Shown: positions 1-64,000, counted from the stretch's first letter. The stretch: DNA of 64,000 bases from an uncultured Verrucomicrobiaceae bacterium (GCA_964500675.1 CAZCNY010000004.1:140361-204360), one strand, 5' to 3'. Translations and numbers: made by a program. Notes: generated by a model from the sequence alone, not told the origin.

Positions 1-224
1 ACGCGAAAGCGGCCCGGATTGTTGCTGAGCATTTCAATCTGATCGCCACATGCGACACCGGTGACAAATAGCGGTGAATGCAACAAACGGTAAACATTTT
101 TTCCGGGCTCGGCCAATGCGCGCACTTTCTCAAGCACGGGTTGGCCGTTGGGATGGATACCCGCGAGCAAACTCAATTCGACGCTGCCTGGACTGGCGTG
201 AGTGGTGTCAGATTGCATACCCAT
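1..224 (-). CDS. hypothetical protein, N-terminal 74 codons only (gene runs off the left edge of the window)
   Basis: Own translation of the minus strand from the ATG at 224-222 gives MGMQSDTTHASPGSVELSLLAGIHPNGQPVLEKVRALAEPGKNVYRLLHSPLFVTGVACGDQIEMLSNNPGRFR. It is open to position 1. It is absent from the ORF track because it is truncated. No family recognised with certainty. Confidence 0.4.
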   Translation of the reverse strand, partial: MGMQSDTTHASPGSVELSLLAGIHPNGQPVLEKVRALAEPGKNVYRLLHSPLFVTGVACGDQIEMLSNNPGRFR

Positions 225-336
225 TGTCCCTACTAACGACATGACCTACCAACGAAATGACCTACCAACGAAATGACCTACCAACGAAATGACCTACCGA
301 CGAAATGACCTACTCATGAAATCGTCTACCGGTGAA
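225..336. repeat. 16-bp tandem repeat, about 6-7 units (consensus ATGACCTACCAACGAA)
   Basis: Read directly. Units start at 241, 257 and 273 (identical), 289 (1 mismatch), 305 and 321 (degenerate), with a degenerate unit at 225-240. The array lies between two divergent genes. Confidence 0.9.
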
Positions 337-535
337 AGGATCCATCAATTAAACATGCATAACTGAATTCGATTAATAGTCGCGCTGCACATTTTCGCGG
401 CATTTTGCATAGGGTGTTTTCGCTATTGCAATTGGCCTGATACACTTTGCCTGGAAATGCCACTTACCTCCAAATACAATACCTCCAGAAAACGCAGCGC
501 ACCTAGAAAATACAACAAATAGCACAGGCGGCATC

Positions 536-934
536 ATGCACGAAAGCGAACTCGACGACACCCCCATCCCGCGCGGCGAACTGATGCTGCAAACCGTGGC
601 GATGCCGAAGGATACCAACTCCAATGGCGATATCTTCGGTGGCTGGCTCGTCTCACAGATGGACTTGGCCGCGATGATCACCGCGACGCGCATCGCCAAG
701 GGCCGCGCCGCAACCGTCGCGATCAACGGCATGGCGTTCTACACACCGGTGCAGGTCGGCTCGGTGGTGACGTGCTACACCGAAGTGCTCGAAATCGGTC
801 GCAGCTCGATCCGCATCAACGTCGAAGTCTGGATATTGCGTCCGCGGCAGGACGAACGTGTAAAAGTTACCGAAGGTGAATTTGTTTTCGTCGCCATCGA
901 TGAAAAAGGCCGCACGCGCCACATTCCCCGCTGA
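536..934 (+). CDS. yciA: acyl-CoA thioester hydrolase, YciA-like (hotdog fold)
   Basis: The 132-aa ORF has a GELMLQTVAMPKDTNSNGDIFGGWL...FVFVAIDEKGR pattern typical of YciA thioesterases. Confidence 0.85.
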   Translation: MHESELDDTPIPRGELMLQTVAMPKDTNSNGDIFGGWLVSQMDLAAMITATRIAKGRAATVAINGMAFYTPVQVGSVVTCYTEVLEIGRSSIRINVEVWILRPRQDERVKVTEGEFVFVAIDEKGRTRHIPR

Positions 935-1007
935 TTTTGTAAAATTCGCCCTCACCGATAACCGTCTTCTTTAGACCCTTCAGGATTCGCGGGGAGAACG
1001 GAACATC

Positions 1008-3236
1008 TCAAGCGAGCATCTGTAAATTCGCGTACTGCAGCACCAGCCACTTGCTGCCCTCATCGGCGAAATTCACCTGCACGCGCGCCGCGGCGCCGCG
1101 CCCCTCAAAATTCAGCACCACGCCCTCGCCAAAAATTTCGTGATAGACGCGCTGACCGAGATTGATACCGGCGGATATTCTTGTGCCTTCCACAGAATCG
1201 GGAACCGCGTTGCGATGCAGCGACAGCGGCCGCGTCACGCTCGATTGCAAACGCACTTCCTGCAGCAGTGTTTTCGGAATTTCACGCAGGAAACGCGACG
1301 GCGCATGGTAATTGTCTTCGCCGTATAACCGGCGCGATTTCGCATACGTCAAAACGAGTTTTTGCATCGCGCGCGTGATGCCGACATAACACAGGCGGCG
1401 CTCTTCCTCGATCTGCGCCGGATCATCCATCGACATTTTATGCGGGAATAAATTCTCTTCGAGACCGACGATGAACACCAGCGGAAATTCCAATCCTTTC
1501 GCCGAATGCAGCGTCATCAATTGCACGCTGTCCTCGTACGCGGCCGCTTCGTGTTCACCCGCATCGAGCGCGGCCTGATCGAGGAACGCATTGAGCAGCG
1601 GCACCGCTTCGTCTTCGGCATCGAATTCGCCCGCAGCGACGACAAGCTCCTGCAAGTTCTCGACGCGCGCCTGACCTTTTTCGCCTTTTTCATTTTTGTG
1701 AAATTCGAGTAAACCCGATGCATTCACCACATGATCGGTCAAGTCGTCGAGGCTCATGTCGTCGGTTTCCGCATCGAGCCGATCGATCAATTGCATGAAT
1801 TGCAATAACGCATTCGCCGCGCGCGCCGGTAGCAATTTGCGCTCGATCACTTCGCTCGCGGCACGCCACATCGACACGGCTTGCGCGCGCGCGCCCGTTT
1901 GTTCGCGAGCATAGGCGCGCACAACCTCGACGGTTTTATCGCCGATGCCGCGCGTCGGTGTATTGATCACGCGCTCGATAGCGGTATCGTCGTCGCGATT
2001 GATGAGCAGGCGCAAATAGGCGATGGCGTTTTTGATTTCGAGCCGATCGTAGAAACGCAGGCCGCCGTAAATGCGATATGGCACGCCGCTGCGAATCAAT
2101 GCCTCTTCGAGTACGCGCGACTGCGCGTTCGAGCGGTACAGAATCGCCGAGCTTGAGCGCGCGTTTCCATGCTCGTGCCAACTCTGCAAACGCTCGACGA
2201 CGAAACGCGCCTCATCGATTTCGTTATACGCCGTGTACAGCGCAATCGGCTCACCCTCGTCGCCGCTTGTCCACAACTCTTTGCCGAGACGGCCGTGGTT
2301 GTGTGCGATCACCGCGTTCGCGGCCGCGAGAATCGTCTGTGTCGAACGGTAATTTTGTTCGAGGCGAACCAATTGCGTGCCCGGAAAATCTTTGGAAAAT
2401 TGCTGAATGTTTTCGATGCGCGCACCGCGCCAGCCGTAAATCGATTGATCGTCGTCGCCGACCGCCGCCACGGGCACACGCGCGCCCGCGAGCACGCGCA
2501 GCCACGCGTATTGCACGGTATTGGTGTCCTGAAATTCGTCGACGAGAATGTAGCGAAAGCGCTGCTGATAGTGCTGCAAAATCGCGGGTTGCTTGAGCCA
2601 CAATTCGTGCGCGCGCAATAGCAACTCGGCAAAATCGACCACACCTTGACGGTCGCACGCCTGCTCGTACGCGTGATAAACCTTCACCATCACCTGCATG
2701 AACAGATCGCGCGAATTGTGATCCAAAGACCCTGAAGGGTCTAAATGCGCTGCGCGCAAGCCTTCGTCTTTTTGCGCGTTGATGAACCACTGCGATTGTT
2801 TCGGCGGCCAGCGCGCTTCGTCGAGTTCGAGTTCGCGGTGAATGCGCTTCAAGATGCGCAACTGATCATCGCTGTCAAGAATCTGAAAATTTTCGACAAG
2901 ACCCGCCTCGCGCCAATGCGCCTTGAGCAAACGGTGCGCAAGACCGTGAAACGTGCCGACCCACATACCGCGCGTATTTATGCCCCCCGGAGTATTGATA
3001 CCGAGCAGATGGTCGATGCGCTCGCGCATTTCGCGCGCGGCCTTATTCGTAAAAGTCACCGCGAGAATGCTGTACGGCGACAGGCCCTCGGCTTGCACGA
3101 GCCAGGCGATACGATGCACGAGCACGCGCGTTTTGCCCGAACCGGCACCCGCGAGCACAAGCATATTGCCCGGCTCCGCCGTGACGGCCTGGCGCTGCGC
3201 ATCGTTGAGATCATTGAGAATATGAGAGACGTCCAT
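1008..3236 (-). CDS. uvrD: DNA helicase II (SF1A), UvrD
   Basis: 742 aa. N-terminal LNDAQRQAV...LAGAGSGKTRVLVHRIAWL...AVTFTNKAAREMRERI, then DEFQDTN, QNYRST and VGITRA motifs. The C-terminal FGEGVV...WLVLQYANL tail is typical of UvrD. Confidence 0.93.
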   Translation of the reverse strand: MDVSHILNDLNDAQRQAVTAEPGNMLVLAGAGSGKTRVLVHRIAWLVQAEGLSPYSILAVTFTNKAAREMRERIDHLLGINTPGGINTRGMWVGTFHGLAHRLLKAHWREAGLVENFQILDSDDQLRILKRIHRELELDEARWPPKQSQWFINAQKDEGLRAAHLDPSGSLDHNSRDLFMQVMVKVYHAYEQACDRQGVVDFAELLLRAHELWLKQPAILQHYQQRFRYILVDEFQDTNTVQYAWLRVLAGARVPVAAVGDDDQSIYGWRGARIENIQQFSKDFPGTQLVRLEQNYRSTQTILAAANAVIAHNHGRLGKELWTSGDEGEPIALYTAYNEIDEARFVVERLQSWHEHGNARSSSAILYRSNAQSRVLEEALIRSGVPYRIYGGLRFYDRLEIKNAIAYLRLLINRDDDTAIERVINTPTRGIGDKTVEVVRAYAREQTGARAQAVSMWRAASEVIERKLLPARAANALLQFMQLIDRLDAETDDMSLDDLTDHVVNASGLLEFHKNEKGEKGQARVENLQELVVAAGEFDAEDEAVPLLNAFLDQAALDAGEHEAAAYEDSVQLMTLHSAKGLEFPLVFIVGLEENLFPHKMSMDDPAQIEEERRLCYVGITRAMQKLVLTYAKSRRLYGEDNYHAPSRFLREIPKTLLQEVRLQSSVTRPLSLHRNAVPDSVEGTRISAGINLGQRVYHEIFGEGVVLNFEGRGAAARVQVNFADEGSKWLVLQYANLQMLA

Positions 3237-3343
3237 CGCGGCATTTTACCAGTCAAAGCATGACGCGGTCGAAGCGGCGTCAATTTTCGATATCCGGTTA
3301 ATAATTACACTACAATGGGCGCAGCAAGAAAGAGAGCCGCGAC

Positions 3344-4186
3344 GTGTCTTCGAATATTTTTCAAAGCATCAACACCGCCCGCGACCACCTGCGCAAATCC
3401 GAACGCAAGGTGGCAGACTATGTGTTGCTGCACCCCGAGGATGTCATTCGCATGCGTATCGTCGATCTCGCGCAGGCGGCACAAGTGAGCGAGCCGACCG
3501 TGGTGCGCTTCTGCCGCGCGATCGATTGCAACAGCTTTCAGGCCTTCAAACTCGAACTCGCGCAATATCTCGCCAACCACCCGCCGCTCGAACAATTCAG
3601 CCTCGATGAAAAAGATTCGGTACGCGATTACACCTTCAAGGTATTCGATGCGCTGCTCGACACACTCAAACGCGTGCGCGAGCACGTCGACATCGAAGCG
3701 ATCGAAAAAGCCGTCAACGAACTTTCGCGCGCGCGCCGCGTCGAGTTTTATGGCTTCGGCGCTTCGGGTGCCGTCGCAGTAGATGCGCAACACAAATTTT
3801 TCCGGCTGCAGATTTCGAGTGCAGCGTATTCCGATCCGCACATTCAAGCGATGTCGGCACTATCGCTGGGCAAAGAAGATGTCGTCGTGGCGATTTCGCA
3901 AAGCGGACGCACGAGCGCGCTGCTGGAAGCGATGGCGCTCGCGCATCAAGGCAGCGCGCGCATCATCGGTCTCGCGCCGAGCGGCACACCCGTCGCACAA
4001 CAATGCGATATTCCGATTCACATCGACGTGGAAGAGGATGCCGAAAACTACACGCCATTGCCGTCGCGGCTCGCACACATGGCGGTGATCGATATCCTCG
4101 CGGTTGGTGTCGCGCACACGAAAGGGCCGGAAATCGGCGAACATCTACGCAAATTAAATCGGGAATTGTTGTCGCTGCGCAGTTGA
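3344..4186 (+). CDS. hexR: RpiR/HexR-family transcriptional regulator (HTH_6 + SIS domain)
   Basis: 280 aa with a GTG start. The KSERKVADYVL...VSEPTVVRFCRAI...FKLELAQ pattern closely resembles HexR/YebK. The C-terminal half is SIS-like. The genomic context is not zwf/eda, so the symbol is tentative. Confidence 0.7.
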   Translation: MSSNIFQSINTARDHLRKSERKVADYVLLHPEDVIRMRIVDLAQAAQVSEPTVVRFCRAIDCNSFQAFKLELAQYLANHPPLEQFSLDEKDSVRDYTFKVFDALLDTLKRVREHVDIEAIEKAVNELSRARRVEFYGFGASGAVAVDAQHKFFRLQISSAAYSDPHIQAMSALSLGKEDVVVAISQSGRTSALLEAMALAHQGSARIIGLAPSGTPVAQQCDIPIHIDVEEDAENYTPLPSRLAHMAVIDILAVGVAHTKGPEIGEHLRKLNRELLSLRS

Positions 4187-4262
4187 TTTGAACAAATAGG
4201 CTTCAACGCGTTAAGTTTTTGGGTTATTCAAGAGAAATTGAAACGAGGATCGATTTATTAAA

Positions 4263-4300
4263 GGCGGATTCAATTCCGATGTGCTACGAGTTGAATCCGC
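4263..4300. terminator. hairpin between the hexR-like gene and the convergent acyltransferase gene
   Basis: A 10-11 bp perfect stem, GGCGGATTCAA (4263-4273) pairing with TTGAATCCGC (4291-4300), with a 17-nt loop and only a weak T-run. It lies between two convergent stop codons. Confidence 0.4.
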
Positions 4301-4304
4301 TGCT

Positions 4305-5395
4305 CTATTTAGCTGCGTTCGTATCGACTGATGGGTTGCTAATGCCTTCTTCAGATGATTGGGGTTTCTTTACATAATGATTGCCGCGAAACAGAAACCA
4401 CTTTTCGACCGTGTGCCACATCGCAATTGCGCAGACTATTGTCGCGAGGGTAACCATAATCAAAAAGTACAATGGGCTTTGCTGGAACCAGCCCGCGTGC
4501 AAGAAAATTTGAATAATTGGAAAGTGAAGAATATAAATCCCATAAGAGAAATCGCCAAATTTTCCAACATTACCGGCATACAGAAATAACCCGAAAAAGA
4601 TAACGATCGTAGCGAGAGAAAAAGGCTCAAGGAGTGTTAGTGATAAGAACATATTTGCTATAAGGACTAGACTTGCCGCAGCTAGAAAGTGTCCTTTGTA
4701 GCGTTCAAATAATGGCAAGAAGTAATAGAAAAATGCCCCTGACATGAAGTACGAAAGCTGCCCAGGAAGTTGGCGGCTAATTTCAAAATATATAGAAGAG
4801 CCCGTGCGTTCTGCTATCGCTGTCAATATGCAGGAATAGATTACCGATGAGCAATATAAAAATACGAGTATCGAAAATACGGAAAACCTTCGAAACAAGA
4901 ATTTGACGCAGGGAACCGTCAGATAAAACATCACTTCAATTTTTAGCGTCCATAGCGAACCATTAACAGCTCCCAGTTTATTAGCTTCAAACACGCCAGG
5001 AAGTTTTGGTTGCAAGAAATTCAGGAAAGTGAGGTTCGCAAGAGTGTATTTGACCCAATCGCTCGAAAAGTAGCCGCCAAAATCTTTTGAACTGACAGCT
5101 ACCAAACCAATTGCGCATAACATCACTACGGTAAAATAAGCTGGATAAATGCGCCGAGAGCGCTTGCTGGCGTATGAGAAAAAGGAGGATGAGCGGTCAT
5201 AGCTCATGAAAATTAAAAATCCGCTGAGGACAAAAACGCTTTTACCGCTACCGCTGAAGAGAAAACGTGGCTGATCCACGCCAACTGTCGATAACCAGAC
5301 AACTCGTGAGCGTGAACCAGGCAAACGGTTCCGGCGAACAATAACCGCAGCAAATCGAAGTTGTTTCTTGTCAATCGAAAACTATCGTGCGGCAA
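4305..5395 (-). pseudogene. acyltransferase family 3 (OafA/YrhL-like membrane O-acyltransferase), split by a -1/+1 frameshift
   Basis: Two ORFs (5213-5395 and 4305-5324) together read as one acyltransferase-3 protein. The N-terminal piece reads NNFDLLRLLFAGTVCLVHAHEL...AVAVKAF and the rest reads VLSGFLIFMSY...RRIYPAYF. The frames switch at a T5 run (plus-strand AAAAA, 5232-5236). The gene is visibly AT-rich relative to its flanks. Confidence 0.75.
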
Positions 5396-5487
5396 AAATT
5401 AAACTCCAGAATGTTCGTCGAGCAGCTGTGCGTGAGTTTGAAAAATATACCTATGACCTCGGGCTGGCCGGCCGTCATGGTAAAGCA

Positions 5488-5961
5488 TCAAGCGCGATTT
5501 TGTGCCAGCCAGCGATCGAGCGCATTCGCGAATTTGGCTTTGTCGGTGTTGTCGAGCGGCGGTGGGCCGCCGGCGGTTTGGCCGCTACTGCGAATTTCTT
5601 CCATGAGGTTGCGCACGCGCAAACGTTCGCGAATATTTTCTTTATGCAAAATTTCGCCGCGCGGGTTGATGACGGCGACGCCGTTGGGAATGACGTTGGC
5701 CGCGAGCGGAATGTCGTTGGTGATGACGAGATCGCCGCGCCGTGCGTTTTCTTCGATGTAGCGATCGGCGGCGTCGAAACCCGGTTCTACCTGCACGCGT
5801 CGAATCCACTGCGATGCGGGAATTTGCAGCGCTTGATGCGCGACGAGAATCAGCCGCCGTTGCAAGCGCGTCGCCGCGCGATACAGCACGTCTTTTAAAA
5901 TGCGCGGACACGCGTCGGCATCGACCCAGATCGTGCCCTTTTCGCCGTTCCCTGCATTCAC
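5488..5961 (-). CDS. yaiI: UPF0178 / YaiI-YqxD family protein (DUF188)
   Basis: 157 aa with the IWVDADACP...DLVITNDIPLAA signature. Its start overlaps the stop of the upstream gene by 4 nt. Confidence 0.85.
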   Translation of the reverse strand: MNAGNGEKGTIWVDADACPRILKDVLYRAATRLQRRLILVAHQALQIPASQWIRRVQVEPGFDAADRYIEENARRGDLVITNDIPLAANVIPNGVAVINPRGEILHKENIRERLRVRNLMEEIRSSGQTAGGPPPLDNTDKAKFANALDRWLAQNRA

Positions 5962-7655
5962 GGTTTACTGGGCCCCGATGCGGGCGGCGCTTCATCGCTT
6001 TGGTAATGCACCGTCATTTGCGGGAATGGAATGGTCCAGTCGTGTTTGTTCGCGCATTCGATCGCGAATTTTTGCAGCCAGCGCTGAATGCGGAAATACA
6101 TTTCAGCCGCTTCGCCATTGAACGTCGCGGTGATGCGAAAATCGATCGACGACGCGCTCGCCGCTTTGAGTTCTACATTGATGGCTTTGCGATGCGCGCC
6201 GAATTCGGTGTGTTCGATGGCGCCTTCGAGTTCATAGCGCAGCGTATCGACGATGGTGCTGGCAACTTCCGCCTGATGGCGATAATCGAAGCCGAAATCG
6301 GTGCCGACGGTAAACCCGCGTTTCGATAAATTTTGCGGGCGCTGAATCAGAAACTGATCGGTGCGATAGTTGACGATCGAATCGCCAAAATTGAGCTGCA
6401 CCGATTCGGGTGTTTGCAATTCGACGCGGCCGAACATGCCATCGAGCAGCAGCACAATATCGCCGACATCGGTTGGAAACCACGGCTCGCCGGGAAGTGA
6501 CGGGCGCGAGCTCATGCGCGAAATTTCCATGAGCGGCATGCGCATGAAAGCCCCGAGCGCGGGATTGTGCAGCAGCGTGTACATATCGAGCGCGACGATA
6601 CGCCACGGCAGGCCATTCATGATCAGGCGCTCGTTCTGCCGCAGCGAACCGAGATTGAGCAGCGTGCGCACCTCCATGACGTAGGTCGGCACCATGTTGC
6701 GCAGACTCAGCAGCACACCGATAAAAATAATCAGAAAGAGCGCGAATAATACCCACGCATCCACGGCGTATAACACCATGAGAAATGTGAGCGCGGCCAA
6801 CAGTACGCTCAAGAGTTGCGTCAGTAGATGCACGCCGCGTTCGACAAAAATGAGCCGCTCGTTGTAGCGATCGAGAATGGCTTTGCCGATAGCGCTGCCG
6901 AACAGGCGCACGACTAAAAAAATCGCCAGGCTCGCAGCTGATGCGAGCAGTAAATAGAGACCGATATTGATCGCAAATGAGCGCACGCCCGCCGCGATGG
7001 TTTTCGATAAATCGGACGGACGTTCGCGCTGTTCCTGCAACTGCCGATTGAGCGTATTGAGTTTCTGATCGATGTCGTCGTGACGATCCTTTATTTTGCT
7101 GGCGAGCGCTTTCAATGCGCGCAGCACCTGGGGATCTTTCACGCTCGCCTGCAACCGTTGCAGTTGCGCTAAACCATCATCGAGATTTTTGGATTGCGCG
7201 CGGTAGGAATTGATTTCGCCGTTGAGCTGTTCGATCAGACGCGGGCGCTCGGTGAGATCCTTCATCTCGCGCAGCAGCGGATGAATGATTTGAATCATGT
7301 CCTGCTGCCAATTGAAATCGGTTTGCGGTGTTGGCGTGAGCGGGTTCAGGCTGAAACTGAAATTATTCGTCGCGAGTTGCAGAAATTGATCGCGCAGATC
7401 GCTCAACTGTTTTTGCGTGGTCTCGATCTCCTTGTCGATTTCGATACTCGCAGGCCCCGAAGGTATTTTCGCCCGCCGTTCGTTGAGCGCATCGAGCGCG
7501 TGCTGCTCGCGCTCGGCGCTGTCGAGCAGTTGCGCCAATTGCTGTTCGAGATTCGGTTGAATCACCGTGTCGGCGGCTGGCGTCGCATCCGTCGCCGCAT
7601 GCAGCGGCGCGATAAATATTAGCGACAATGAAAGCAGTAAAATCAGCGTGCGCAT
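5958..7655 (-). CDS. mechanosensitive ion channel family protein (MscS-like, large periplasmic coiled-coil N-terminus)
   Basis: 565 aa with a signal peptide, a long coiled-coil region, multiple TM helices, then an MscS-type beta domain (GDIVLL..GMFGRVELQTP). Confidence 0.8.
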   Translation of the reverse strand: MRTLILLLSLSLIFIAPLHAATDATPAADTVIQPNLEQQLAQLLDSAEREQHALDALNERRAKIPSGPASIEIDKEIETTQKQLSDLRDQFLQLATNNFSFSLNPLTPTPQTDFNWQQDMIQIIHPLLREMKDLTERPRLIEQLNGEINSYRAQSKNLDDGLAQLQRLQASVKDPQVLRALKALASKIKDRHDDIDQKLNTLNRQLQEQRERPSDLSKTIAAGVRSFAINIGLYLLLASAASLAIFLVVRLFGSAIGKAILDRYNERLIFVERGVHLLTQLLSVLLAALTFLMVLYAVDAWVLFALFLIIFIGVLLSLRNMVPTYVMEVRTLLNLGSLRQNERLIMNGLPWRIVALDMYTLLHNPALGAFMRMPLMEISRMSSRPSLPGEPWFPTDVGDIVLLLDGMFGRVELQTPESVQLNFGDSIVNYRTDQFLIQRPQNLSKRGFTVGTDFGFDYRHQAEVASTIVDTLRYELEGAIEHTEFGAHRKAINVELKAASASSIDFRITATFNGEAAEMYFRIQRWLQKFAIECANKHDWTIPFPQMTVHYQSDEAPPASGPSKP

Positions 7656-7790
7656 GAATCGCTCTCGAGGATGAATCGCGCGCAGTATGCCGCAACCGCG
7701 TCGACCCGACTAGGCAGTGCGAGCGCGATTGACGAGAGCAAAAAAAGGCCGCGCTAGGCGGCCAGGGGTCTCCGCTGGGTGCGGATGGGA

Positions 7791-8252
7791 TTACTTGGCG
7801 GGAGCTGCTTCACCGTGCTCGTCACGCATGTGCGCGGGTCCATGATGCGGGCGCAAGCGCTCGCGCATTTTCCACTGCGCATCGAGTGCTTCCTGTTGCT
7901 TCGGCGTCAACACGCCATTGATCTGCGCGTGGGTTTGCTCGTGCTGCTTTTCCATGTCTGCGTGAAACGCTTCGAGCTGCGGTTTGTATTTGTCTTCGAT
8001 GGCCTTGCGCTGCGTGGCGCTGTCTTCGAGAATTTTCTTGACCTTGGCGGTTTGGTCATCGCTCAGCTGCAAGGTTTTTTGCAGGTGCGTTGCCTGCGCC
8101 GCGGGGTTCCACGTTTTGCCGTATGCTTCCGAGCACTGTTGTGGATGACTCGCGGGCATGGTTGCGACGGGGTGAGTGTTGGTCACCTGCGCGTTGGCGG
8201 CGGAGATAGCACCGATCAGGCCGCAAGCTAGCAGAAATTTTTTCATCGCCAT
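7791..8252 (-). CDS. periplasmic Spy/CpxP-family (LTXXQ-motif) stress protein
   Basis: 153 aa with a signal peptide (MAMKKFLLACGLIGAISAANA) and LQLSDDQ / LTPKQQEAL LTXXQ-like motifs. It sits immediately downstream of a BaeSR-like pair. Confidence 0.7.
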   Translation of the reverse strand: MAMKKFLLACGLIGAISAANAQVTNTHPVATMPASHPQQCSEAYGKTWNPAAQATHLQKTLQLSDDQTAKVKKILEDSATQRKAIEDKYKPQLEAFHADMEKQHEQTHAQINGVLTPKQQEALDAQWKMRERLRPHHGPAHMRDEHGEAAPAK

Positions 8253-8422
8253 TTCCTCTTGTGAATGAGTAACTCTTTAAGTTGCTAGCGCGCAGTATTT
8301 AGTGCGGTAGCGACTTAAGTTGTTGTCAGATTAGCGACTCTCTGTGCAGAAACTATGCAAACATTGCGCAGCGATCGCGAAAATGATCGATACGAGCAGT
8401 TAGTGCTTTGCTGCTCGTAAAA

Positions 8423-8457
8423 GTTCAAAGCGGTTCACAATAGTTCGAAGCCGTTCA
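8423..8457. promoter_or_regulatory. four direct GTTCR pentamers with exact 10-bp phasing (candidate OmpR-family response-regulator site)
   Basis: GTTCA at 8423, GTTCA at 8433, GTTCG at 8443 and GTTCA at 8453. The array lies between the response-regulator stop (8476) and the Spy-like gene start (8252). Confidence 0.4.
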
Positions 8458-8475
8458 TAAAAACTCGAACGTGCG

Positions 8476-9189
8476 TTACGAGAGCTCGAAACGATAACCC
8501 GCGCCATAAACCGAGTGAATGAATTCGCGCTCGGGCCAGGTTTCCGCAAGCTTCTTGCGCAGTTTTTTGATATGGCTGTCGATGGTGCGATCGCTGACGA
8601 TGCGATGATCGTTGTACATGCACGACATCAATTGATCGCGCGAGAAAATCCGCCCCGGTTCGCTGGCCAGCCGTTTGAGCAATTGAAACTCCACCAATGT
8701 CAGCGTCACCGTGCATTTTTCCAGGCGCACTTCGAGCCGGTTTTCATCGAGTGCGACATCGGCCGCGGTATTTTCGCTGGCGGCGGCGCGTGCGCGCCGC
8801 AACACGGCTTTGACACGCGATACCACTTCGCGCGGGCTGAAGGGTTTGCAGATGTAATCGTCGGCGCCGAGTTCGAGACCGAGCAGGCGATCGACTTCCT
8901 CGACGCGCGCGGTGACCATCAAAATCGGTACCTGCGAAAATGTGCGAATGTCGCGGCACAGGCTGATGCCGTCGCGTCCCGGCAGCATAAGATCGAGCAA
9001 CACCGCAGCGGGCTGCAAGGTTTTGATCGCATCGATCGCGCGATTGCCGTCGTCGATGCAGTGCGGTTCGAATTTCGATTGGCGCAAATAATCGGCGAGA
9101 AGGCTCGCCAGTTTTGGCTCATCCTCGATGATAAGAATGGTCTGGGATTCACTGCTTACCGTATTGGAAGAATTGGGCATAGTGTTCAC
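8476..9189 (-). CDS. baeR: OmpR-family response regulator, BaeR-like
   Basis: 237 aa. The ILIIEDEPKL..LLDLMLPGRDG..LCRDIR.FS..PI.MVTA.VEE.DRLLGLE.GADDYICKPFSPREVV pattern is close to E. coli BaeR as I recall it. The symbol rests on similarity and context only. Confidence 0.75.
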   Translation of the reverse strand: MNTMPNSSNTVSSESQTILIIEDEPKLASLLADYLRQSKFEPHCIDDGNRAIDAIKTLQPAAVLLDLMLPGRDGISLCRDIRTFSQVPILMVTARVEEVDRLLGLELGADDYICKPFSPREVVSRVKAVLRRARAAASENTAADVALDENRLEVRLEKCTVTLTLVEFQLLKRLASEPGRIFSRDQLMSCMYNDHRIVSDRTIDSHIKKLRKKLAETWPEREFIHSVYGAGYRFELS

Positions 9190-9202
9190 CGATACGGAGT
9201 TT

Positions 9203-10579
9203 TTACCGATATGGAAGAAAGACTCGAATTAACAAACCGCCGAGCGCCGAGGGCACCGCGCTGATTTCACCAGCGTGCGCGGCGACGATGCGCTGGCAGA
9301 TGGCGAGACCGAGACCCGAGCCGCCGGTGGCGCGATTGCGCGAATCGTCGACACGAAATAAATGATCGAATAATTTCGGCAGCGCCGCCGCCGGCACGCC
9401 CGGCGCGCTATCTTGCACCAACAGCTCGACGCCGTTCGACAATGCATTCACATCGACTTGTACGCGACCGCCCGCGGCGGTGTATTTGCGGCTGTTGTCG
9501 AGCAGATTGTCGAGTAATTGCCGCAGCCGATCTTCGTCGCCGTACAGTTCGATTTCTTGCGCGGGAATTTGAACCGCGAGCGTCAGTCCCGCCGTTTCAA
9601 AATTTTTGCGATGAGCAACGCACTGATCGCGCCACAATTCGGCGACATCGCATTCGCTTTTGCGATATTGCAGACCGCCGATATCGGCCGTGGTGAGCGA
9701 ATGCAGATCGTCGACGAGCCGGCTTAAGTGCTGCACTTCCTGATGCAGAGATTGCAAATGCGCGCTGTCGGCTGGGCGCACGCCGTCGAGAATCGCTTCG
9801 AGTTCGCCGCGTAAAATCGCCAACGGCGTACGCAATTCGTGTGAAATATCGGCGAGCCAGCGTTTGCGGCTGTTGTCGTTGGCGGTGAGCGTGAGCGCGA
9901 GTTCGTTGAAATCGCGCGCGAGTTCGCCGAATTCATCGCGGCGTTGCGCCGGTAAGGTGACGGCGTAATTACCCTGCGTCAATTCATGCGTGCCGTGCGC
10001 GAGCTGTCGAATCGGTTTTACCAGATGGCGCGCGAGCGGGAACGCGATAAGCGCGGCGACCGCGAGCAGAGCGGTGCCGATCACGGCCAGTGACGAGCGC
10101 TGCCGCCGCAGAAATTCTTCTTCAAAGCCCGAATTGATTTCGCGCAATTGCGGCACGACGAGCCAGCCAATTTTTTTGTTATGAAGTTCAATTGGGTCGT
10201 GCAACTCGATCGAGATAAGTTTCACCGGTGGCGGTGGTGGATGTCCGGCGATGAGCCGCTGATCGCTATCGAGCAATGCGAGCGGAATCGGCGGGCGCGG
10301 CAGATGCGGCGGCGATATGTGTGAATCGCGCGAATCGAGCGCGCTGAACACGATGCGGTGAAATAAATGCGGGTCGTCGTGCAATGGCTGCCAGGTGCCG
10401 GTTTCCCGATAAAAATCGCTGAGCTCTTCGGCGACTTCATGCGCGCGCTGCACCTGGCGATTGTTGACGTAATCGAGCATGCCGCTCGATACACTCCATT
10501 GAAAAAGCAGCATAACGGCTGTCACCAGCAACAGACTGGAGCCGAGAATCGCGAGAAAAATTTTGGATTGAATGCGCAC
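9203..10579 (-). CDS. baeS: sensor histidine kinase, BaeS-like (TM-periplasmic-TM-HAMP-HisKA-HATPase)
   Basis: 458 aa with H-box SHELRTPLA, N-box LLDNSRKYT and G-boxes DSAPGV/GGSGLGLAI. It lies directly upstream of the BaeR-like gene. Confidence 0.75.
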   Translation of the reverse strand: MRIQSKIFLAILGSSLLLVTAVMLLFQWSVSSGMLDYVNNRQVQRAHEVAEELSDFYRETGTWQPLHDDPHLFHRIVFSALDSRDSHISPPHLPRPPIPLALLDSDQRLIAGHPPPPPVKLISIELHDPIELHNKKIGWLVVPQLREINSGFEEEFLRRQRSSLAVIGTALLAVAALIAFPLARHLVKPIRQLAHGTHELTQGNYAVTLPAQRRDEFGELARDFNELALTLTANDNSRKRWLADISHELRTPLAILRGELEAILDGVRPADSAHLQSLHQEVQHLSRLVDDLHSLTTADIGGLQYRKSECDVAELWRDQCVAHRKNFETAGLTLAVQIPAQEIELYGDEDRLRQLLDNLLDNSRKYTAAGGRVQVDVNALSNGVELLVQDSAPGVPAAALPKLFDHLFRVDDSRNRATGGSGLGLAICQRIVAAHAGEISAVPSALGGLLIRVFLPYR

Positions 10580-10704
10580 GCTGTTCGGATTCGATCATTC
10601 GTTGATCGTTAGCGTATCGCCAAACCAAGCGCGCCGCTATGCGGCGCGCGGGTATTCATGGTTTTTGCACATTCCGTGTCATGTGTCCAATCGGCCGCAG
10701 ACGA

Positions 10705-10986
10705 TCAGCCGTATGTGCACAGATACGCGGTGTCTTGTTTCACTTGCAGCTGGAATTTTACGTTGGCGGCCACTTCAAACGAGGCACCGCGCGCGAAGGT
10801 TTTCCATTCGTTCGCGCCCGGCAATTTAACGGTCAGGACACCGCTGATCACTGTCATCACTTCGCGCTGGCTGGTGCCGAATTCGTATTCGCCCGGTGCC
10901 ATCACGCCGACCGTTGCCGGCAATTGCTCACCTTGAAATGCGATCGATTTAACGTTGCCGGCAAAATATTCGTTCACTTTAAACAC
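10705..10986 (-). CDS. ppnP: pyrimidine/purine nucleoside phosphorylase PpnP (DUF1255)
   Basis: 93 aa. MFKVNEYF.GNVKSI.F....[14 protein letters not shown]...E.M.V..G is characteristic of the family. Confidence 0.88.
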
Positions 10987-11010
10987 GATGAAAACTCCAG
11001 TGGTGGGGGA

Positions 11011-12858
11011 TTATTTTTTTAAGGCCAGGCGTTTGCGCGGTGCAGTCGTGCCATCGGCTGTCATTTTTCGCGCATCGATATCACCGCGCGCTTTGCGCGG
11101 TGCCGATTCGCGTGTTGCCGAATTGCCGTACGAGCGTTTGCGTGGCGCGCTATCGCCGCCACCGGCGAACGGCGCGATATTCATCATGTGACCGCGCAGG
11201 CGCACGCTTTTCAGTTGCTGAAAAATATCCTTCGGCATGCCCTGCGGTAAATCGACCGTGCTGTAATCGTCGAACAATTGAATACGGCCGATGTTGGCGC
11301 TGTTGATACCGGCTTCATTCGCGATCGCGCCGACGATGTCGCTGACGCGAATATCATGCGTGCGCCCGACCGCGACGCGATAGCGATCCATCGGGACATC
11401 GGAACGTTCGCTGCGCTCGCGGCGCGGGCGTTCGGAGCTAACACTGCGGTCGTGGCGCGGTGAGCGCTCACCGCGTTCATTGCGGTCGCCCCGTTCGTTG
11501 CGATCGAATGCCACCGGCTGCGGCGCGGCGGGCAATTTTGCGTTCAAACCTTGTTGCTCGGCGAGCAGAGCAAGCATGCCTGCCGCCAATTCGTCGAGCG
11601 TGAGACCGAGTTCGTTGCGCAATTCCTCGACCGCAGTGCTCCACGAGGCAGCATCGGCGTGGCCGAGTTTTTCCGCCAGCGTCTGACGAAAGCGCGCGTT
11701 GCGGCGCTGTTTGATTTCGTCGTCGCTCGGCAATTCGAGATCTTGCAGCGGCTGGCGTGTGAATTGTTCGAGGCCGCGTACGCCGCGACGATCGCGCGGA
11801 TCGGCCAGCAATACCGCGCGGCCGCTGCGGCCGGCGCGGCCGGTGCGGCCGATGCGGTGCACGTAGGTGTCGGGATCGTGCGCGAGATCGTAGTTGATGA
11901 CGAGGCTGATGCGCTCGACATCGAGGCCGCGCGCGGCGACATCGGTGGCGACGAGAATATCGATTTTGCCCGCCTTCAGCAGCGCGATCGTCTGCTCGCG
12001 CTGCGATTGATTCATATCGCCGTTGATAGCTTGCGCGGCGTAGCCGGCGTTGGAAAGATATTCGGCGATTTCACTCGTGGCTTCGCGGGTGCGCGTGAAA
12101 ATAATCGCGGCGTCGAAATCTTCGGCGGCGAGCAGGCGCGCGACGGCGAGCGATTTATCGCGCTGACGCGCCCACACCACATGCTGCGCAATGCTCGAAA
12201 CCGTGGCGGTCGCGGCGGGAATCACGATGCGCTCGGGTTCGCGCAAATAGCGATCGGCGATATTTTTTATGCGCGAAGGCATCGTCGCGGAAAACAGTGC
12301 GGTCTGCTGCGTGCCACCGGTGTGTTTAAGAATGGCTTCGACGTCGTCGATAAAACCCATGCGCAGCATTTCATCGGCTTCGTCCATCACCACCCAACGC
12401 AGCGCGGACAAGTCGAGGCTTTTGCGATTCAAATGATCGAGCAATCGCCCCGGTGTGCCGACCACGATTTGCACGCCGCGGCGCAATTCCTGCAATTGAT
12501 CGCGCATCGATTGGCCGCCGTACACGGCCAATACTTTGCAGCGGCCGATATTTTCGCTGTAGCGGGTAAACGCTTCCGCCACTTGCATGGCCAATTCGCG
12601 CGTCGGCGCGAGAATCAACGCTTGCGGTTTAGATGTGTTATCGAGTTGCGCGAGAATCGGCAGCGCGAAGGCGGCGGTTTTACCGGTGCCGGTCTGCGCT
12701 TGACCGATCAGATCGCGGCCTGCCAGCAACAGCGGAATCGCCTGCGTCTGGATCGCGGAGGGCTTTTGATAGCCGAGGGAGGTCAAAGTGGAAAGCAAAG
12801 TCTCGGGCAGGCCGAGACCGGTGAAATCGGTCGGTTCGCTCATCGTCTTTATCTGCAT
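11011..12858 (-). CDS. deaD: DEAD-box ATP-dependent RNA helicase, DeaD/CsdA-like
   Basis: 615 aa with the Q-motif, AQTGTGKT, DEAD, SAT and HRIGRTGRAG motifs, a DbpA-type RNA-binding region and an Arg/Ser/Glu-rich tail. Confidence 0.9.
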   Translation of the reverse strand: MQIKTMSEPTDFTGLGLPETLLSTLTSLGYQKPSAIQTQAIPLLLAGRDLIGQAQTGTGKTAAFALPILAQLDNTSKPQALILAPTRELAMQVAEAFTRYSENIGRCKVLAVYGGQSMRDQLQELRRGVQIVVGTPGRLLDHLNRKSLDLSALRWVVMDEADEMLRMGFIDDVEAILKHTGGTQQTALFSATMPSRIKNIADRYLREPERIVIPAATATVSSIAQHVVWARQRDKSLAVARLLAAEDFDAAIIFTRTREATSEIAEYLSNAGYAAQAINGDMNQSQREQTIALLKAGKIDILVATDVAARGLDVERISLVINYDLAHDPDTYVHRIGRTGRAGRSGRAVLLADPRDRRGVRGLEQFTRQPLQDLELPSDDEIKQRRNARFRQTLAEKLGHADAASWSTAVEELRNELGLTLDELAAGMLALLAEQQGLNAKLPAAPQPVAFDRNERGDRNERGERSPRHDRSVSSERPRRERSERSDVPMDRYRVAVGRTHDIRVSDIVGAIANEAGINSANIGRIQLFDDYSTVDLPQGMPKDIFQQLKSVRLRGHMMNIAPFAGGGDSAPRKRSYGNSATRESAPRKARGDIDARKMTADGTTAPRKRLALKK

Positions 12859-12976
12859 TGGGCGCTACGCTATGCCCAGGCCCTATGCAGTGGACAATCA
12901 GTAGCGACTTCATCGAGGGGCGCATTCTACAGAAGCGCGACGCATTTGGCGATGGCGCGAATACCCGTGAAAGTAC

Positions 12977-14494
12977 CTATGCGACGACCGGCGCACTTTG
13001 CACTTCGCTTTGCGCGTGCAGATCGACGGGAATACGGATATCGACGACGAGGCCGCTGTCGTTATCGAGCGTGATGCTGGCGTTGTGCACCTTGCAGACA
13101 GCCGCGACGAGACTGAGGCCGAGCCCCGTGCCTTTTTGGCTGCGGTGTTTATCGAGGCGGTAAAAGCGTTTGAACACATTGCGATGTTCGCCGCTCGGAA
13201 TACCGGGACCGGTATCGCGAATGCGCAGCCACACGTGCGTGTTTTTATGCCCTTCAGAATAGTCGCGTTGCAGCTCGATCTTCACCGCGCCGCCTTCCGG
13301 CGTGTATTTGTAGGCGTTATCAAGCAGATTGCTCAGCGCCTGCAACCACAGATCGCGGTCGCCATACACCGGAAACTCGCGATTTTCCTCGGCATCGATC
13401 GCGATCTGAAAACGAATATTCTTGTCGGCGAATACCAGCTCGTAAATGTCGCGGACCTGCTGCAGCACCGAGCGAAAATCGAAATGCACGAACGCCAGGC
13501 GCCGCGTACCCTGTTCGAGTTGCGCGATGCGCAGCAATGCATTGAATGCGCTCAACACCTGATCGGCTTCGGCGATCACGGCGTCGATGGCATCGTCGCT
13601 GCGATCGGAAATACTCAGCAGCAATTCGAGCTGGCCGCGCAGGCGCGCGAGCGGTGTTTTCAAATCGTGCGCGATGGCATCGGAGACTTCGCGCACACCT
13701 TCCATCAGCTGTTCGATTTGATCGAGCATGTTGTTGATCGCGGCGGCGATGCGATCGAGATCGCTACCGATACTGCCGCGCAGCAAAATGCGCTGCTTCA
13801 GATCGCCGGCGGCGACGCGATCGCAGACATCGAGAATCACGCGGATCTGGCGCAGCGCACCCAGCGTTACCAGCGCCATCACCACGAGCGGTACGACCGC
13901 GGTGAGCAACAAACCCCAAAAACGCAATTTATCGAGCCGCTGAATCGTGCCGAGATAATCGTCGAACGGTACGCCGTAGGTGAGGTGGCCGCCGTCGGTG
14001 AGCGTGCGCTCGGTGACAAGGCAGGTCACGGCGCCCGATTCGCTATCGCTTTGCCAGCTATGACCCGTGAACGCCGCCGTAAAGTAATTGCGGTAGCGAA
14101 ACTCCGGGGATTTCGTCGTGCTGATATTGGCAAGCTGTACCTCGCCTTCGCTATCGACGAGCGCCACGCAATCCTGCATGTCCGCGATTTCCACCGCGAA
14201 TTTACGGTACAGCCAGCTCGTAACGCCCGCGTGCTGCGGCAGACCTTTCGGCCAATCCTCCAAACGCTTGTCGATTTTAGCGTCGATGGTGCGGCCGACA
14301 TTGCCGACCAGTGCGCGCAGCGTGAAATCGTAGAGCGTGAGCACGACGGCGCCGTTCAGCAGCCACATGCAAAAGCTCGTGATCAGTGCGAGCCGCAGCC
14401 AGGAGCTGTGCCACCAATGTCTTGCATACGCTTTGGGTCGCACGTTGGCGCTGCCCGGCGCTTGGCGGTTCGGCTCAGTCTTCGCGAATAACAT
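12977..14494 (-). CDS. sensor histidine kinase (2 TM, HAMP, HisKA, HATPase_c)
   Basis: 505 aa with H-box AHDLKTPLA, LLDNAYKYTP, DTGPGIP and GTGLGLSLV. It overlaps the upstream response-regulator gene by 20 nt. Confidence 0.85.
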   Translation of the reverse strand: MLFAKTEPNRQAPGSANVRPKAYARHWWHSSWLRLALITSFCMWLLNGAVVLTLYDFTLRALVGNVGRTIDAKIDKRLEDWPKGLPQHAGVTSWLYRKFAVEIADMQDCVALVDSEGEVQLANISTTKSPEFRYRNYFTAAFTGHSWQSDSESGAVTCLVTERTLTDGGHLTYGVPFDDYLGTIQRLDKLRFWGLLLTAVVPLVVMALVTLGALRQIRVILDVCDRVAAGDLKQRILLRGSIGSDLDRIAAAINNMLDQIEQLMEGVREVSDAIAHDLKTPLARLRGQLELLLSISDRSDDAIDAVIAEADQVLSAFNALLRIAQLEQGTRRLAFVHFDFRSVLQQVRDIYELVFADKNIRFQIAIDAEENREFPVYGDRDLWLQALSNLLDNAYKYTPEGGAVKIELQRDYSEGHKNTHVWLRIRDTGPGIPSGEHRNVFKRFYRLDKHRSQKGTGLGLSLVAAVCKVHNASITLDNDSGLVVDIRIPVDLHAQSEVQSAPVVA

Positions 14495-15146
14495 AACCCG
14501 AGCCTCTAACAGTATGAATGAGGCGCACGGTATAACCTCTGTCGACTTTGCCGCGCAGGCGGCTCATGTGGACTTCAACGACATTGGTCTGCGGATCGAA
14601 GCTGAGATTCCAGACGTTTTCGAGCAGCATATTGCGCGTCACCACGCGGCCCGCATTGCGCATGAGATATTCGAGCAGGCGGTATTCGAGCGGCCACAGC
14701 TCGATGACATGACCGCCGCGCGTCACGTTGTGCGTGATCAAATCGAGATGCAGGTCGGCGATTTGCAGCGAAGTCGTTTCGCTCTTGCCGCTGTCGCGCC
14801 GGTGCAGCGCTTCGACGCGCGCGGTCAGCTCGACAAAGGAAAAGGGCTTGGCGAGGTAGTCGTCGGCGCCGTGTTGCAAACCGGTAACGCGGTGATCGAC
14901 ATCGCCGAGCGCGCTCAGCATCAGCACCGGTGTCGCCAGTCCGCGCGCGCGCAGCGTTTTCAGCACTTCGATACCGTCCAGCGCGGGCATCATACGATCG
15001 AGGATGATGACATCGTGCGGCCGCTGCGCCGCTTCGAGACCTTTGACGCCATCGGCGGCGGTGTCGACGCTGTGGCCGTCGCGCGTGAGTCCCTGCACGA
15101 GAAAGTCGCGCATTTCGGGATCGTCCTCGATCACGAGAATTTTCAT
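14475..15146 (-). CDS. OmpR-family response regulator
   Basis: The track ORF runs 14475-15287. I trimmed it to the ATG at 15146 (MKILVIEDDPEMRDFL), the canonical receiver start. The C-terminus has a winged helix (VHTVRGSGYVIR). Confidence 0.85.
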   Translation of the reverse strand: MKILVIEDDPEMRDFLVQGLTRDGHSVDTAADGVKGLEAAQRPHDVIILDRMMPALDGIEVLKTLRARGLATPVLMLSALGDVDHRVTGLQHGADDYLAKPFSFVELTARVEALHRRDSGKSETTSLQIADLHLDLITHNVTRGGHVIELWPLEYRLLEYLMRNAGRVVTRNMLLENVWNLSFDPQTNVVEVHMSRLRGKVDRGYTVRLIHTVRGSGYVIRED

Positions 15147-15348
15147 ATCGATGCGAGCAGCCGGTTTGTTATCGAGTTCGTTGGCGAATGGTTTGGCGTT
15201 TTGGCGGAGCCGAAAGGATAAACCAAAGTGCCGCGCCGCGCTAACCGCGTTGTCGCAGTTGATTCGACAATGTGGTCGATGCGTCAATGCGGTTGCCGGC
15301 TCGGGCGAAACCGTTTAGCGTTGACTGACGTTTCTTTAGCGCGCGCCA

Positions 15349-15978
15349 ATGCCGACAAACTCCGCAATCGAAATCGCTCCGCACATCGACGCCATCGCTT
15401 CGGCATTGCGCGGCGACGGCTGGCTCGTGCTCCCGAATTTTCTACCGACGCTGTGCTGCAATGAATTGCTGACCGATTGCCAACAGCGGCATGCGGAGTT
15501 TGTCGCGGCCGCGGTTGGGCGTGGCGATGCCCGCCAGCAGTCGAGCGATCAGCGCCGCGATGCGACACTTTGGTTGAACGACAACGTCGCCGTGCAACGC
15601 GATTTTCTGCGCGCCATGGAAACATTGCGCAGTGAACTTAATCGACGCTTGTATTTGGGGCTGCGCGATTACGAAGCGCATTATGCGCACTACGCGCCGG
15701 GCGCATTTTATCGCCGCCACCGCGATGCGTTCGTTTCGACGCGTGCAATCGAAATTGCGCCGCAGCGCATTTTGTCGAGTGTGTTTTATTTGAACACCCA
15801 TACGCGCGGCGGCGAATTGGTGCTGTCGCCGCAAACAAACACGGACGCTGAGTGCGAACTCGTGCGCATCGCACCGCTCGCAGGTACGGCGGTATTTTTT
15901 TTGAGCGCGGAGTTTCCGCACGAAGTGCTGCCCGCGCAATCCGATCGTTACAGTATTGCCGGTTGGTTTCGCGGTTGA
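15349..15978 (+). CDS. 2OG-Fe(II) oxygenase superfamily protein (prolyl-4-hydroxylase-like)
   Basis: 209 aa with YRRHRDAF (HxD) ... FPHEV and a SIAGWFR tail, typical of the family. Confidence 0.7.
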   Translation: MPTNSAIEIAPHIDAIASALRGDGWLVLPNFLPTLCCNELLTDCQQRHAEFVAAAVGRGDARQQSSDQRRDATLWLNDNVAVQRDFLRAMETLRSELNRRLYLGLRDYEAHYAHYAPGAFYRRHRDAFVSTRAIEIAPQRILSSVFYLNTHTRGGELVLSPQTNTDAECELVRIAPLAGTAVFFLSAEFPHEVLPAQSDRYSIAGWFRG

Positions 15979-15997
15979 TGAATGAGTTTCGCCCCCG

Positions 15998-16615
15998 ATG
16001 ACTGCGCTCGAAAATGCCCGAAAGGACATAAATCCGCTGTTGCCGTTGGTATTGCAATTATTGCGCGATGCGCCCGCTGGCATCAGCGAATACGATCTGC
16101 TGAAAAAAATCGAAGCAGATGGCGATCATTTTGCGGTTTTCACCAATCTTGCGCAGCAGGCCGGCGACGCGCAGCTCGCGCTGTTTCAAAAACATTTTTT
16201 GATCATGAACGCGTTGTATCGATTGCAGGATGCGCTGTGGCGTGAAGAGCGGCTGTGGTTGTCGATAGCGCCGCTGCGTATCGCGCTCGAATCGGCCGCC
16301 GGCGACGCCGAACCACAACGTATTGCGCCCCATGGTACCGATGCGTTGCGTGCTTACTATCTTGACTGGCAGCAATTTATCGCCACCGACAGCGCGGCGG
16401 TGACTGCGTTGATCGCGAATTTTTGGTCGCGCTATGCCGCGCACGATCGGCGCGCCGAAGCGCTCGCCGCACTGCAACTCGATGTCGATGCCGGTTGGAG
16501 CGAAATCAAACGGCAATATCGCCGTCTCGCTGCGACAACGCATCCCGATCGCGGCGGCGATGCCGCGCGATTTCTCGCGATTCGCGCCGCCTATGAAATA
16601 CTGCGAGAGTATTAA
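15998..16615 (+). CDS. DnaJ-domain (J-domain at C-terminus) DNA-J-related protein
   Basis: 205 aa. The C-terminal IKRQYRRLAATTHPDRGGDAARFLAIRAAYEIL contains the HPD motif. Confidence 0.75.
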   Translation: MTALENARKDINPLLPLVLQLLRDAPAGISEYDLLKKIEADGDHFAVFTNLAQQAGDAQLALFQKHFLIMNALYRLQDALWREERLWLSIAPLRIALESAAGDAEPQRIAPHGTDALRAYYLDWQQFIATDSAAVTALIANFWSRYAAHDRRAEALAALQLDVDAGWSEIKRQYRRLAATTHPDRGGDAARFLAIRAAYEILREY

Positions 16616-16651
16616 ACCCATTTCGAGACAGTAAAGACGTTGAGGTGAATT

Positions 16652-17005
16652 GTGCCGCAGGTCATCGTACAAACGACCATTCTATTGATTTGTTCAAATG
16701 TGTTTATGACATTTGCATGGTACGCGCATCTGCGCAATTTGCACGGTAGACCGTGGTGGATTGCCGCATTGGCGAGTTGGGGCATCGCGTTATTTGAATA
16801 CTTCCTGCAAGTACCGGCGAATCGCATCGGCTATGCGGTGTTGAATTTGTCGCAATTAAAAATTCTGCAGGAAGTGATCACGCTGTCGGTGTTCGTGCCG
16901 TTTTCTATTTTTTATATGAAACAGCCCTTCCGCATGGATTTCGTTTGGGCTGGATTGTGTCTGCTCGGCGCGGTATTTTTTATGTTTAGACAGCCGTTGG
17001 GATAA
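16652..17005 (+). CDS. small DMT-superfamily membrane protein (DUF486)
   Basis: 117 aa with four hydrophobic helices. The SNVFMTFAWYAHL...FEYFLQVPANRIGY pattern matches DUF486 proteins. GTG start. Confidence 0.7.
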   Translation: MPQVIVQTTILLICSNVFMTFAWYAHLRNLHGRPWWIAALASWGIALFEYFLQVPANRIGYAVLNLSQLKILQEVITLSVFVPFSIFYMKQPFRMDFVWAGLCLLGAVFFMFRQPLG

Positions 17006-17050
17006 ATTCGCAATTAATATTTAATGACGTGGGGTGCGTGCAATGAGCAC

Positions 17051-18070
17051 CTACGGGGTTACCGGTTTGGGTGCGGTTGCTTCGGAGTTCGCGGGCGCAG
17101 TACCGGCTGGCGCTGCTGGTTCCGGCATCAGCACGCCGCCGCCGCTTTCGAGCACATGCTCGCTGCTGATGCCGGTTTTGCCGAGCAAGGCTTCCTCGAC
17201 GGATTTTTTCAACACGAGAATTGCGATGCGGCGGTTGATGGGCGCGTAAGGATCCTCGGGTTTGTACGGCGCCGCCGAACCCATGCCTTGCACGTTGATG
17301 ATTTTATCTTCGGGATAGCCGCCTTCGATAAGTGCGCGCCGCGCGGTGTTGGCGCGATCGGCCGAGAGTTCCCAGTTGGAATACACGGCGCCATCGCCGT
17401 ATTTCGTGGCATCGGTGTGCCCCGTGATGGAAAGATGATTGGGCACGCTATCGAGTAGCGGCGCCAGCGCTTCGAGCACGGCGAGCGAATAATCTTTGAT
17501 TTTGGCCTTGCCGAGATCGAACATCGGGCGCTGTTCCTTGTCGACAATCTGCACGCGCAGGCCGAGCCCGGTGTAATCGATAATGATTTGATCGCGCACT
17601 TCGCGCAGCACCGCGCTGTTGTTCAAAGCGTTCTGCAATTGCGCTTTGAGATTTTGCAGATTTTCTTTTTCCTGTTTTTCGTACTGCTCGCGCAATTGCT
17701 CTTCGGTCATCGTGATTGGCGATGGATGAGAAATACCTTCGCCGTTGCTTTGCGTGTTTTTGCCTCCCGGTTCGGATTGTTGAATCGATGGCGGCTTCAT
17801 CGGCTCTTGTGAGCTTTGCGGATGATCGAATTGGATCACGCCCGTGTTGGCGCCGCCGGGTCCGACGAGTGCGCCGCCGACATCGTTGAAATAACCGGCG
17901 ATCGCGCGTTTCTGCGGATCGTTGGCTGCGGCGATGAGCCACATGAGTAGAAAGAATGCCATCATCGCCGTCATGAAATCGGCGAACGCAACTTTCCATG
18001 AGCCGCCGTGATGGCCGTGCCCATGCACTTTTTTCTTCTTGATGATAATGGGCTGCATCGATGTGCTCAT
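17051..18070 (-). CDS. motB: flagellar motor stator protein MotB (OmpA-like C-terminal peptidoglycan-binding domain)
   Basis: 339 aa. The N-terminal HGGSWKVAFADFMTAMMAFFLLMWL plug/TM carries the conserved Asp. The C-terminal OmpA-like domain reads ITGHTD...SNWELSADRAN.ARR. Confidence 0.85.
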   Translation of the reverse strand: MSTSMQPIIIKKKKVHGHGHHGGSWKVAFADFMTAMMAFFLLMWLIAAANDPQKRAIAGYFNDVGGALVGPGGANTGVIQFDHPQSSQEPMKPPSIQQSEPGGKNTQSNGEGISHPSPITMTEEQLREQYEKQEKENLQNLKAQLQNALNNSAVLREVRDQIIIDYTGLGLRVQIVDKEQRPMFDLGKAKIKDYSLAVLEALAPLLDSVPNHLSITGHTDATKYGDGAVYSNWELSADRANTARRALIEGGYPEDKIINVQGMGSAAPYKPEDPYAPINRRIAILVLKKSVEEALLGKTGISSEHVLESGGGVLMPEPAAPAGTAPANSEATAPKPVTP

Positions 18071-18102
18071 GATTGCAGCCCCGCTTTATTTTTCACTGGT
18101 TA

Positions 18103-18954
18103 TCACTTCTGACGCACGCGCTCATCGACTTCGTTGTAGCTCGGGCGCACGTCGTGAAACAGCACTTTGCGGCCGAATTCGATGGCGATTTGCGGTGCCG
18201 CGCCGTTCAAGGTCGCGATCAATGAGACTTTGATGCATTCAAAAAATTTCGACTCTTCGCGCACATGGTGTTCAAGCAAACCCGCGAGCGGACCGAATAC
18301 GCCATACGACAACAAAATACCCAAGAAAGTGCCGACTAATGCAGCGGCGACGTGGTGGCCGAGTTCAGCGGGCGGGCCGCCAAGCGCGCCCATTGTTATA
18401 ACGATACCCATCACCGCGGCGACGATACCGAAACCGGGTAGGGCATCGGCTACCTTGGTCAGCGCGGCAGGTTGCAGACTCGCCTCGGCATGATGCGTCT
18501 CGAGTTCGGCATCGATCAGCGATTCGAGTTCGTGGCCGGCAATGCTGCCGATCATCATGACGCGCAGATAGTCGACGATGAATTCGATCGCGCCGTGAAT
18601 TTTTTCTATGCTGGGGTATTTCGTGAACAGCGGGCTCGCGCCCGGATCGTCGATATCGGCTTCGACCGCGAGCATGCCTTCGCGCCGCATTTTATTGAAT
18701 AAATCGTAGAGCAATGCGAGCAGATCGAGATACAGCGTTTTTTTGTAGGGGGAAGGTTTGAGCGAACCGGCGATTGCTTTGAACGTTCCTATCGTCACGG
18801 GTAATGGATTCGCAACGATCATGGCGCCGATGGCGGAGCCGAGTAAGATCAACAGTTCGAAGGGTTGCGCGAGGGCCAGCAAGTGGCCGCCCTCCAGCAA
18901 AAAGCCGACGATGCAGGCCGCAAATAAAGTGGCGAGGCCTACCAAAACATTCAT
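18103..18954 (-). CDS. motA: flagellar motor stator protein MotA
   Basis: 283 aa, MotA/TolQ/ExbB family, with four TM segments. It lies immediately upstream of motB. Confidence 0.85.
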   Translation of the reverse strand: MNVLVGLATLFAACIVGFLLEGGHLLALAQPFELLILLGSAIGAMIVANPLPVTIGTFKAIAGSLKPSPYKKTLYLDLLALLYDLFNKMRREGMLAVEADIDDPGASPLFTKYPSIEKIHGAIEFIVDYLRVMMIGSIAGHELESLIDAELETHHAEASLQPAALTKVADALPGFGIVAAVMGIVITMGALGGPPAELGHHVAAALVGTFLGILLSYGVFGPLAGLLEHHVREESKFFECIKVSLIATLNGAAPQIAIEFGRKVLFHDVRPSYNEVDERVRQK

Positions 18955-19092
18955 GCAGAAGAACTCCAGACCAGACGGAACTGCGCAAATTTGCCGCTGC
19001 TGCGAATTTGCTTCCGCTTATCGATACCCTTCCCAAGGATAGCGGAGAAGTTCGATCTTGCTAGTTTCGCGGTGAGCGTATTGTGAGCGACT

Positions 19093-20535
19093 TCAGCGCG
19101 GCCAGCGTATGCTGAAGCGTGCGCCGCCCAGTGTACCGCTGCCGATATCGAGTTCGGCGGCGTAGCTGTCGAGAATATCGATGATGACGGCGAGACCGAT
19201 GCCCTGCCCGGGTTGATAGGTGTCAGCGCGTTGACCGCGCTGCAGAATATCCGCGCGCTTTGCCGCGGGAATACCGGGGCCATCGTCCTCGATAACGATC
19301 AACAGCCAACGCCCGCTGTCGCTGGCGTTGATATTGATGTGTTGACGACACGCCTTGCAGGCGTTGTCGAGCAGGTTGCCGAGCACTTCGAGTAAATCCG
19401 CCTCATCGGCGCGGCATTCGCAATCGGCGGCGATGACGGTGTGAAATTGCGGCTGTTTGTCGAAATAAACTTTGCTGAATGTGGCAATCAATTTATCGGC
19501 AAGCGGCCGCAGTAAGATTTTTTGTTGCAATCGATGCGGACTACTCGCCACCGCGCGTTGCAATTGATAACCGATGAGTTGATCCATGCGAGCGATTTGC
19601 TCGTCGAGCAAGACGCGATCCGGTATTTCAGCGCTGCTTTGTTGGCGCAAGATGGCGAGTGGCGTTTTCAAACTGTGCGCGAGATCGCCGAGTGTATTGC
19701 GATAGCGCTCGCGCTGTTTTTGCTCGCGCTCTAACAATTGATTCAAGTTGGTGGCGAGCGGCTGCAATTCCTCGGGATAGCGTTCGGGTAGCTCCGCGCG
19801 CGTCCCCTGTTCTAAATCGCTGAGGTCGTGCGCGAGCCGGCGCAGCGGTTGCAAACCCCAGCGCAAAATTACGGCCTGCGCAATGGTCAATAGCAGCGCG
19901 GCGCTGCCGAGCCCAAGCCAGAGTTGGCGCTTGAAGGCGCGCAGCTCGGCCTGCAATGCGCTTTGATCTTCGAGCACGGTGAATACGAGCGGAATATCTT
20001 CGCCGTCTTCGGTCTCCCATACGGTCTGATATTGAAAGCGCAAAAACGGCGCGGGCTGCGTGATGACATCGAAGCGTTCGTGACCGGCGAGCGGCGGGTT
20101 ATCGCTGGCGAGCAAATCCTTGTTGAGTTCGAGCGCTGCGCTCGACGGCGATTGCCAGAGAATTTCGCCTTGCGGACGCTGAATCGCCGCATACAAACCT
20201 GAATTGATTTGGCGCAGGCGCGGATCGCCGGTGTGCGCATTGATCTTAATACCTTCGCTATCGAATTCGACGGCGCCAAGCAGCGCGTAGAATTGCACGC
20301 GGTAGCGTTCGAGCGCGGCGGTGAGTTGACTGGCTTCGAATGAGCGCGACAAAAACCAGCCGATGCTGGCGAGATAAAGCGGCAACACGATAACGCTCGC
20401 GAGCAGCAGGCGCCGTCCGATCGAATTCGGCGCGGGCAATTTGCGCAGCAGTTCGCGCGCGTGCCTGGTGTGGGGGCCGGCATTTAAGCGGGAGCGTAAG
20501 CGCCGGATCTGTTCGTTCAGTATCCGCGCGCTCAT
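19093..20535 (-). CDS. sensor histidine kinase (PhoQ/QseC-like architecture)
   Basis: 480 aa with two TM segments, a HAMP-like linker, H-box LAHSLKTPLA, LLDNACKA, DDGPGIP and GQGIGLAV. It overlaps the upstream response-regulator stop by 4 nt. Confidence 0.85.
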   Translation of the reverse strand: MSARILNEQIRRLRSRLNAGPHTRHARELLRKLPAPNSIGRRLLLASVIVLPLYLASIGWFLSRSFEASQLTAALERYRVQFYALLGAVEFDSEGIKINAHTGDPRLRQINSGLYAAIQRPQGEILWQSPSSAALELNKDLLASDNPPLAGHERFDVITQPAPFLRFQYQTVWETEDGEDIPLVFTVLEDQSALQAELRAFKRQLWLGLGSAALLLTIAQAVILRWGLQPLRRLAHDLSDLEQGTRAELPERYPEELQPLATNLNQLLEREQKQRERYRNTLGDLAHSLKTPLAILRQQSSAEIPDRVLLDEQIARMDQLIGYQLQRAVASSPHRLQQKILLRPLADKLIATFSKVYFDKQPQFHTVIAADCECRADEADLLEVLGNLLDNACKACRQHININASDSGRWLLIVIEDDGPGIPAAKRADILQRGQRADTYQPGQGIGLAVIIDILDSYAAELDIGSGTLGGARFSIRWPR

Positions 20536-21257
20536 TCCGCATCCGCGCTGTTTCCGGGTTCAGAACCGCTTTTTGATGCCGAGTTGCTCGCAAGCTCAAA
20601 GCGATAACCGCGCCCGCGCACGGTGTTGATCGGGTTCAGCGTGTGTTCGGGATCGAGTTTTTTGCGCAGCCGGCCGATGAAAACTTCGATGACATTGCTG
20701 TCGCGATCGAAATCCTGATCGTATAAATGTTCGGTCAATTCCGTTTTCGAAATCACTTGCCCGTGACGATGTGCGAGATACAGCAGCGCCTTATATTCGA
20801 ACGCGGTGAGTTCGATGGCGTGGCCGTGCACTGTCACTTCCTGTTTTGCTGTATCGATGGCGAGCGGATCGAATTGCAGTAACGGGCTTGCGAATCCGCC
20901 GCTGCGGCGCAGCAATGCGTTCAGGCGCGCGAGCACTTCTTCGATATGAAACGGTTTGACGACATAGTCGTCGCCGCCCGCTTCGAGCCCTTCGACTTTA
21001 TCCTGCCAGCGTCCGCGCGCGGTCAGCACCAAGATGGGGAAGCGCTTTTGCTGCTCGCGAATTTTGCGGATCACGGTGATGCCATCGACCAGTGGTAAGC
21101 CGAGATCGATCACCGCGAGGTCGTAGGTGAATTCGCGCACCAAATACAGCGCTTCTTTGCCATCGGCAGCAGCATCGACGGCGTAGCCGTTATCTTGCAA
21201 ATGCTTCGCGAGCTGTTCGCGCAGTGGAGCTTCGTCTTCAACCAACAATAAGCGCAT
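20532..21257 (-). CDS. OmpR/PhoP-family response regulator
   Basis: 241 aa with MRLLLVEDE...DLAVIDLGLP...LTARG...GADDYVVKPF and a winged-helix C-terminus (VRGRGYRF). Confidence 0.88.
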   Translation of the reverse strand: MRLLLVEDEAPLREQLAKHLQDNGYAVDAAADGKEALYLVREFTYDLAVIDLGLPLVDGITVIRKIREQQKRFPILVLTARGRWQDKVEGLEAGGDDYVVKPFHIEEVLARLNALLRRSGGFASPLLQFDPLAIDTAKQEVTVHGHAIELTAFEYKALLYLAHRHGQVISKTELTEHLYDQDFDRDSNVIEVFIGRLRKKLDPEHTLNPINTVRGRGYRFELASNSASKSGSEPGNSADAE

Positions 21258-21310
21258 GGTCAGATCTTTAGAGGAGTTGAGTCATTGCGGCGCGATTGCT
21301 TCAACAGGTG

Positions 21311-21610
21311 TCAATCGCGGCGGCGATCATGTTCGCGCTTGGCTGGAATGCGCAATGTTTTGACGCGTCCACCTTCTTGAAGCACGCGCACGCGATACAT
21401 ATCTTCGTTGGCTGCGGGCGGCTGCACATCAACCACGTGACCGCGATAGTTGTGTTCGACTTCGCCGATAACATCGCGCATGGCGCGACGGTCGCTGTCA
21501 TCGCGACGCTGCTCATGTCCGCGCGGTGGATTGGCGAGCGCATCAGCAGCGATCGTCACGAGCAATAGCGCGAGTGCGAAATACGTTGTGTGCGATATTG
21601 CTTTAGTCAT
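21311..21610 (-). CDS. small secreted PepSY-like protein
   Basis: The track ORF runs 21311-21643. I trimmed it to the ATG at 21610 (MTKAISHTTYFALALLLVTIAADA is a signal peptide). A PepSY-like core (MRDVIGEVEHNYRGHVVDVQ....YRVRVLQEGGRVKTLRI) follows. It is divergent from the adjacent two-component operon. Confidence 0.55.
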   Translation of the reverse strand: MTKAISHTTYFALALLLVTIAADALANPPRGHEQRRDDSDRRAMRDVIGEVEHNYRGHVVDVQPPAANEDMYRVRVLQEGGRVKTLRIPAKREHDRRRD

Positions 21611-21879
21611 TCGGTTCGGTGCTGATCTATATCTGTGCCGCAATCCTGCCGGCGATCAAACTCGCGGTATGCTACCACTTCCCACCTCGCAGCCATATTG
21701 TGTGCGATTGGCATTTTCGGCGACGGCTGTACGCCGGTGTTGATGCTCGGCAAAAGCTTAGCGCGTCGCAACTGAACCCGCACTGAATGAGCGCAAGCGC
21801 TTGCGTTGCAGGCGAGGCATGGGCGATTATCGAAACATACCGAATCGAATCTAACTTTTCGGATCGAGAGGAGAACAGG

Positions 21880-22314
21880 GTGCGACATCGTGTAAAACGC
21901 TGGTGCAGTCTTGCGCTTATAGTTGCTACGTTGAATACGGCGGCGTGTGGTTATTTGATTTATCCCGAGCGCCAGGGGCTGCGCGGCGATCATGTCGATG
22001 GCACTGTCGTGGCTCTCGATGCTGTCGGGTTGCTGTTTTTTGTGCTGCCCGGGGTTGTGGCATTTGCGGTCGATTTCGCCAGCGGTTGTATTTATTTGCC
22101 CAAAAGTAAGGGCGGCGCATTCAGCGCAACCGATCCCGCCGCTCCGCAAGATTGGGTCGCAGTAACGCGAGTTGCTCCGTTTGCTGACGATGCGACAATT
22201 GCGGCGGCATTGCGAGATTATCTGCGCGGCAAGCGTGCCGGCACCGATTCGGCGCGCATCGAATGGCTGCCGGCGGCGATGCCTGCGTATGCCGCGGCCG
22301 CGCGAGCGAATTAA
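21880..22314 (+). CDS. hypothetical lipoprotein
   Basis: The track ORF runs 21787-22314. A GTG at 21880 is preceded by GAGAGGAGAA and gives VRHRVKRWCSLALIVATLNTAAC, which is a lipobox. No family recognised. Confidence 0.5.
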   Translation: MRHRVKRWCSLALIVATLNTAACGYLIYPERQGLRGDHVDGTVVALDAVGLLFFVLPGVVAFAVDFASGCIYLPKSKGGAFSATDPAAPQDWVAVTRVAPFADDATIAAALRDYLRGKRAGTDSARIEWLPAAMPAYAAAARAN

Positions 22315-22336
22315 ATATCGCGGCGCCATGCCGTAC

Positions 22337-22404
22337 ATTCATTGGGCGCGCAAATTCATCGGGCGCGCAAATTCATAGGACGTGTGGATTCATAGGACAG
22401 TAGT
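22337..22404. repeat. 17-bp tandem repeat x4 abutting the start codon of the OmpA-like lipoprotein gene
   Basis: ATTCAT-initiated units start at 22337, 22354, 22371 and 22388. The first pair is ATTCAT(T/C)GGGCGCGCAA and the second pair is ATTCATAGGAC(G/A).... The array ends 1 nt before the ATG at 22405. Confidence 0.85.
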
Positions 22405-23007
22405 ATGCTGCGTTACATTCAAAGTAAAACTCGCATCGGCGCGTTGTTGAGTGTGTTGCTGGTTGCGGGTTGTGCCGTCGAAACGCCGCAGCCGCCATCT
22501 GCACCGCAAGGCCCGGCTCCTGTCGCGCCGCCGATCGTGCCGCCGAGCGGCGTCACGCCCGCCCCCAAAATCTATAGCGGGTCGTATCCTGATCGTCTTG
22601 AAGCGGCCGCGCGCGATGTGTTGATCGACACCGCGGTGCGCGTATCGCGTAGCGATAACACCGTCAAATTGATTATCCCGGTCAATGCGGCGTTTGCCAT
22701 CAACAGCGCACAGCTACAGCCGCGCTTTTCTGCCGTGCTCGACGGCATTGCGCGGCTGTGTCGCGACTACAATCAAACCGCAATCGCTGTTAAGGGGTTC
22801 ACCGATAGCACGGGCAGCTTCGAGCATAATCAACAATTATCCGAGCAGCGCGCGCAGAGTATCGGCGCGTATTTAAGTCGAGAGATAGCGGCAGCGCGCA
22901 TTCACACCGCCGGTTATGGTCCGCGCTACCCCATTGCGGATAACCGGACCGACGACGGTCGCGTGCAGAACAGAAGGGTCGAAATCGATATGGTGACGGT
23001 ACCGTGA
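22405..23007 (+). CDS. OmpA-family peptidoglycan-associated lipoprotein
   Basis: 200 aa with lipobox LLVAGC, a Pro-rich linker and an OmpA_C domain (GFTDSTGS...NQQLSEQRAQSI..YL...GYGPRYPIADN...GR.QNRRVEI). Confidence 0.85.
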   Translation: MLRYIQSKTRIGALLSVLLVAGCAVETPQPPSAPQGPAPVAPPIVPPSGVTPAPKIYSGSYPDRLEAAARDVLIDTAVRVSRSDNTVKLIIPVNAAFAINSAQLQPRFSAVLDGIARLCRDYNQTAIAVKGFTDSTGSFEHNQQLSEQRAQSIGAYLSREIAAARIHTAGYGPRYPIADNRTDDGRVQNRRVEIDMVTVP

Positions 23008-23483
23008 AATATGGAGTTTTGAAGCGTTTGGTTGTGAGGCGCATAGGGGTTGTCGCAGCACTGCTCGCACTCGGCGCTTGCGCCGCTTTGCGCGGCGATC
23101 TCGCCGCACCCGATGTGGCGCTGGCCGGATTGCGCATGGGGCAGGGTGACGGGATGTATCAGACGCTGTACGTCGATTTGATGATTTCAAACCCCAATAG
23201 CATTGCCTTGAAATTTAATGCGATCAGTTATCGCATTCGTATCGAAGGGCGCGATCTTGTCAGCGGTACTAGCCGCGAGCCGCTCGAAATTCCCTCGGGT
23301 GGGGTAAAAAAATACACGGTGCCGGCAACGATTGGTTTGATGAGCGGATTTGGTTTGATCCGCGATTTGATGAACAAGCCAAAGAATAAAATTGCCTACG
23401 AACTAAATGCGACGCTCGAACCCGGTGGTTTGTTTTCGATGCCGATCACTGTCAAAAAAATTGATACGTTCAAACTTCAATAA
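23004..23483 (+). CDS. LEA type-2 (NDR1/HIN1-like, water-stress) family lipoprotein
   Basis: 159 aa with lipobox LALGAC and an LEA_2-like beta-sandwich pattern (V.L.GL........Q.LYVDL.I.NPN...L....I.Y.I...G). It overlaps the upstream gene by 4 nt. Confidence 0.7.
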   Translation: MKYGVLKRLVVRRIGVVAALLALGACAALRGDLAAPDVALAGLRMGQGDGMYQTLYVDLMISNPNSIALKFNAISYRIRIEGRDLVSGTSREPLEIPSGGVKKYTVPATIGLMSGFGLIRDLMNKPKNKIAYELNATLEPGGLFSMPITVKKIDTFKLQ

Positions 23484-23530
23484 GAGCGGGATCATTGCGA
23501 GTCTGTCAAAAATTTAGGCGTTTTTCGAAC

Positions 23531-23574
23531 AAAAAAACCCCTCGTCCGCACAGGGTGGGTGATGGACGAGGGGT
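23531..23574 (-). terminator. rho-independent terminator (minus-strand orientation)
   Basis: An 11-bp GC-rich stem, ACCCCTCGTCC (23537-23547) pairing with GGACGAGGGGT (23564-23574). An A7 run precedes it on the plus strand, which is a T7 tail on the minus strand. It lies downstream of the DUF1289 gene. Confidence 0.7.
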
Positions 23575-23743
23575 TGCCCGAGAACCATGATGTATTCGAT
23601 AAACAGCTATGTGTTCAATGATAAGCGCAATGCGCAATGATGCGTTGCGGCTAAATTAACGTCGCTCAGAAATTGCGGCAAGTCTCTGTTCGGAACTTGT
23701 TCACATATTTTACGCGCCGCTTAAGAAGCTTTTTGAATTTATG

Positions 23744-23950
23744 TCAGCGCTTGTTAGGCGTGGATTGTAATTGTGCGAGCCGCACTGAAGCGCGCTTCAG
23801 AATAATTTCGCGCTCATGTTCGCTGGCGCGATGCCATTGCAGTATTTCTTCCAAGTGGCGACCGCAACCCATGCAGATATCTGCGCCATCCAGGCAGCAA
23901 TTGCGCACACAGGGCGAGTCGACCGGTGATTGGTTTTTGGTTTCGGCCAT
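23744..23950 (-). CDS. DUF1289 family Cys-rich (putative Fe-S) small protein
   Basis: The track ORF runs 23744-24064. I trimmed it to the ATG at 23950 (MAETKNQSPVDSPCVRNCCLDGADICMGCGRHLEEILQW), which matches the SPC..C.L.....C.GC.R...EI..W signature. Confidence 0.75.
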   Translation of the reverse strand: MAETKNQSPVDSPCVRNCCLDGADICMGCGRHLEEILQWHRASEHEREIILKRASVRLAQLQSTPNKR

Positions 23951-24099
23951 CGGCGTTCCCCGGTTGCGTGCTACCCAAATGCAGGCGTTGTCGAAGCGAG
24001 AAGCGGCGATTCGGCAACTCTTTGGACAGTATAGAAGATGCGCTGATCGCACCGAGCGTGGCATTTGCGCAATCGGCGCGGTAGTATGAGGCAGGTCCC

Positions 24100-24798
24100 A
24101 TGCGAAGAGCTTCGAACGCCGAAATGCAGCATTTTGAAAAACAGCGCGAGGAAACGCTGCTCCGCTTTCTCGATACGTTAAATACGCGCGATGCAGTGCT
24201 CAATTATCCGCAAATCCAAGGTCTGTTGTATGCAATGGCGTGCTCTCCAGAACCCATCAAACCAGCCGAGTGGTTTGATCTGGTCTGGCTCAACGACGAT
24301 CCGCAATTTGAAAACGCCGCCGAGGCCAAGCGTTTTTATGAATTGCTCGTGGAGTTGTTCGGCTCCATTTCGACCGATGTGCAGCGCAATCGCTTCCAGC
24401 TCGCGGCGCGCGCGAATATTCAGGGTGGCGCGCTGGCGCTAGCCGATTGGTGCGACGGGTTTCTGATCGGACACCACTATCTGGAGGATGTGTGGAACGC
24501 CGCGCTCGATGATCTCGATGACGACGAGCTGTTCGAGCAGGTGAGCGCTACGCTGGATTGCGCCATTGCCTTCGTCGCGGACGATATTGCCGATTGGGAT
24601 GACAACGAGCTTTTACTCGCGGAATTTGTCCGCTTTCAGCAATTGTTGCAAGACTATCGCGAGATACACATGCGCTGTCACGATGAGCGTGCATGCTGGA
24701 GCGTGGAGCAGGCATTTATCGATATGCTGCCGGTGGACAGCCGTGCCGCCTGCCCTTGCGGATCGGGTCGAATATTCAAATCGTGCTGTCTGCATTAG
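24100..24798 (+). CDS. UPF0149/YecA-family protein with C-terminal SEC-C metal-binding motif
   Basis: 232 aa. The C-terminal CPCGSGRIFKSCC is the SEC-C motif. The N-terminal part resembles UPF0149. Confidence 0.75.
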   Translation: MRRASNAEMQHFEKQREETLLRFLDTLNTRDAVLNYPQIQGLLYAMACSPEPIKPAEWFDLVWLNDDPQFENAAEAKRFYELLVELFGSISTDVQRNRFQLAARANIQGGALALADWCDGFLIGHHYLEDVWNAALDDLDDDELFEQVSATLDCAIAFVADDIADWDDNELLLAEFVRFQQLLQDYREIHMRCHDERACWSVEQAFIDMLPVDSRAACPCGSGRIFKSCCLH

Positions 24799-24813
24799 CC
24801 CAGCGGTACGCCG

Positions 24814-25935
24814 TTGGTGAGCGATAACAACGACAAAGGATTCATCATGACTGGCGGAACACAGAACAGCGTCGAGCTGATCGAGCGTATTCTCGCCGAG
24901 GTGCTGGCCGCCGCTCCGGGGTCCCTGTCGCGTCAAACCGCCGAACAACTGCGCAAACGGTTGAGTCGTTTATTGCAGGAGTCGGGCTCCCGCGCGCGCG
25001 CCTCCGAGCGCCGCGGACTTACCGTGATGGTGGCGGAGTTGCGCGGCTTCGATGCGTTTGCCGACCAACAGGAGCCCGCTGCGACCGTCAATCTGTTCAA
25101 TCGCTATCTTGCACAGATGAGCGAAATCGTTGCACTGCATGGCGGCATTATCGACCGGTTGGGCAGTGACTCGCTGACCATTTTGTTCGGTACGGTAGAG
25201 CCGCAATCCGAGCATGCCGCACCCGCGCTGGCGTGCGCCGCCGAGATGCAGCAAGCGATGTCGCGCTGCAATCAGCAAAATGAAATCTTGCGGTTACCAC
25301 CGCTTTATATGGGTATCGGCATCCATAGCGGCGAACTGGTGACCGGCGCGGTCGGCGCCACCTTGCGACGTGAATATGCCGCGCTGGGCTCCGCTATCGG
25401 CGTCGCCGCGCGCGTTGCCAAGCAGAGCCTGCGCGGCCAAGTGTTGTTGAGCGACAGCACATATCGGCTGGTGCACGATTTTATTTTGGTCGGCGAACTC
25501 AATACCTTGCGTGTCCGCAGCCGCCGTCTGCCCGTGACGATTTACGAATTGCTCGGCACGACACGTCCGCGCGCGCTTACGGTGCCGCGCCGCGAGATTC
25601 GCAAGAGCCCGCGCGTGTTTGTGCAAATGCCCTGTTATTTTCAACGCGTTAAAGGCAGCAATGCACTCGGCGGGTTACATTGTGGCCAGGTTGTTGATAT
25701 GGGTTATCACGGACTGCGTATGATCAGCCCGGTGCCGCTTGAAGCCAGCAGCGAAGTTATGATGTCGTTGTCGTTGCAGTTGCTTGGTCATCGCACCAGC
25801 GACATCTATGCGCGCATCGTTACCGCCGATGCCGAGCAGCAGGGCTATCGGTGCAGTATGGAATTCACCGATATCGATTTAGTCGGACGGCAGACGATCA
25901 AGCAGTTTGTAGACAGTCAGATCGGCACTATTTGA
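24814..25935 (+). CDS. class III nucleotidyl-cyclase homology domain fused to a C-terminal PilZ domain
   Basis: 373 aa. The cyclase-homology domain covers roughly aa 68-250 (LTVMVAELRGF...GSDSLTILFG...MGIGIHSGELVTGAVGA...YAALGSAIGVAARV). The PilZ-like C-terminus reads RREIRKSPRVFV...GQVVDMGYHGLRM. The start is either GTG 24814 or ATG 24847. Confidence 0.75.
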   Translation: MVSDNNDKGFIMTGGTQNSVELIERILAEVLAAAPGSLSRQTAEQLRKRLSRLLQESGSRARASERRGLTVMVAELRGFDAFADQQEPAATVNLFNRYLAQMSEIVALHGGIIDRLGSDSLTILFGTVEPQSEHAAPALACAAEMQQAMSRCNQQNEILRLPPLYMGIGIHSGELVTGAVGATLRREYAALGSAIGVAARVAKQSLRGQVLLSDSTYRLVHDFILVGELNTLRVRSRRLPVTIYELLGTTRPRALTVPRREIRKSPRVFVQMPCYFQRVKGSNALGGLHCGQVVDMGYHGLRMISPVPLEASSEVMMSLSLQLLGHRTSDIYARIVTADAEQQGYRCSMEFTDIDLVGRQTIKQFVDSQIGTI

Positions 25936-25996
25936 ATGACTTGCATCGCTTGAATACTTGAACCACCCAAATAGTCCGCAGAGAATTTTTCGCCAA

Positions 25997-26200
25997 ATGA
26001 CCGAATCAGATTCTGACTTAGCGACACAGTTGCTGTTATTGCAAGAGCGGCATCGCGAGCTAGATATCGAGATCGCGAACTTGGAATTATTCCCTTATCA
26101 GGATCAATTGCAGTTGCGGCGCCTCAAAAAAGAAAAGCTGCGCGTGAAAGACATCATCGAGCGCGTTCGCACGATGCTGATTCCCGATCTCGACGCATAA
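25997..26200 (+). CDS. DUF465 (YdcH-like) small coiled-coil protein
   Basis: LQERHRELDIEI..LE..PY.D.LQLRRLKKEKLR.KD.I matches the DUF465 signature. ATG 25997 is preferred over the TTG-type track start at 25958. Confidence 0.75.
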   Translation: MTESDSDLATQLLLLQERHRELDIEIANLELFPYQDQLQLRRLKKEKLRVKDIIERVRTMLIPDLDA

Positions 26201-26386
26201 CTTCCGCAAATTTTTTCTTGCTGCCGATCCGGGAGCACGTACCGAATAATATCGGTTTGAGATTTTTCGCACACCGTGTGCCGGTGGTGTCTGCTGGTTT
26301 GGGTTGCCGCAATGTGGAAAATGCACATTGTCACGGAGGAAATTAACCGCTGGCAGGAAGCTCGGCGTGACAGTGGACGTCAAGTT

Positions 26387-26427
26387 GCAAAAAACAAAGC
26401 CGGGCTTTTGCCCGGCTTTGTTTTTTT
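26387..26427. terminator. bidirectional rho-independent terminator
   Basis: The stem pairs AAAGCCGGG (26395-26403) with CCCGGCTTT (26411-26419). It is flanked by an A-run upstream and a T7 run downstream, between convergent genes. Confidence 0.8.
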
Positions 26428-26462
26428 AATAATCAGTTATGTTCGGATGCGGCTGGTAGACA

Positions 26463-26807
26463 TCAGCCGGGCGGCCACTGCATGCTTCTACCGCCCAATA
26501 AATGCAGGTGGATGTGGTAGACGGTTTGCCCGCCATCGCTGTTGCAATTCATTGCCAGCCGGTAGCCGCTTGCGGCTATGCCTTCTGCTTCCGCCAGCCG
26601 TCGCGCCGATAAAACCATGTGGCCGACGAGTGCGGTGTGCTCTTCGTTGACATCATTTAAAGTGGTTAAGTGTTGCTTCGGGACGATCAGAATGTGCGTT
26701 GGCGCCTGTGGATTGATATCGCGAAACGCGACGACTTTCTCGTCCTCGAAAACAATCCCAGCGGGAATTTGCTGCGTCGCTATTTTGCAAAATAGGCAAT
26801 CTTTCAT
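26463..26807 (-). CDS. hinT: histidine triad nucleotide-binding protein (HIT family, HinT-like)
   Basis: 114 aa with CLFCKI......P..IV.ED....AF.DI.PQAPTH.L..PK ... HIHLHLLGGR.M.WPPG. Confidence 0.88.
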   Translation of the reverse strand: MKDCLFCKIATQQIPAGIVFEDEKVVAFRDINPQAPTHILIVPKQHLTTLNDVNEEHTALVGHMVLSARRLAEAEGIAASGYRLAMNCNSDGGQTVYHIHLHLLGGRSMQWPPG

Positions 26808-27270
26808 CGCCCCGCCTCAATGCACACGAAAACTTGCGCATCATACGGCTCCTGCTCGCGGACGTCGAATTTTGTAGTCCGAACGCTTTTGATATTGCAC
26901 CACACTGCTTCTTTTCTGTGCCGATTTGCACTTCGCTGGTGCCCCGCGCCGCGATGTGCGCGTCAATCGCGTAGGTTGTCGCGCTTGCGAGACCCTGTTG
27001 AGTGCGGCGCTGTGCGTCGAGTTTTCGTCGAGAAAATACGCATCAACTGGATACATATGCAAACAAAATATCACCTCAATGTAAAACTGCTGCAATCGAT
27101 CGGTGATAAGTTTTGTTGCTGGTCTGCGAGTGCAACGCAGTGTATTCGATAAGTGGGTACAGCTTTTGCAGTCATCAAACAAGCGAAGCCAGCTTACGTC
27201 GTTTAAGGTTGGTTTTGGTTTGAATCTTGCCCCGTATAGGGGCTCCGCCAAGTCAGCGAGGAGTCGTTCC

Positions 27271-27657
27271 ATGGCCGTTATCGAAAGCATCAAGGAAAAA
27301 GCCGGCGTGTTGAAAGGTAAGGCCGGTGTCGTGTTGTCCTCTGTCAGTGATCTCAACAAACTGGCGATCGACAAAATGGAAGAGATGTCGAAAATGAACC
27401 TATCGTCCGCAAGCTACTTCAGTGAGCTCGGGATCAGACAGATGCGTGCGGTCAGCACGATAAAAGATCTTGAGTCGTTGCGTAAATTCACGGCCGACAG
27501 CATTTCGTTGAGCGGCGAAGTCGCCAAGAAAATGCTTGACGACGGCAAGGCGTGGATGGGGGTGGGCGGAGACATGAAAGAAAAAATTACCGACATGTTC
27601 GCTTCAAAGGACGAAGTCGCCACCAAGAAAAAGGTTTCCAAAGCTGTTGCAGCTTAG
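27271..27657 (+). CDS. phaP: phasin family protein (PHA granule-associated)
   Basis: The track ORF starts at 27103. An ATG at 27271 with a GAGGAG RBS (27259-27264) gives a 128-aa helical, Lys/Ala-rich protein directly upstream of phaC. The phasin call rests on composition and context. Confidence 0.65.
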   Translation: MAVIESIKEKAGVLKGKAGVVLSSVSDLNKLAIDKMEEMSKMNLSSASYFSELGIRQMRAVSTIKDLESLRKFTADSISLSGEVAKKMLDDGKAWMGVGGDMKEKITDMFASKDEVATKKKVSKAVAA

Positions 27658-27743
27658 CCGAGGCGCGGGGACGTTGTCAGACGTTACCCGCGTTCTCGTT
27701 CCGCGCTGCGTAAAAAAATTTTCTAAGGCTCGGAGGAGTCATC

Positions 27744-29543
27744 GTGCTCGATTGGTTTTCGCAGTACGCGTCTGTCATTGATCATATTTGCGAATTTCAA
27801 AAAAGTGTAGCGGAAGAATTATTTGATCAAGTTGAAGGCGGCACCGAGTCGCAGAAGACAGTGGTCGAAACCACTACCGAGTGCTACCGCAATTTTTATA
27901 GCGGCGTGACCCAAAACCCCGCGCGCATCGTCGAGCAGCAAATCAATTACTGGCAGAACCAGCTGCGTCTCTGCAATAACTTGCTCTTGAAATTGATCGG
28001 CGAAGAGGTCGATCCGATGGTCCGCCCCAAAGTCGGCGATCGCCGTTTTATCGATAACGCGTGGGAAGAAAACGCGCTGTTTGATTACATCAAGCAAAGT
28101 TATCTGCTCGCTTCGGAAAATGTGCTCGACTGCGTGAGTGGTCTCGATGGCGTCGATGAGCGCAGCCGCGAGCGCCTGCAATATTATGTTCGGCAAACGG
28201 TAAATGCATTGGCTCCGACCAATTTCGCGCTGACCAATCCTGAAGTGCTGCGCAAGACGCTCGAAACCAAGGGCGAAAATCTGCTTCAGGGCCTGCAAAT
28301 GATGGTCGAGGACAAGAAAAAAAGCGCCGATATTCTCAATGTGTGCATGAGTAAACCCGACGCCTTCCAGTTGGGAAAAAATATCGCGACGACACCCGGT
28401 GCAGTCGTTGCTGAAAATGCGCTGATGCAATTGATTCAGTACGAACCGACGACAACCGAAGCGCATCGCACGCCGATCATGTTAGTGCCGTCGTGGGTAA
28501 ACAAGTATTACATTCTCGATCTCACGGAAAAAAATAGTTTCGTCAAATGGCTCACCGATCAAGGGCACACGGTTTTCGTTATTTCGTGGACGAATCCCGA
28601 CAGTACAATGCGCGCGACGACCTTCGATGATTACATGCGTTTGGGTCCGCTCGCCGCGAGCGAAATTATCGAGCGCATCACGGGCGAAAAACAGGTCTCG
28701 GCGGTGGGTTACTGTCTCGGCGGTATTCTGCTCGCGTGTACGCTGGCGTATTGCGACTCGCGCAACGAATCGCGCTTTGCGTCGGCTACTTACCTCGCGT
28801 CGAGCATCGATTTCCGCGATCCCGGCGATATCGGCATATTGATCGATGAGCGCACGGTCGAGTCCATGGAAAAATACATGAGCGGCACAGGCTTTTTTGA
28901 CGGGCGCATGCTTTCGGTCGGTTTCAATCTGCTCAAAGAAAACGATTTGTTTTGGAATTACTACGTTATCAATTATCTCAAAGGCGAGCGTCCCGCAGCG
29001 TTCGATCTGTTGCATTGGAACAGCGACAATACCAATGTGCCGGAAGCGACGCATCGTTTCGTTATGCGCGAATTGCATCTGCACAATAAGCTGGCGCAAG
29101 AACAGGCGATCGCGCTGAATGGACGCAGCATTGCGCTGCGCGATATCGCTACACCGACTTACGTGTTGGCGGCGGATAAAGATCATATCGCGCGCTGGCG
29201 TTCGTGTTATGCCGCTACGCAATTGCAGGGTGGCGATGTGCGTTTCGTGCTCGCGGGCTCAGGGCATATCGCCGGCGTGATCAATCCGCCGAGCGCCAAC
29301 AAATATTATTATTACCTCAATTCAGAAAATCCTGCGTTCGCTGAAGAGTGGCTCGATGGCGCGTTCAAGGTCGAAGGCAGCTGGTGGAATGATTGGGCGG
29401 AGTGGCAGCTTCAATTTGCGGGCGATCGCGTACCCGCGCGCGCGATCGATGTGCAATCGGTTATCGAACCGGCTCCGGGCCGCTATGTCATGCGTCGGCT
29501 CGACGAAGCCTGGCGTGATGCCGCACGGCAGCGCGCGGCCTGA
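27744..29543 (+). CDS. phaC: class I poly(R)-hydroxyalkanoate synthase PhaC
   Basis: 599 aa with a GTG start, lipase-box GYCLGG (VSAVGYCLGGILLA), an N-terminal PhaC_N pattern (RRF.D..W......FD.IKQSYLL) and the C-terminal GHI.G..NPP motif. Confidence 0.92.
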   Translation: MLDWFSQYASVIDHICEFQKSVAEELFDQVEGGTESQKTVVETTTECYRNFYSGVTQNPARIVEQQINYWQNQLRLCNNLLLKLIGEEVDPMVRPKVGDRRFIDNAWEENALFDYIKQSYLLASENVLDCVSGLDGVDERSRERLQYYVRQTVNALAPTNFALTNPEVLRKTLETKGENLLQGLQMMVEDKKKSADILNVCMSKPDAFQLGKNIATTPGAVVAENALMQLIQYEPTTTEAHRTPIMLVPSWVNKYYILDLTEKNSFVKWLTDQGHTVFVISWTNPDSTMRATTFDDYMRLGPLAASEIIERITGEKQVSAVGYCLGGILLACTLAYCDSRNESRFASATYLASSIDFRDPGDIGILIDERTVESMEKYMSGTGFFDGRMLSVGFNLLKENDLFWNYYVINYLKGERPAAFDLLHWNSDNTNVPEATHRFVMRELHLHNKLAQEQAIALNGRSIALRDIATPTYVLAADKDHIARWRSCYAATQLQGGDVRFVLAGSGHIAGVINPPSANKYYYYLNSENPAFAEEWLDGAFKVEGSWWNDWAEWQLQFAGDRVPARAIDVQSVIEPAPGRYVMRRLDEAWRDAARQRAA

Positions 29544-29604
29544 TCAAAATCATCGAAGATGTATCCGTGCCCCGTTGTTATAGTATTTTGATACAAGTTA
29601 ACAG

Positions 29605-31080
29605 TCAGTCTGCCGGAATCGTGCGTTCTTTCGCCCACGTGCGCAGCCACTCGATTTTTTCGGCGAGCATCGTCGCCAGCGGCACGGTGCTATCGAGCGC
29701 CTGTTGAATATGCGCTGTCGTCATCGGTTCGCGTCGCGCTGAGCATGTGTAAATACTCGTGACCACCGCTTGCTCGATTTCGGCGCCGGAAAATTTTTCG
29801 GAATGCGCAGCGAGCGTTTGCAGATCGAAACGCGCGGGATCGAAATTGCGCTGCTGCAGATGAATCGCAAAAATTTCGGCGCGCACTTTCGGCTCGGGCA
29901 AGTCGACAAAAAAGATTTCATCGAAGCGACCCTTGCGCAGCAATTCAGGCGGTAAGCCTTGCACGTCGTTGGCGGTTGCCACCATGAACACGTGAGCCGT
30001 GCGCTCGGCCATCCACGTCAACAGCGTGCCGAGTATGCGTTGCGAAGTGCCTTCGTCGTTGTTGCCGCCCGCCAAACCTTTTTCGATTTCGTCGATCCAC
30101 AACACACACGGCGACATCAATTCGGCCTGTTCCAATGCGCGCCGCAAATTCTTTTCCGTTTCGCCAATGAATTTGTTATACAGCGTCGCCATATCGAGAC
30201 GCAGCAGCGGCAATCCCCACATGCCTGCGACCGCCTTGGCGGCGAGACTTTTGCCGCTGCCCTGTACGCCGAGCAGCAGCACGCCCTTGGGTCGGTCGCG
30301 CTGCTGCGAATGCACGGCCTGCTCGCGCAGGCGGAGCCATTCCTGCAAACGCTTGAGGCCGCCGACATTGGAGAATTTGCCGGTGTCGTGTTCAAAACTC
30401 AACACGCCGTTCATATCGAGCAATTCAAATTTTGCGCGATTGACGCCGCGAATATCCGCTGTCGTGATTGCGCCGTCGTTGTGAATGGCGCTATGCGCGA
30501 GCCGCCGCGCGTCGGCTTCGGTGAGGCCGCGTAAATTGCGCACGAGTTGTTTCACCAGGGCTGGATCGGATTGCAGTAGCTGCTGTGGATTGTGTTTATT
30601 CCAAGCGTTAATTTCATCGCGAATGATCGCCAGCAGTTGTGCGTCGTTGGGCATCGCCAGTTGAAATTTCGCGCTGAATCGACGCAGCTCGGGCGGCAAT
30701 TCCAGTTCGTAGCTGATCAATACCAGCGTGTGGCCGAGCCGGTCGTAGGCCATCGCGATATCTTTGAGCAGGCGCACGTGTTCGGGTTGATTGCCGAGAA
30801 ACGGGTGAAAGTCGCACAGCGCGAAAATTGCCGGTGAGCTTCGTTTTTTAATTTGCCGCAACACGTCGGCGGGCGACAGCGCACCGTCGCTGACATCGCC
30901 ACCGAAACCGAGACGATTCAAACCCTCGGTAATCGACCAGCAGAAATAGCCTAATTGGCGTTGCATGGCGACACGCGTCAGCAATTGCAGCGCCGCGGGC
31001 TCATCGTGTGTTTCCAGCGCGATCAGCGGTACCTTCGAATCGATGATGAGCGCGAGATCGTTAACGTCCTGCATAACCAT
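29605..31080 (-). CDS. classical-clade AAA+ ATPase with N-terminal domain (resembles Ycf46-type AAA proteins as I recall them)
   Basis: The track ORF extends to 31404 and overlaps the upstream gene. I trimmed it to ATG 31080 ([28 protein letters not shown]). Motifs are Walker A GVQGSGKS, Walker B LWIDEIEK, the second region of homology [26 protein letters not shown] and FSGAEIEQ. Confidence 0.8.
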
Positions 31081-31171
31081 TTTCCGGTATCGAACACTGC
31101 GAATGAGACTAGCAGACGAAGGCGCGGAGATGTAGGTCGAGCTAAAACCCAGGCATGAAATGAGCAGCCGG

Positions 31172-32944
31172 TTAAAACGAGGCGAGCAATTTTTCCTGCA
31201 GCAAGGTTTCGATCTGCGACGCCTCGACAGCTGGCGCGAAGTAATAACCCTGCACCTGATCGCAGCGGTTTTGCCAGAGGAATTGCACTTGCTCGATAGT
31301 TTCGACACCCTCGGCGATAACTCGGAGTTGCAGGCTGTGGGCAAGATTGATGATGGCTTTGACGATGATGGCATCGTCCTTGTCGGCGGGAAGATTGCGC
31401 ACAAAGCTGCGGTCGATTTTAAGCGCCGCGATCGGCAGTCGCTGCATGTGCGCGAACGACGAATAGCCGGTGCCGAAATCGTCGAGCGAAAAAGTCACGC
31501 CGAGTTGCGACAGCGCCGACATGCTGTGATAAGTCTGCTCGGCATTCATCAAAATTGCGGTTTCGGTAAGCTCGAATTCGATGCGATGCAAATCGATGCC
31601 GCTATCGGCGAGCAGACGCGCCGCCGTTTCGGCAAATTTTTCATCCTGTAATTGTTTCACCGATAAATTGATCGCGAGATCGATGTGACGGCCGCAGCGC
31701 CGCTGCAATTCGCGCATGTCGCGGCACGCCTGCTGAATTGTCCAGTAACCGATCGGCACGATAAGACCAGTTTCTTCCGCGAGCGGGACGAAATCGTTCG
31801 GTGCGAGCAGGCCGCGCTGCGGATGGCGCCAGCGAATCAAACATTCGACGCCGACGAGTTGGCCGCTTTCGAGCTCGACGCGCGGTTGATAATAGAGTTC
31901 GAATTCGTTGCGGCGCAGCGCGCGGCGCATTTCGGTTTCGAAATGCATTTGGTTGCGCGCTTCGAGATTCATCTGTTCCGTGTAGAAATGGTAATGACAG
32001 CCGCGCAATTGTTTGGCTTGCTGGCGCGCGAGTTCCGCGTTGCGCAATAGCGCATCGACATGAAATCCGGCGTCGGGAAACACGGCGATGCCGATGCTGG
32101 CGCCGAGCACGAGCGGCGTATCGCCGATCTGATAGGGCTGCGCCATCGCGGTGCTGATTTTTTCCGCGACCGCGACCACGTCGGGCAGATGGCGCACGTC
32201 TTCGATCAACACGGTGAATTCGTCGGCGCCGATGCGCGCAAGGTTGTCGGTTTTACGCACGCACTGAGCGAGGCGACGCGCCGTCATTGCGATCAATTCA
32301 TCGCCGATACTGTGGCCGAACGATTCGTTGACGCGGCGAAAACCGTCGAGATCGACATGCAACAGCGCAAAGCGTCCGCTGTCGCGCTGCGCGCGCACGA
32401 CGGCGTGCTCGATGCGCTCACGAAACAGTTGCCGATTCGGCAGATCGGTGAGCGCATCGAAGCGAGCGCGATGCGCGAGCTGTAATTCGTTGTGTTTGCG
32501 CTGAAGGGCATGACGCACGCTGCGTTCGAGTTGCGCGGCGTCGAGTTGACTCTTCACCAAATAATCCGCGGCGCCGTCGGCGATCGCGGCGCGATCGAGT
32601 GCGCCGTCGAGCCTCTCGGTCATTACGATGATTGGGGCTTTGCAATCGCTGAGCACTGCGGCTTTGAGAAGCTCGCGCGCCTGTTCGGGACAATGTTGAT
32701 AGTCGAGCAGGATGGCGTCGTACTCGCTTGAAAGCATCGTGGCGAGCGCGCCCTCGGGCTGATCGCACCAACTGACGAGGTGGTCACGCTCGATAGTCGC
32801 TGCGACATGGGCGATGTGCATATATTCCGCCGGCTCTTCATCCACCAGTAGGATGCGCACCGCTGGTTCGGGCATGTCGCAAATAGCCTTTGTGAGCGGC
32901 GCGGGCCTGTCGGTCCAGCGCCGTACATCCACCCAAGTTGTCAT
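31172..32944 (-). CDS. response-regulator receiver + GGDEF (GADEF variant) + EAL c-di-GMP signalling protein
   Basis: 590 aa with a receiver (ILLVDEE...AILLDYQ), a GGDEF domain with RIGADEF in place of GGDEF, and an EAL domain with ECLIRW, DDFGTGYSS, LKIDRSF, EGVET and QGYYF. Confidence 0.88.
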   Translation of the reverse strand: MTTWVDVRRWTDRPAPLTKAICDMPEPAVRILLVDEEPAEYMHIAHVAATIERDHLVSWCDQPEGALATMLSSEYDAILLDYQHCPEQARELLKAAVLSDCKAPIIVMTERLDGALDRAAIADGAADYLVKSQLDAAQLERSVRHALQRKHNELQLAHRARFDALTDLPNRQLFRERIEHAVVRAQRDSGRFALLHVDLDGFRRVNESFGHSIGDELIAMTARRLAQCVRKTDNLARIGADEFTVLIEDVRHLPDVVAVAEKISTAMAQPYQIGDTPLVLGASIGIAVFPDAGFHVDALLRNAELARQQAKQLRGCHYHFYTEQMNLEARNQMHFETEMRRALRRNEFELYYQPRVELESGQLVGVECLIRWRHPQRGLLAPNDFVPLAEETGLIVPIGYWTIQQACRDMRELQRRCGRHIDLAINLSVKQLQDEKFAETAARLLADSGIDLHRIEFELTETAILMNAEQTYHSMSALSQLGVTFSLDDFGTGYSSFAHMQRLPIAALKIDRSFVRNLPADKDDAIIVKAIINLAHSLQLRVIAEGVETIEQVQFLWQNRCDQVQGYYFAPAVEASQIETLLQEKLLASF

Positions 32945-33101
32945 AGTTATTTTTTTTAATCCAATTCATGACTTTATAAACAAAAGCTGAATTATTTTCT
33001 AGACATTTACGAAAAAATAATTTTCGGCCGCATTCGCGGGCGACGCTGTTAGAATGCCGGGCCGATTCGTGTGCGCTCCCTGACTTGCAGTTTCCTTCTG
33101 T

Positions 33102-35198
33102 ATGGGCGCCTCTTCAGTCGTATGTGAGATAGCGAGTCGTGTGCGAGAAAGTGCTGTGACCAGTTTGAATCCCCGTCAACGCGAGGCCGTGCGCTATATC
33201 GATGGCCCGCTGCTCGTACTCGCCGGCGCCGGCAGCGGTAAAACCAGCGTTATTACGCGCAAAATTGCTTATCTGATCGAACAGTGCGGAATCGATGCGC
33301 GCCACATCGCGGCGGTTACGTTCACCAATAAAGCGGCGCGCGAAATGCGCGCGCGCGTCGGCAAATTGATCGACGGCCCGGCCGCAAAAGGTCTGACGGT
33401 TTCCACTTTTCACACACTCGGCCTCACGATTCTGCGCCGCGAGCATCGCAAGCTCGGTTTCAAATCCGGGTTTTCGATTTTCGACGCCGAGGATTGTCTC
33501 GGTCTGATTCGCGACATACTCGTCTCCGATCACGGCGGCGATTCGGATCAGGCCGGCGTCGTTCAACAGCGCATCTCGCAATGGAAAAACGACTTGGTGG
33601 CACCCGAGCAAGCCGCAGCAGCGGCACAAGGGCCCGCGGATATGCTGTGCGCGCAGGCGTATATCCGCTATCAGCGCGCCTTGAAAGCGTATAACGCCGT
33701 CGATTTCGACGATTTGATTTTGCGTCCGGCACAATTATTTTCGAGCGATGCCGAAACGTTAGAACAATGGCGTTCGCGCATCCGCTATCTGCTCGTCGAC
33801 GAATATCAGGATACGAACGGTGCGCAGTACGAATTAGTGAAATTGTTGGTCGGCCAGCGCCAGGGTTTGACCGTGGTTGGCGACGACGATCAATCGATCT
33901 ATGCCTGGCGCGGCGCGCGCCCGGAAAATCTCGCGCAATTGCAGAGCGATTATCCGCATTTAAAAGTCGTCAAGCTCGAACAGAATTACCGCTCGACGGG
34001 CCGCATTCTCCGCTCAGCCAACCAAGTGATTGCGAATAATGCGCACGTGTTTGAAAAATCGTTGTGGAGCGAATTCGGTCCCGGCGATCCGATCCGCATC
34101 GTGCGCTGCGCCAACGAAGACGCCGAATGCGAACGCGTGGCTGGCGAAATTCTCGATCATCAATTGCGTCATCGTGGCAGGTTTGGCGATTACGCCGTGC
34201 TTTATCGCGGTAACCACCAAGCGAAACTGTTAGAGTTGAAATTACAGAATTTTCAGGTGCCGTACAAAATCAGCGGCGGCACATCGTTTTTCGCGCGCAA
34301 TGAAATCAAAGATGTGATGGCGTATCTGCGTCTGCTGATCAATCCCGACGATGACAACGCATTTCTGCGCATCGTCAATGTGCCGCGTCGCAAAATCGGT
34401 GCATCGACGCTCGAAGGTTTAGGGACTTACGCCACCGATCGCGGTATCAGCATGCACGCAGCGTGCGAGGAAATCGGCTTGCAGAGTCATCTGCCCGAAG
34501 CGGCGCTCGCGCGACTGCGCGAATTTGTCGATTGGCTGCAACAGACGCGCCGGCGCATGCAGGGCGACGACGCTATCGACGCGATCAAAGGCATGCTGCG
34601 CGATATCGATTACGAAGATTGGTTGCAGCAAAACGCTTCGAGCCCGACCGTTGCCGAGCGCCGTATGGCGAACGTGATGACGCTCATCGACAGCTTGCAA
34701 AAATCGCTTGAGCGCGCCGATGAAGAAAATGAGCGTGAAGATGGCGCCAATGTCGGCGAAGACAGGGGCATCGAAGCGGCGATTGCGAAACTGGTGTTGC
34801 GCGATTTGCTCGAACGCCAGCAGGACGAAGAAGAGAGCGATGATCGCGTGCAGCTTATGACTTTGCACGCCGCGAAAGGTCTCGAATTTCCGCATGTCTA
34901 CATCATCGGTATGGAAGAAGATTTACTTCCGCATCGCAATAGCATCGATTCCGACACCGTCGAAGAAGAGCGGCGTCTCTGTTATGTCGGCATCACGCGT
35001 GCGCAACGCACACTCACGCTGACGCTGTGCGCGAAACGCAAACAATTCGGCGAAATGCAGCACTGCGAGCCGAGCCGTTTTCTCGCCGAATTACCGAGCG
35101 AAGATGTGATGTGGGAAGGCCGCGACGCGCCCGATCCCGAGCAGACCAAAACGCGCGCGCGCGAAACGTTGGCAGGTCTTAGAAATTTGTTGGATTGA
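33102..35198 (+). CDS. rep: ATP-dependent DNA helicase Rep (SF1A)
   Basis: LNPRQREAVRYIDGPLLVLAGAGSGKTSVITRKIAYLI...HIAAVTFTNKAAREMR, DEYQDTN, QNYRST and VGITRAQ. The true start is probably GTG 33141 or 33156 rather than 33102. Confidence 0.9.
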   Translation: MGASSVVCEIASRVRESAVTSLNPRQREAVRYIDGPLLVLAGAGSGKTSVITRKIAYLIEQCGIDARHIAAVTFTNKAAREMRARVGKLIDGPAAKGLTVSTFHTLGLTILRREHRKLGFKSGFSIFDAEDCLGLIRDILVSDHGGDSDQAGVVQQRISQWKNDLVAPEQAAAAAQGPADMLCAQAYIRYQRALKAYNAVDFDDLILRPAQLFSSDAETLEQWRSRIRYLLVDEYQDTNGAQYELVKLLVGQRQGLTVVGDDDQSIYAWRGARPENLAQLQSDYPHLKVVKLEQNYRSTGRILRSANQVIANNAHVFEKSLWSEFGPGDPIRIVRCANEDAECERVAGEILDHQLRHRGRFGDYAVLYRGNHQAKLLELKLQNFQVPYKISGGTSFFARNEIKDVMAYLRLLINPDDDNAFLRIVNVPRRKIGASTLEGLGTYATDRGISMHAACEEIGLQSHLPEAALARLREFVDWLQQTRRRMQGDDAIDAIKGMLRDIDYEDWLQQNASSPTVAERRMANVMTLIDSLQKSLERADEENEREDGANVGEDRGIEAAIAKLVLRDLLERQQDEEESDDRVQLMTLHAAKGLEFPHVYIIGMEEDLLPHRNSIDSDTVEEERRLCYVGITRAQRTLTLTLCAKRKQFGEMQHCEPSRFLAELPSEDVMWEGRDAPDPEQTKTRARETLAGLRNLLD

Positions 35199-35347
35199 AT
35201 AGATAAAATTAAAATCGGCTTACCTTCGCATATATAACTATTCCTTCCTTTTAATAAGACCGGCTTGAAAGTTAAGGTAACGAGGTCTGGCGAGGCTCGT
35301 CCGCAATAATCTAATGCGCCCATGATGATCTGAAAAGGAGCAACAAA

Positions 35348-37963
35348 ATGGATTTTGTATCGATCGCTGCGACAGTGGTGGCGACGTTATCACCCTATCT
35401 TGGAAAAGCGGCGGGGAAATTCGCCGATGCTGCGGGCGGCGCGGCATGGAACAAGACGACTGAGCTTTATCAGCTGCTTAAAGAGCGGGTGGCGGGTACA
35501 CCCGGCGCGCATGACGCGCTGGCGGAATTGGAGAAAATGCCGGGCGACGCGGCCAAACAAGCCGCGCTGAGCGAACAGTTGAAAAAACTCATCGCCGACG
35601 ATCCCGATTTTCTCAAGCAGGTGGCGAGCCTGACGGAGGCTGCGCATAACGCCGCGGGTTCTCTGGTGTCTGCGCGCGTGCAAGTAATGCCGCCGTTCAA
35701 GCCACTGCTTCACAATATCATTGGCCGCGATGATCTCGTTAAGGAAATCGCGAGCGCGTTAATCTCCGGTCATCGCACGGTTGCCCTGCTGCATTTGCCA
35801 GGTATTGGCAAAACTACATTGGCCGCGATGTTAGCCAAAGACGAAACCTTGTTGAAAAATTATCCGGATGGTTTGTTGTGGGCGCACCTCGGGCTCGATC
35901 CGGATATCCGTGCCGAATTGTTCAAATGGGCCTATGCGCTCGGCGTGCCCGAAGCGCGCATGAAAAATTTCAAAACGCCCGCGGAGTGGAGCGAAGCCAT
36001 ATCGCAAGCGATCGGCGCGCGGCGCATGCTGTTAATCGTCGATGATGTGTGGGAAGCCAGTGCGGGCGATTATTTTTTAATTGGCGGCGAGAATTGCGCG
36101 CACATCGCGACCACACGTTTTCCGATGGTTGCAACCGGTATCGCGACTGCCGGTTTTGAAGTGCGCAAATTGAATATTGCCGATGGCGTTGCGCTGCTAA
36201 GCGGTTTTGCGCCGCAAGCCATTGCTGCGGAACCGATAGCAGCGGCCGTGCTCGTCGAGCTTGTCGACGGGTTGCCCCTGGCACTGGTATTGATGGGGCA
36301 TTACCTGCGGCAGGCAGGAAAATTCAAACAGGCAGGTCGCATTCGCGCAGCGCTCGATGCGCTGCACGACATGGAAAATTTATTTTCATTGCAGCATCCC
36401 GCCGAGTATCCCACGGATACGCCGCGCTCGCTCGCGGGCGTGATCGAAACCAGTTACCGCGCGCTGGGAAAAAATCAGTCGTCGCAAATTCAACCGGTGA
36501 ACGGCGATGAATTGCGCAGAGTGCTGGAGTGTCTATCCGTCTTGCGTCCCGATCCCGCAAAGTTCAGCTTCGCGCTGGCCGCGTTTGTGGCAGACGCTTC
36601 CGGTACAGCTCTCTACGAATTATCCGATGCGGGTTTGATTGAGGTAATGCACGCAGAAAATGGCGAGGAATCCACCAATGAGCAATACGAAGTACCGCAT
36701 GACATCGGCAATCGGTCGGTCGATGAGATAAGCGGCGAAAGTTACGCGATGCATCGCACGATTGCCGAATACGTTCGCACGAAGCTCACACCCGAGCGCG
36801 CCAAAGCGCTGCATTTGCGCGCGGCCACTTATTATCGCGAGCGATTGAATGGGTTGGAAGAACAATACCAAAAGGCCGGCAGCGATTACCAAGGCTGGTA
36901 TCGTTATGAAAATATCGAGTGGCAGGATTGCAAGGATAATTGGCTCTACCATCTATCGAAAACCGATGAGCAACAATTGGCGATCAGCGCTTTCTTGCGC
37001 GCATGGTTTGACGGTTTCTGGTGGTGGGGATGTTTTCTCGATTTCAATTTCTGCGACCAGTTGCTGCGCGAATGGGGGCAACGCAAAGTCGTGCCGGAAG
37101 CTGAGCAGGGTTTACTGTTGTTAAGCCGCTTCATGCAGGTATATCCCAAAGAGACCAGCGATCGCGGCACCGGTAATTGGCAGTTGGTCCAGACATTGTT
37201 AAATGAAGTACGGCAGCGTGCCAAACTCGATGGCGATCCGGAATTATTGACAAGCATCGATGCACGCCACGTGCGCGGCCTGACGAGCATTTTTTTGGCG
37301 GAAGCCCAGCGTTTTGGTCGGCGCGATTTTCAAGCAGCTGAAGTGTTATATCGCGATGCGCTTGCCATGTTCGAACGCAACGATGATGCCTGGGACATGG
37401 CGTGGACTCTTTATCACCTCGCCGATATGTTGAGTCAATGCGAAAAAACCAACGAGGCTCAAGCATTGTGTCGGCAAGCCTTGCCGTTGGGCGAAAAAGA
37501 ATGCGATCCGGAAGTGATCGCCAATCTTTATCGTGTGTGGGGCGACATCGATTGCATTAAGAAAAATTTTGACGCCGCCGCGGATCATTACGATTTGGCG
37601 GTGCAAAATGCTTACCGCTTTCAGATCGAACCCGAAGCGCCCGACGCTTACACCATCCGCTTTTATGCGCAGGTTGCCGAGCAGGTCTGCACACGGCTGC
37701 TCGGCATTTGCGAAGACGCCGAGCCCGAGGCACTAAAAATGGCGCTTGCATTACGCGAGGCGTGGCAAATTGGCGATGCTGCTGATGGATCGACGCTTAA
37801 AGAGGCGCTGCATTGGCGCGATGCCAAAACGCTGCTCGCAAACATCTTTCCAGCGCCGCTCGCCGCTGAGGCTTTGCAGAATAACGGCAAGCGCTATGCC
37901 AGTGGCGTGAAAGCGAAACTAGCGGCGGTTTGCAGGCGCCACGACAAAAATATTTATTACTGA
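35348..37963 (+). CDS. STAND NTPase: short helical N-terminal domain + NB-ARC + C-terminal TPR-like repeat region
   Basis: 871 aa. Motifs are Walker A GIGKTT (nt 35801-35818), Walker B LLIVDDVW (36029-36052), a TTR motif (HIATTR) and GLPLAL (36269-36286). The C-terminal approximately 500 aa are TPR-like helical repeats. The first approximately 115 aa are Ala/Lys-rich and helical with a hydrophobic extreme N-terminus. Confidence 0.85.
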   Translation: MDFVSIAATVVATLSPYLGKAAGKFADAAGGAAWNKTTELYQLLKERVAGTPGAHDALAELEKMPGDAAKQAALSEQLKKLIADDPDFLKQVASLTEAAHNAAGSLVSARVQVMPPFKPLLHNIIGRDDLVKEIASALISGHRTVALLHLPGIGKTTLAAMLAKDETLLKNYPDGLLWAHLGLDPDIRAELFKWAYALGVPEARMKNFKTPAEWSEAISQAIGARRMLLIVDDVWEASAGDYFLIGGENCAHIATTRFPMVATGIATAGFEVRKLNIADGVALLSGFAPQAIAAEPIAAAVLVELVDGLPLALVLMGHYLRQAGKFKQAGRIRAALDALHDMENLFSLQHPAEYPTDTPRSLAGVIETSYRALGKNQSSQIQPVNGDELRRVLECLSVLRPDPAKFSFALAAFVADASGTALYELSDAGLIEVMHAENGEESTNEQYEVPHDIGNRSVDEISGESYAMHRTIAEYVRTKLTPERAKALHLRAATYYRERLNGLEEQYQKAGSDYQGWYRYENIEWQDCKDNWLYHLSKTDEQQLAISAFLRAWFDGFWWWGCFLDFNFCDQLLREWGQRKVVPEAEQGLLLLSRFMQVYPKETSDRGTGNWQLVQTLLNEVRQRAKLDGDPELLTSIDARHVRGLTSIFLAEAQRFGRRDFQAAEVLYRDALAMFERNDDAWDMAWTLYHLADMLSQCEKTNEAQALCRQALPLGEKECDPEVIANLYRVWGDIDCIKKNFDAAADHYDLAVQNAYRFQIEPEAPDAYTIRFYAQVAEQVCTRLLGICEDAEPEALKMALALREAWQIGDAADGSTLKEALHWRDAKTLLANIFPAPLAAEALQNNGKRYASGVKAKLAAVCRRHDKNIYY

Positions 37964-37964
37964 A

Positions 37965-44270: not shown

Positions 44271-46085
44271 GTGTCCATTCGCAAAACAGTAGCCGTTCGC
44301 GAAACAGCGTCCATTCGCAAAACCGTGACGATTCAAAAAACGCTGCTCATCGCTTTTCTCGGCGTCAGTCTGGTGCCGGCCATGCTTTTAGGCGGCATGG
44401 CCTTTGTCAAGGCGCGGCAGGCGTTGCAGGCCGAAATCGAACGCAATCTCGCCGTTGAAGTCGACGGCATCGCCGCTGCGATCGACAAAATGCTGTTCGA
44501 ACGTTTGCAAAATGCCGCGACGTGGAGCCGTCTCGATGTCATGCAGGACATGCAGTTTCGCGATGTCGATAAACGCGCCTCGCATTTTCTGGCGGATTTG
44601 CAAAACGGCTATCGCGATGTGTATTTGAATCTTTCGTGCGTCGATCCGCAGGGCGATATCGTTTGCAGCAGCGATGCGAAATTAATTGGCCGGCACGCGC
44701 TACCTGGACGCGAGTGGCAGCGCGCGACGCTGTCGGGTGTGGCGATCGCTGTCGATTTGCCGATTTTGCAAAATGCACCGGCGCTGATTATGCGTGTGCC
44801 GGTGCCGGCGCGATTCACGGAGGGAACGCTGGGGCAATTGCAACTCACGCTCGACTGGAACGAAATCTACGCGGTACTCGATCAGGCGGCGGGCAGCGAT
44901 GGCCGCATGCTCGCCGTGCTCGATCGCGAAGGGCGTTTGATCGCGGCATCGAAAGCGTTGCGCGAGCGCGGTCTGCTGCTCGGCACGGCGTTGGCGGATT
45001 GGCGGCGCGACAGCGGCGGCGGTGTGGTGCGTTTGCAATCGGGTCGCCCGCTGCTCGATGCCGATGTGATGGTCGGCGCGGCGACCGCACCGGGTTATGC
45101 GAGCTTTGCCGGATTCGGCTGGACCACGCTGATTATTCAGCCCATCGCGCAGGCGTTGGCGCCGGTGCATCGCATGGCGATTATTTTTCTGGGTCTGCTC
45201 GCGCTCGCGATTTTGCTCGTGCTTATCGTCGCGATTTGGATCAGCCGCGAAATCGCGCGGCCCGTGGTGGCGCTGACGGGTTTCGCGCGCGATTACATCC
45301 GCAGCAAAGTGTTGAGCGCGCCGCCGCAAGCGGGTCGCGGTGAAATCGGTGAACTGACCGGCGCGTTCGTGCAGATGGTGCGCGATATCGATCAATCGCA
45401 ACAGAATTTGGTGCGCGCATCGAAACTCGCCGTGGTCGGCGAAATGTCGTCGGTGATTGCGCACGAAGTGCGCACGCCGCTCGGCATCTTGCGTTCCTCC
45501 GCGCAAATGCTGCTGCGCGAAGATCGTATTAGCGCGGAGGGGCGCGAACTCGCGGGTTTTATCGAAAGCGAAACCGAACGCTTGAATCGCCTGGTCACGG
45601 CACTGCTCGACGCGGCGCGGCCGCGTGCACTGACGTTCAGCGATGTCGACGTGCAGCAGCTCATCCAAAAATGTGCGGCGATGCTGAGCGCGCAAGCGGA
45701 AACCCGCGGGATTGCGATTTCACACAATTTGCAGGCGGCCAACGCTGTGATCGAGTGCGACGAAAATCAGCTGACGCAAGTGCTGCTCAATTTGTTGATC
45801 AACGGGTTGCAGATTCTCGCGCAAGGCGGCCATATCGATATCGCCGCGCACGACGACGCGCAGAATATGTATATCGACATTGCCGACGACGGCCCCGGCG
45901 TCGACCCGGCCGAACGCAAAAAAATATTCGAAGCCTTTTTCTTCAAGCGCGAAGGCGGCATCGGTCTGGGGCTCGCCATCGTGCAACAAATTATCCATGC
46001 GCACGGCGGCGACATCAGTGTCGGCGAGAGCAGTCTCGGCGGCGCGCTATTTCGCATTCAATTGCCGCGCGTGCAACTGGGATAA
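44271..46085 (+). CDS. sensor histidine kinase (TM, large Cache-like periplasmic domain, TM, HAMP, HisKA, HATPase_c)
   Basis: 604 aa with H-box IAHEVRTPLGIL, LLINGLQ, DDGPGV and GGIGLGLAIV. The start is uncertain. GTG 44271 includes the 18-bp repeats, while GTG 44325 (VTIQKTLLIAFLG...) gives a typical short cytoplasmic N-terminus. Confidence 0.85.
   Translation: MSIRKTVAVRETASIRKTVTIQKTLLIAFLGVSLVPAMLLGGMAFVKARQALQAEIERNLAVEVDGIAAAIDKMLFERLQNAATWSRLDVMQDMQFRDVDKRASHFLADLQNGYRDVYLNLSCVDPQGDIVCSSDAKLIGRHALPGREWQRATLSGVAIAVDLPILQNAPALIMRVPVPARFTEGTLGQLQLTLDWNEIYAVLDQAAGSDGRMLAVLDREGRLIAASKALRERGLLLGTALADWRRDSGGGVVRLQSGRPLLDADVMVGAATAPGYASFAGFGWTTLIIQPIAQALAPVHRMAIIFLGLLALAILLVLIVAIWISREIARPVVALTGFARDYIRSKVLSAPPQAGRGEIGELTGAFVQMVRDIDQSQQNLVRASKLAVVGEMSSVIAHEVRTPLGILRSSAQMLLREDRISAEGRELAGFIESETERLNRLVTALLDAARPRALTFSDVDVQQLIQKCAAMLSAQAETRGIAISHNLQAANAVIECDENQLTQVLLNLLINGLQILAQGGHIDIAAHDDAQNMYIDIADDGPGVDPAERKKIFEAFFFKREGGIGLGLAIVQQIIHAHGGDISVGESSLGGALFRIQLPRVQLG
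44274..44345. repeat. 18-bp tandem repeat x4 (TCCATTCGCAAAAC-type) at the annotated 5' end of the kinase ORF
   Basis: Units are 44274-44291, 44292-44309, 44310-44327 and 44328-44345. Units 1 and 3 are identical over 14 nt. The array is in frame, so the ORF stays open (SIRKTV/AVRETA/SIRKTV/TIQKTL). Confidence 0.85.
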
Positions 46086-46127
46086 CGGTTGCGCGATCGG
46101 GATAAGTGTTAGGTCACCGAGGTCATT

Positions 46128-47525
46128 ATGAAAGGTAAGCAGATACTGGTTGTCGACGACGAACCGAAAATGCGCCGCGTGCTGGAAATCATGCTGGAGA
46201 AAATCGGTTACAGCGTGTTGAGCGCGAGCAACGGCGTTGAGGCGCAGGAAATTTTCGCCGCCAACGCCGTCGATTTGATCATCACCGATTTGCGCATGCC
46301 CGAGATGGACGGCATCGAATTGCTCGGCACTGTGCGCGCAAAAAATTCGGAAGTGCCCGTCATCGTGATCACGGCGCACGGCACGATCGAAACCGCCATC
46401 ACCGCGATGAAACACGGCGCCAGCGATTATCTGTTGCGGCCGTTCGATATCGACGTGCTCGAACTCGCGATCGAGCGCGCGCTGAGCGGCGCTGAAATTG
46501 CGCGCGAGAACGCGTATTTGCGCCAGGAACTCAATCGCGGCTGGGATGCTTTCGTCGGCTCCGGCAAACCGATGCAAACGGTTTATGAATTGATCAAGCG
46601 CGTCGCCGCGAGCAAAGCATCGGTCTTGATCACGGGCGAAACGGGCACCGGCAAGGAATTGGCGGCGCGCGCGATTCACAATGCGTCGTCGCGCCGCGAT
46701 AAATTATTCGTGCCGATTAACTGCGCGGCGATTCCCGCCGATATTCTCGAAAGCGAATTATTCGGCCACGAAAAGGGTGCGTTCACGGGCGCCGCACGCG
46801 AGCGCATCGGCAAGTTCGAGCTGGCCGAAGGCGGGACAATTTTTCTCGACGAACTCACCGAAATGCCGTTGGCGCTGCAATCGAAATTGTTGCGCGTGTT
46901 GCAGGAAAATACCATCGAGCGTCTCGGCAGCAATCGCACCATCAATCTCGATATCCGCGTTATCGCCGCCACCAATCGCAACCCGTTGCAGGCGATCAGC
47001 GCGGGCACGTTGCGTGAAGATTTGTATTATCGCGTCAACGTATTTTCCATCGAGCTGCCGCCATTGCGCGCGCGCGCGGAAGATATTCCAGGGCTGGTCG
47101 AACACTTCATCGCGAAACACGAAGGCTCGTCGGCGCGCACGCAATTGACGACGGGCGCGCTCGAATTGTTGCAGGCGTATGCCTGGCCCGGCAATGTGCG
47201 CGAACTCGAAAATACGATCGAACGCGCGCTGATTTTAAGCGGCGGCGGCCTGCTCGATGAGCAGTATTTTCCGCTCGACCTCAACGCTGCGCCTAAAATA
47301 GTTAGCGCTGCGAAAGCGGCGGACACTTCTGCTGTCGCCGCGTGTAACGCATCGGGATTGCCGCCGCTTAATCAGGCGGTGGAAGAACTGGAGGCCCGTC
47401 TCATTGAGCAGGCGCTGACACAAGCCGACGGCAATAAAGCCAAAGCGGCGGCGCTGCTCGATATCAGCGAGCGCACGCTGTGGTACAAGCTAAAAAAATA
47501 TCAGCCGCACATTGCGGGTAAATAA
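46128..47525 (+). CDS. sigma54-dependent response regulator (NtrC family: receiver + AAA+ + Fis-type HTH)
   Basis: 465 aa with a receiver (ILVVDDEP...DLIITDLRMPEMDG), an AAA+ module with GETGTGKE, GAFTGA, ESELFGHEKGAFTGA and RVIAATN, and a C-terminal HTH (GNKAKAAALLDISERTLWYKLKK). Confidence 0.92.
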   Translation: MKGKQILVVDDEPKMRRVLEIMLEKIGYSVLSASNGVEAQEIFAANAVDLIITDLRMPEMDGIELLGTVRAKNSEVPVIVITAHGTIETAITAMKHGASDYLLRPFDIDVLELAIERALSGAEIARENAYLRQELNRGWDAFVGSGKPMQTVYELIKRVAASKASVLITGETGTGKELAARAIHNASSRRDKLFVPINCAAIPADILESELFGHEKGAFTGAARERIGKFELAEGGTIFLDELTEMPLALQSKLLRVLQENTIERLGSNRTINLDIRVIAATNRNPLQAISAGTLREDLYYRVNVFSIELPPLRARAEDIPGLVEHFIAKHEGSSARTQLTTGALELLQAYAWPGNVRELENTIERALILSGGGLLDEQYFPLDLNAAPKIVSAAKAADTSAVAACNASGLPPLNQAVEELEARLIEQALTQADGNKAKAAALLDISERTLWYKLKKYQPHIAGK

Positions 47526-47532
47526 ATCGTTC

Positions 47533-47547
47533 ACTGCAAGAATTGTC
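47533..47547. promoter_or_regulatory. candidate enhancer/UAS element ACTGCAAGAATTGTC (copy 2)
   Basis: 14/15 identical to 42430-42444. It lies about 98 bp upstream of the -24 element at 47645. Confidence 0.5.
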
Positions 47548-47644
47548 TGCAAATGTTGTTAACAGTCTTTGCGGTAATTGCACAATCTGCTTTGCTGAAT
47601 ATTAAAAGTCACCGGGAAACAGCGGTTTATAAAATGTCCACTGC

Positions 47645-47660
47645 TGGTATTCCTTTTGCT
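47645..47660 (+). promoter_or_regulatory. sigma54 (-24/-12) promoter upstream of the 68-aa ORF
   Basis: TGGTAT-TCCTT-TTGCT has exact GG/GC spacing. It lies 37 nt upstream of the ATG at 47697, with AGAGAGG as the RBS at 47683-47689. Confidence 0.7.
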
Positions 47661-47696
47661 GTGTAGTCAATTCACACAGCCAGAGAGGAACACGCT

Positions 47697-47903
47697 ATGA
47701 CAATCAATGCAATCGCATCCAGCAATGTCGCTGCACAAAAACCTATCGCCGCGCCGACCGGCGAGGCGCGCGAAACCGGACCCGATCATGATGGCGATGC
47801 CGATGACGCGAGCAAAGTAGTCGCTGCCGCGGTTAAGCCCGCCGCGCCGGTCGTCAACACATCGGGTCAGATTACCGGCGGCTCGGTTAACACCAAAGCG
47901 TAA
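47697..47903 (+). CDS. 68-aa hypothetical protein, low-complexity Ala/Pro/Asp-rich, no signal peptide
   Basis: An ORF with a good RBS and its own sigma54 promoter. The sequence is MTINAIASSNVAAQKPIAAPTGEARETGPDHDGDADDASKVVAAAVKPAAPVVNTSGQITGGSVNTKA. No family recognised. Confidence 0.55.
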   Translation: MTINAIASSNVAAQKPIAAPTGEARETGPDHDGDADDASKVVAAAVKPAAPVVNTSGQITGGSVNTKA

Positions 47904-47974
47904 TACGAGTCAGTCCTCCATTCCGAAGGCGTGCCCGCGCCGAGGTGCGGGCGCGATGTCCGCTTCCCCCCTTT

Positions 47975-48445
47975 TTAGTTAGATGTGCTCGGCGCATCGG
48001 CGGGGCACGGAATGGAGCTTTTACTGAATATGCTGCGGTAGATTTTCCAGGTGCCGTTCACGCGCTTGAAAATATTCACGTACTTGCCGCTGTCGACATC
48101 CTCGACGCGGCGTATATCGCGTATCCGGTAATTGCCCTCGTCGTAGGCGATGTCGCCGCTGATCGTACTGGTTTCCGAGTTGATCCAGAATTGCATGCGT
48201 CGCCGCAGCGTTTCTTCCATGTATTGCTTGATAGCGGCTTTGCCTTTCACCGGCGCGCCGAATCCCGGCAACATTTCGCCGTCGTCGGTAAACAGTTCGG
48301 ACGCGGCGGCGGAATCGCCGGCATTGAAAGTGGTGCGCAGTGAGGTGATGACGTCGGGCGGCAGCGTTTCTTCGTGCATGCTACAGCCGGAGATGGCTAG
48401 CAGAATGACAATACAGGCAGACAGCGGGATTTTCGTTGTTTTCAT
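47975..48445 (-). CDS. lipoprotein with SnoaL-like / DUF4440 (NTF2-fold) domain
   Basis: 156 aa with lipobox LLAISGC. F.AGD..A...LFT.DGE.L......V.GK.AI..Y.......... then G.YVNIFKR.NGTWKI is typical of DUF4440. Confidence 0.7.
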   Translation of the reverse strand: MKTTKIPLSACIVILLAISGCSMHEETLPPDVITSLRTTFNAGDSAAASELFTDDGEMLPGFGAPVKGKAAIKQYMEETLRRRMQFWINSETSTISGDIAYDEGNYRIRDIRRVEDVDSGKYVNIFKRVNGTWKIYRSIFSKSSIPCPADAPSTSN

Positions 48446-48708
48446 GCAGAAGTCCTCAGTCCGTAGAAGTTTCGATGCGTTGAGTGCCGCATAACCCAGT
48501 TATTGAAAAGCATAGACCGTTCAACCGCAGGTGTCGGCATCGGCGACAGGCGGAAGCAGCGCCATCGCAAAACTGTCGGAACCCTTTCCATCTCGATCAG
48601 CACTCAACGCGACGCGGGCCAATAAGTAATTGGCTCCAAACACTTTTGTTATTGAGGCCCGGTTATTGCGACGTGTTCGGCACAACATAAAAATTAAGAG
48701 GCTTCGTC

Positions 48709-48948
48709 ATGGCGATCAATCGCGTTGGCAATACCGTAGACGTCTCCATTCCCGCATTTATTTACGAGTTATTACCCCTCCTTTACATAGCCGGCGGTTT
48801 CTTAGCGGCTGCGAAGATTGGCGGCGCATTGGTCAATCTATGCAGCGTCGTGCTGATATTGACGGGCGTGCAAATATTGCGCATGCGCAGCCGCTATCGA
48901 GAATCCATGAAATTCCCGCAACGCAATCCGGTTCGGAGTCGCAGTTAA
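48709..48948 (+). CDS. hypothetical small membrane protein (2 predicted TM helices)
   Basis: 79 aa with two hydrophobic segments (IPAFIYELLPLLYIAGGFLAAA and LVNLCSVVLILTGVQIL) and a basic tail. No family recognised. Confidence 0.4.
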   Translation: MAINRVGNTVDVSIPAFIYELLPLLYIAGGFLAAAKIGGALVNLCSVVLILTGVQILRMRSRYRESMKFPQRNPVRSRS

Positions 48949-49288
48949 CAATAGTCGGATTCAAATCTGAGGTGCATCGCTTCACTCTGTTTCTCGGCTC
49001 CCTTTATTTTTATGAAAATATTTCTGGAAGGAGAGCCTTCATTTTTTCGTGCAGTTCTATTTTTTTCTCAGGTGTCTCATTCACCGATTGCCGATGATTT
49101 TTCCAACCCGTCAAGCAAGGCGATGCCACAACAGTTAATGCTGAAGTTGCCGCTTAAAATAAACCTGCTACAGCATGTCCAGTAGAAAGCGGATACCCAA
49201 CCGATGGTTTAACTTGCGCGTTGCATCCACTCAGCATATAAACCGTCGGGTAATTATTTAATCGACGGAATTCCACGAGGAGCGGGCA

Positions 49289-49804
49289 ATGAGCGATGAA
49301 TCCAGTGCTGAAATACGAGATGCCAGAAAAGATTGGATGACGCAGCATCGCGCGATGTATCTGCGCTCGGGCGGCGCGCAGGGGCATATCATGGACCTCA
49401 CGGCGGTCGGCGCGCATTCGTTCGGGACGCACTGCTTGGTGAAATATGCAGGCCGCAAGAGCGGGAAGATTTTTATCACGCCACTGTGCTATGGCGATAT
49501 CGGTGGCGAAGTGGTGATCGTGGCGTCCAAGGGCGGCGCGAACGAACATCCCGATTGGTATCTCAATATTCGGGAAATGAAAGCGGTCGAATTCCAGATT
49601 GCCACGCAGGCATTTCGCGCTACGTGGCGCGAGCCGGAAGGTGCGGAGCGCGAAAAAGTGTGGAATTTTATGGTGGATTGCTACCCGTTCTATGCCAACT
49701 ATCAGGCGTCCACTCAGCGCCGGATACCTCTCGTAATGATGAAGCCCATTGAAGAGATAAAAGTCTTTACGGAAACCGACGCCACCGGCAGCAGACAGTT
49801 GTAG
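49289..49804 (+). CDS. nitroreductase/deazaflavin-dependent oxidoreductase family protein (DUF385)
   Basis: 171 aa with GG.VVIVASKGGA..HPDWYLN......VE.Q........A.EP.G.ER...W........Y..YQ.....RIP... Confidence 0.75.
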   Translation: MSDESSAEIRDARKDWMTQHRAMYLRSGGAQGHIMDLTAVGAHSFGTHCLVKYAGRKSGKIFITPLCYGDIGGEVVIVASKGGANEHPDWYLNIREMKAVEFQIATQAFRATWREPEGAEREKVWNFMVDCYPFYANYQASTQRRIPLVMMKPIEEIKVFTETDATGSRQL

Positions 49805-49818
49805 CGCCGCAAAAAAAA

Positions 49819-50232
49819 TCAGTCTTGGTAGCGCAGATCGACATGCGTGGACTCGCCGTTTGGCCCCATCGGCGAGTCGTATTCCAACACGCTACAAACC
49901 GGATTGGCGTGCGAGGCGAAAAGATTGTCTTCGTCTTTCATCACGTGAGGCAGGCGCGCTGGATCGCTGATAATTTTCTGTGAATTCTCGAAATCCTCGC
50001 GACTGTTCCACCAGATTTCCATAATGCAGTCATAACCGCAGTCGTGCACCGTGCCCGTGACGGGATTCTTTTCGGGTGTCAGGTAACGCCGCACATAGCG
50101 CACCGCATTGGGTATCGATGGCGAGCGCCCCATCCGCTTCGACAACTGCGAGTGCTGGTTTTCGTAGTAATCCATGAATTTATCCATGCTCATGTCCGGC
50201 CGTTTCTTGAAAAAACAGATTTGCTTGAACAT
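49819..50232 (-). CDS. EthD domain-containing protein
   Basis: 137 aa with KKRPDMS...F..YYE..H........ ....YVRRY...... and E.WW.S.EDFE, typical of EthD-like proteins. Confidence 0.65.
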   Translation of the reverse strand: MFKQICFFKKRPDMSMDKFMDYYENQHSQLSKRMGRSPSIPNAVRYVRRYLTPEKNPVTGTVHDCGYDCIMEIWWNSREDFENSQKIISDPARLPHVMKDEDNLFASHANPVCSVLEYDSPMGPNGESTHVDLRYQD

Positions 50233-50347
50233 TGAGTTTTCTCCCGCTGGTTATTTTCGATTGTGCAAGGATCGCATCGAAATGCCAACACGAAGAGTTT
50301 AAGGGCCGGCATGAAGATATTTAAGGCGTTGGAGCCGGGGATATCGG

Positions 50348-50393
50348 ATGGTGCCCAGGGGCAGAATCGAACTGCCGACACAAGGATTTTCAG
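50348..50393 (-). repeat. att repeat: displaced 3' 46 nt of tRNA-Phe (left junction)
   Basis: ATGGTGCCCAGGGGCAGAATCGAACTGCCGACACAAGGATTTTCAG is identical to 57915-57960. Identity stops at both flanks. Confidence 0.95.
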
Positions 50394-51313
50394 GAATCGC
50401 ACCGTGCAGCCGCCAAAAGCCCTTCAATGTGCCGAGCAGGCACCTTCAAATGATCGCCGGACAAATGTGCGTAACGCAGCACCATCTGAATCGTAGACCA
50501 GCTTCCCAACTCCATTAATTCCCGCATCCCCGTACCGTTCTGAGCATGCCATGACGCCCATGTATGGCGTAGATCGTGCCAGCGGAAGTCAGTTATTCCG
50601 GCCCGCTCTTTAGCCAGCTTCCACGCCCTTGTGCTAGTCCGAGACACCGGACGGCCGTTATAAACAAAAACCCATTCGCGATGCTCGCCACGTTGCGATC
50701 GCAGCACGGCAATGGCGTCAGCATTAAGCGGCACCGGGAAAGCTTTACGATTCTTCGACTGCGCAGCGTGTATCCATGCCATGCCACGACCGAGATCGAT
50801 CTGGTCCCAACGAAGCCCCGTTACGTTGCTTTGACGTAGCCCTGTTGCTAGAGCGAACAGCGCCATAGCGCGCAGGTGCGACGGAAGTTCGTACAGCAAG
50901 CGCAGAGCATCTTCAGGGGGCAACCACCTCACACGCGCCGGAGGTTCCTTGAGCATGCAAATACGGGGTACACGCTGAATCCATTCCCAATCGTCGCGAG
51001 CCATGCGTAGAACGGCCCGAATCAGCGCAAGGTAACGGTTTACAGTGGACGGGGATGATTCGCGAAGCTTAGCTTCAGTGACACACTCAACGACATCACG
51101 TGTAATTTCGTCAAGGAAGTACTCGCCGAGATATTTTGCCAACCATGCAAGCTTGCCGCGATCGCTTTTAATGTCAGCCTTGTGCGATTTTTCCCGCATC
51201 CATCGAGCGGCAGCTTGCAACCATGTACGCCGAGTATCCACAACTAAAAATCCAAACAACAGGAAAAAATTTAAAAAGCGATCTAGATTTGAATGGCAAT
51301 TGAGCTTAGCCAA
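50390..51313 (-). CDS. tyrosine recombinase / phage integrase
   Basis: About 280-307 aa with ATGLRQSN (Arg), HDLRHTWAS (HxxR) and LRYAH (Tyr). The true start may be GTG 51241 because the first 24 codons look non-native. The stop lies 4 nt inside the att repeat. Confidence 0.88.
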   Translation of the reverse strand: MAKLNCHSNLDRFLNFFLLFGFLVVDTRRTWLQAAARWMREKSHKADIKSDRGKLAWLAKYLGEYFLDEITRDVVECVTEAKLRESSPSTVNRYLALIRAVLRMARDDWEWIQRVPRICMLKEPPARVRWLPPEDALRLLYELPSHLRAMALFALATGLRQSNVTGLRWDQIDLGRGMAWIHAAQSKNRKAFPVPLNADAIAVLRSQRGEHREWVFVYNGRPVSRTSTRAWKLAKERAGITDFRWHDLRHTWASWHAQNGTGMRELMELGSWSTIQMVLRYAHLSGDHLKVPARHIEGLLAAARCDS

Positions 51314-51325
51314 GGATAGAACACA

Positions 51326-51691
51326 ATGCTTTCAAAAATCGGAATAATTCTTTTCGCCGCAATAAGCACAACAGCCATCGCTGAAATTTATCAGTGGACC
51401 GACGAAAAAGGAATTACACACTACAGCGACGCCATACCAAAAACTGGGAAGACAAAAGACGGAATACAATTGCGCGATAACAACCTACCAAACCTAACGA
51501 CAGTACAGCACAGCGAAGCGCAAGCGCGTCAAGAGAAAGAACAAACCAGCCCGACTTTTATCGAAATAAGCGACCACACCGCAGGCGTTAATTGCAATTC
51601 AACAAATCTAAATTCAATTGACCGAAACAATGTGTTAGACGCATGGCAAGATCGCGAGTGGCGAGACTGCCACGGCATGAAAGAACAATAA
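51326..51691 (+). CDS. DUF4124-domain secreted protein (prophage cargo)
   Basis: 121 aa with a signal peptide, then IYQWTDEKGITHYSD (the DUF4124 signature). It is AT-rich and in the opposite orientation to the phage structural genes. Confidence 0.7.
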   Translation: MLSKIGIILFAAISTTAIAEIYQWTDEKGITHYSDAIPKTGKTKDGIQLRDNNLPNLTTVQHSEAQARQEKEQTSPTFIEISDHTAGVNCNSTNLNSIDRNNVLDAWQDREWRDCHGMKEQ

Positions 51692-51718
51692 AAAGACTTT
51701 TCGCTCGCCGCTAGGCAA

Positions 51719-51743
51719 GGGTTGCAGTCAGGACTGCAACCCA
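51719..51743. terminator. 11-bp perfect hairpin between the convergent DUF4124 and zot-like genes
   Basis: GGGTTGCAGTC-AGG-GACTGCAACCC. There is no strong T-run, so it is a likely bidirectional stop or structural element. Confidence 0.5.
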
Positions 51744-51829
51744 GCCAATAAGCTTATTTCTTATCGAGTGTCGATCAAGCCCGCCTAACGGAAACAGAAA
51801 AGACGTTTCCGATAGATCGAGCTTGACGA

Positions 51830-52948
51830 TTAGAGTGAGTTTGAATCTTTCGGAGCTTGAAAAGCTTGAGCAATTACACCCACAGATTTTTCGCCTTCGC
51901 ACATCGCATAGAAAACTTCATTGTAGCCAGAGATTTTAACCATGCACTCAGCGACGGGCTGAACCTTGTACCCCGCCTGAATTAAATCCTTTTGATCAAA
52001 GCGAGCATAGTTATCGCCATCATCGACACGAAAAACATATTCAACACCCTTGCCATAATCCGACGCAGCCGTTATCACAATTTTTCGACCATGTAGCACA
52101 CTGCTAGACTGGGCCGCGCGAATATTTGCTAACTCCTGAGCTGCTTTAAAATTTTCGGGCACAGCACGCGACGTTTGCAAAGAAGCCGAAGCGCCGCGAC
52201 CTTTATCAATATCCTTGTGTAGGTTGTGATAGGTGCGCCAACCGAGAAAAACAGCAAGAATCGGTAATATCACCATCGCCGCCAACATCGATTTAATCTT
52301 GCCGCCCTTCAAAATATTCGCACGATCGTCAACACGTTTTTCGTTACCGACATCGCCCGCTTTGCTTTGGCTAGCCGATTTATAGAATTTAAAATTCTCA
52401 GACTTATACGTCTCAAACATTTCACGCAAACGTTGTGACGGCGGCGGATTCTGACCCGTTACAGCGCCTTGATAAATATCGACCCGAAAACGATTGTCTT
52501 GCCCTACGGCATCGAGCTTCGTGCAACGGAACGTCTTATCGACCAACTGACGAACGAATGCGCTGAGCTGCGCAAGATCTTGCGTCACTAAAATAATTTG
52601 TGTTGTGGTTCCCGCTTCGTTGACCTTGTGGCCGTGCATGGCGAGAAATTCTTTATGCACGGAATTGACGTTATTCGCTTTCAGCCCAGCGGGCCAGAAA
52701 CGCCAGCATTCATCGAGCACAAGCATTGCGCCAGCGGGCAGTACGTCATCAAACCATTTAGGGTTGTCGATTATATCTTGCGAATCGAAAACGACAGGAA
52801 CCGCGCCTAATTCAGATAACCAGACATCGGCATGCAGCGGGATATTCGTATACACGTCGCGACCTTGTTTGATCGCTTCCACCATAATCTGAGTTACCGA
52901 GTAACTTTTCCCCGAGCGCGGTAGACCCGTATAGGCGCTTATCGACAT
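51830..52948 (-). CDS. Zot-like / pI-family phage assembly ATPase
   Basis: 372 aa with an N-terminal Walker A GLPRSGKS, Walker B LVLDECW and a central TM segment (MLAAMVILPILAVFLGW), as in Inovirus pI/Zot. Confidence 0.85.
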   Translation of the reverse strand: MSISAYTGLPRSGKSYSVTQIMVEAIKQGRDVYTNIPLHADVWLSELGAVPVVFDSQDIIDNPKWFDDVLPAGAMLVLDECWRFWPAGLKANNVNSVHKEFLAMHGHKVNEAGTTTQIILVTQDLAQLSAFVRQLVDKTFRCTKLDAVGQDNRFRVDIYQGAVTGQNPPPSQRLREMFETYKSENFKFYKSASQSKAGDVGNEKRVDDRANILKGGKIKSMLAAMVILPILAVFLGWRTYHNLHKDIDKGRGASASLQTSRAVPENFKAAQELANIRAAQSSSVLHGRKIVITAASDYGKGVEYVFRVDDGDNYARFDQKDLIQAGYKVQPVAECMVKISGYNEVFYAMCEGEKSVGVIAQAFQAPKDSNSL

Positions 52949-53040
52949 TTTCTAACGCACCAACGAACACCACGCTGCAAAAGCCGAACCGTCGAAAAAA
53001 CACCGATAAGAAAAACCAGCGCGAAAAAAATTCCAATCAT
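52942..53040 (-). CDS. possible 32-aa hydrophobic phage ORF (not in the ORF track)
   Basis: Own translation gives MIGIFFALVFLIGVFSTVRLLQRGVRWCVRKCR. It fills the gap between the pVI-like and pI-like genes and overlaps the pI start by 7 nt. Confidence 0.3.
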
Positions 53041-53046
53041 GATAAA

Positions 53047-53349
53047 TCACCCTATCAACGGAATCCGCCGTATCAGAAAGCGAACGCCATACGCAGAGCC
53101 CAACACCGCAGCCCCAAAACCAAGGTCGAACGGACCGACAAAATAGCCGACGCTGGGCGGGATATTCGATAAAATATCGGCACCAGATTGCGCCCAGTCA
53201 GGCACAGGAATCGCATTAAACACCGCTACAATCGCGTTAAAAATTTGCTCGGAAATCCAAATAAAAAAGCCTTTGATCTCATCCTGGACCCACGTCAACC
53301 AGCAGCCAATATCGGTATAACCACAACTCGCATTAGCCATGTTAAGCAC
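53047..53349 (-). CDS. pVI-like minor coat protein (DUF2523)
   Basis: 100 aa and hydrophobic, ending FLIRRIPLIG, which is typical of DUF2523. It sits between the pIII-like and pI-like genes. Confidence 0.7.
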   Translation of the reverse strand: MLNMANASCGYTDIGCWLTWVQDEIKGFFIWISEQIFNAIVAVFNAIPVPDWAQSGADILSNIPPSVGYFVGPFDLGFGAAVLGSAYGVRFLIRRIPLIG

Positions 53350-54619
53350 TCAGTAAAATTAAAATACCCATCGCGACATACACGACGTGCATGACCGCAG
53401 CGAGAGTCGGCGCAATGCTGTCGTAAAGCGCACACTGGGAATCCATCACAATCGATTGATTAAACAGCGAGAGCGTGGCCGTTGGACATGCGCCAACGTT
53501 CACGGCCCCGCCAATACCGGAACCGCCGGCAAGAGAGCCCAACGGAGTACCCTTAACACCGGTTTCAAAAGTATTGAAAGCGTCACCAAATGATGCGGCA
53601 GTGCCTTGCGTATGCGTTAAACCACTTTGCGTACCCGCAATACAATCCGCATAGTTAACCGCTGTAGGATCACACTGACCAGCACCCGAACCCGATCCAC
53701 TACCAGAACCAGTTCCAGTGCCGCCACCATTGCCAACACCAGTGCCACCCGACGATGCGGAAGTTCCGCTAGTACCGCCCGTAGTATTCGTATTCGTCAC
53801 AACCGACTGAGAGCCATTGGCATTCGTAGTGGTAACGACCGTCGTTGTCGTCACCGTTCCGTTATCATTCACAGCAGTCGTCGTTGCCGTAGAGGACGAA
53901 CCACCTGTTGCAGAAGACGATGAAGACGACGAACTCGAACCACCACCGCTAGCACTCGCCGAATTACCGCCCGCAGCGCCACCCGTACAACTTTGCGCCG
54001 TACCATTGGAATCGAAATAACACGTTTTAGAACCATCGGGCTTGTCGATACAATTGTTACCACCGCCTAAATCAATAATATCGACAATATGAAACATACA
54101 ACCGCCAACGCATTGCTCAGTAGACCCAAGACTTAAAGAATCACCCGCAGCAACACCAAACCCTAAACTCTGTTGATCTGTATTACACGACTGAACACAA
54201 TTACCCGTTTGATCGCGCGCTTGACCAATTGGACATTTCGCGACACATTGACCACCAACAAGATCATATAAAACTAAATCACAACCACAACTCTGAGTTG
54301 AATTATTCCAAATCGAACCAGTATTAGGACATTTAGCGGGAGTTAAATTAAAAGTTGCCGGAGTACCACAACCTGTACCTTGACCGGTAACATTTCCAGA
54401 CGGACAAAGCCAAACACTCGCAGAATTAGCCGTTATTGTTTGAAAAGCGACTTGATTACCAATCCCGCCGTTAATCGAATTCCAATACGCCTTAGCACCA
54501 TCAATCGCACCCTGAGCCGAAGAAAAACAAAAATTGCCGTTAGTGGTTTGGCACCACATAGGGTCAGCACTCGCAGATAAAGTCGCGAGCAATAAAATTG
54601 CGCAAAGTAAAAGACGCAT
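53342..54619 (-). CDS. pIII-like adsorption/minor coat protein
   Basis: The track ORF extends to 54652. I trimmed it to ATG 54619 (MRLLLCAILLLATLSASA is a signal peptide). A Cys-rich N-terminal domain is followed by long Gly/Ser/Thr linkers (GGSSSSSSSSSATGGSS..., GTGSGSGSGSGAG) and a C-terminal membrane anchor. Confidence 0.75.
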   Translation of the reverse strand: MRLLLCAILLLATLSASADPMWCQTTNGNFCFSSAQGAIDGAKAYWNSINGGIGNQVAFQTITANSASVWLCPSGNVTGQGTGCGTPATFNLTPAKCPNTGSIWNNSTQSCGCDLVLYDLVGGQCVAKCPIGQARDQTGNCVQSCNTDQQSLGFGVAAGDSLSLGSTEQCVGGCMFHIVDIIDLGGGNNCIDKPDGSKTCYFDSNGTAQSCTGGAAGGNSASASGGGSSSSSSSSSATGGSSSTATTTAVNDNGTVTTTTVVTTTNANGSQSVVTNTNTTGGTSGTSASSGGTGVGNGGGTGTGSGSGSGSGAGQCDPTAVNYADCIAGTQSGLTHTQGTAASFGDAFNTFETGVKGTPLGSLAGGSGIGGAVNVGACPTATLSLFNQSIVMDSQCALYDSIAPTLAAVMHVVYVAMGILILLSA

Positions 54620-54696
54620 CACCAACGCCGCCCTACAAAAACAATAAAACACGCAGCGCCGAGTACAAAAAATGTGTAGTAATAAAGATCAGCCAT
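54619..54696 (-). CDS. possible 25-aa hydrophobic phage ORF (pVII/pIX-like position, not in the ORF track)
   Basis: Own translation gives MADLYYYTFFVLGAACFIVFVGRRW. It has an ATGA overlap with the pIII-like start. Confidence 0.35.
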   Translation of the reverse strand: MADLYYYTFFVLGAACFIVFVGRRW

Positions 54697-54747
54697 AGCT
54701 CACCACGAATTGGCTGGTAGCGAACCACCAGCCTTTTCGATCAACGA

Positions 54748-54960
54748 TTAACGACGAATAAAACCGAGAACAAGACGCGCACCTTTCATCGCTACATAAA
54801 CCGCAGCGAGCAAAGCAGCGACAGCGAGCACCGCAGTAATTACCGTCGAAAAATCCACCGCAGTCGTTAACGTCGTAAAATCAGGACCAGCAGCGTGAGC
54901 ACCAAGGACAAGACCGAACGACGTAGCAACCAGTGCCAATTTTGTTTTCAGTTGTTTCAT
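54748..54960 (-). CDS. major coat protein (pVIII-like)
   Basis: 70 aa with a signal peptide (…GLVLGAHA), an acidic N-terminus of the mature part (AGPDFTTLTTAVDF), a hydrophobic helix and a basic C-terminus (KGARLVLGFIRR). Confidence 0.8.
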   Translation of the reverse strand: MKQLKTKLALVATSFGLVLGAHAAGPDFTTLTTAVDFSTVITAVLAVAALLAAVYVAMKGARLVLGFIRR

Positions 54961-55031
54961 AAATCACCTCAAAGTAAAAGACGCTCCACTTTTTAATATC
55001 CTCGCCGGGAGCGTATCGGCGCAGGATTCAA

Positions 55032-55373
55032 TTAACCTTTACGAATCAACTTCAAAATAATTGCAGCGCCAATGCAAACAACCCAAACCGGCATGCAAAA
55101 GAAAAAACCAGCGCCGAATGCTTCGATAATTGTTGTCGGGTCAAGCGTCGAAGGGTCGAATGGCACAGCAAGAGAGTTCATTGGTTGCCACGAACCATCA
55201 TTGCTCGAATCGGTGCCAATACAAACGGGCTTACCTTGTGCAACACCACCACTCATCGTCGTGGTAACAGCAACAGACGAACCCAAAGAATCGTCACATG
55301 TAAAAACCCACTGCGTAGCCAGAGCAAAATTGCAACTCAGCAGGAGAAGAACCGACAACAAAAAACCTTTCAT
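55032..55373 (-). CDS. hypothetical phage membrane protein
   Basis: 113 aa with a signal peptide and a C-terminal TM segment. It has an ATGA overlap with the upstream replication gene. Confidence 0.5.
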   Translation of the reverse strand: MKGFLLSVLLLLSCNFALATQWVFTCDDSLGSSVAVTTTMSGGVAQGKPVCIGTDSSNDGSWQPMNSLAVPFDPSTLDPTTIIEAFGAGFFFCMPVWVVCIGAAIILKLIRKG

Positions 55374-56644
55374 GCCGCAACTCCATCAAGTATTAATTGC
55401 TGCATTCGCCGTTGCACGAATTCAGTCAGTGCAAGGAACAACGAGCTACCACCTCCGAAGTGCGGCACATTGAAATAATCGGCAAGCTCGGATTCAATAC
55501 CCATCGCGAGAAAAGACTTCACGACGAAATCACAAGTGAAGCGACGGCGCGCAGCGACGCGCAGAAAATTGCCAATAAAAAAAGCTACATTTCTGCGCGT
55601 TGTGCCGGATGCGGTTTTATAGGATCGCTGATATAGAAATGCCGTTTCGTAAGGATTAAAACGCACATCTTCATGCAGCATTTGCCAAAGCGGATCAACG
55701 TAACGGTAAGAGTGTTGCAAGCGAAATGAATCGAGACAGTAACGCCAGAGCGCGTTCAAATGCGGTACCAAGCGCTTAAAGGTCGGATGATCGCGGTACT
55801 CTTCCATCCCTTCAGTGCCGCGCGCGAATTGCGCTACGACGGAATGATGAAGCCTTGCTTCAATACGTTTTACATCGTCTCCGGCTTTAAATTCCGCCTC
55901 ATCGACATTATCAACTGATAACGTTTGCGACCAAACCGAAAACCAGAAGTCCGATTTGTCTTTTGCAGCGATTTCAACAGTTTTATTGTAAACCGAGAAT
56001 TGTACCGCCGAAGGTTGGCCATACGTGAACGTTTGACGATCACCGTACACGCAGGAAATTTCATTGAGACCGTTATAGGATACTTGCGCAATGCCATCGA
56101 ATTTAAACTCCCGTTTTGCTTTGCAAACAAAGCGCTTTTCAAAATCGTGAGGGACTTGGAAATTTTTAAGATCAACCGCGAGATGTACCGCGCAACCGGA
56201 TGGCGCGAGGTCAGACGCGAAAAATTTCGCGATAGCCTGAATTTTATCGGTCAGTTCATCGGGATTATATTTTGCGATTGTCTGCGGAGACACTTCGATC
56301 TTGATATGCGGCCCCAACTCACTGGCATCTTTGTAGAAGCTTTTAACGAGGACGACGTAGCCGAGATCGCCGTTTTTGAGAATGAATTGGTAGCCTGACT
56401 GTTTAGCGGAGCGAGACAGCATCCAATCGATACCGCCGATATTAAGCACATCGCCACCAATGGAATTAACCAATAAATCATGTACGTCCTCCTTAAGAAT
56501 GCCGTTATAAAGCTGTTTAACGGTATCGACACCGCAGTGCAGCATGCGCACATCGGATAAATCGATACTTTCAACCGCTCGACCATTTTTCATTGAGAAC
56601 ACCTGACCCGATCTATCCCAAAACTTGTTTTCGTACGTAGCCAT
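55370..56644 (-). CDS. putative phage replication initiation protein (gene II / RstA-like position)
   Basis: At 424 aa it is the largest phage ORF and sits upstream of the coat module. The assignment rests on size and synteny. I did not recognise a definitive motif. Confidence 0.55.
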   Translation of the reverse strand: MATYENKFWDRSGQVFSMKNGRAVESIDLSDVRMLHCGVDTVKQLYNGILKEDVHDLLVNSIGGDVLNIGGIDWMLSRSAKQSGYQFILKNGDLGYVVLVKSFYKDASELGPHIKIEVSPQTIAKYNPDELTDKIQAIAKFFASDLAPSGCAVHLAVDLKNFQVPHDFEKRFVCKAKREFKFDGIAQVSYNGLNEISCVYGDRQTFTYGQPSAVQFSVYNKTVEIAAKDKSDFWFSVWSQTLSVDNVDEAEFKAGDDVKRIEARLHHSVVAQFARGTEGMEEYRDHPTFKRLVPHLNALWRYCLDSFRLQHSYRYVDPLWQMLHEDVRFNPYETAFLYQRSYKTASGTTRRNVAFFIGNFLRVAARRRFTCDFVVKSFLAMGIESELADYFNVPHFGGGSSLFLALTEFVQRRMQQLILDGVAA

Positions 56645-56758
56645 CGCGAACCCTTTTATTAAAAACGTTGAATCGTTTTATCGTTTCGGGGCTTTGGTGC
56701 CCTCTTATTATTTACGTGTTACAAGAACGTAAAGGCGCGATGCGCGCCTTCGCTCCGC

Positions 56759-56965
56759 TCAGAGCGCGCATGCGCTGCTGTTCTCGACCACGGAACTCAC
56801 CAACGGCCAAAGCTCTTGAGTGATAAGCGCATTAGCACGGTTAAATTGATTCCAATCGCCCGCTACGTAGCTCCGAGCCAGCGTTTCATTGCGCATGACA
56901 AAGGCCTGCATCATGCGCACATACACATCGGAAGGAAGTACGAGCGTGACGCTGGATTCACTCAT
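56759..56965 (-). CDS. hypothetical phage protein
   Basis: 68 aa. It overlaps the upstream ORF by 4 nt. No family recognised. Confidence 0.4.
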   Translation of the reverse strand: MSESSVTLVLPSDVYVRMMQAFVMRNETLARSYVAGDWNQFNRANALITQELWPLVSSVVENSSACAL

Positions 56966-57249
56966 GACGCTTTTGCCGCACGCACAGGAGAGGCTTTAAC
57001 GCAGTGTTGCCCCATCTTGCCGCCACCCGCTTTGCGAAATTCCAAATCGACGTTGCAATCGAGCGGGTAACCATCGCGTGGCAGACCGTTAAAAACGTCC
57101 TGATCACAATTGACTTTCATCACTTCGAGACCCTTAGAACTTGCGCTAGCAAGGTCGGCAGGCTGGGCAATGAAGATTGACGAATAGACTTTGCCATCGA
57201 TGTTCACCGACGACACACCTAACACTTGCGTTTGCACTGTTGCTTTCAT
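56962..57249 (-). CDS. hypothetical phage protein, possibly the ssDNA-binding protein (gene V-like)
   Basis: 95 aa, predicted beta-rich and of gV-like size. The assignment rests on position only. Confidence 0.35.
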   Translation of the reverse strand: MKATVQTQVLGVSSVNIDGKVYSSIFIAQPADLASASSKGLEVMKVNCDQDVFNGLPRDGYPLDCNVDLEFRKAGGGKMGQHCVKASPVRAAKAS

Positions 57250-57538
57250 GATTTATTTCCTTTGGAAGAGCGGCCTTTGTTGGGAGCCGTTGACCCATTG
57301 CAAAAAACCCCTACACCGCTAACCGGGTTCGCGGTTATTTTTGCGGGAGGGGAAACCTTGGAGTGAGCCGGCATAGTTGACTGCTTTAGTCGGTTATGCC
57401 GGCTCAACGCTTGTTTGAAGTACCGACCGAAGTACAAATCGGGATGGGATAGCTCGACCACCTCGATAAGGGGGAGCTGAGGGCGCATAGCTAAGGCGCA
57501 TTTTGGGCAGGTACAGGGTTCTGGGCGCATCGTGCGGC

Positions 57539-57589
57539 ATCAAGTCTGTTTTGATATTAATGCTAAGCTAATATCAAGTTTGTCTTGAT
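57539..57589. promoter_or_regulatory. two copies of a 17-bp imperfect palindrome (candidate repressor operators) in the divergent phage control region
   Basis: ATCAAGTCTGTTTTGAT (57539-57555) and ATCAAGTTTGTCTTGAT (57573-57589). Each has ATCAA/TTGAT arms and the centres are 34 bp apart. Confidence 0.6.
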
Positions 57590-57647
57590 GTCAAGGGCTG
57601 GCTAATATAAAGGCGCACTTTATGCACTCGCTCAAAGGAGCAAGCAC

Positions 57648-57980
57648 ATGAAAAGTATTGAATGGATCGACAAACTGATCGAAGAAAAACAGCTACCCAG
57701 TGACCGACAAGCAGCATTATTGCTAGGCATGACAGCAGCGAGCATAAGCACGCATCGCAGAGGACATTGCATCACGCTAGACGACAAATTCGCGTACAAA
57801 CTAGAAGAACTTCTAAATCTGCCACATGGAACAATCGTCGCAGATCAACACGCAGAACGAGCACAAGACCCTAACATTTCGGCTATGTGGCGAGGAATTG
57901 CTAACGTTGCGGGAATGGTGCCCAGGGGCAGAATCGAACTGCCGACACAAGGATTTTCAGTCCTTTGCTCTACCGACTGA
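57648..57980 (+). CDS. phage repressor-like HTH protein; its 3' end runs through attR into tRNA-Phe
   Basis: 110 aa with an HTH-like segment (SDRQAALLLGMTAASISTHRRG). It is divergent from the phage late and replication genes. Codons from about 90 onward are encoded by the att/tRNA sequence. Confidence 0.5.
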   Translation: MKSIEWIDKLIEEKQLPSDRQAALLLGMTAASISTHRRGHCITLDDKFAYKLEELLNLPHGTIVADQHAERAQDPNISAMWRGIANVAGMVPRGRIELPTQGFSVLCSTD

Positions 57981-57991
57981 GCTACCTGGGC
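57916..57991 (-). tRNA. tRNA-Phe (anticodon GAA)
   Basis: The reverse complement is GCCCAGGTAGCTCAGTCGGTAGAGCAAAGGACTGAAAATCCTTGTGTCGGCAGTTCGATTCTGCCCCTGGGCACCA. It folds as a cloverleaf with anticodon loop CTGAAAA and an encoded CCA, and is very close to E. coli tRNA-Phe. Confidence 0.95.
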
Positions 57992-58084
57992 TTGGCTGGA
58001 ATTCTCGCCGGATCGCGAGAGGCGCGTATTAAACCGTTATGCCCCGCGCCCGTCAAGTTGAATGAGCGGCTGAAGCGAGGGCGG

Positions 58085-58357
58085 TTATTTTTTCGGCGGA
58101 ACGTAGCCCTCGGCCTTGGCAAATTCTTCGCCCGCGAAAAATTTAGCCATTTCTTCCTGCAAAAATTTGCGTGTGGCGGGATCGAGCAGGCTCAGGCGGC
58201 GCTCGTTGATCAGCTGGGTTTGTTGCTCCTGCCATTCCTGCCACGCCTGTTTCGATATCTGCTCGAATATTTCCTGGCCTTTGGCGCCGGGATACGGCGG
58301 TGCGTTGAGCCCTTCCATCTCGCATTGATACTTTTTGCAGAACACCATGCGCGCCAT
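58085..58357 (-). CDS. yggX: Fe(II)-trafficking / oxidative-damage protection protein YggX
   Basis: 90 aa with M.R.VFC.K......EGL..PPYPG..G..I...IS..AW..W...QT.LINE..L. Confidence 0.9.
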
Positions 58358-58371
58358 TTGCGTGACCTCAC

Positions 58372-59448
58372 TCAGAGCTTTTGCAGCAATTTTACGACAG
58401 GCGCCGCTAAGCCGATCGCTGCCGGGTTGCGCAGGTTATACCAAAGCTGACGTTCGTTCTCGCTAATCGCGTTGGCTTGTTTCGACACCCGCAGCTGCAC
58501 GGGCTCGATATCGAGATGGTAGTGGCTGAACGTGTGCCGGTACGCAGCCCAGCGCTCGACGATTTCGACTTCGAGTTGCAAGCGCTCGGCGCAGTAAGCG
58601 ATGGGGTCGTCGTCCGTTGCGATTTGCGGAAATACCCACAGGCTCGACCAGATGCCGGTTGGGGGGCGCTTTTCGAGCAGGATGTCGCCGCGCGCATCCG
58701 CGATGATGAGCATTTGCGCGCTTTTCGCAGGCAGCGTTTTCTTGGGCTTTTTCCCGGGAAACTCCGCGCTGCGACCACTTTGCTGCGCTATGCAATCATC
58801 GCTCAAAGGGCAGGCGCCGCAGGCGGGTTTGCTGCGCGTGCAGAGCGTTGCGCCAAGATCCATCATCGCTTGCGTGTAATCCTCTATGCGCTGATGCGGC
58901 GTATGCGCTTCGGCGAAATCCCACAGCGTTTTATGCACGGCGGTTGCGCCGGGATAACCGTCGACCGCATGCAGGCGAGCGAGCACGCGCTTGACGTTGC
59001 CATCGAGAATCGCGGCGCGTTTACCGAAGGCGATCGCAGCGATCGCGCCCGCGGTCGAGCGGCCGATGCCCGGTAATTCGCTCAGGCGTTCGACGTCGTC
59101 GGGAAATTCGTCGCCGTATTGTTCGCAGACGATTTGCGCGGTGCGCTGCAAATTGCGCGCGCGGCTGTAGTAGCCGAGGCCGGTCCACAGATGCATGACG
59201 CGATCGGCGTCGGCCTGAGCGAGATCGCGCACACTCGGCAATTCGCGCATGAAGCGCTCGTAATACGGAATCACGGTTTGCACCTGCGTCTGCTGCAACA
59301 TGATTTCGGAAACCCAGACGCGATACGGCGAAATCGCCTGCTGCCACGGCAGATTTTTGCGGCCGTGGCGATCGAACCACGCCAGCACGCGCGCGGCGAT
59401 TTCGATTTCGCGGCGCACCGGTTCAGTTCCTGCGATCAGTGCGTCCAT
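58372..59448 (-). CDS. mutY: A/G-specific adenine DNA glycosylase MutY
   Basis: 358 aa with the HhH-GPD pattern ([12 protein letters not shown]), a 4Cys cluster (C....KP.C..CP....C) and a C-terminal NUDIX-like domain. The mutY-yggX synteny is canonical. Confidence 0.92.
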
Positions 59449-59828
59449 TGCCAGCCGCTTGCGGTCTGCGTGAAGCCGAGCTGTTGCCAGAGCGCGGCGA
59501 GGGTTTCATCGCGCGCTTCCAATTTGCGTAGCTGAAATTGTGCGGCGCTCGCTTGTAGCAATTGCAACAGTTGTCGCGCAGTACCGCGCCGGCGCGTCGA
59601 GGCGCGCACGCACAGATGAGAGATGCGTCCATTCTTGTCGACATACAGCGATGCCAGCAGATGGCCGTTGAAGCGCCCCGCGATCAGCGTTTGCCCGGCC
59701 TCGCGCTGCGCATCGAGCCATGCCGATAGCGATTGCACTGGAGGCAGCGCGTAGTCGGAATAGATTTTTTCGAGATCGGCGAGATCGGCGGCGTCGGGGC
59801 GGTTGATGATTTCGAGGATGACAGGCAT
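59436..59828 (-). CDS. GNAT-fold acetyl-CoA sensor PanZ-family protein
   Basis: The track ORF extends to 60023 and overlaps hisB. I trimmed it to ATG 59828 (MPVILEII...). DL.KIY....., AGRFNGHLLA, L.VR..TRRRG and QLGFT....GW resemble PanZ/PanM. Confidence 0.65.
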   Translation of the reverse strand: MPVILEIINRPDAADLADLEKIYSDYALPPVQSLSAWLDAQREAGQTLIAGRFNGHLLASLYVDKNGRISHLCVRASTRRRGTARQLLQLLQASAAQFQLRKLEARDETLAALWQQLGFTQTASGWQWTH

Positions 59829-59901
59829 GAGGATGAGGGCACCGAGAGGCAATTCCAAAGGGAGTTCCTTATAATACCGATTTACCACACTGGAGAGCGA
59901 C

Positions 59902-60495
59902 ATGGCTGCGCGTAAAGCCACCGTCACCCGCGATACCCTCGAAACGCAAATTACCGTCAGTATCAACCTCGATGGCACCGGCCAGTCGCGCTTTGCGATC
60001 GGCGTGCCGTTTCTTGAACACATGCTCGATCAGGTCGCGCGCCACGGTTTGATCGATATCGATATCGCAGCCAAGGGCGATTTGCATATCGACGATCACC
60101 ACACCGTCGAGGATGTGGGTATCACATTGGGTCAAGCGTTGGCGCAGGCAGTCGGCGATAAAAAAGGCATGACGCGCTACGGCCACTCCTATGTGCCGCT
60201 CGATGAAGCGCTGTCGCGCGTGGTTATCGATTTCTCGGGTCGCCCCGGCCTTGAGTTGCACGTGCCGTTCACGCGCGGACGCATCGGCAATTTCGATGTC
60301 GATCTGTTCGGTGAATTTTTTCGCGGCTTCGTCAATCACGCGAAAGTGACACTGCACATCGATAATTTGCGCGGCGTGAACAGTCATCATCAAGCCGAAA
60401 CCGTGTTCAAAGCATTCGGCCGCGCGCTGCGCATGGCGTGTGAACTCGACCCGCGCATGATTGGCGTAATGCCATCGACCAAGGGCGCATTGTAA
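59902..60495 (+). CDS. hisB: imidazoleglycerol-phosphate dehydratase
   Basis: 197 aa with TRDTLETQI...LDG.G.......GV.FL.HML.....H......[13 protein letters not shown]. Confidence 0.93.
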
Positions 60496-60498
60496 TTT

Positions 60499-64000: not shown

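Follow-up and report, generated by a model that had tools for sequence, protein, structure and literature searches.

An apparently intact temperate filamentous phage in the tRNA-Phe(GAA) gene of an uncultured marine Spongiibacteraceae bacterium

The stretch of DNA analysed here, called the window below, is 64,000 nucleotides long and comes from a genome whose record is titled "uncultured Verrucomicrobiaceae bacterium". A contig of the congener G010 bears this title as well, and there it is treated as a mislabel, because another congeneric genome (G011) is labelled Spongiibacteraceae and the relatives of the replication protein described below are gammaproteobacterial. The host is an uncultured marine member of the Spongiibacteraceae and, since the genus is known mainly from metagenome bins, it may not be in culture. 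The window carries an inserted element at 50348-57960, present as a single copy in the host genome, and the following features are found in and around it (all coordinates are those of the window).

50348-50393, no strand: attL, displaced 46-bp copy of tRNA-Phe nt 32-76 plus one base
50390-51313, minus strand: tyrosine integrase (PF00589, 5.6e-31; phrog_1, 4e-62)
51326-51691, plus strand: secreted DUF4124 protein, 121 aa, reverse-oriented accessory gene (PF13511, 9.7e-10)
51830-52948, minus strand: pI/Zot morphogenesis ATPase, 372 aa (PF05707, 4.6e-24; phrog_197, 3.8e-64)
52939-53040, minus strand: hydrophobic 33-aa ORF with a good Shine-Dalgarno sequence, not conserved in relatives
53047-53349, minus strand: pVI-like minor coat protein, 100 aa (phrog_974, 1.3e-19)
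53342-54652, minus strand: pIII-like adsorption protein (phrog_11232 and phrog_7187 match the C-terminal part)
54619-54696, minus strand: hydrophobic 25-aa ORF with a Shine-Dalgarno sequence, its stop overlapping the pIII ATG
54748-54960, minus strand: major coat protein precursor, 70 aa (phrog_2186, 1.2e-19)
55032-55373, minus strand: 113-aa signal-peptide/transmembrane protein, its C-terminal part kept in the G010 prophage
55370-56644, minus strand: rolling-circle replication initiator (Rep), 424 aa, predicted Rep_trans fold (phrog_1159, 1e-120)
56759-56965, minus strand: orf68, 68 aa, conserved at 56-72% in four relatives
56962-57249, minus strand: orf95, predicted OB-fold protein, 95 aa (phrog_22642)
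57246-57530, minus strand: orf94, 94 aa, first gene of the phage operon, conserved at 57-66% in the relatives L066-L069
57262-57352, minus strand: structured DNA element in the 3' part of orf94 (nested hairpin, T-run, second hairpin)
57538-57590, no strand: paired 22-nt inverted repeats in the intergenic region of the divergent genes, with an overlapping TTGACA box
57648-57980, plus strand: divergent HTH repressor (phrog_4441 and phrog_638, both at about 1e-14)
57915-57960, no strand: attR, 46-bp core within the intact tRNA gene
57916-57991, minus strand: intact tRNA-Phe(GAA), the attB target

The boundaries of the element are defined by a direct repeat of 46 nt, found at 50348-50393 and 57915-57960 by a repeat search of the window. 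The two copies are 100% identical, and the identity ends sharply on both sides (50347 g against 57914 a, and 50394 g against 57961 t). Matches to the 46-mer reached 25-28/46 at best when the whole window was shuffled 20 times by mononucleotides, so that the real repeat, at 46/46, is not due to chance. As read at both junctions, the repeat starts at nt 32 of tRNA-Phe, where the anticodon loop begins, and extends one base beyond the CCA end, in agreement with the initial annotation, which had described perfect 46-bp repeats of the 3' part of this tRNA. A third att-like copy at 50258-50303 was considered as the trace of an older integration and was rejected as too marginal, as it matches at 29/46 against the shuffle maximum of 25-28. 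ARAGORN predicts one tRNA-Phe(GAA), at 57916-57991 on the minus strand; the gene is single-copy in the host and, wherever its flank could be read in the genus, has yggX and mutY as neighbours. The intact tRNA lies at the right junction and the displaced copy at the left, next to the integrase, as had been claimed; the stop codon of the integrase (50390-50392) even falls within attL. Between the att sites there are 7,567 bp, which would also be the approximate size of the circle.

This arrangement fits the anticodon-loop class of tRNA sites, for which Williams in 2002 reportedly described an identity block that begins in the anticodon loop and ends with the tRNA 3' end, an intact tRNA being regenerated upon integration. 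The attP of the phage contained these 46 bp, tRNA nt 32-76 and one further base. Because the identity starts exactly at nt 32, we infer that the crossover took place in the anticodon loop.

Eleven genes of the element are co-oriented on the minus strand, and the gene order proposed earlier, from the repressor to the integrase, is borne out by the reading frames and by their Pfam and PHROG matches. The reading frames are of full length throughout, with Shine-Dalgarno sequences, stop/start overlaps and conserved catalytic and invariant residues. The lengths of the proteins are close to those of their homologues: 372 aa against 366-393 for Zot, 436 against 429-528 for pIII, 424 against 403-425 for Rep, 100 against 99-116 for the protein in the pVI position and 70 against 70-79 for the coat protein. 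Zot scores 85 bits against PF05707 (cut-off 20.3) and has the Walker A motif GLPRSGKS and a C-terminal transmembrane segment. The coat precursor reads as a signal peptide followed by a mature part of about 47 aa with an acidic N-terminus, a hydrophobic core and a basic C-terminus; its match to PF25631 is weak and below the Pfam cut-off (1.2e-4, 22 bits against 27). The pIII-like protein, whose translation probably starts at the ATG at 54619 and thereby gains a signal peptide, is Cys-rich in its N-terminal part, contains linkers rich in Ser, Gly and Thr and carries a membrane anchor at its C-terminus. The label DUF2523 given earlier to the pVI-like gene has to be withdrawn, since the protein matches no Pfam family, DUF2523 (PF10734) included, even at E<=10, and shows no significant BLASTP similarity to the DUF2523 protein in the same position of the related prophage L022 (E 6.1). 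The 33-aa ORF is a candidate minor virion or assembly protein. In the related prophages L020 and L022, too, a homologue of the DUF4124 protein follows Zot at this position. No secretin was matched by any ORF of the element, as had been stated before, and five secretin genes (PF00263) are present elsewhere in the host genome.

The integrase ORF is 307 aa long from a TTG, and its true start is likely to be the GTG at 51241, giving 283 aa, because this codon is aligned with the ATG of the homologue in the congener G010. Either start is weak and has no obvious ribosome-binding site. The protein consists of a SAM-like N domain and a catalytic domain, without an arm-binding domain. R160, H246, R249 and Y281 align with a Pf integrase and W272 stands at the H/W position, so the R...HxxR...(H/W)...Y signature of tyrosine recombinases is present; the catalytic R, HxxR and Y are also invariant in the alignment with the G010 homologue.

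Rep is 35% identical to Pf1 ORF430/PA0727 and also matches genes annotated as Pf replication initiators, with 35-37% identity over 82-88% of the protein to Pf1, Pf4-like and PfAC phages. It keeps all 32 columns that are invariant across 39 homologues. Its predicted structure (AF2, pLDDT 84) gives RepDE and RepSTK1 as top Foldseek matches (4cwc, 2.4e-6; 4cij, 3.3e-5; 4cwe, within 2e-6 to 3e-5), and by this model the fold is that of a rolling-circle initiator of the Rep_trans type. For orf95 (AF2, pLDDT 83) the top PDB matches in Foldseek are all SSB or PriB, with modest values (E 3e-3 to 4e-2, TM 0.5-0.65), which suggests orf95 as a candidate ssDNA-binding protein of the gene V kind. Sequence searches of the PDB with orf95 and with the Rep profile gave nothing useful, and the fold comparison alone was informative. 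The 100% cluster of Rep contains the window's own contig only, and no locus with a close Rep was found in genome contigs or IMG/VR.

The region upstream of Rep contains the candidate regulatory and replication signals. The structured DNA element at 57262-57352 is conserved at the nucleotide level in 8 phages, with 6 covarying pairs, and is a candidate origin or packaging signal. It lies within orf94, and the idea that orf94 is a short peptide followed by chance read-through of conserved DNA was rejected, since four relatives show 57-66% protein identity over the whole ORF. The paired inverted repeats at 57538-57590 are candidate repressor operators.

The repressor, with homologues at 35-74% in relatives, has its conserved domain in residues 1 to about 90, and the att core sits within the 3' end of its gene. 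Its reading frame crosses attR into the tRNA gene, so that it encodes 110 aa in the integrated state and a predicted 145 aa when excised: integration swaps the 41-residue tail behind the core for a 6-residue tail encoded antisense to the tRNA. When the element is taken as the predicted circle, the genes of the repressor (145-148 aa) and the integrase converge and share about 130 nt, an architecture common to the phage of the window, the G010 prophage and the circular relative L066, and integration abolishes this antisense overlap. It is conceivable, though rather unlikely, that the split serves as a built-in sensor of the integration state. If so, the stability of the repressor or the expression of the integrase would differ between episome and prophage (compare the sib retroregulation of lambda).

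The strongest support for the prophage reading is L066, a circular contig (JGI metagenome 3300020047, contig Ga0206650_1006486) of 7,432 bp with a 121-bp terminal overlap, that is, 7,311 bp without it. Its integrase is 76% identical to that of the window, its gene order is the same, and its attP, placed between the integrase stop codon and a 146-aa repressor, corresponds to exactly the same 46 bp of tRNA-Phe (from nt 32 through CCA and a following T). There are differences at 4/45 positions of this attP sequence, which agrees with the tRNA-Phe that other species of the genus possess. The orf94, orf95, orf68 and Rep proteins of L066 are 66, 80, 72 and 57% identical to those of the window, but its coat, pIII, pVI and Zot gave no tblastn match to them, and a DUF4124 gene is missing. 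In G010, a 7.16-kb inovirus prophage (L007, 3414-10623) occupies the same tRNA-Phe site with the same 46-bp repeat boundaries. It shares integrase (76%), Zot (45%), pVI (36%), the C-terminal part of the coat protein (55%), the C-terminal 124 aa of pIII (30%) and repressor (58%) with the window element, while its replication protein (351 aa) is unrelated to the Rep of the window, homologues of orf94, orf95 and orf68 are absent and a different accessory gene stands beside the integrase. As judged from these comparisons, the element is a mosaic, with a replication and regulation module closest to L066-L069, a structural module closest to the G010 prophage and an integrase that resembles both equally. 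Occupancy of the site was read in three congeners: G011 is empty (same tRNA, a single att copy, no phage genes), whereas G010 and G012 carry related prophages, the repressor homologue of G012 reading into tRNA-Phe. At the nucleotide level, the whole element matched only with a short piece of the integrase gene and short tRNA-like pieces among 50,697 phage records. Zot is at most 37% identical to that of any cultured phage, and over the N-terminal domain only.

The traits by which an inovirus of the Tubulavirales was recognized are a pI-like ATPase, short (30-90 aa) single-TM structural proteins including the major coat protein, a genome of about 5-15 kb, a co-oriented array for replication, structure and assembly, and a rolling-circle Rep with an ssDNA-binding protein. 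All of them are found here at the sequence level, as Zot, the 70-aa coat protein, 7,567 bp with eleven co-oriented genes, and Rep with orf95. The element also agrees with the working definition of Roux et al. 2019 (pI-like ATPase, short single-TMD structural proteins and canonical tRNA att repeats beside an integrase), under which 582 such prophages were counted in genomes (PMC6813254).

The initial annotation compared the layout with Pf, Cf and RSM phages, and the likeness holds in part. Pf prophages of Pseudomonas aeruginosa (Pf4 in tRNA-Gly, Pf6 in tRNA-Met; Primolicivirus and relatives) likewise insert into the 3' part of a tRNA gene by means of their own tyrosine recombinase. They also lack a secretin gene, their repressor is divergently oriented, and their Rep belongs to the same family as that of the window. 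Of these three groups, only Pf is known to use a tyrosine integrase at tRNA genes. There are also differences. The host is a Spongiibacteraceae bacterium and the target is tRNA-Phe, unlike Pf4 and Pf6. Rep lies upstream of the structural genes, whereas in Pf it lies between Zot and the integrase (in PfAC19, Zot 8199-9473, Rep 9703-10995 and integrase 10995-11978). The window coat protein gave no BLASTP alignment to CoaB of PfAC19, the pVI-like protein has just two matches of about 15 aa to Pf (E 0.004 and 0.017), and the integrase is only 30% identical to a Pf integrase, over the catalytic domain. Furthermore, the first gene opposite the repressor is not an XisF-type HTH_17 excisionase as in Pf: orf94 occupies this position without similarity to XisF, has no Pfam, PHROG or NCBIfam match and does not align with the PfAC19 excisionase. 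Membership in the Pf genus was therefore rejected, since the Rep family matches and gene order, coat and excisionase do not. In Pf6 the attP is also a 46-bp tRNA fragment, and the type of integrase correlates with the site (PMC7549136).

From the hallmark families, the fold of Rep, the empty site in G011 and the attP of L066, the element is concluded, with a probability of roughly 0.85, to be an apparently intact temperate filamentous phage (Tubulavirales, inovirus in the broad sense) put into tRNA-Phe(GAA) by its own tyrosine recombinase, and the complete-looking prophage first described is thus upheld. Because all genes look intact, the prophage is probably functional, with excision and virions predicted. 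Its short recombinase (about 283 aa) acted on attP in such a way that the tRNA is whole at attR and a partial copy is displaced to attL. In the lysogen the HTH repressor would bind the paired palindromes at 57538-57590 and silence the leftward operon. Upon induction the element would excise, rolling-circle synthesis would begin with a nick made by Rep at the structured element 57262-57352, the ssDNA would be coated by the OB-fold protein, and virions would leave the cell without lysis through the action of pI and one of the host's five secretins. Origin, operator and use of a host secretin are what we infer here.

The main competitor is a cryptic prophage, structurally intact and yet fixed in the chromosome and unable to excise or to make virions, for example because a directionality factor is missing or because of hidden regulatory or missense defects. 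This is a possible but less probable state. No recognizable excisionase is present in the element, none of the three small ORFs being identified as one by family searches, and the integrase start is weak, as described above. In addition, the exact attP and attB junctions had 0 matches in JGI metagenome and IMG/VR contigs, that is, independent circular or empty-site contigs of the exact phage were not found in these collections, and a 46-bp repeat persists perfect for long by chance, so that its perfection says little. These points are opposed by the full-length ORFs with their conserved residues, by a gene complement equal to that of the circular relative and by a base composition that is not ameliorated (GC is 45-52% in most of the element and 55-63% in the flank to its right). 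Moreover, the same integrase family and site are found in two other elements with different modules, which implies recent, repeated mobility.

A helper-dependent integrative element or satellite with inovirus-derived genes, rather than an autonomous phage, would agree with the merely tentative identification of the small hydrophobic pVII/pIX-like proteins and with the missing secretin gene. The element nevertheless has its own Rep, ssDNA-binding protein, coat, pIII, pVI and pI, the genome holds no second Zot gene and hence no helper, and absence of a secretin is normal in Pf, CTX and many other inoviruses, which makes a satellite very improbable. Still harder to credit is an assembly or binning artefact, in which the 46 bp of tRNA sequence common to both served to join a free phage with a host contig. 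Such a repeat can in principle cause mis-joins, and most genomes of the genus are bins, but both junctions lie on one 283-kb contig, both flanks have homologues in congeners, and the same integrated architecture is found independently in G010 and G012.

The temperate filamentous phage described here belongs to a well-known kind, of which it is a clean though unremarkable case, and inovirus biology is unchanged by it. It provides a well-delimited temperate inovirus from the Spongiibacteraceae, an uncultured lineage of marine gammaproteobacteria, and no cultured phage has hallmark proteins that reach 40% identity to its own. The exact attL, attR and predicted attP sequences are now supplied for screens of junction reads. 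Furthermore, tRNA-Phe joins the documented tRNA targets of integrase-type filamentous phages, and the group offers a natural example of module shuffling, in which one tRNA-Phe-specific integrase/attP cassette is combined with varied replication and structural modules.

With a probability of about 0.95, the element at 50348-57960 is an integrase-type inovirus prophage, present as a single copy in the host genome. In the window, ARAGORN gave a single match, a minus-strand tRNA-Phe(GAA) (57916-57991), and the repeat search gave a 46-nt direct repeat, 100% identical between 50348-50393 and 57915-57960; shuffling the window 20 times gave best matches to this 46-mer of 25-28/46. Both junctions were read: the repeat begins where the anticodon loop begins (nt 32 of the tRNA), continues through the CCA end (nt 76) and takes in one base more, and sequence identity ends abruptly on either side of both copies. 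The right junction holds the full tRNA and the displaced copy lies to the left beside the integrase, whose stop codon falls inside attL as U33-G34-A35 of the anticodon loop. The perfect repeats from the 3' part of tRNA-Phe and their arrangement, both described in the initial annotation, are thus confirmed. Joining 57960 to 50394 predicts an attP and yields a 145-aa repressor ORF, as against 110 aa in the integrated state.

Features of the element from the right junction to the left, and predicted recombination sites
57915-57960, attR, within the intact tRNA-Phe
57648-57980, plus strand, HTH repressor (phrog_4441 and phrog_638, ~1e-14)
57538-57590, control region with paired 22-nt palindromes
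57246-57530, minus strand, orf94
56962-57249, minus strand, orf95
56759-56965, minus strand, orf68
minus strand, Rep, 424 aa (phrog_1159, 1e-120)
minus strand, membrane protein, 113 aa
minus strand, major coat precursor, 70 aa (phrog_2186, 1e-19)
minus strand, hydrophobic ORF, 25 aa
minus strand, pIII-like protein, 436 aa
minus strand, pVI-like protein, 100 aa (phrog_974, 1e-19)
minus strand, hydrophobic ORF, 33 aa
minus strand, Zot/pI ATPase (PF05707, 4.6e-24)
51326-51691, plus strand, DUF4124 gene (PF13511, 1e-9)
minus strand, tyrosine integrase (PF00589, 5.6e-31)
50348-50393, attL, displaced partial tRNA copy
predicted attP, 57914 / core / 50394: AACGTTGCGGGA-core-GAATCGCACCGT
predicted attB, 50347 / core / 57961: CGGGGATATCGG-core-TCCTTTGCTCTA

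All element genes but two are carried on the minus strand, and the gene order proposed earlier, from repressor through integrase, agrees with this annotation; of the details listed there only one failed, the assignment of the pVI-like protein to DUF2523. No secretin (pIV) is encoded in the element, as had been stated, and the host genome has five PF00263 (secretin) genes. The integrase start was placed at GTG 51241 by alignment with a congener homologue, giving a protein of about 283 aa that lacks an arm-binding domain.

Rep, the replication initiator, shares 35-37% identity with Pf1 ORF430/PA0727 and with genes that carry a replication-initiator annotation in many Pf phages, and its homologues are found in uncultured metagenome contigs (up to 73%), Gilvimarinus and Pseudoteredinibacter (45-47%) and Pseudomonas and Stutzerimonas (~37%). 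Its AlphaFold model (39 homologues, pLDDT 84) has as best PDB matches the Rep_trans rolling-circle initiators RepDE and RepSTK1 (E 2.4e-6 to 3.3e-5, probability 1.0), and all 32 invariant columns are retained. The orf95 model is a five-stranded barrel (pLDDT 83) whose top Foldseek matches are all SSB or PriB OB folds, at modest E values (3e-3 to 4e-2) and TM 0.5-0.65, which fits a predicted gene V-like ssDNA-binding protein. Family searches gave no match for orf94 or orf68; both are kept in four related phages at 56-72% and are therefore real genes. The position of orf94 is that of the excisionase gene xisF in Pf phages, similarity to a Pf excisionase is absent, and no excisionase was identified in the element. 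A minus-strand stretch at 57262-57352, conserved in nucleotide sequence, comprises a nested hairpin followed by a T-run and another hairpin. It is situated upstream of orf95 and shares sequence with the 3' portion of orf94. Six of its pairs covary among eight phages, and an origin or packaging signal is a good candidate function.

Of the relatives, the most telling is a 7,432-bp JGI metagenome contig (3300020047, Ga0206650_1006486; L066) with a 121-bp terminal overlap, which is therefore circular (7,311 bp). It has the same gene order as the window element, and its integrase is 76% identical, orf94 66%, orf95 80%, orf68 72% and Rep 57%. Its tRNA-Phe fragment, nt 32 to CCA plus T, has exactly the window's span, with the integrase stop on one side and a 146-aa repressor on the other, that is, the attP architecture predicted for the window by the 57960-50394 joining, so circles of such elements with such an attP exist. 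In this circle the repressor and integrase genes are convergent and overlapping (integrase 3495-4340, repressor 4212-4652) and the 3' end of the repressor gene contains attP; on integration the repressor therefore acquires a different tail and the two genes become uncoupled. That this change might serve as an integration-state switch, like lambda sib retroregulation, is improbable: the conserved repressor domain stops before the core, and the tails differ widely among relatives.

In most relatives (L020, L023, L069, L008 and L064) a hydrophobic, TM-like segment (e.g. AAAILVLAFCGL) comes after the repressor HTH domain (~90 aa), which suggests from sequence that these repressors are membrane-anchored. 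The window, L066 and congener G010 repressors have no such segment, and the att core takes the tail position instead.

The tRNA-Phe gene adjoins yggX-mutY in every congener genome with a readable flank. In congener G011 it has one att copy without phage genes, an unoccupied site, and conservation of the flank resumes at the counterpart of window 48024-48340; G010 has a different 7.16-kb inovirus prophage with identical 46-bp repeat boundaries; and in G012 a repressor homologue reads into tRNA-Phe at a contig end. Zot genes occur in 4/13 genomes of the genus. The stretch next to tRNA-Phe is a variable region and an integration hotspot in the genus.

Several further observations concern this locus and its hosts. 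The ~2 kb at 48340-50347, between the G011-conserved flank and attL, contain a 171-aa and a 137-aa gene and are not beside tRNA-Phe in G011 or G010; beside the same tRNA there is a weak integrase match in G008 and an integrase C-terminal remnant in G001. A degenerate third att-core copy in the same orientation, 45 bp left of attL (50258-50303; 29/46 matches, 22/28 when aligned locally with the 3' part of the tRNA), may be the remnant of a previous integration, although it scores only marginally above chance, the best shuffle score being 28. Congener G008 has a further inovirus prophage (L008 from G008:C54, about 6824-7096 of L008; Zot at C54:111467-111922), not at tRNA-Phe, whose repressor shares 64% identity with that of the window. 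In addition, the G010 contig CAZWBA010000003.1 is publicly titled 'uncultured Verrucomicrobiaceae bacterium', probably a taxonomic mislabel, because proteins of another congener carry the Spongiibacteraceae label and mutY-yggX-tRNA-Phe and the Cellvibrionales Rep relatives are gammaproteobacterial.

The element is a mosaic. Its repressor, orf94, orf95 and Rep match the related loci L020-L023 and L066-L069 at 31-80% (orf68 only L066-L069, 56-72%), several of which have no integrase, and the coat, 113-aa protein, pIII C-terminus, pVI and Zot have matches in the G010 prophage only (30-55%). The integrase is 76% identical to that of G010 as well, distant relatives (~40%) lie at the ends of 40-50-kb IMG/VR viral contigs, probably tailed phages judging by size, and its gene matches at the nucleotide level integrase genes of phages such as Ralstonia phage RSA1. 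The reverse-oriented DUF4124 gene encodes a secreted protein, and its counterparts directly follow Zot in two otherwise integrase-less relatives (L020 13960-14301 and L022 8028-8189, 28-67% identity); the gene is thus an accessory one that recurs in this inovirus clade, not one-off cargo.

Protein lengths agree with homologues, the integrase retains its catalytic R, HxxR and Y, and for most genes a Shine-Dalgarno sequence and stop-start coupling can be seen. Most of the element has a GC content of 45-52%, versus 55-63% in the right-hand flank. The prophage is probably genetically complete, and the chance that it is currently active is put at even or slightly better. Searchable contig collections contain neither the exact attP junction nor the exact attB junction, and an identical Rep is encoded only on the contig of the window itself.

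Pf prophages of P. aeruginosa use type-specific tyrosine integrases to enter tRNA-Gly, tRNA-Met (46-bp attP), tRNA-Sec or tmRNA (PMC7549136). The initial annotation likened the element to Pf/Cf/RSM-type phages, which, as regards Pf, holds for its tyrosine integrase acting at a tRNA gene and for the Rep family, the sole thing common to it and the Pf lineage, but not for gene order, coat, excisionase or integrase type; judged by these genes, it is outside that lineage. By the broad definition of Roux et al. 2019 (PMC6813254) it is an inovirus, and it is of an already known kind, since prophages with tRNA-located att repeats beside integrases number in the hundreds in that catalogue.
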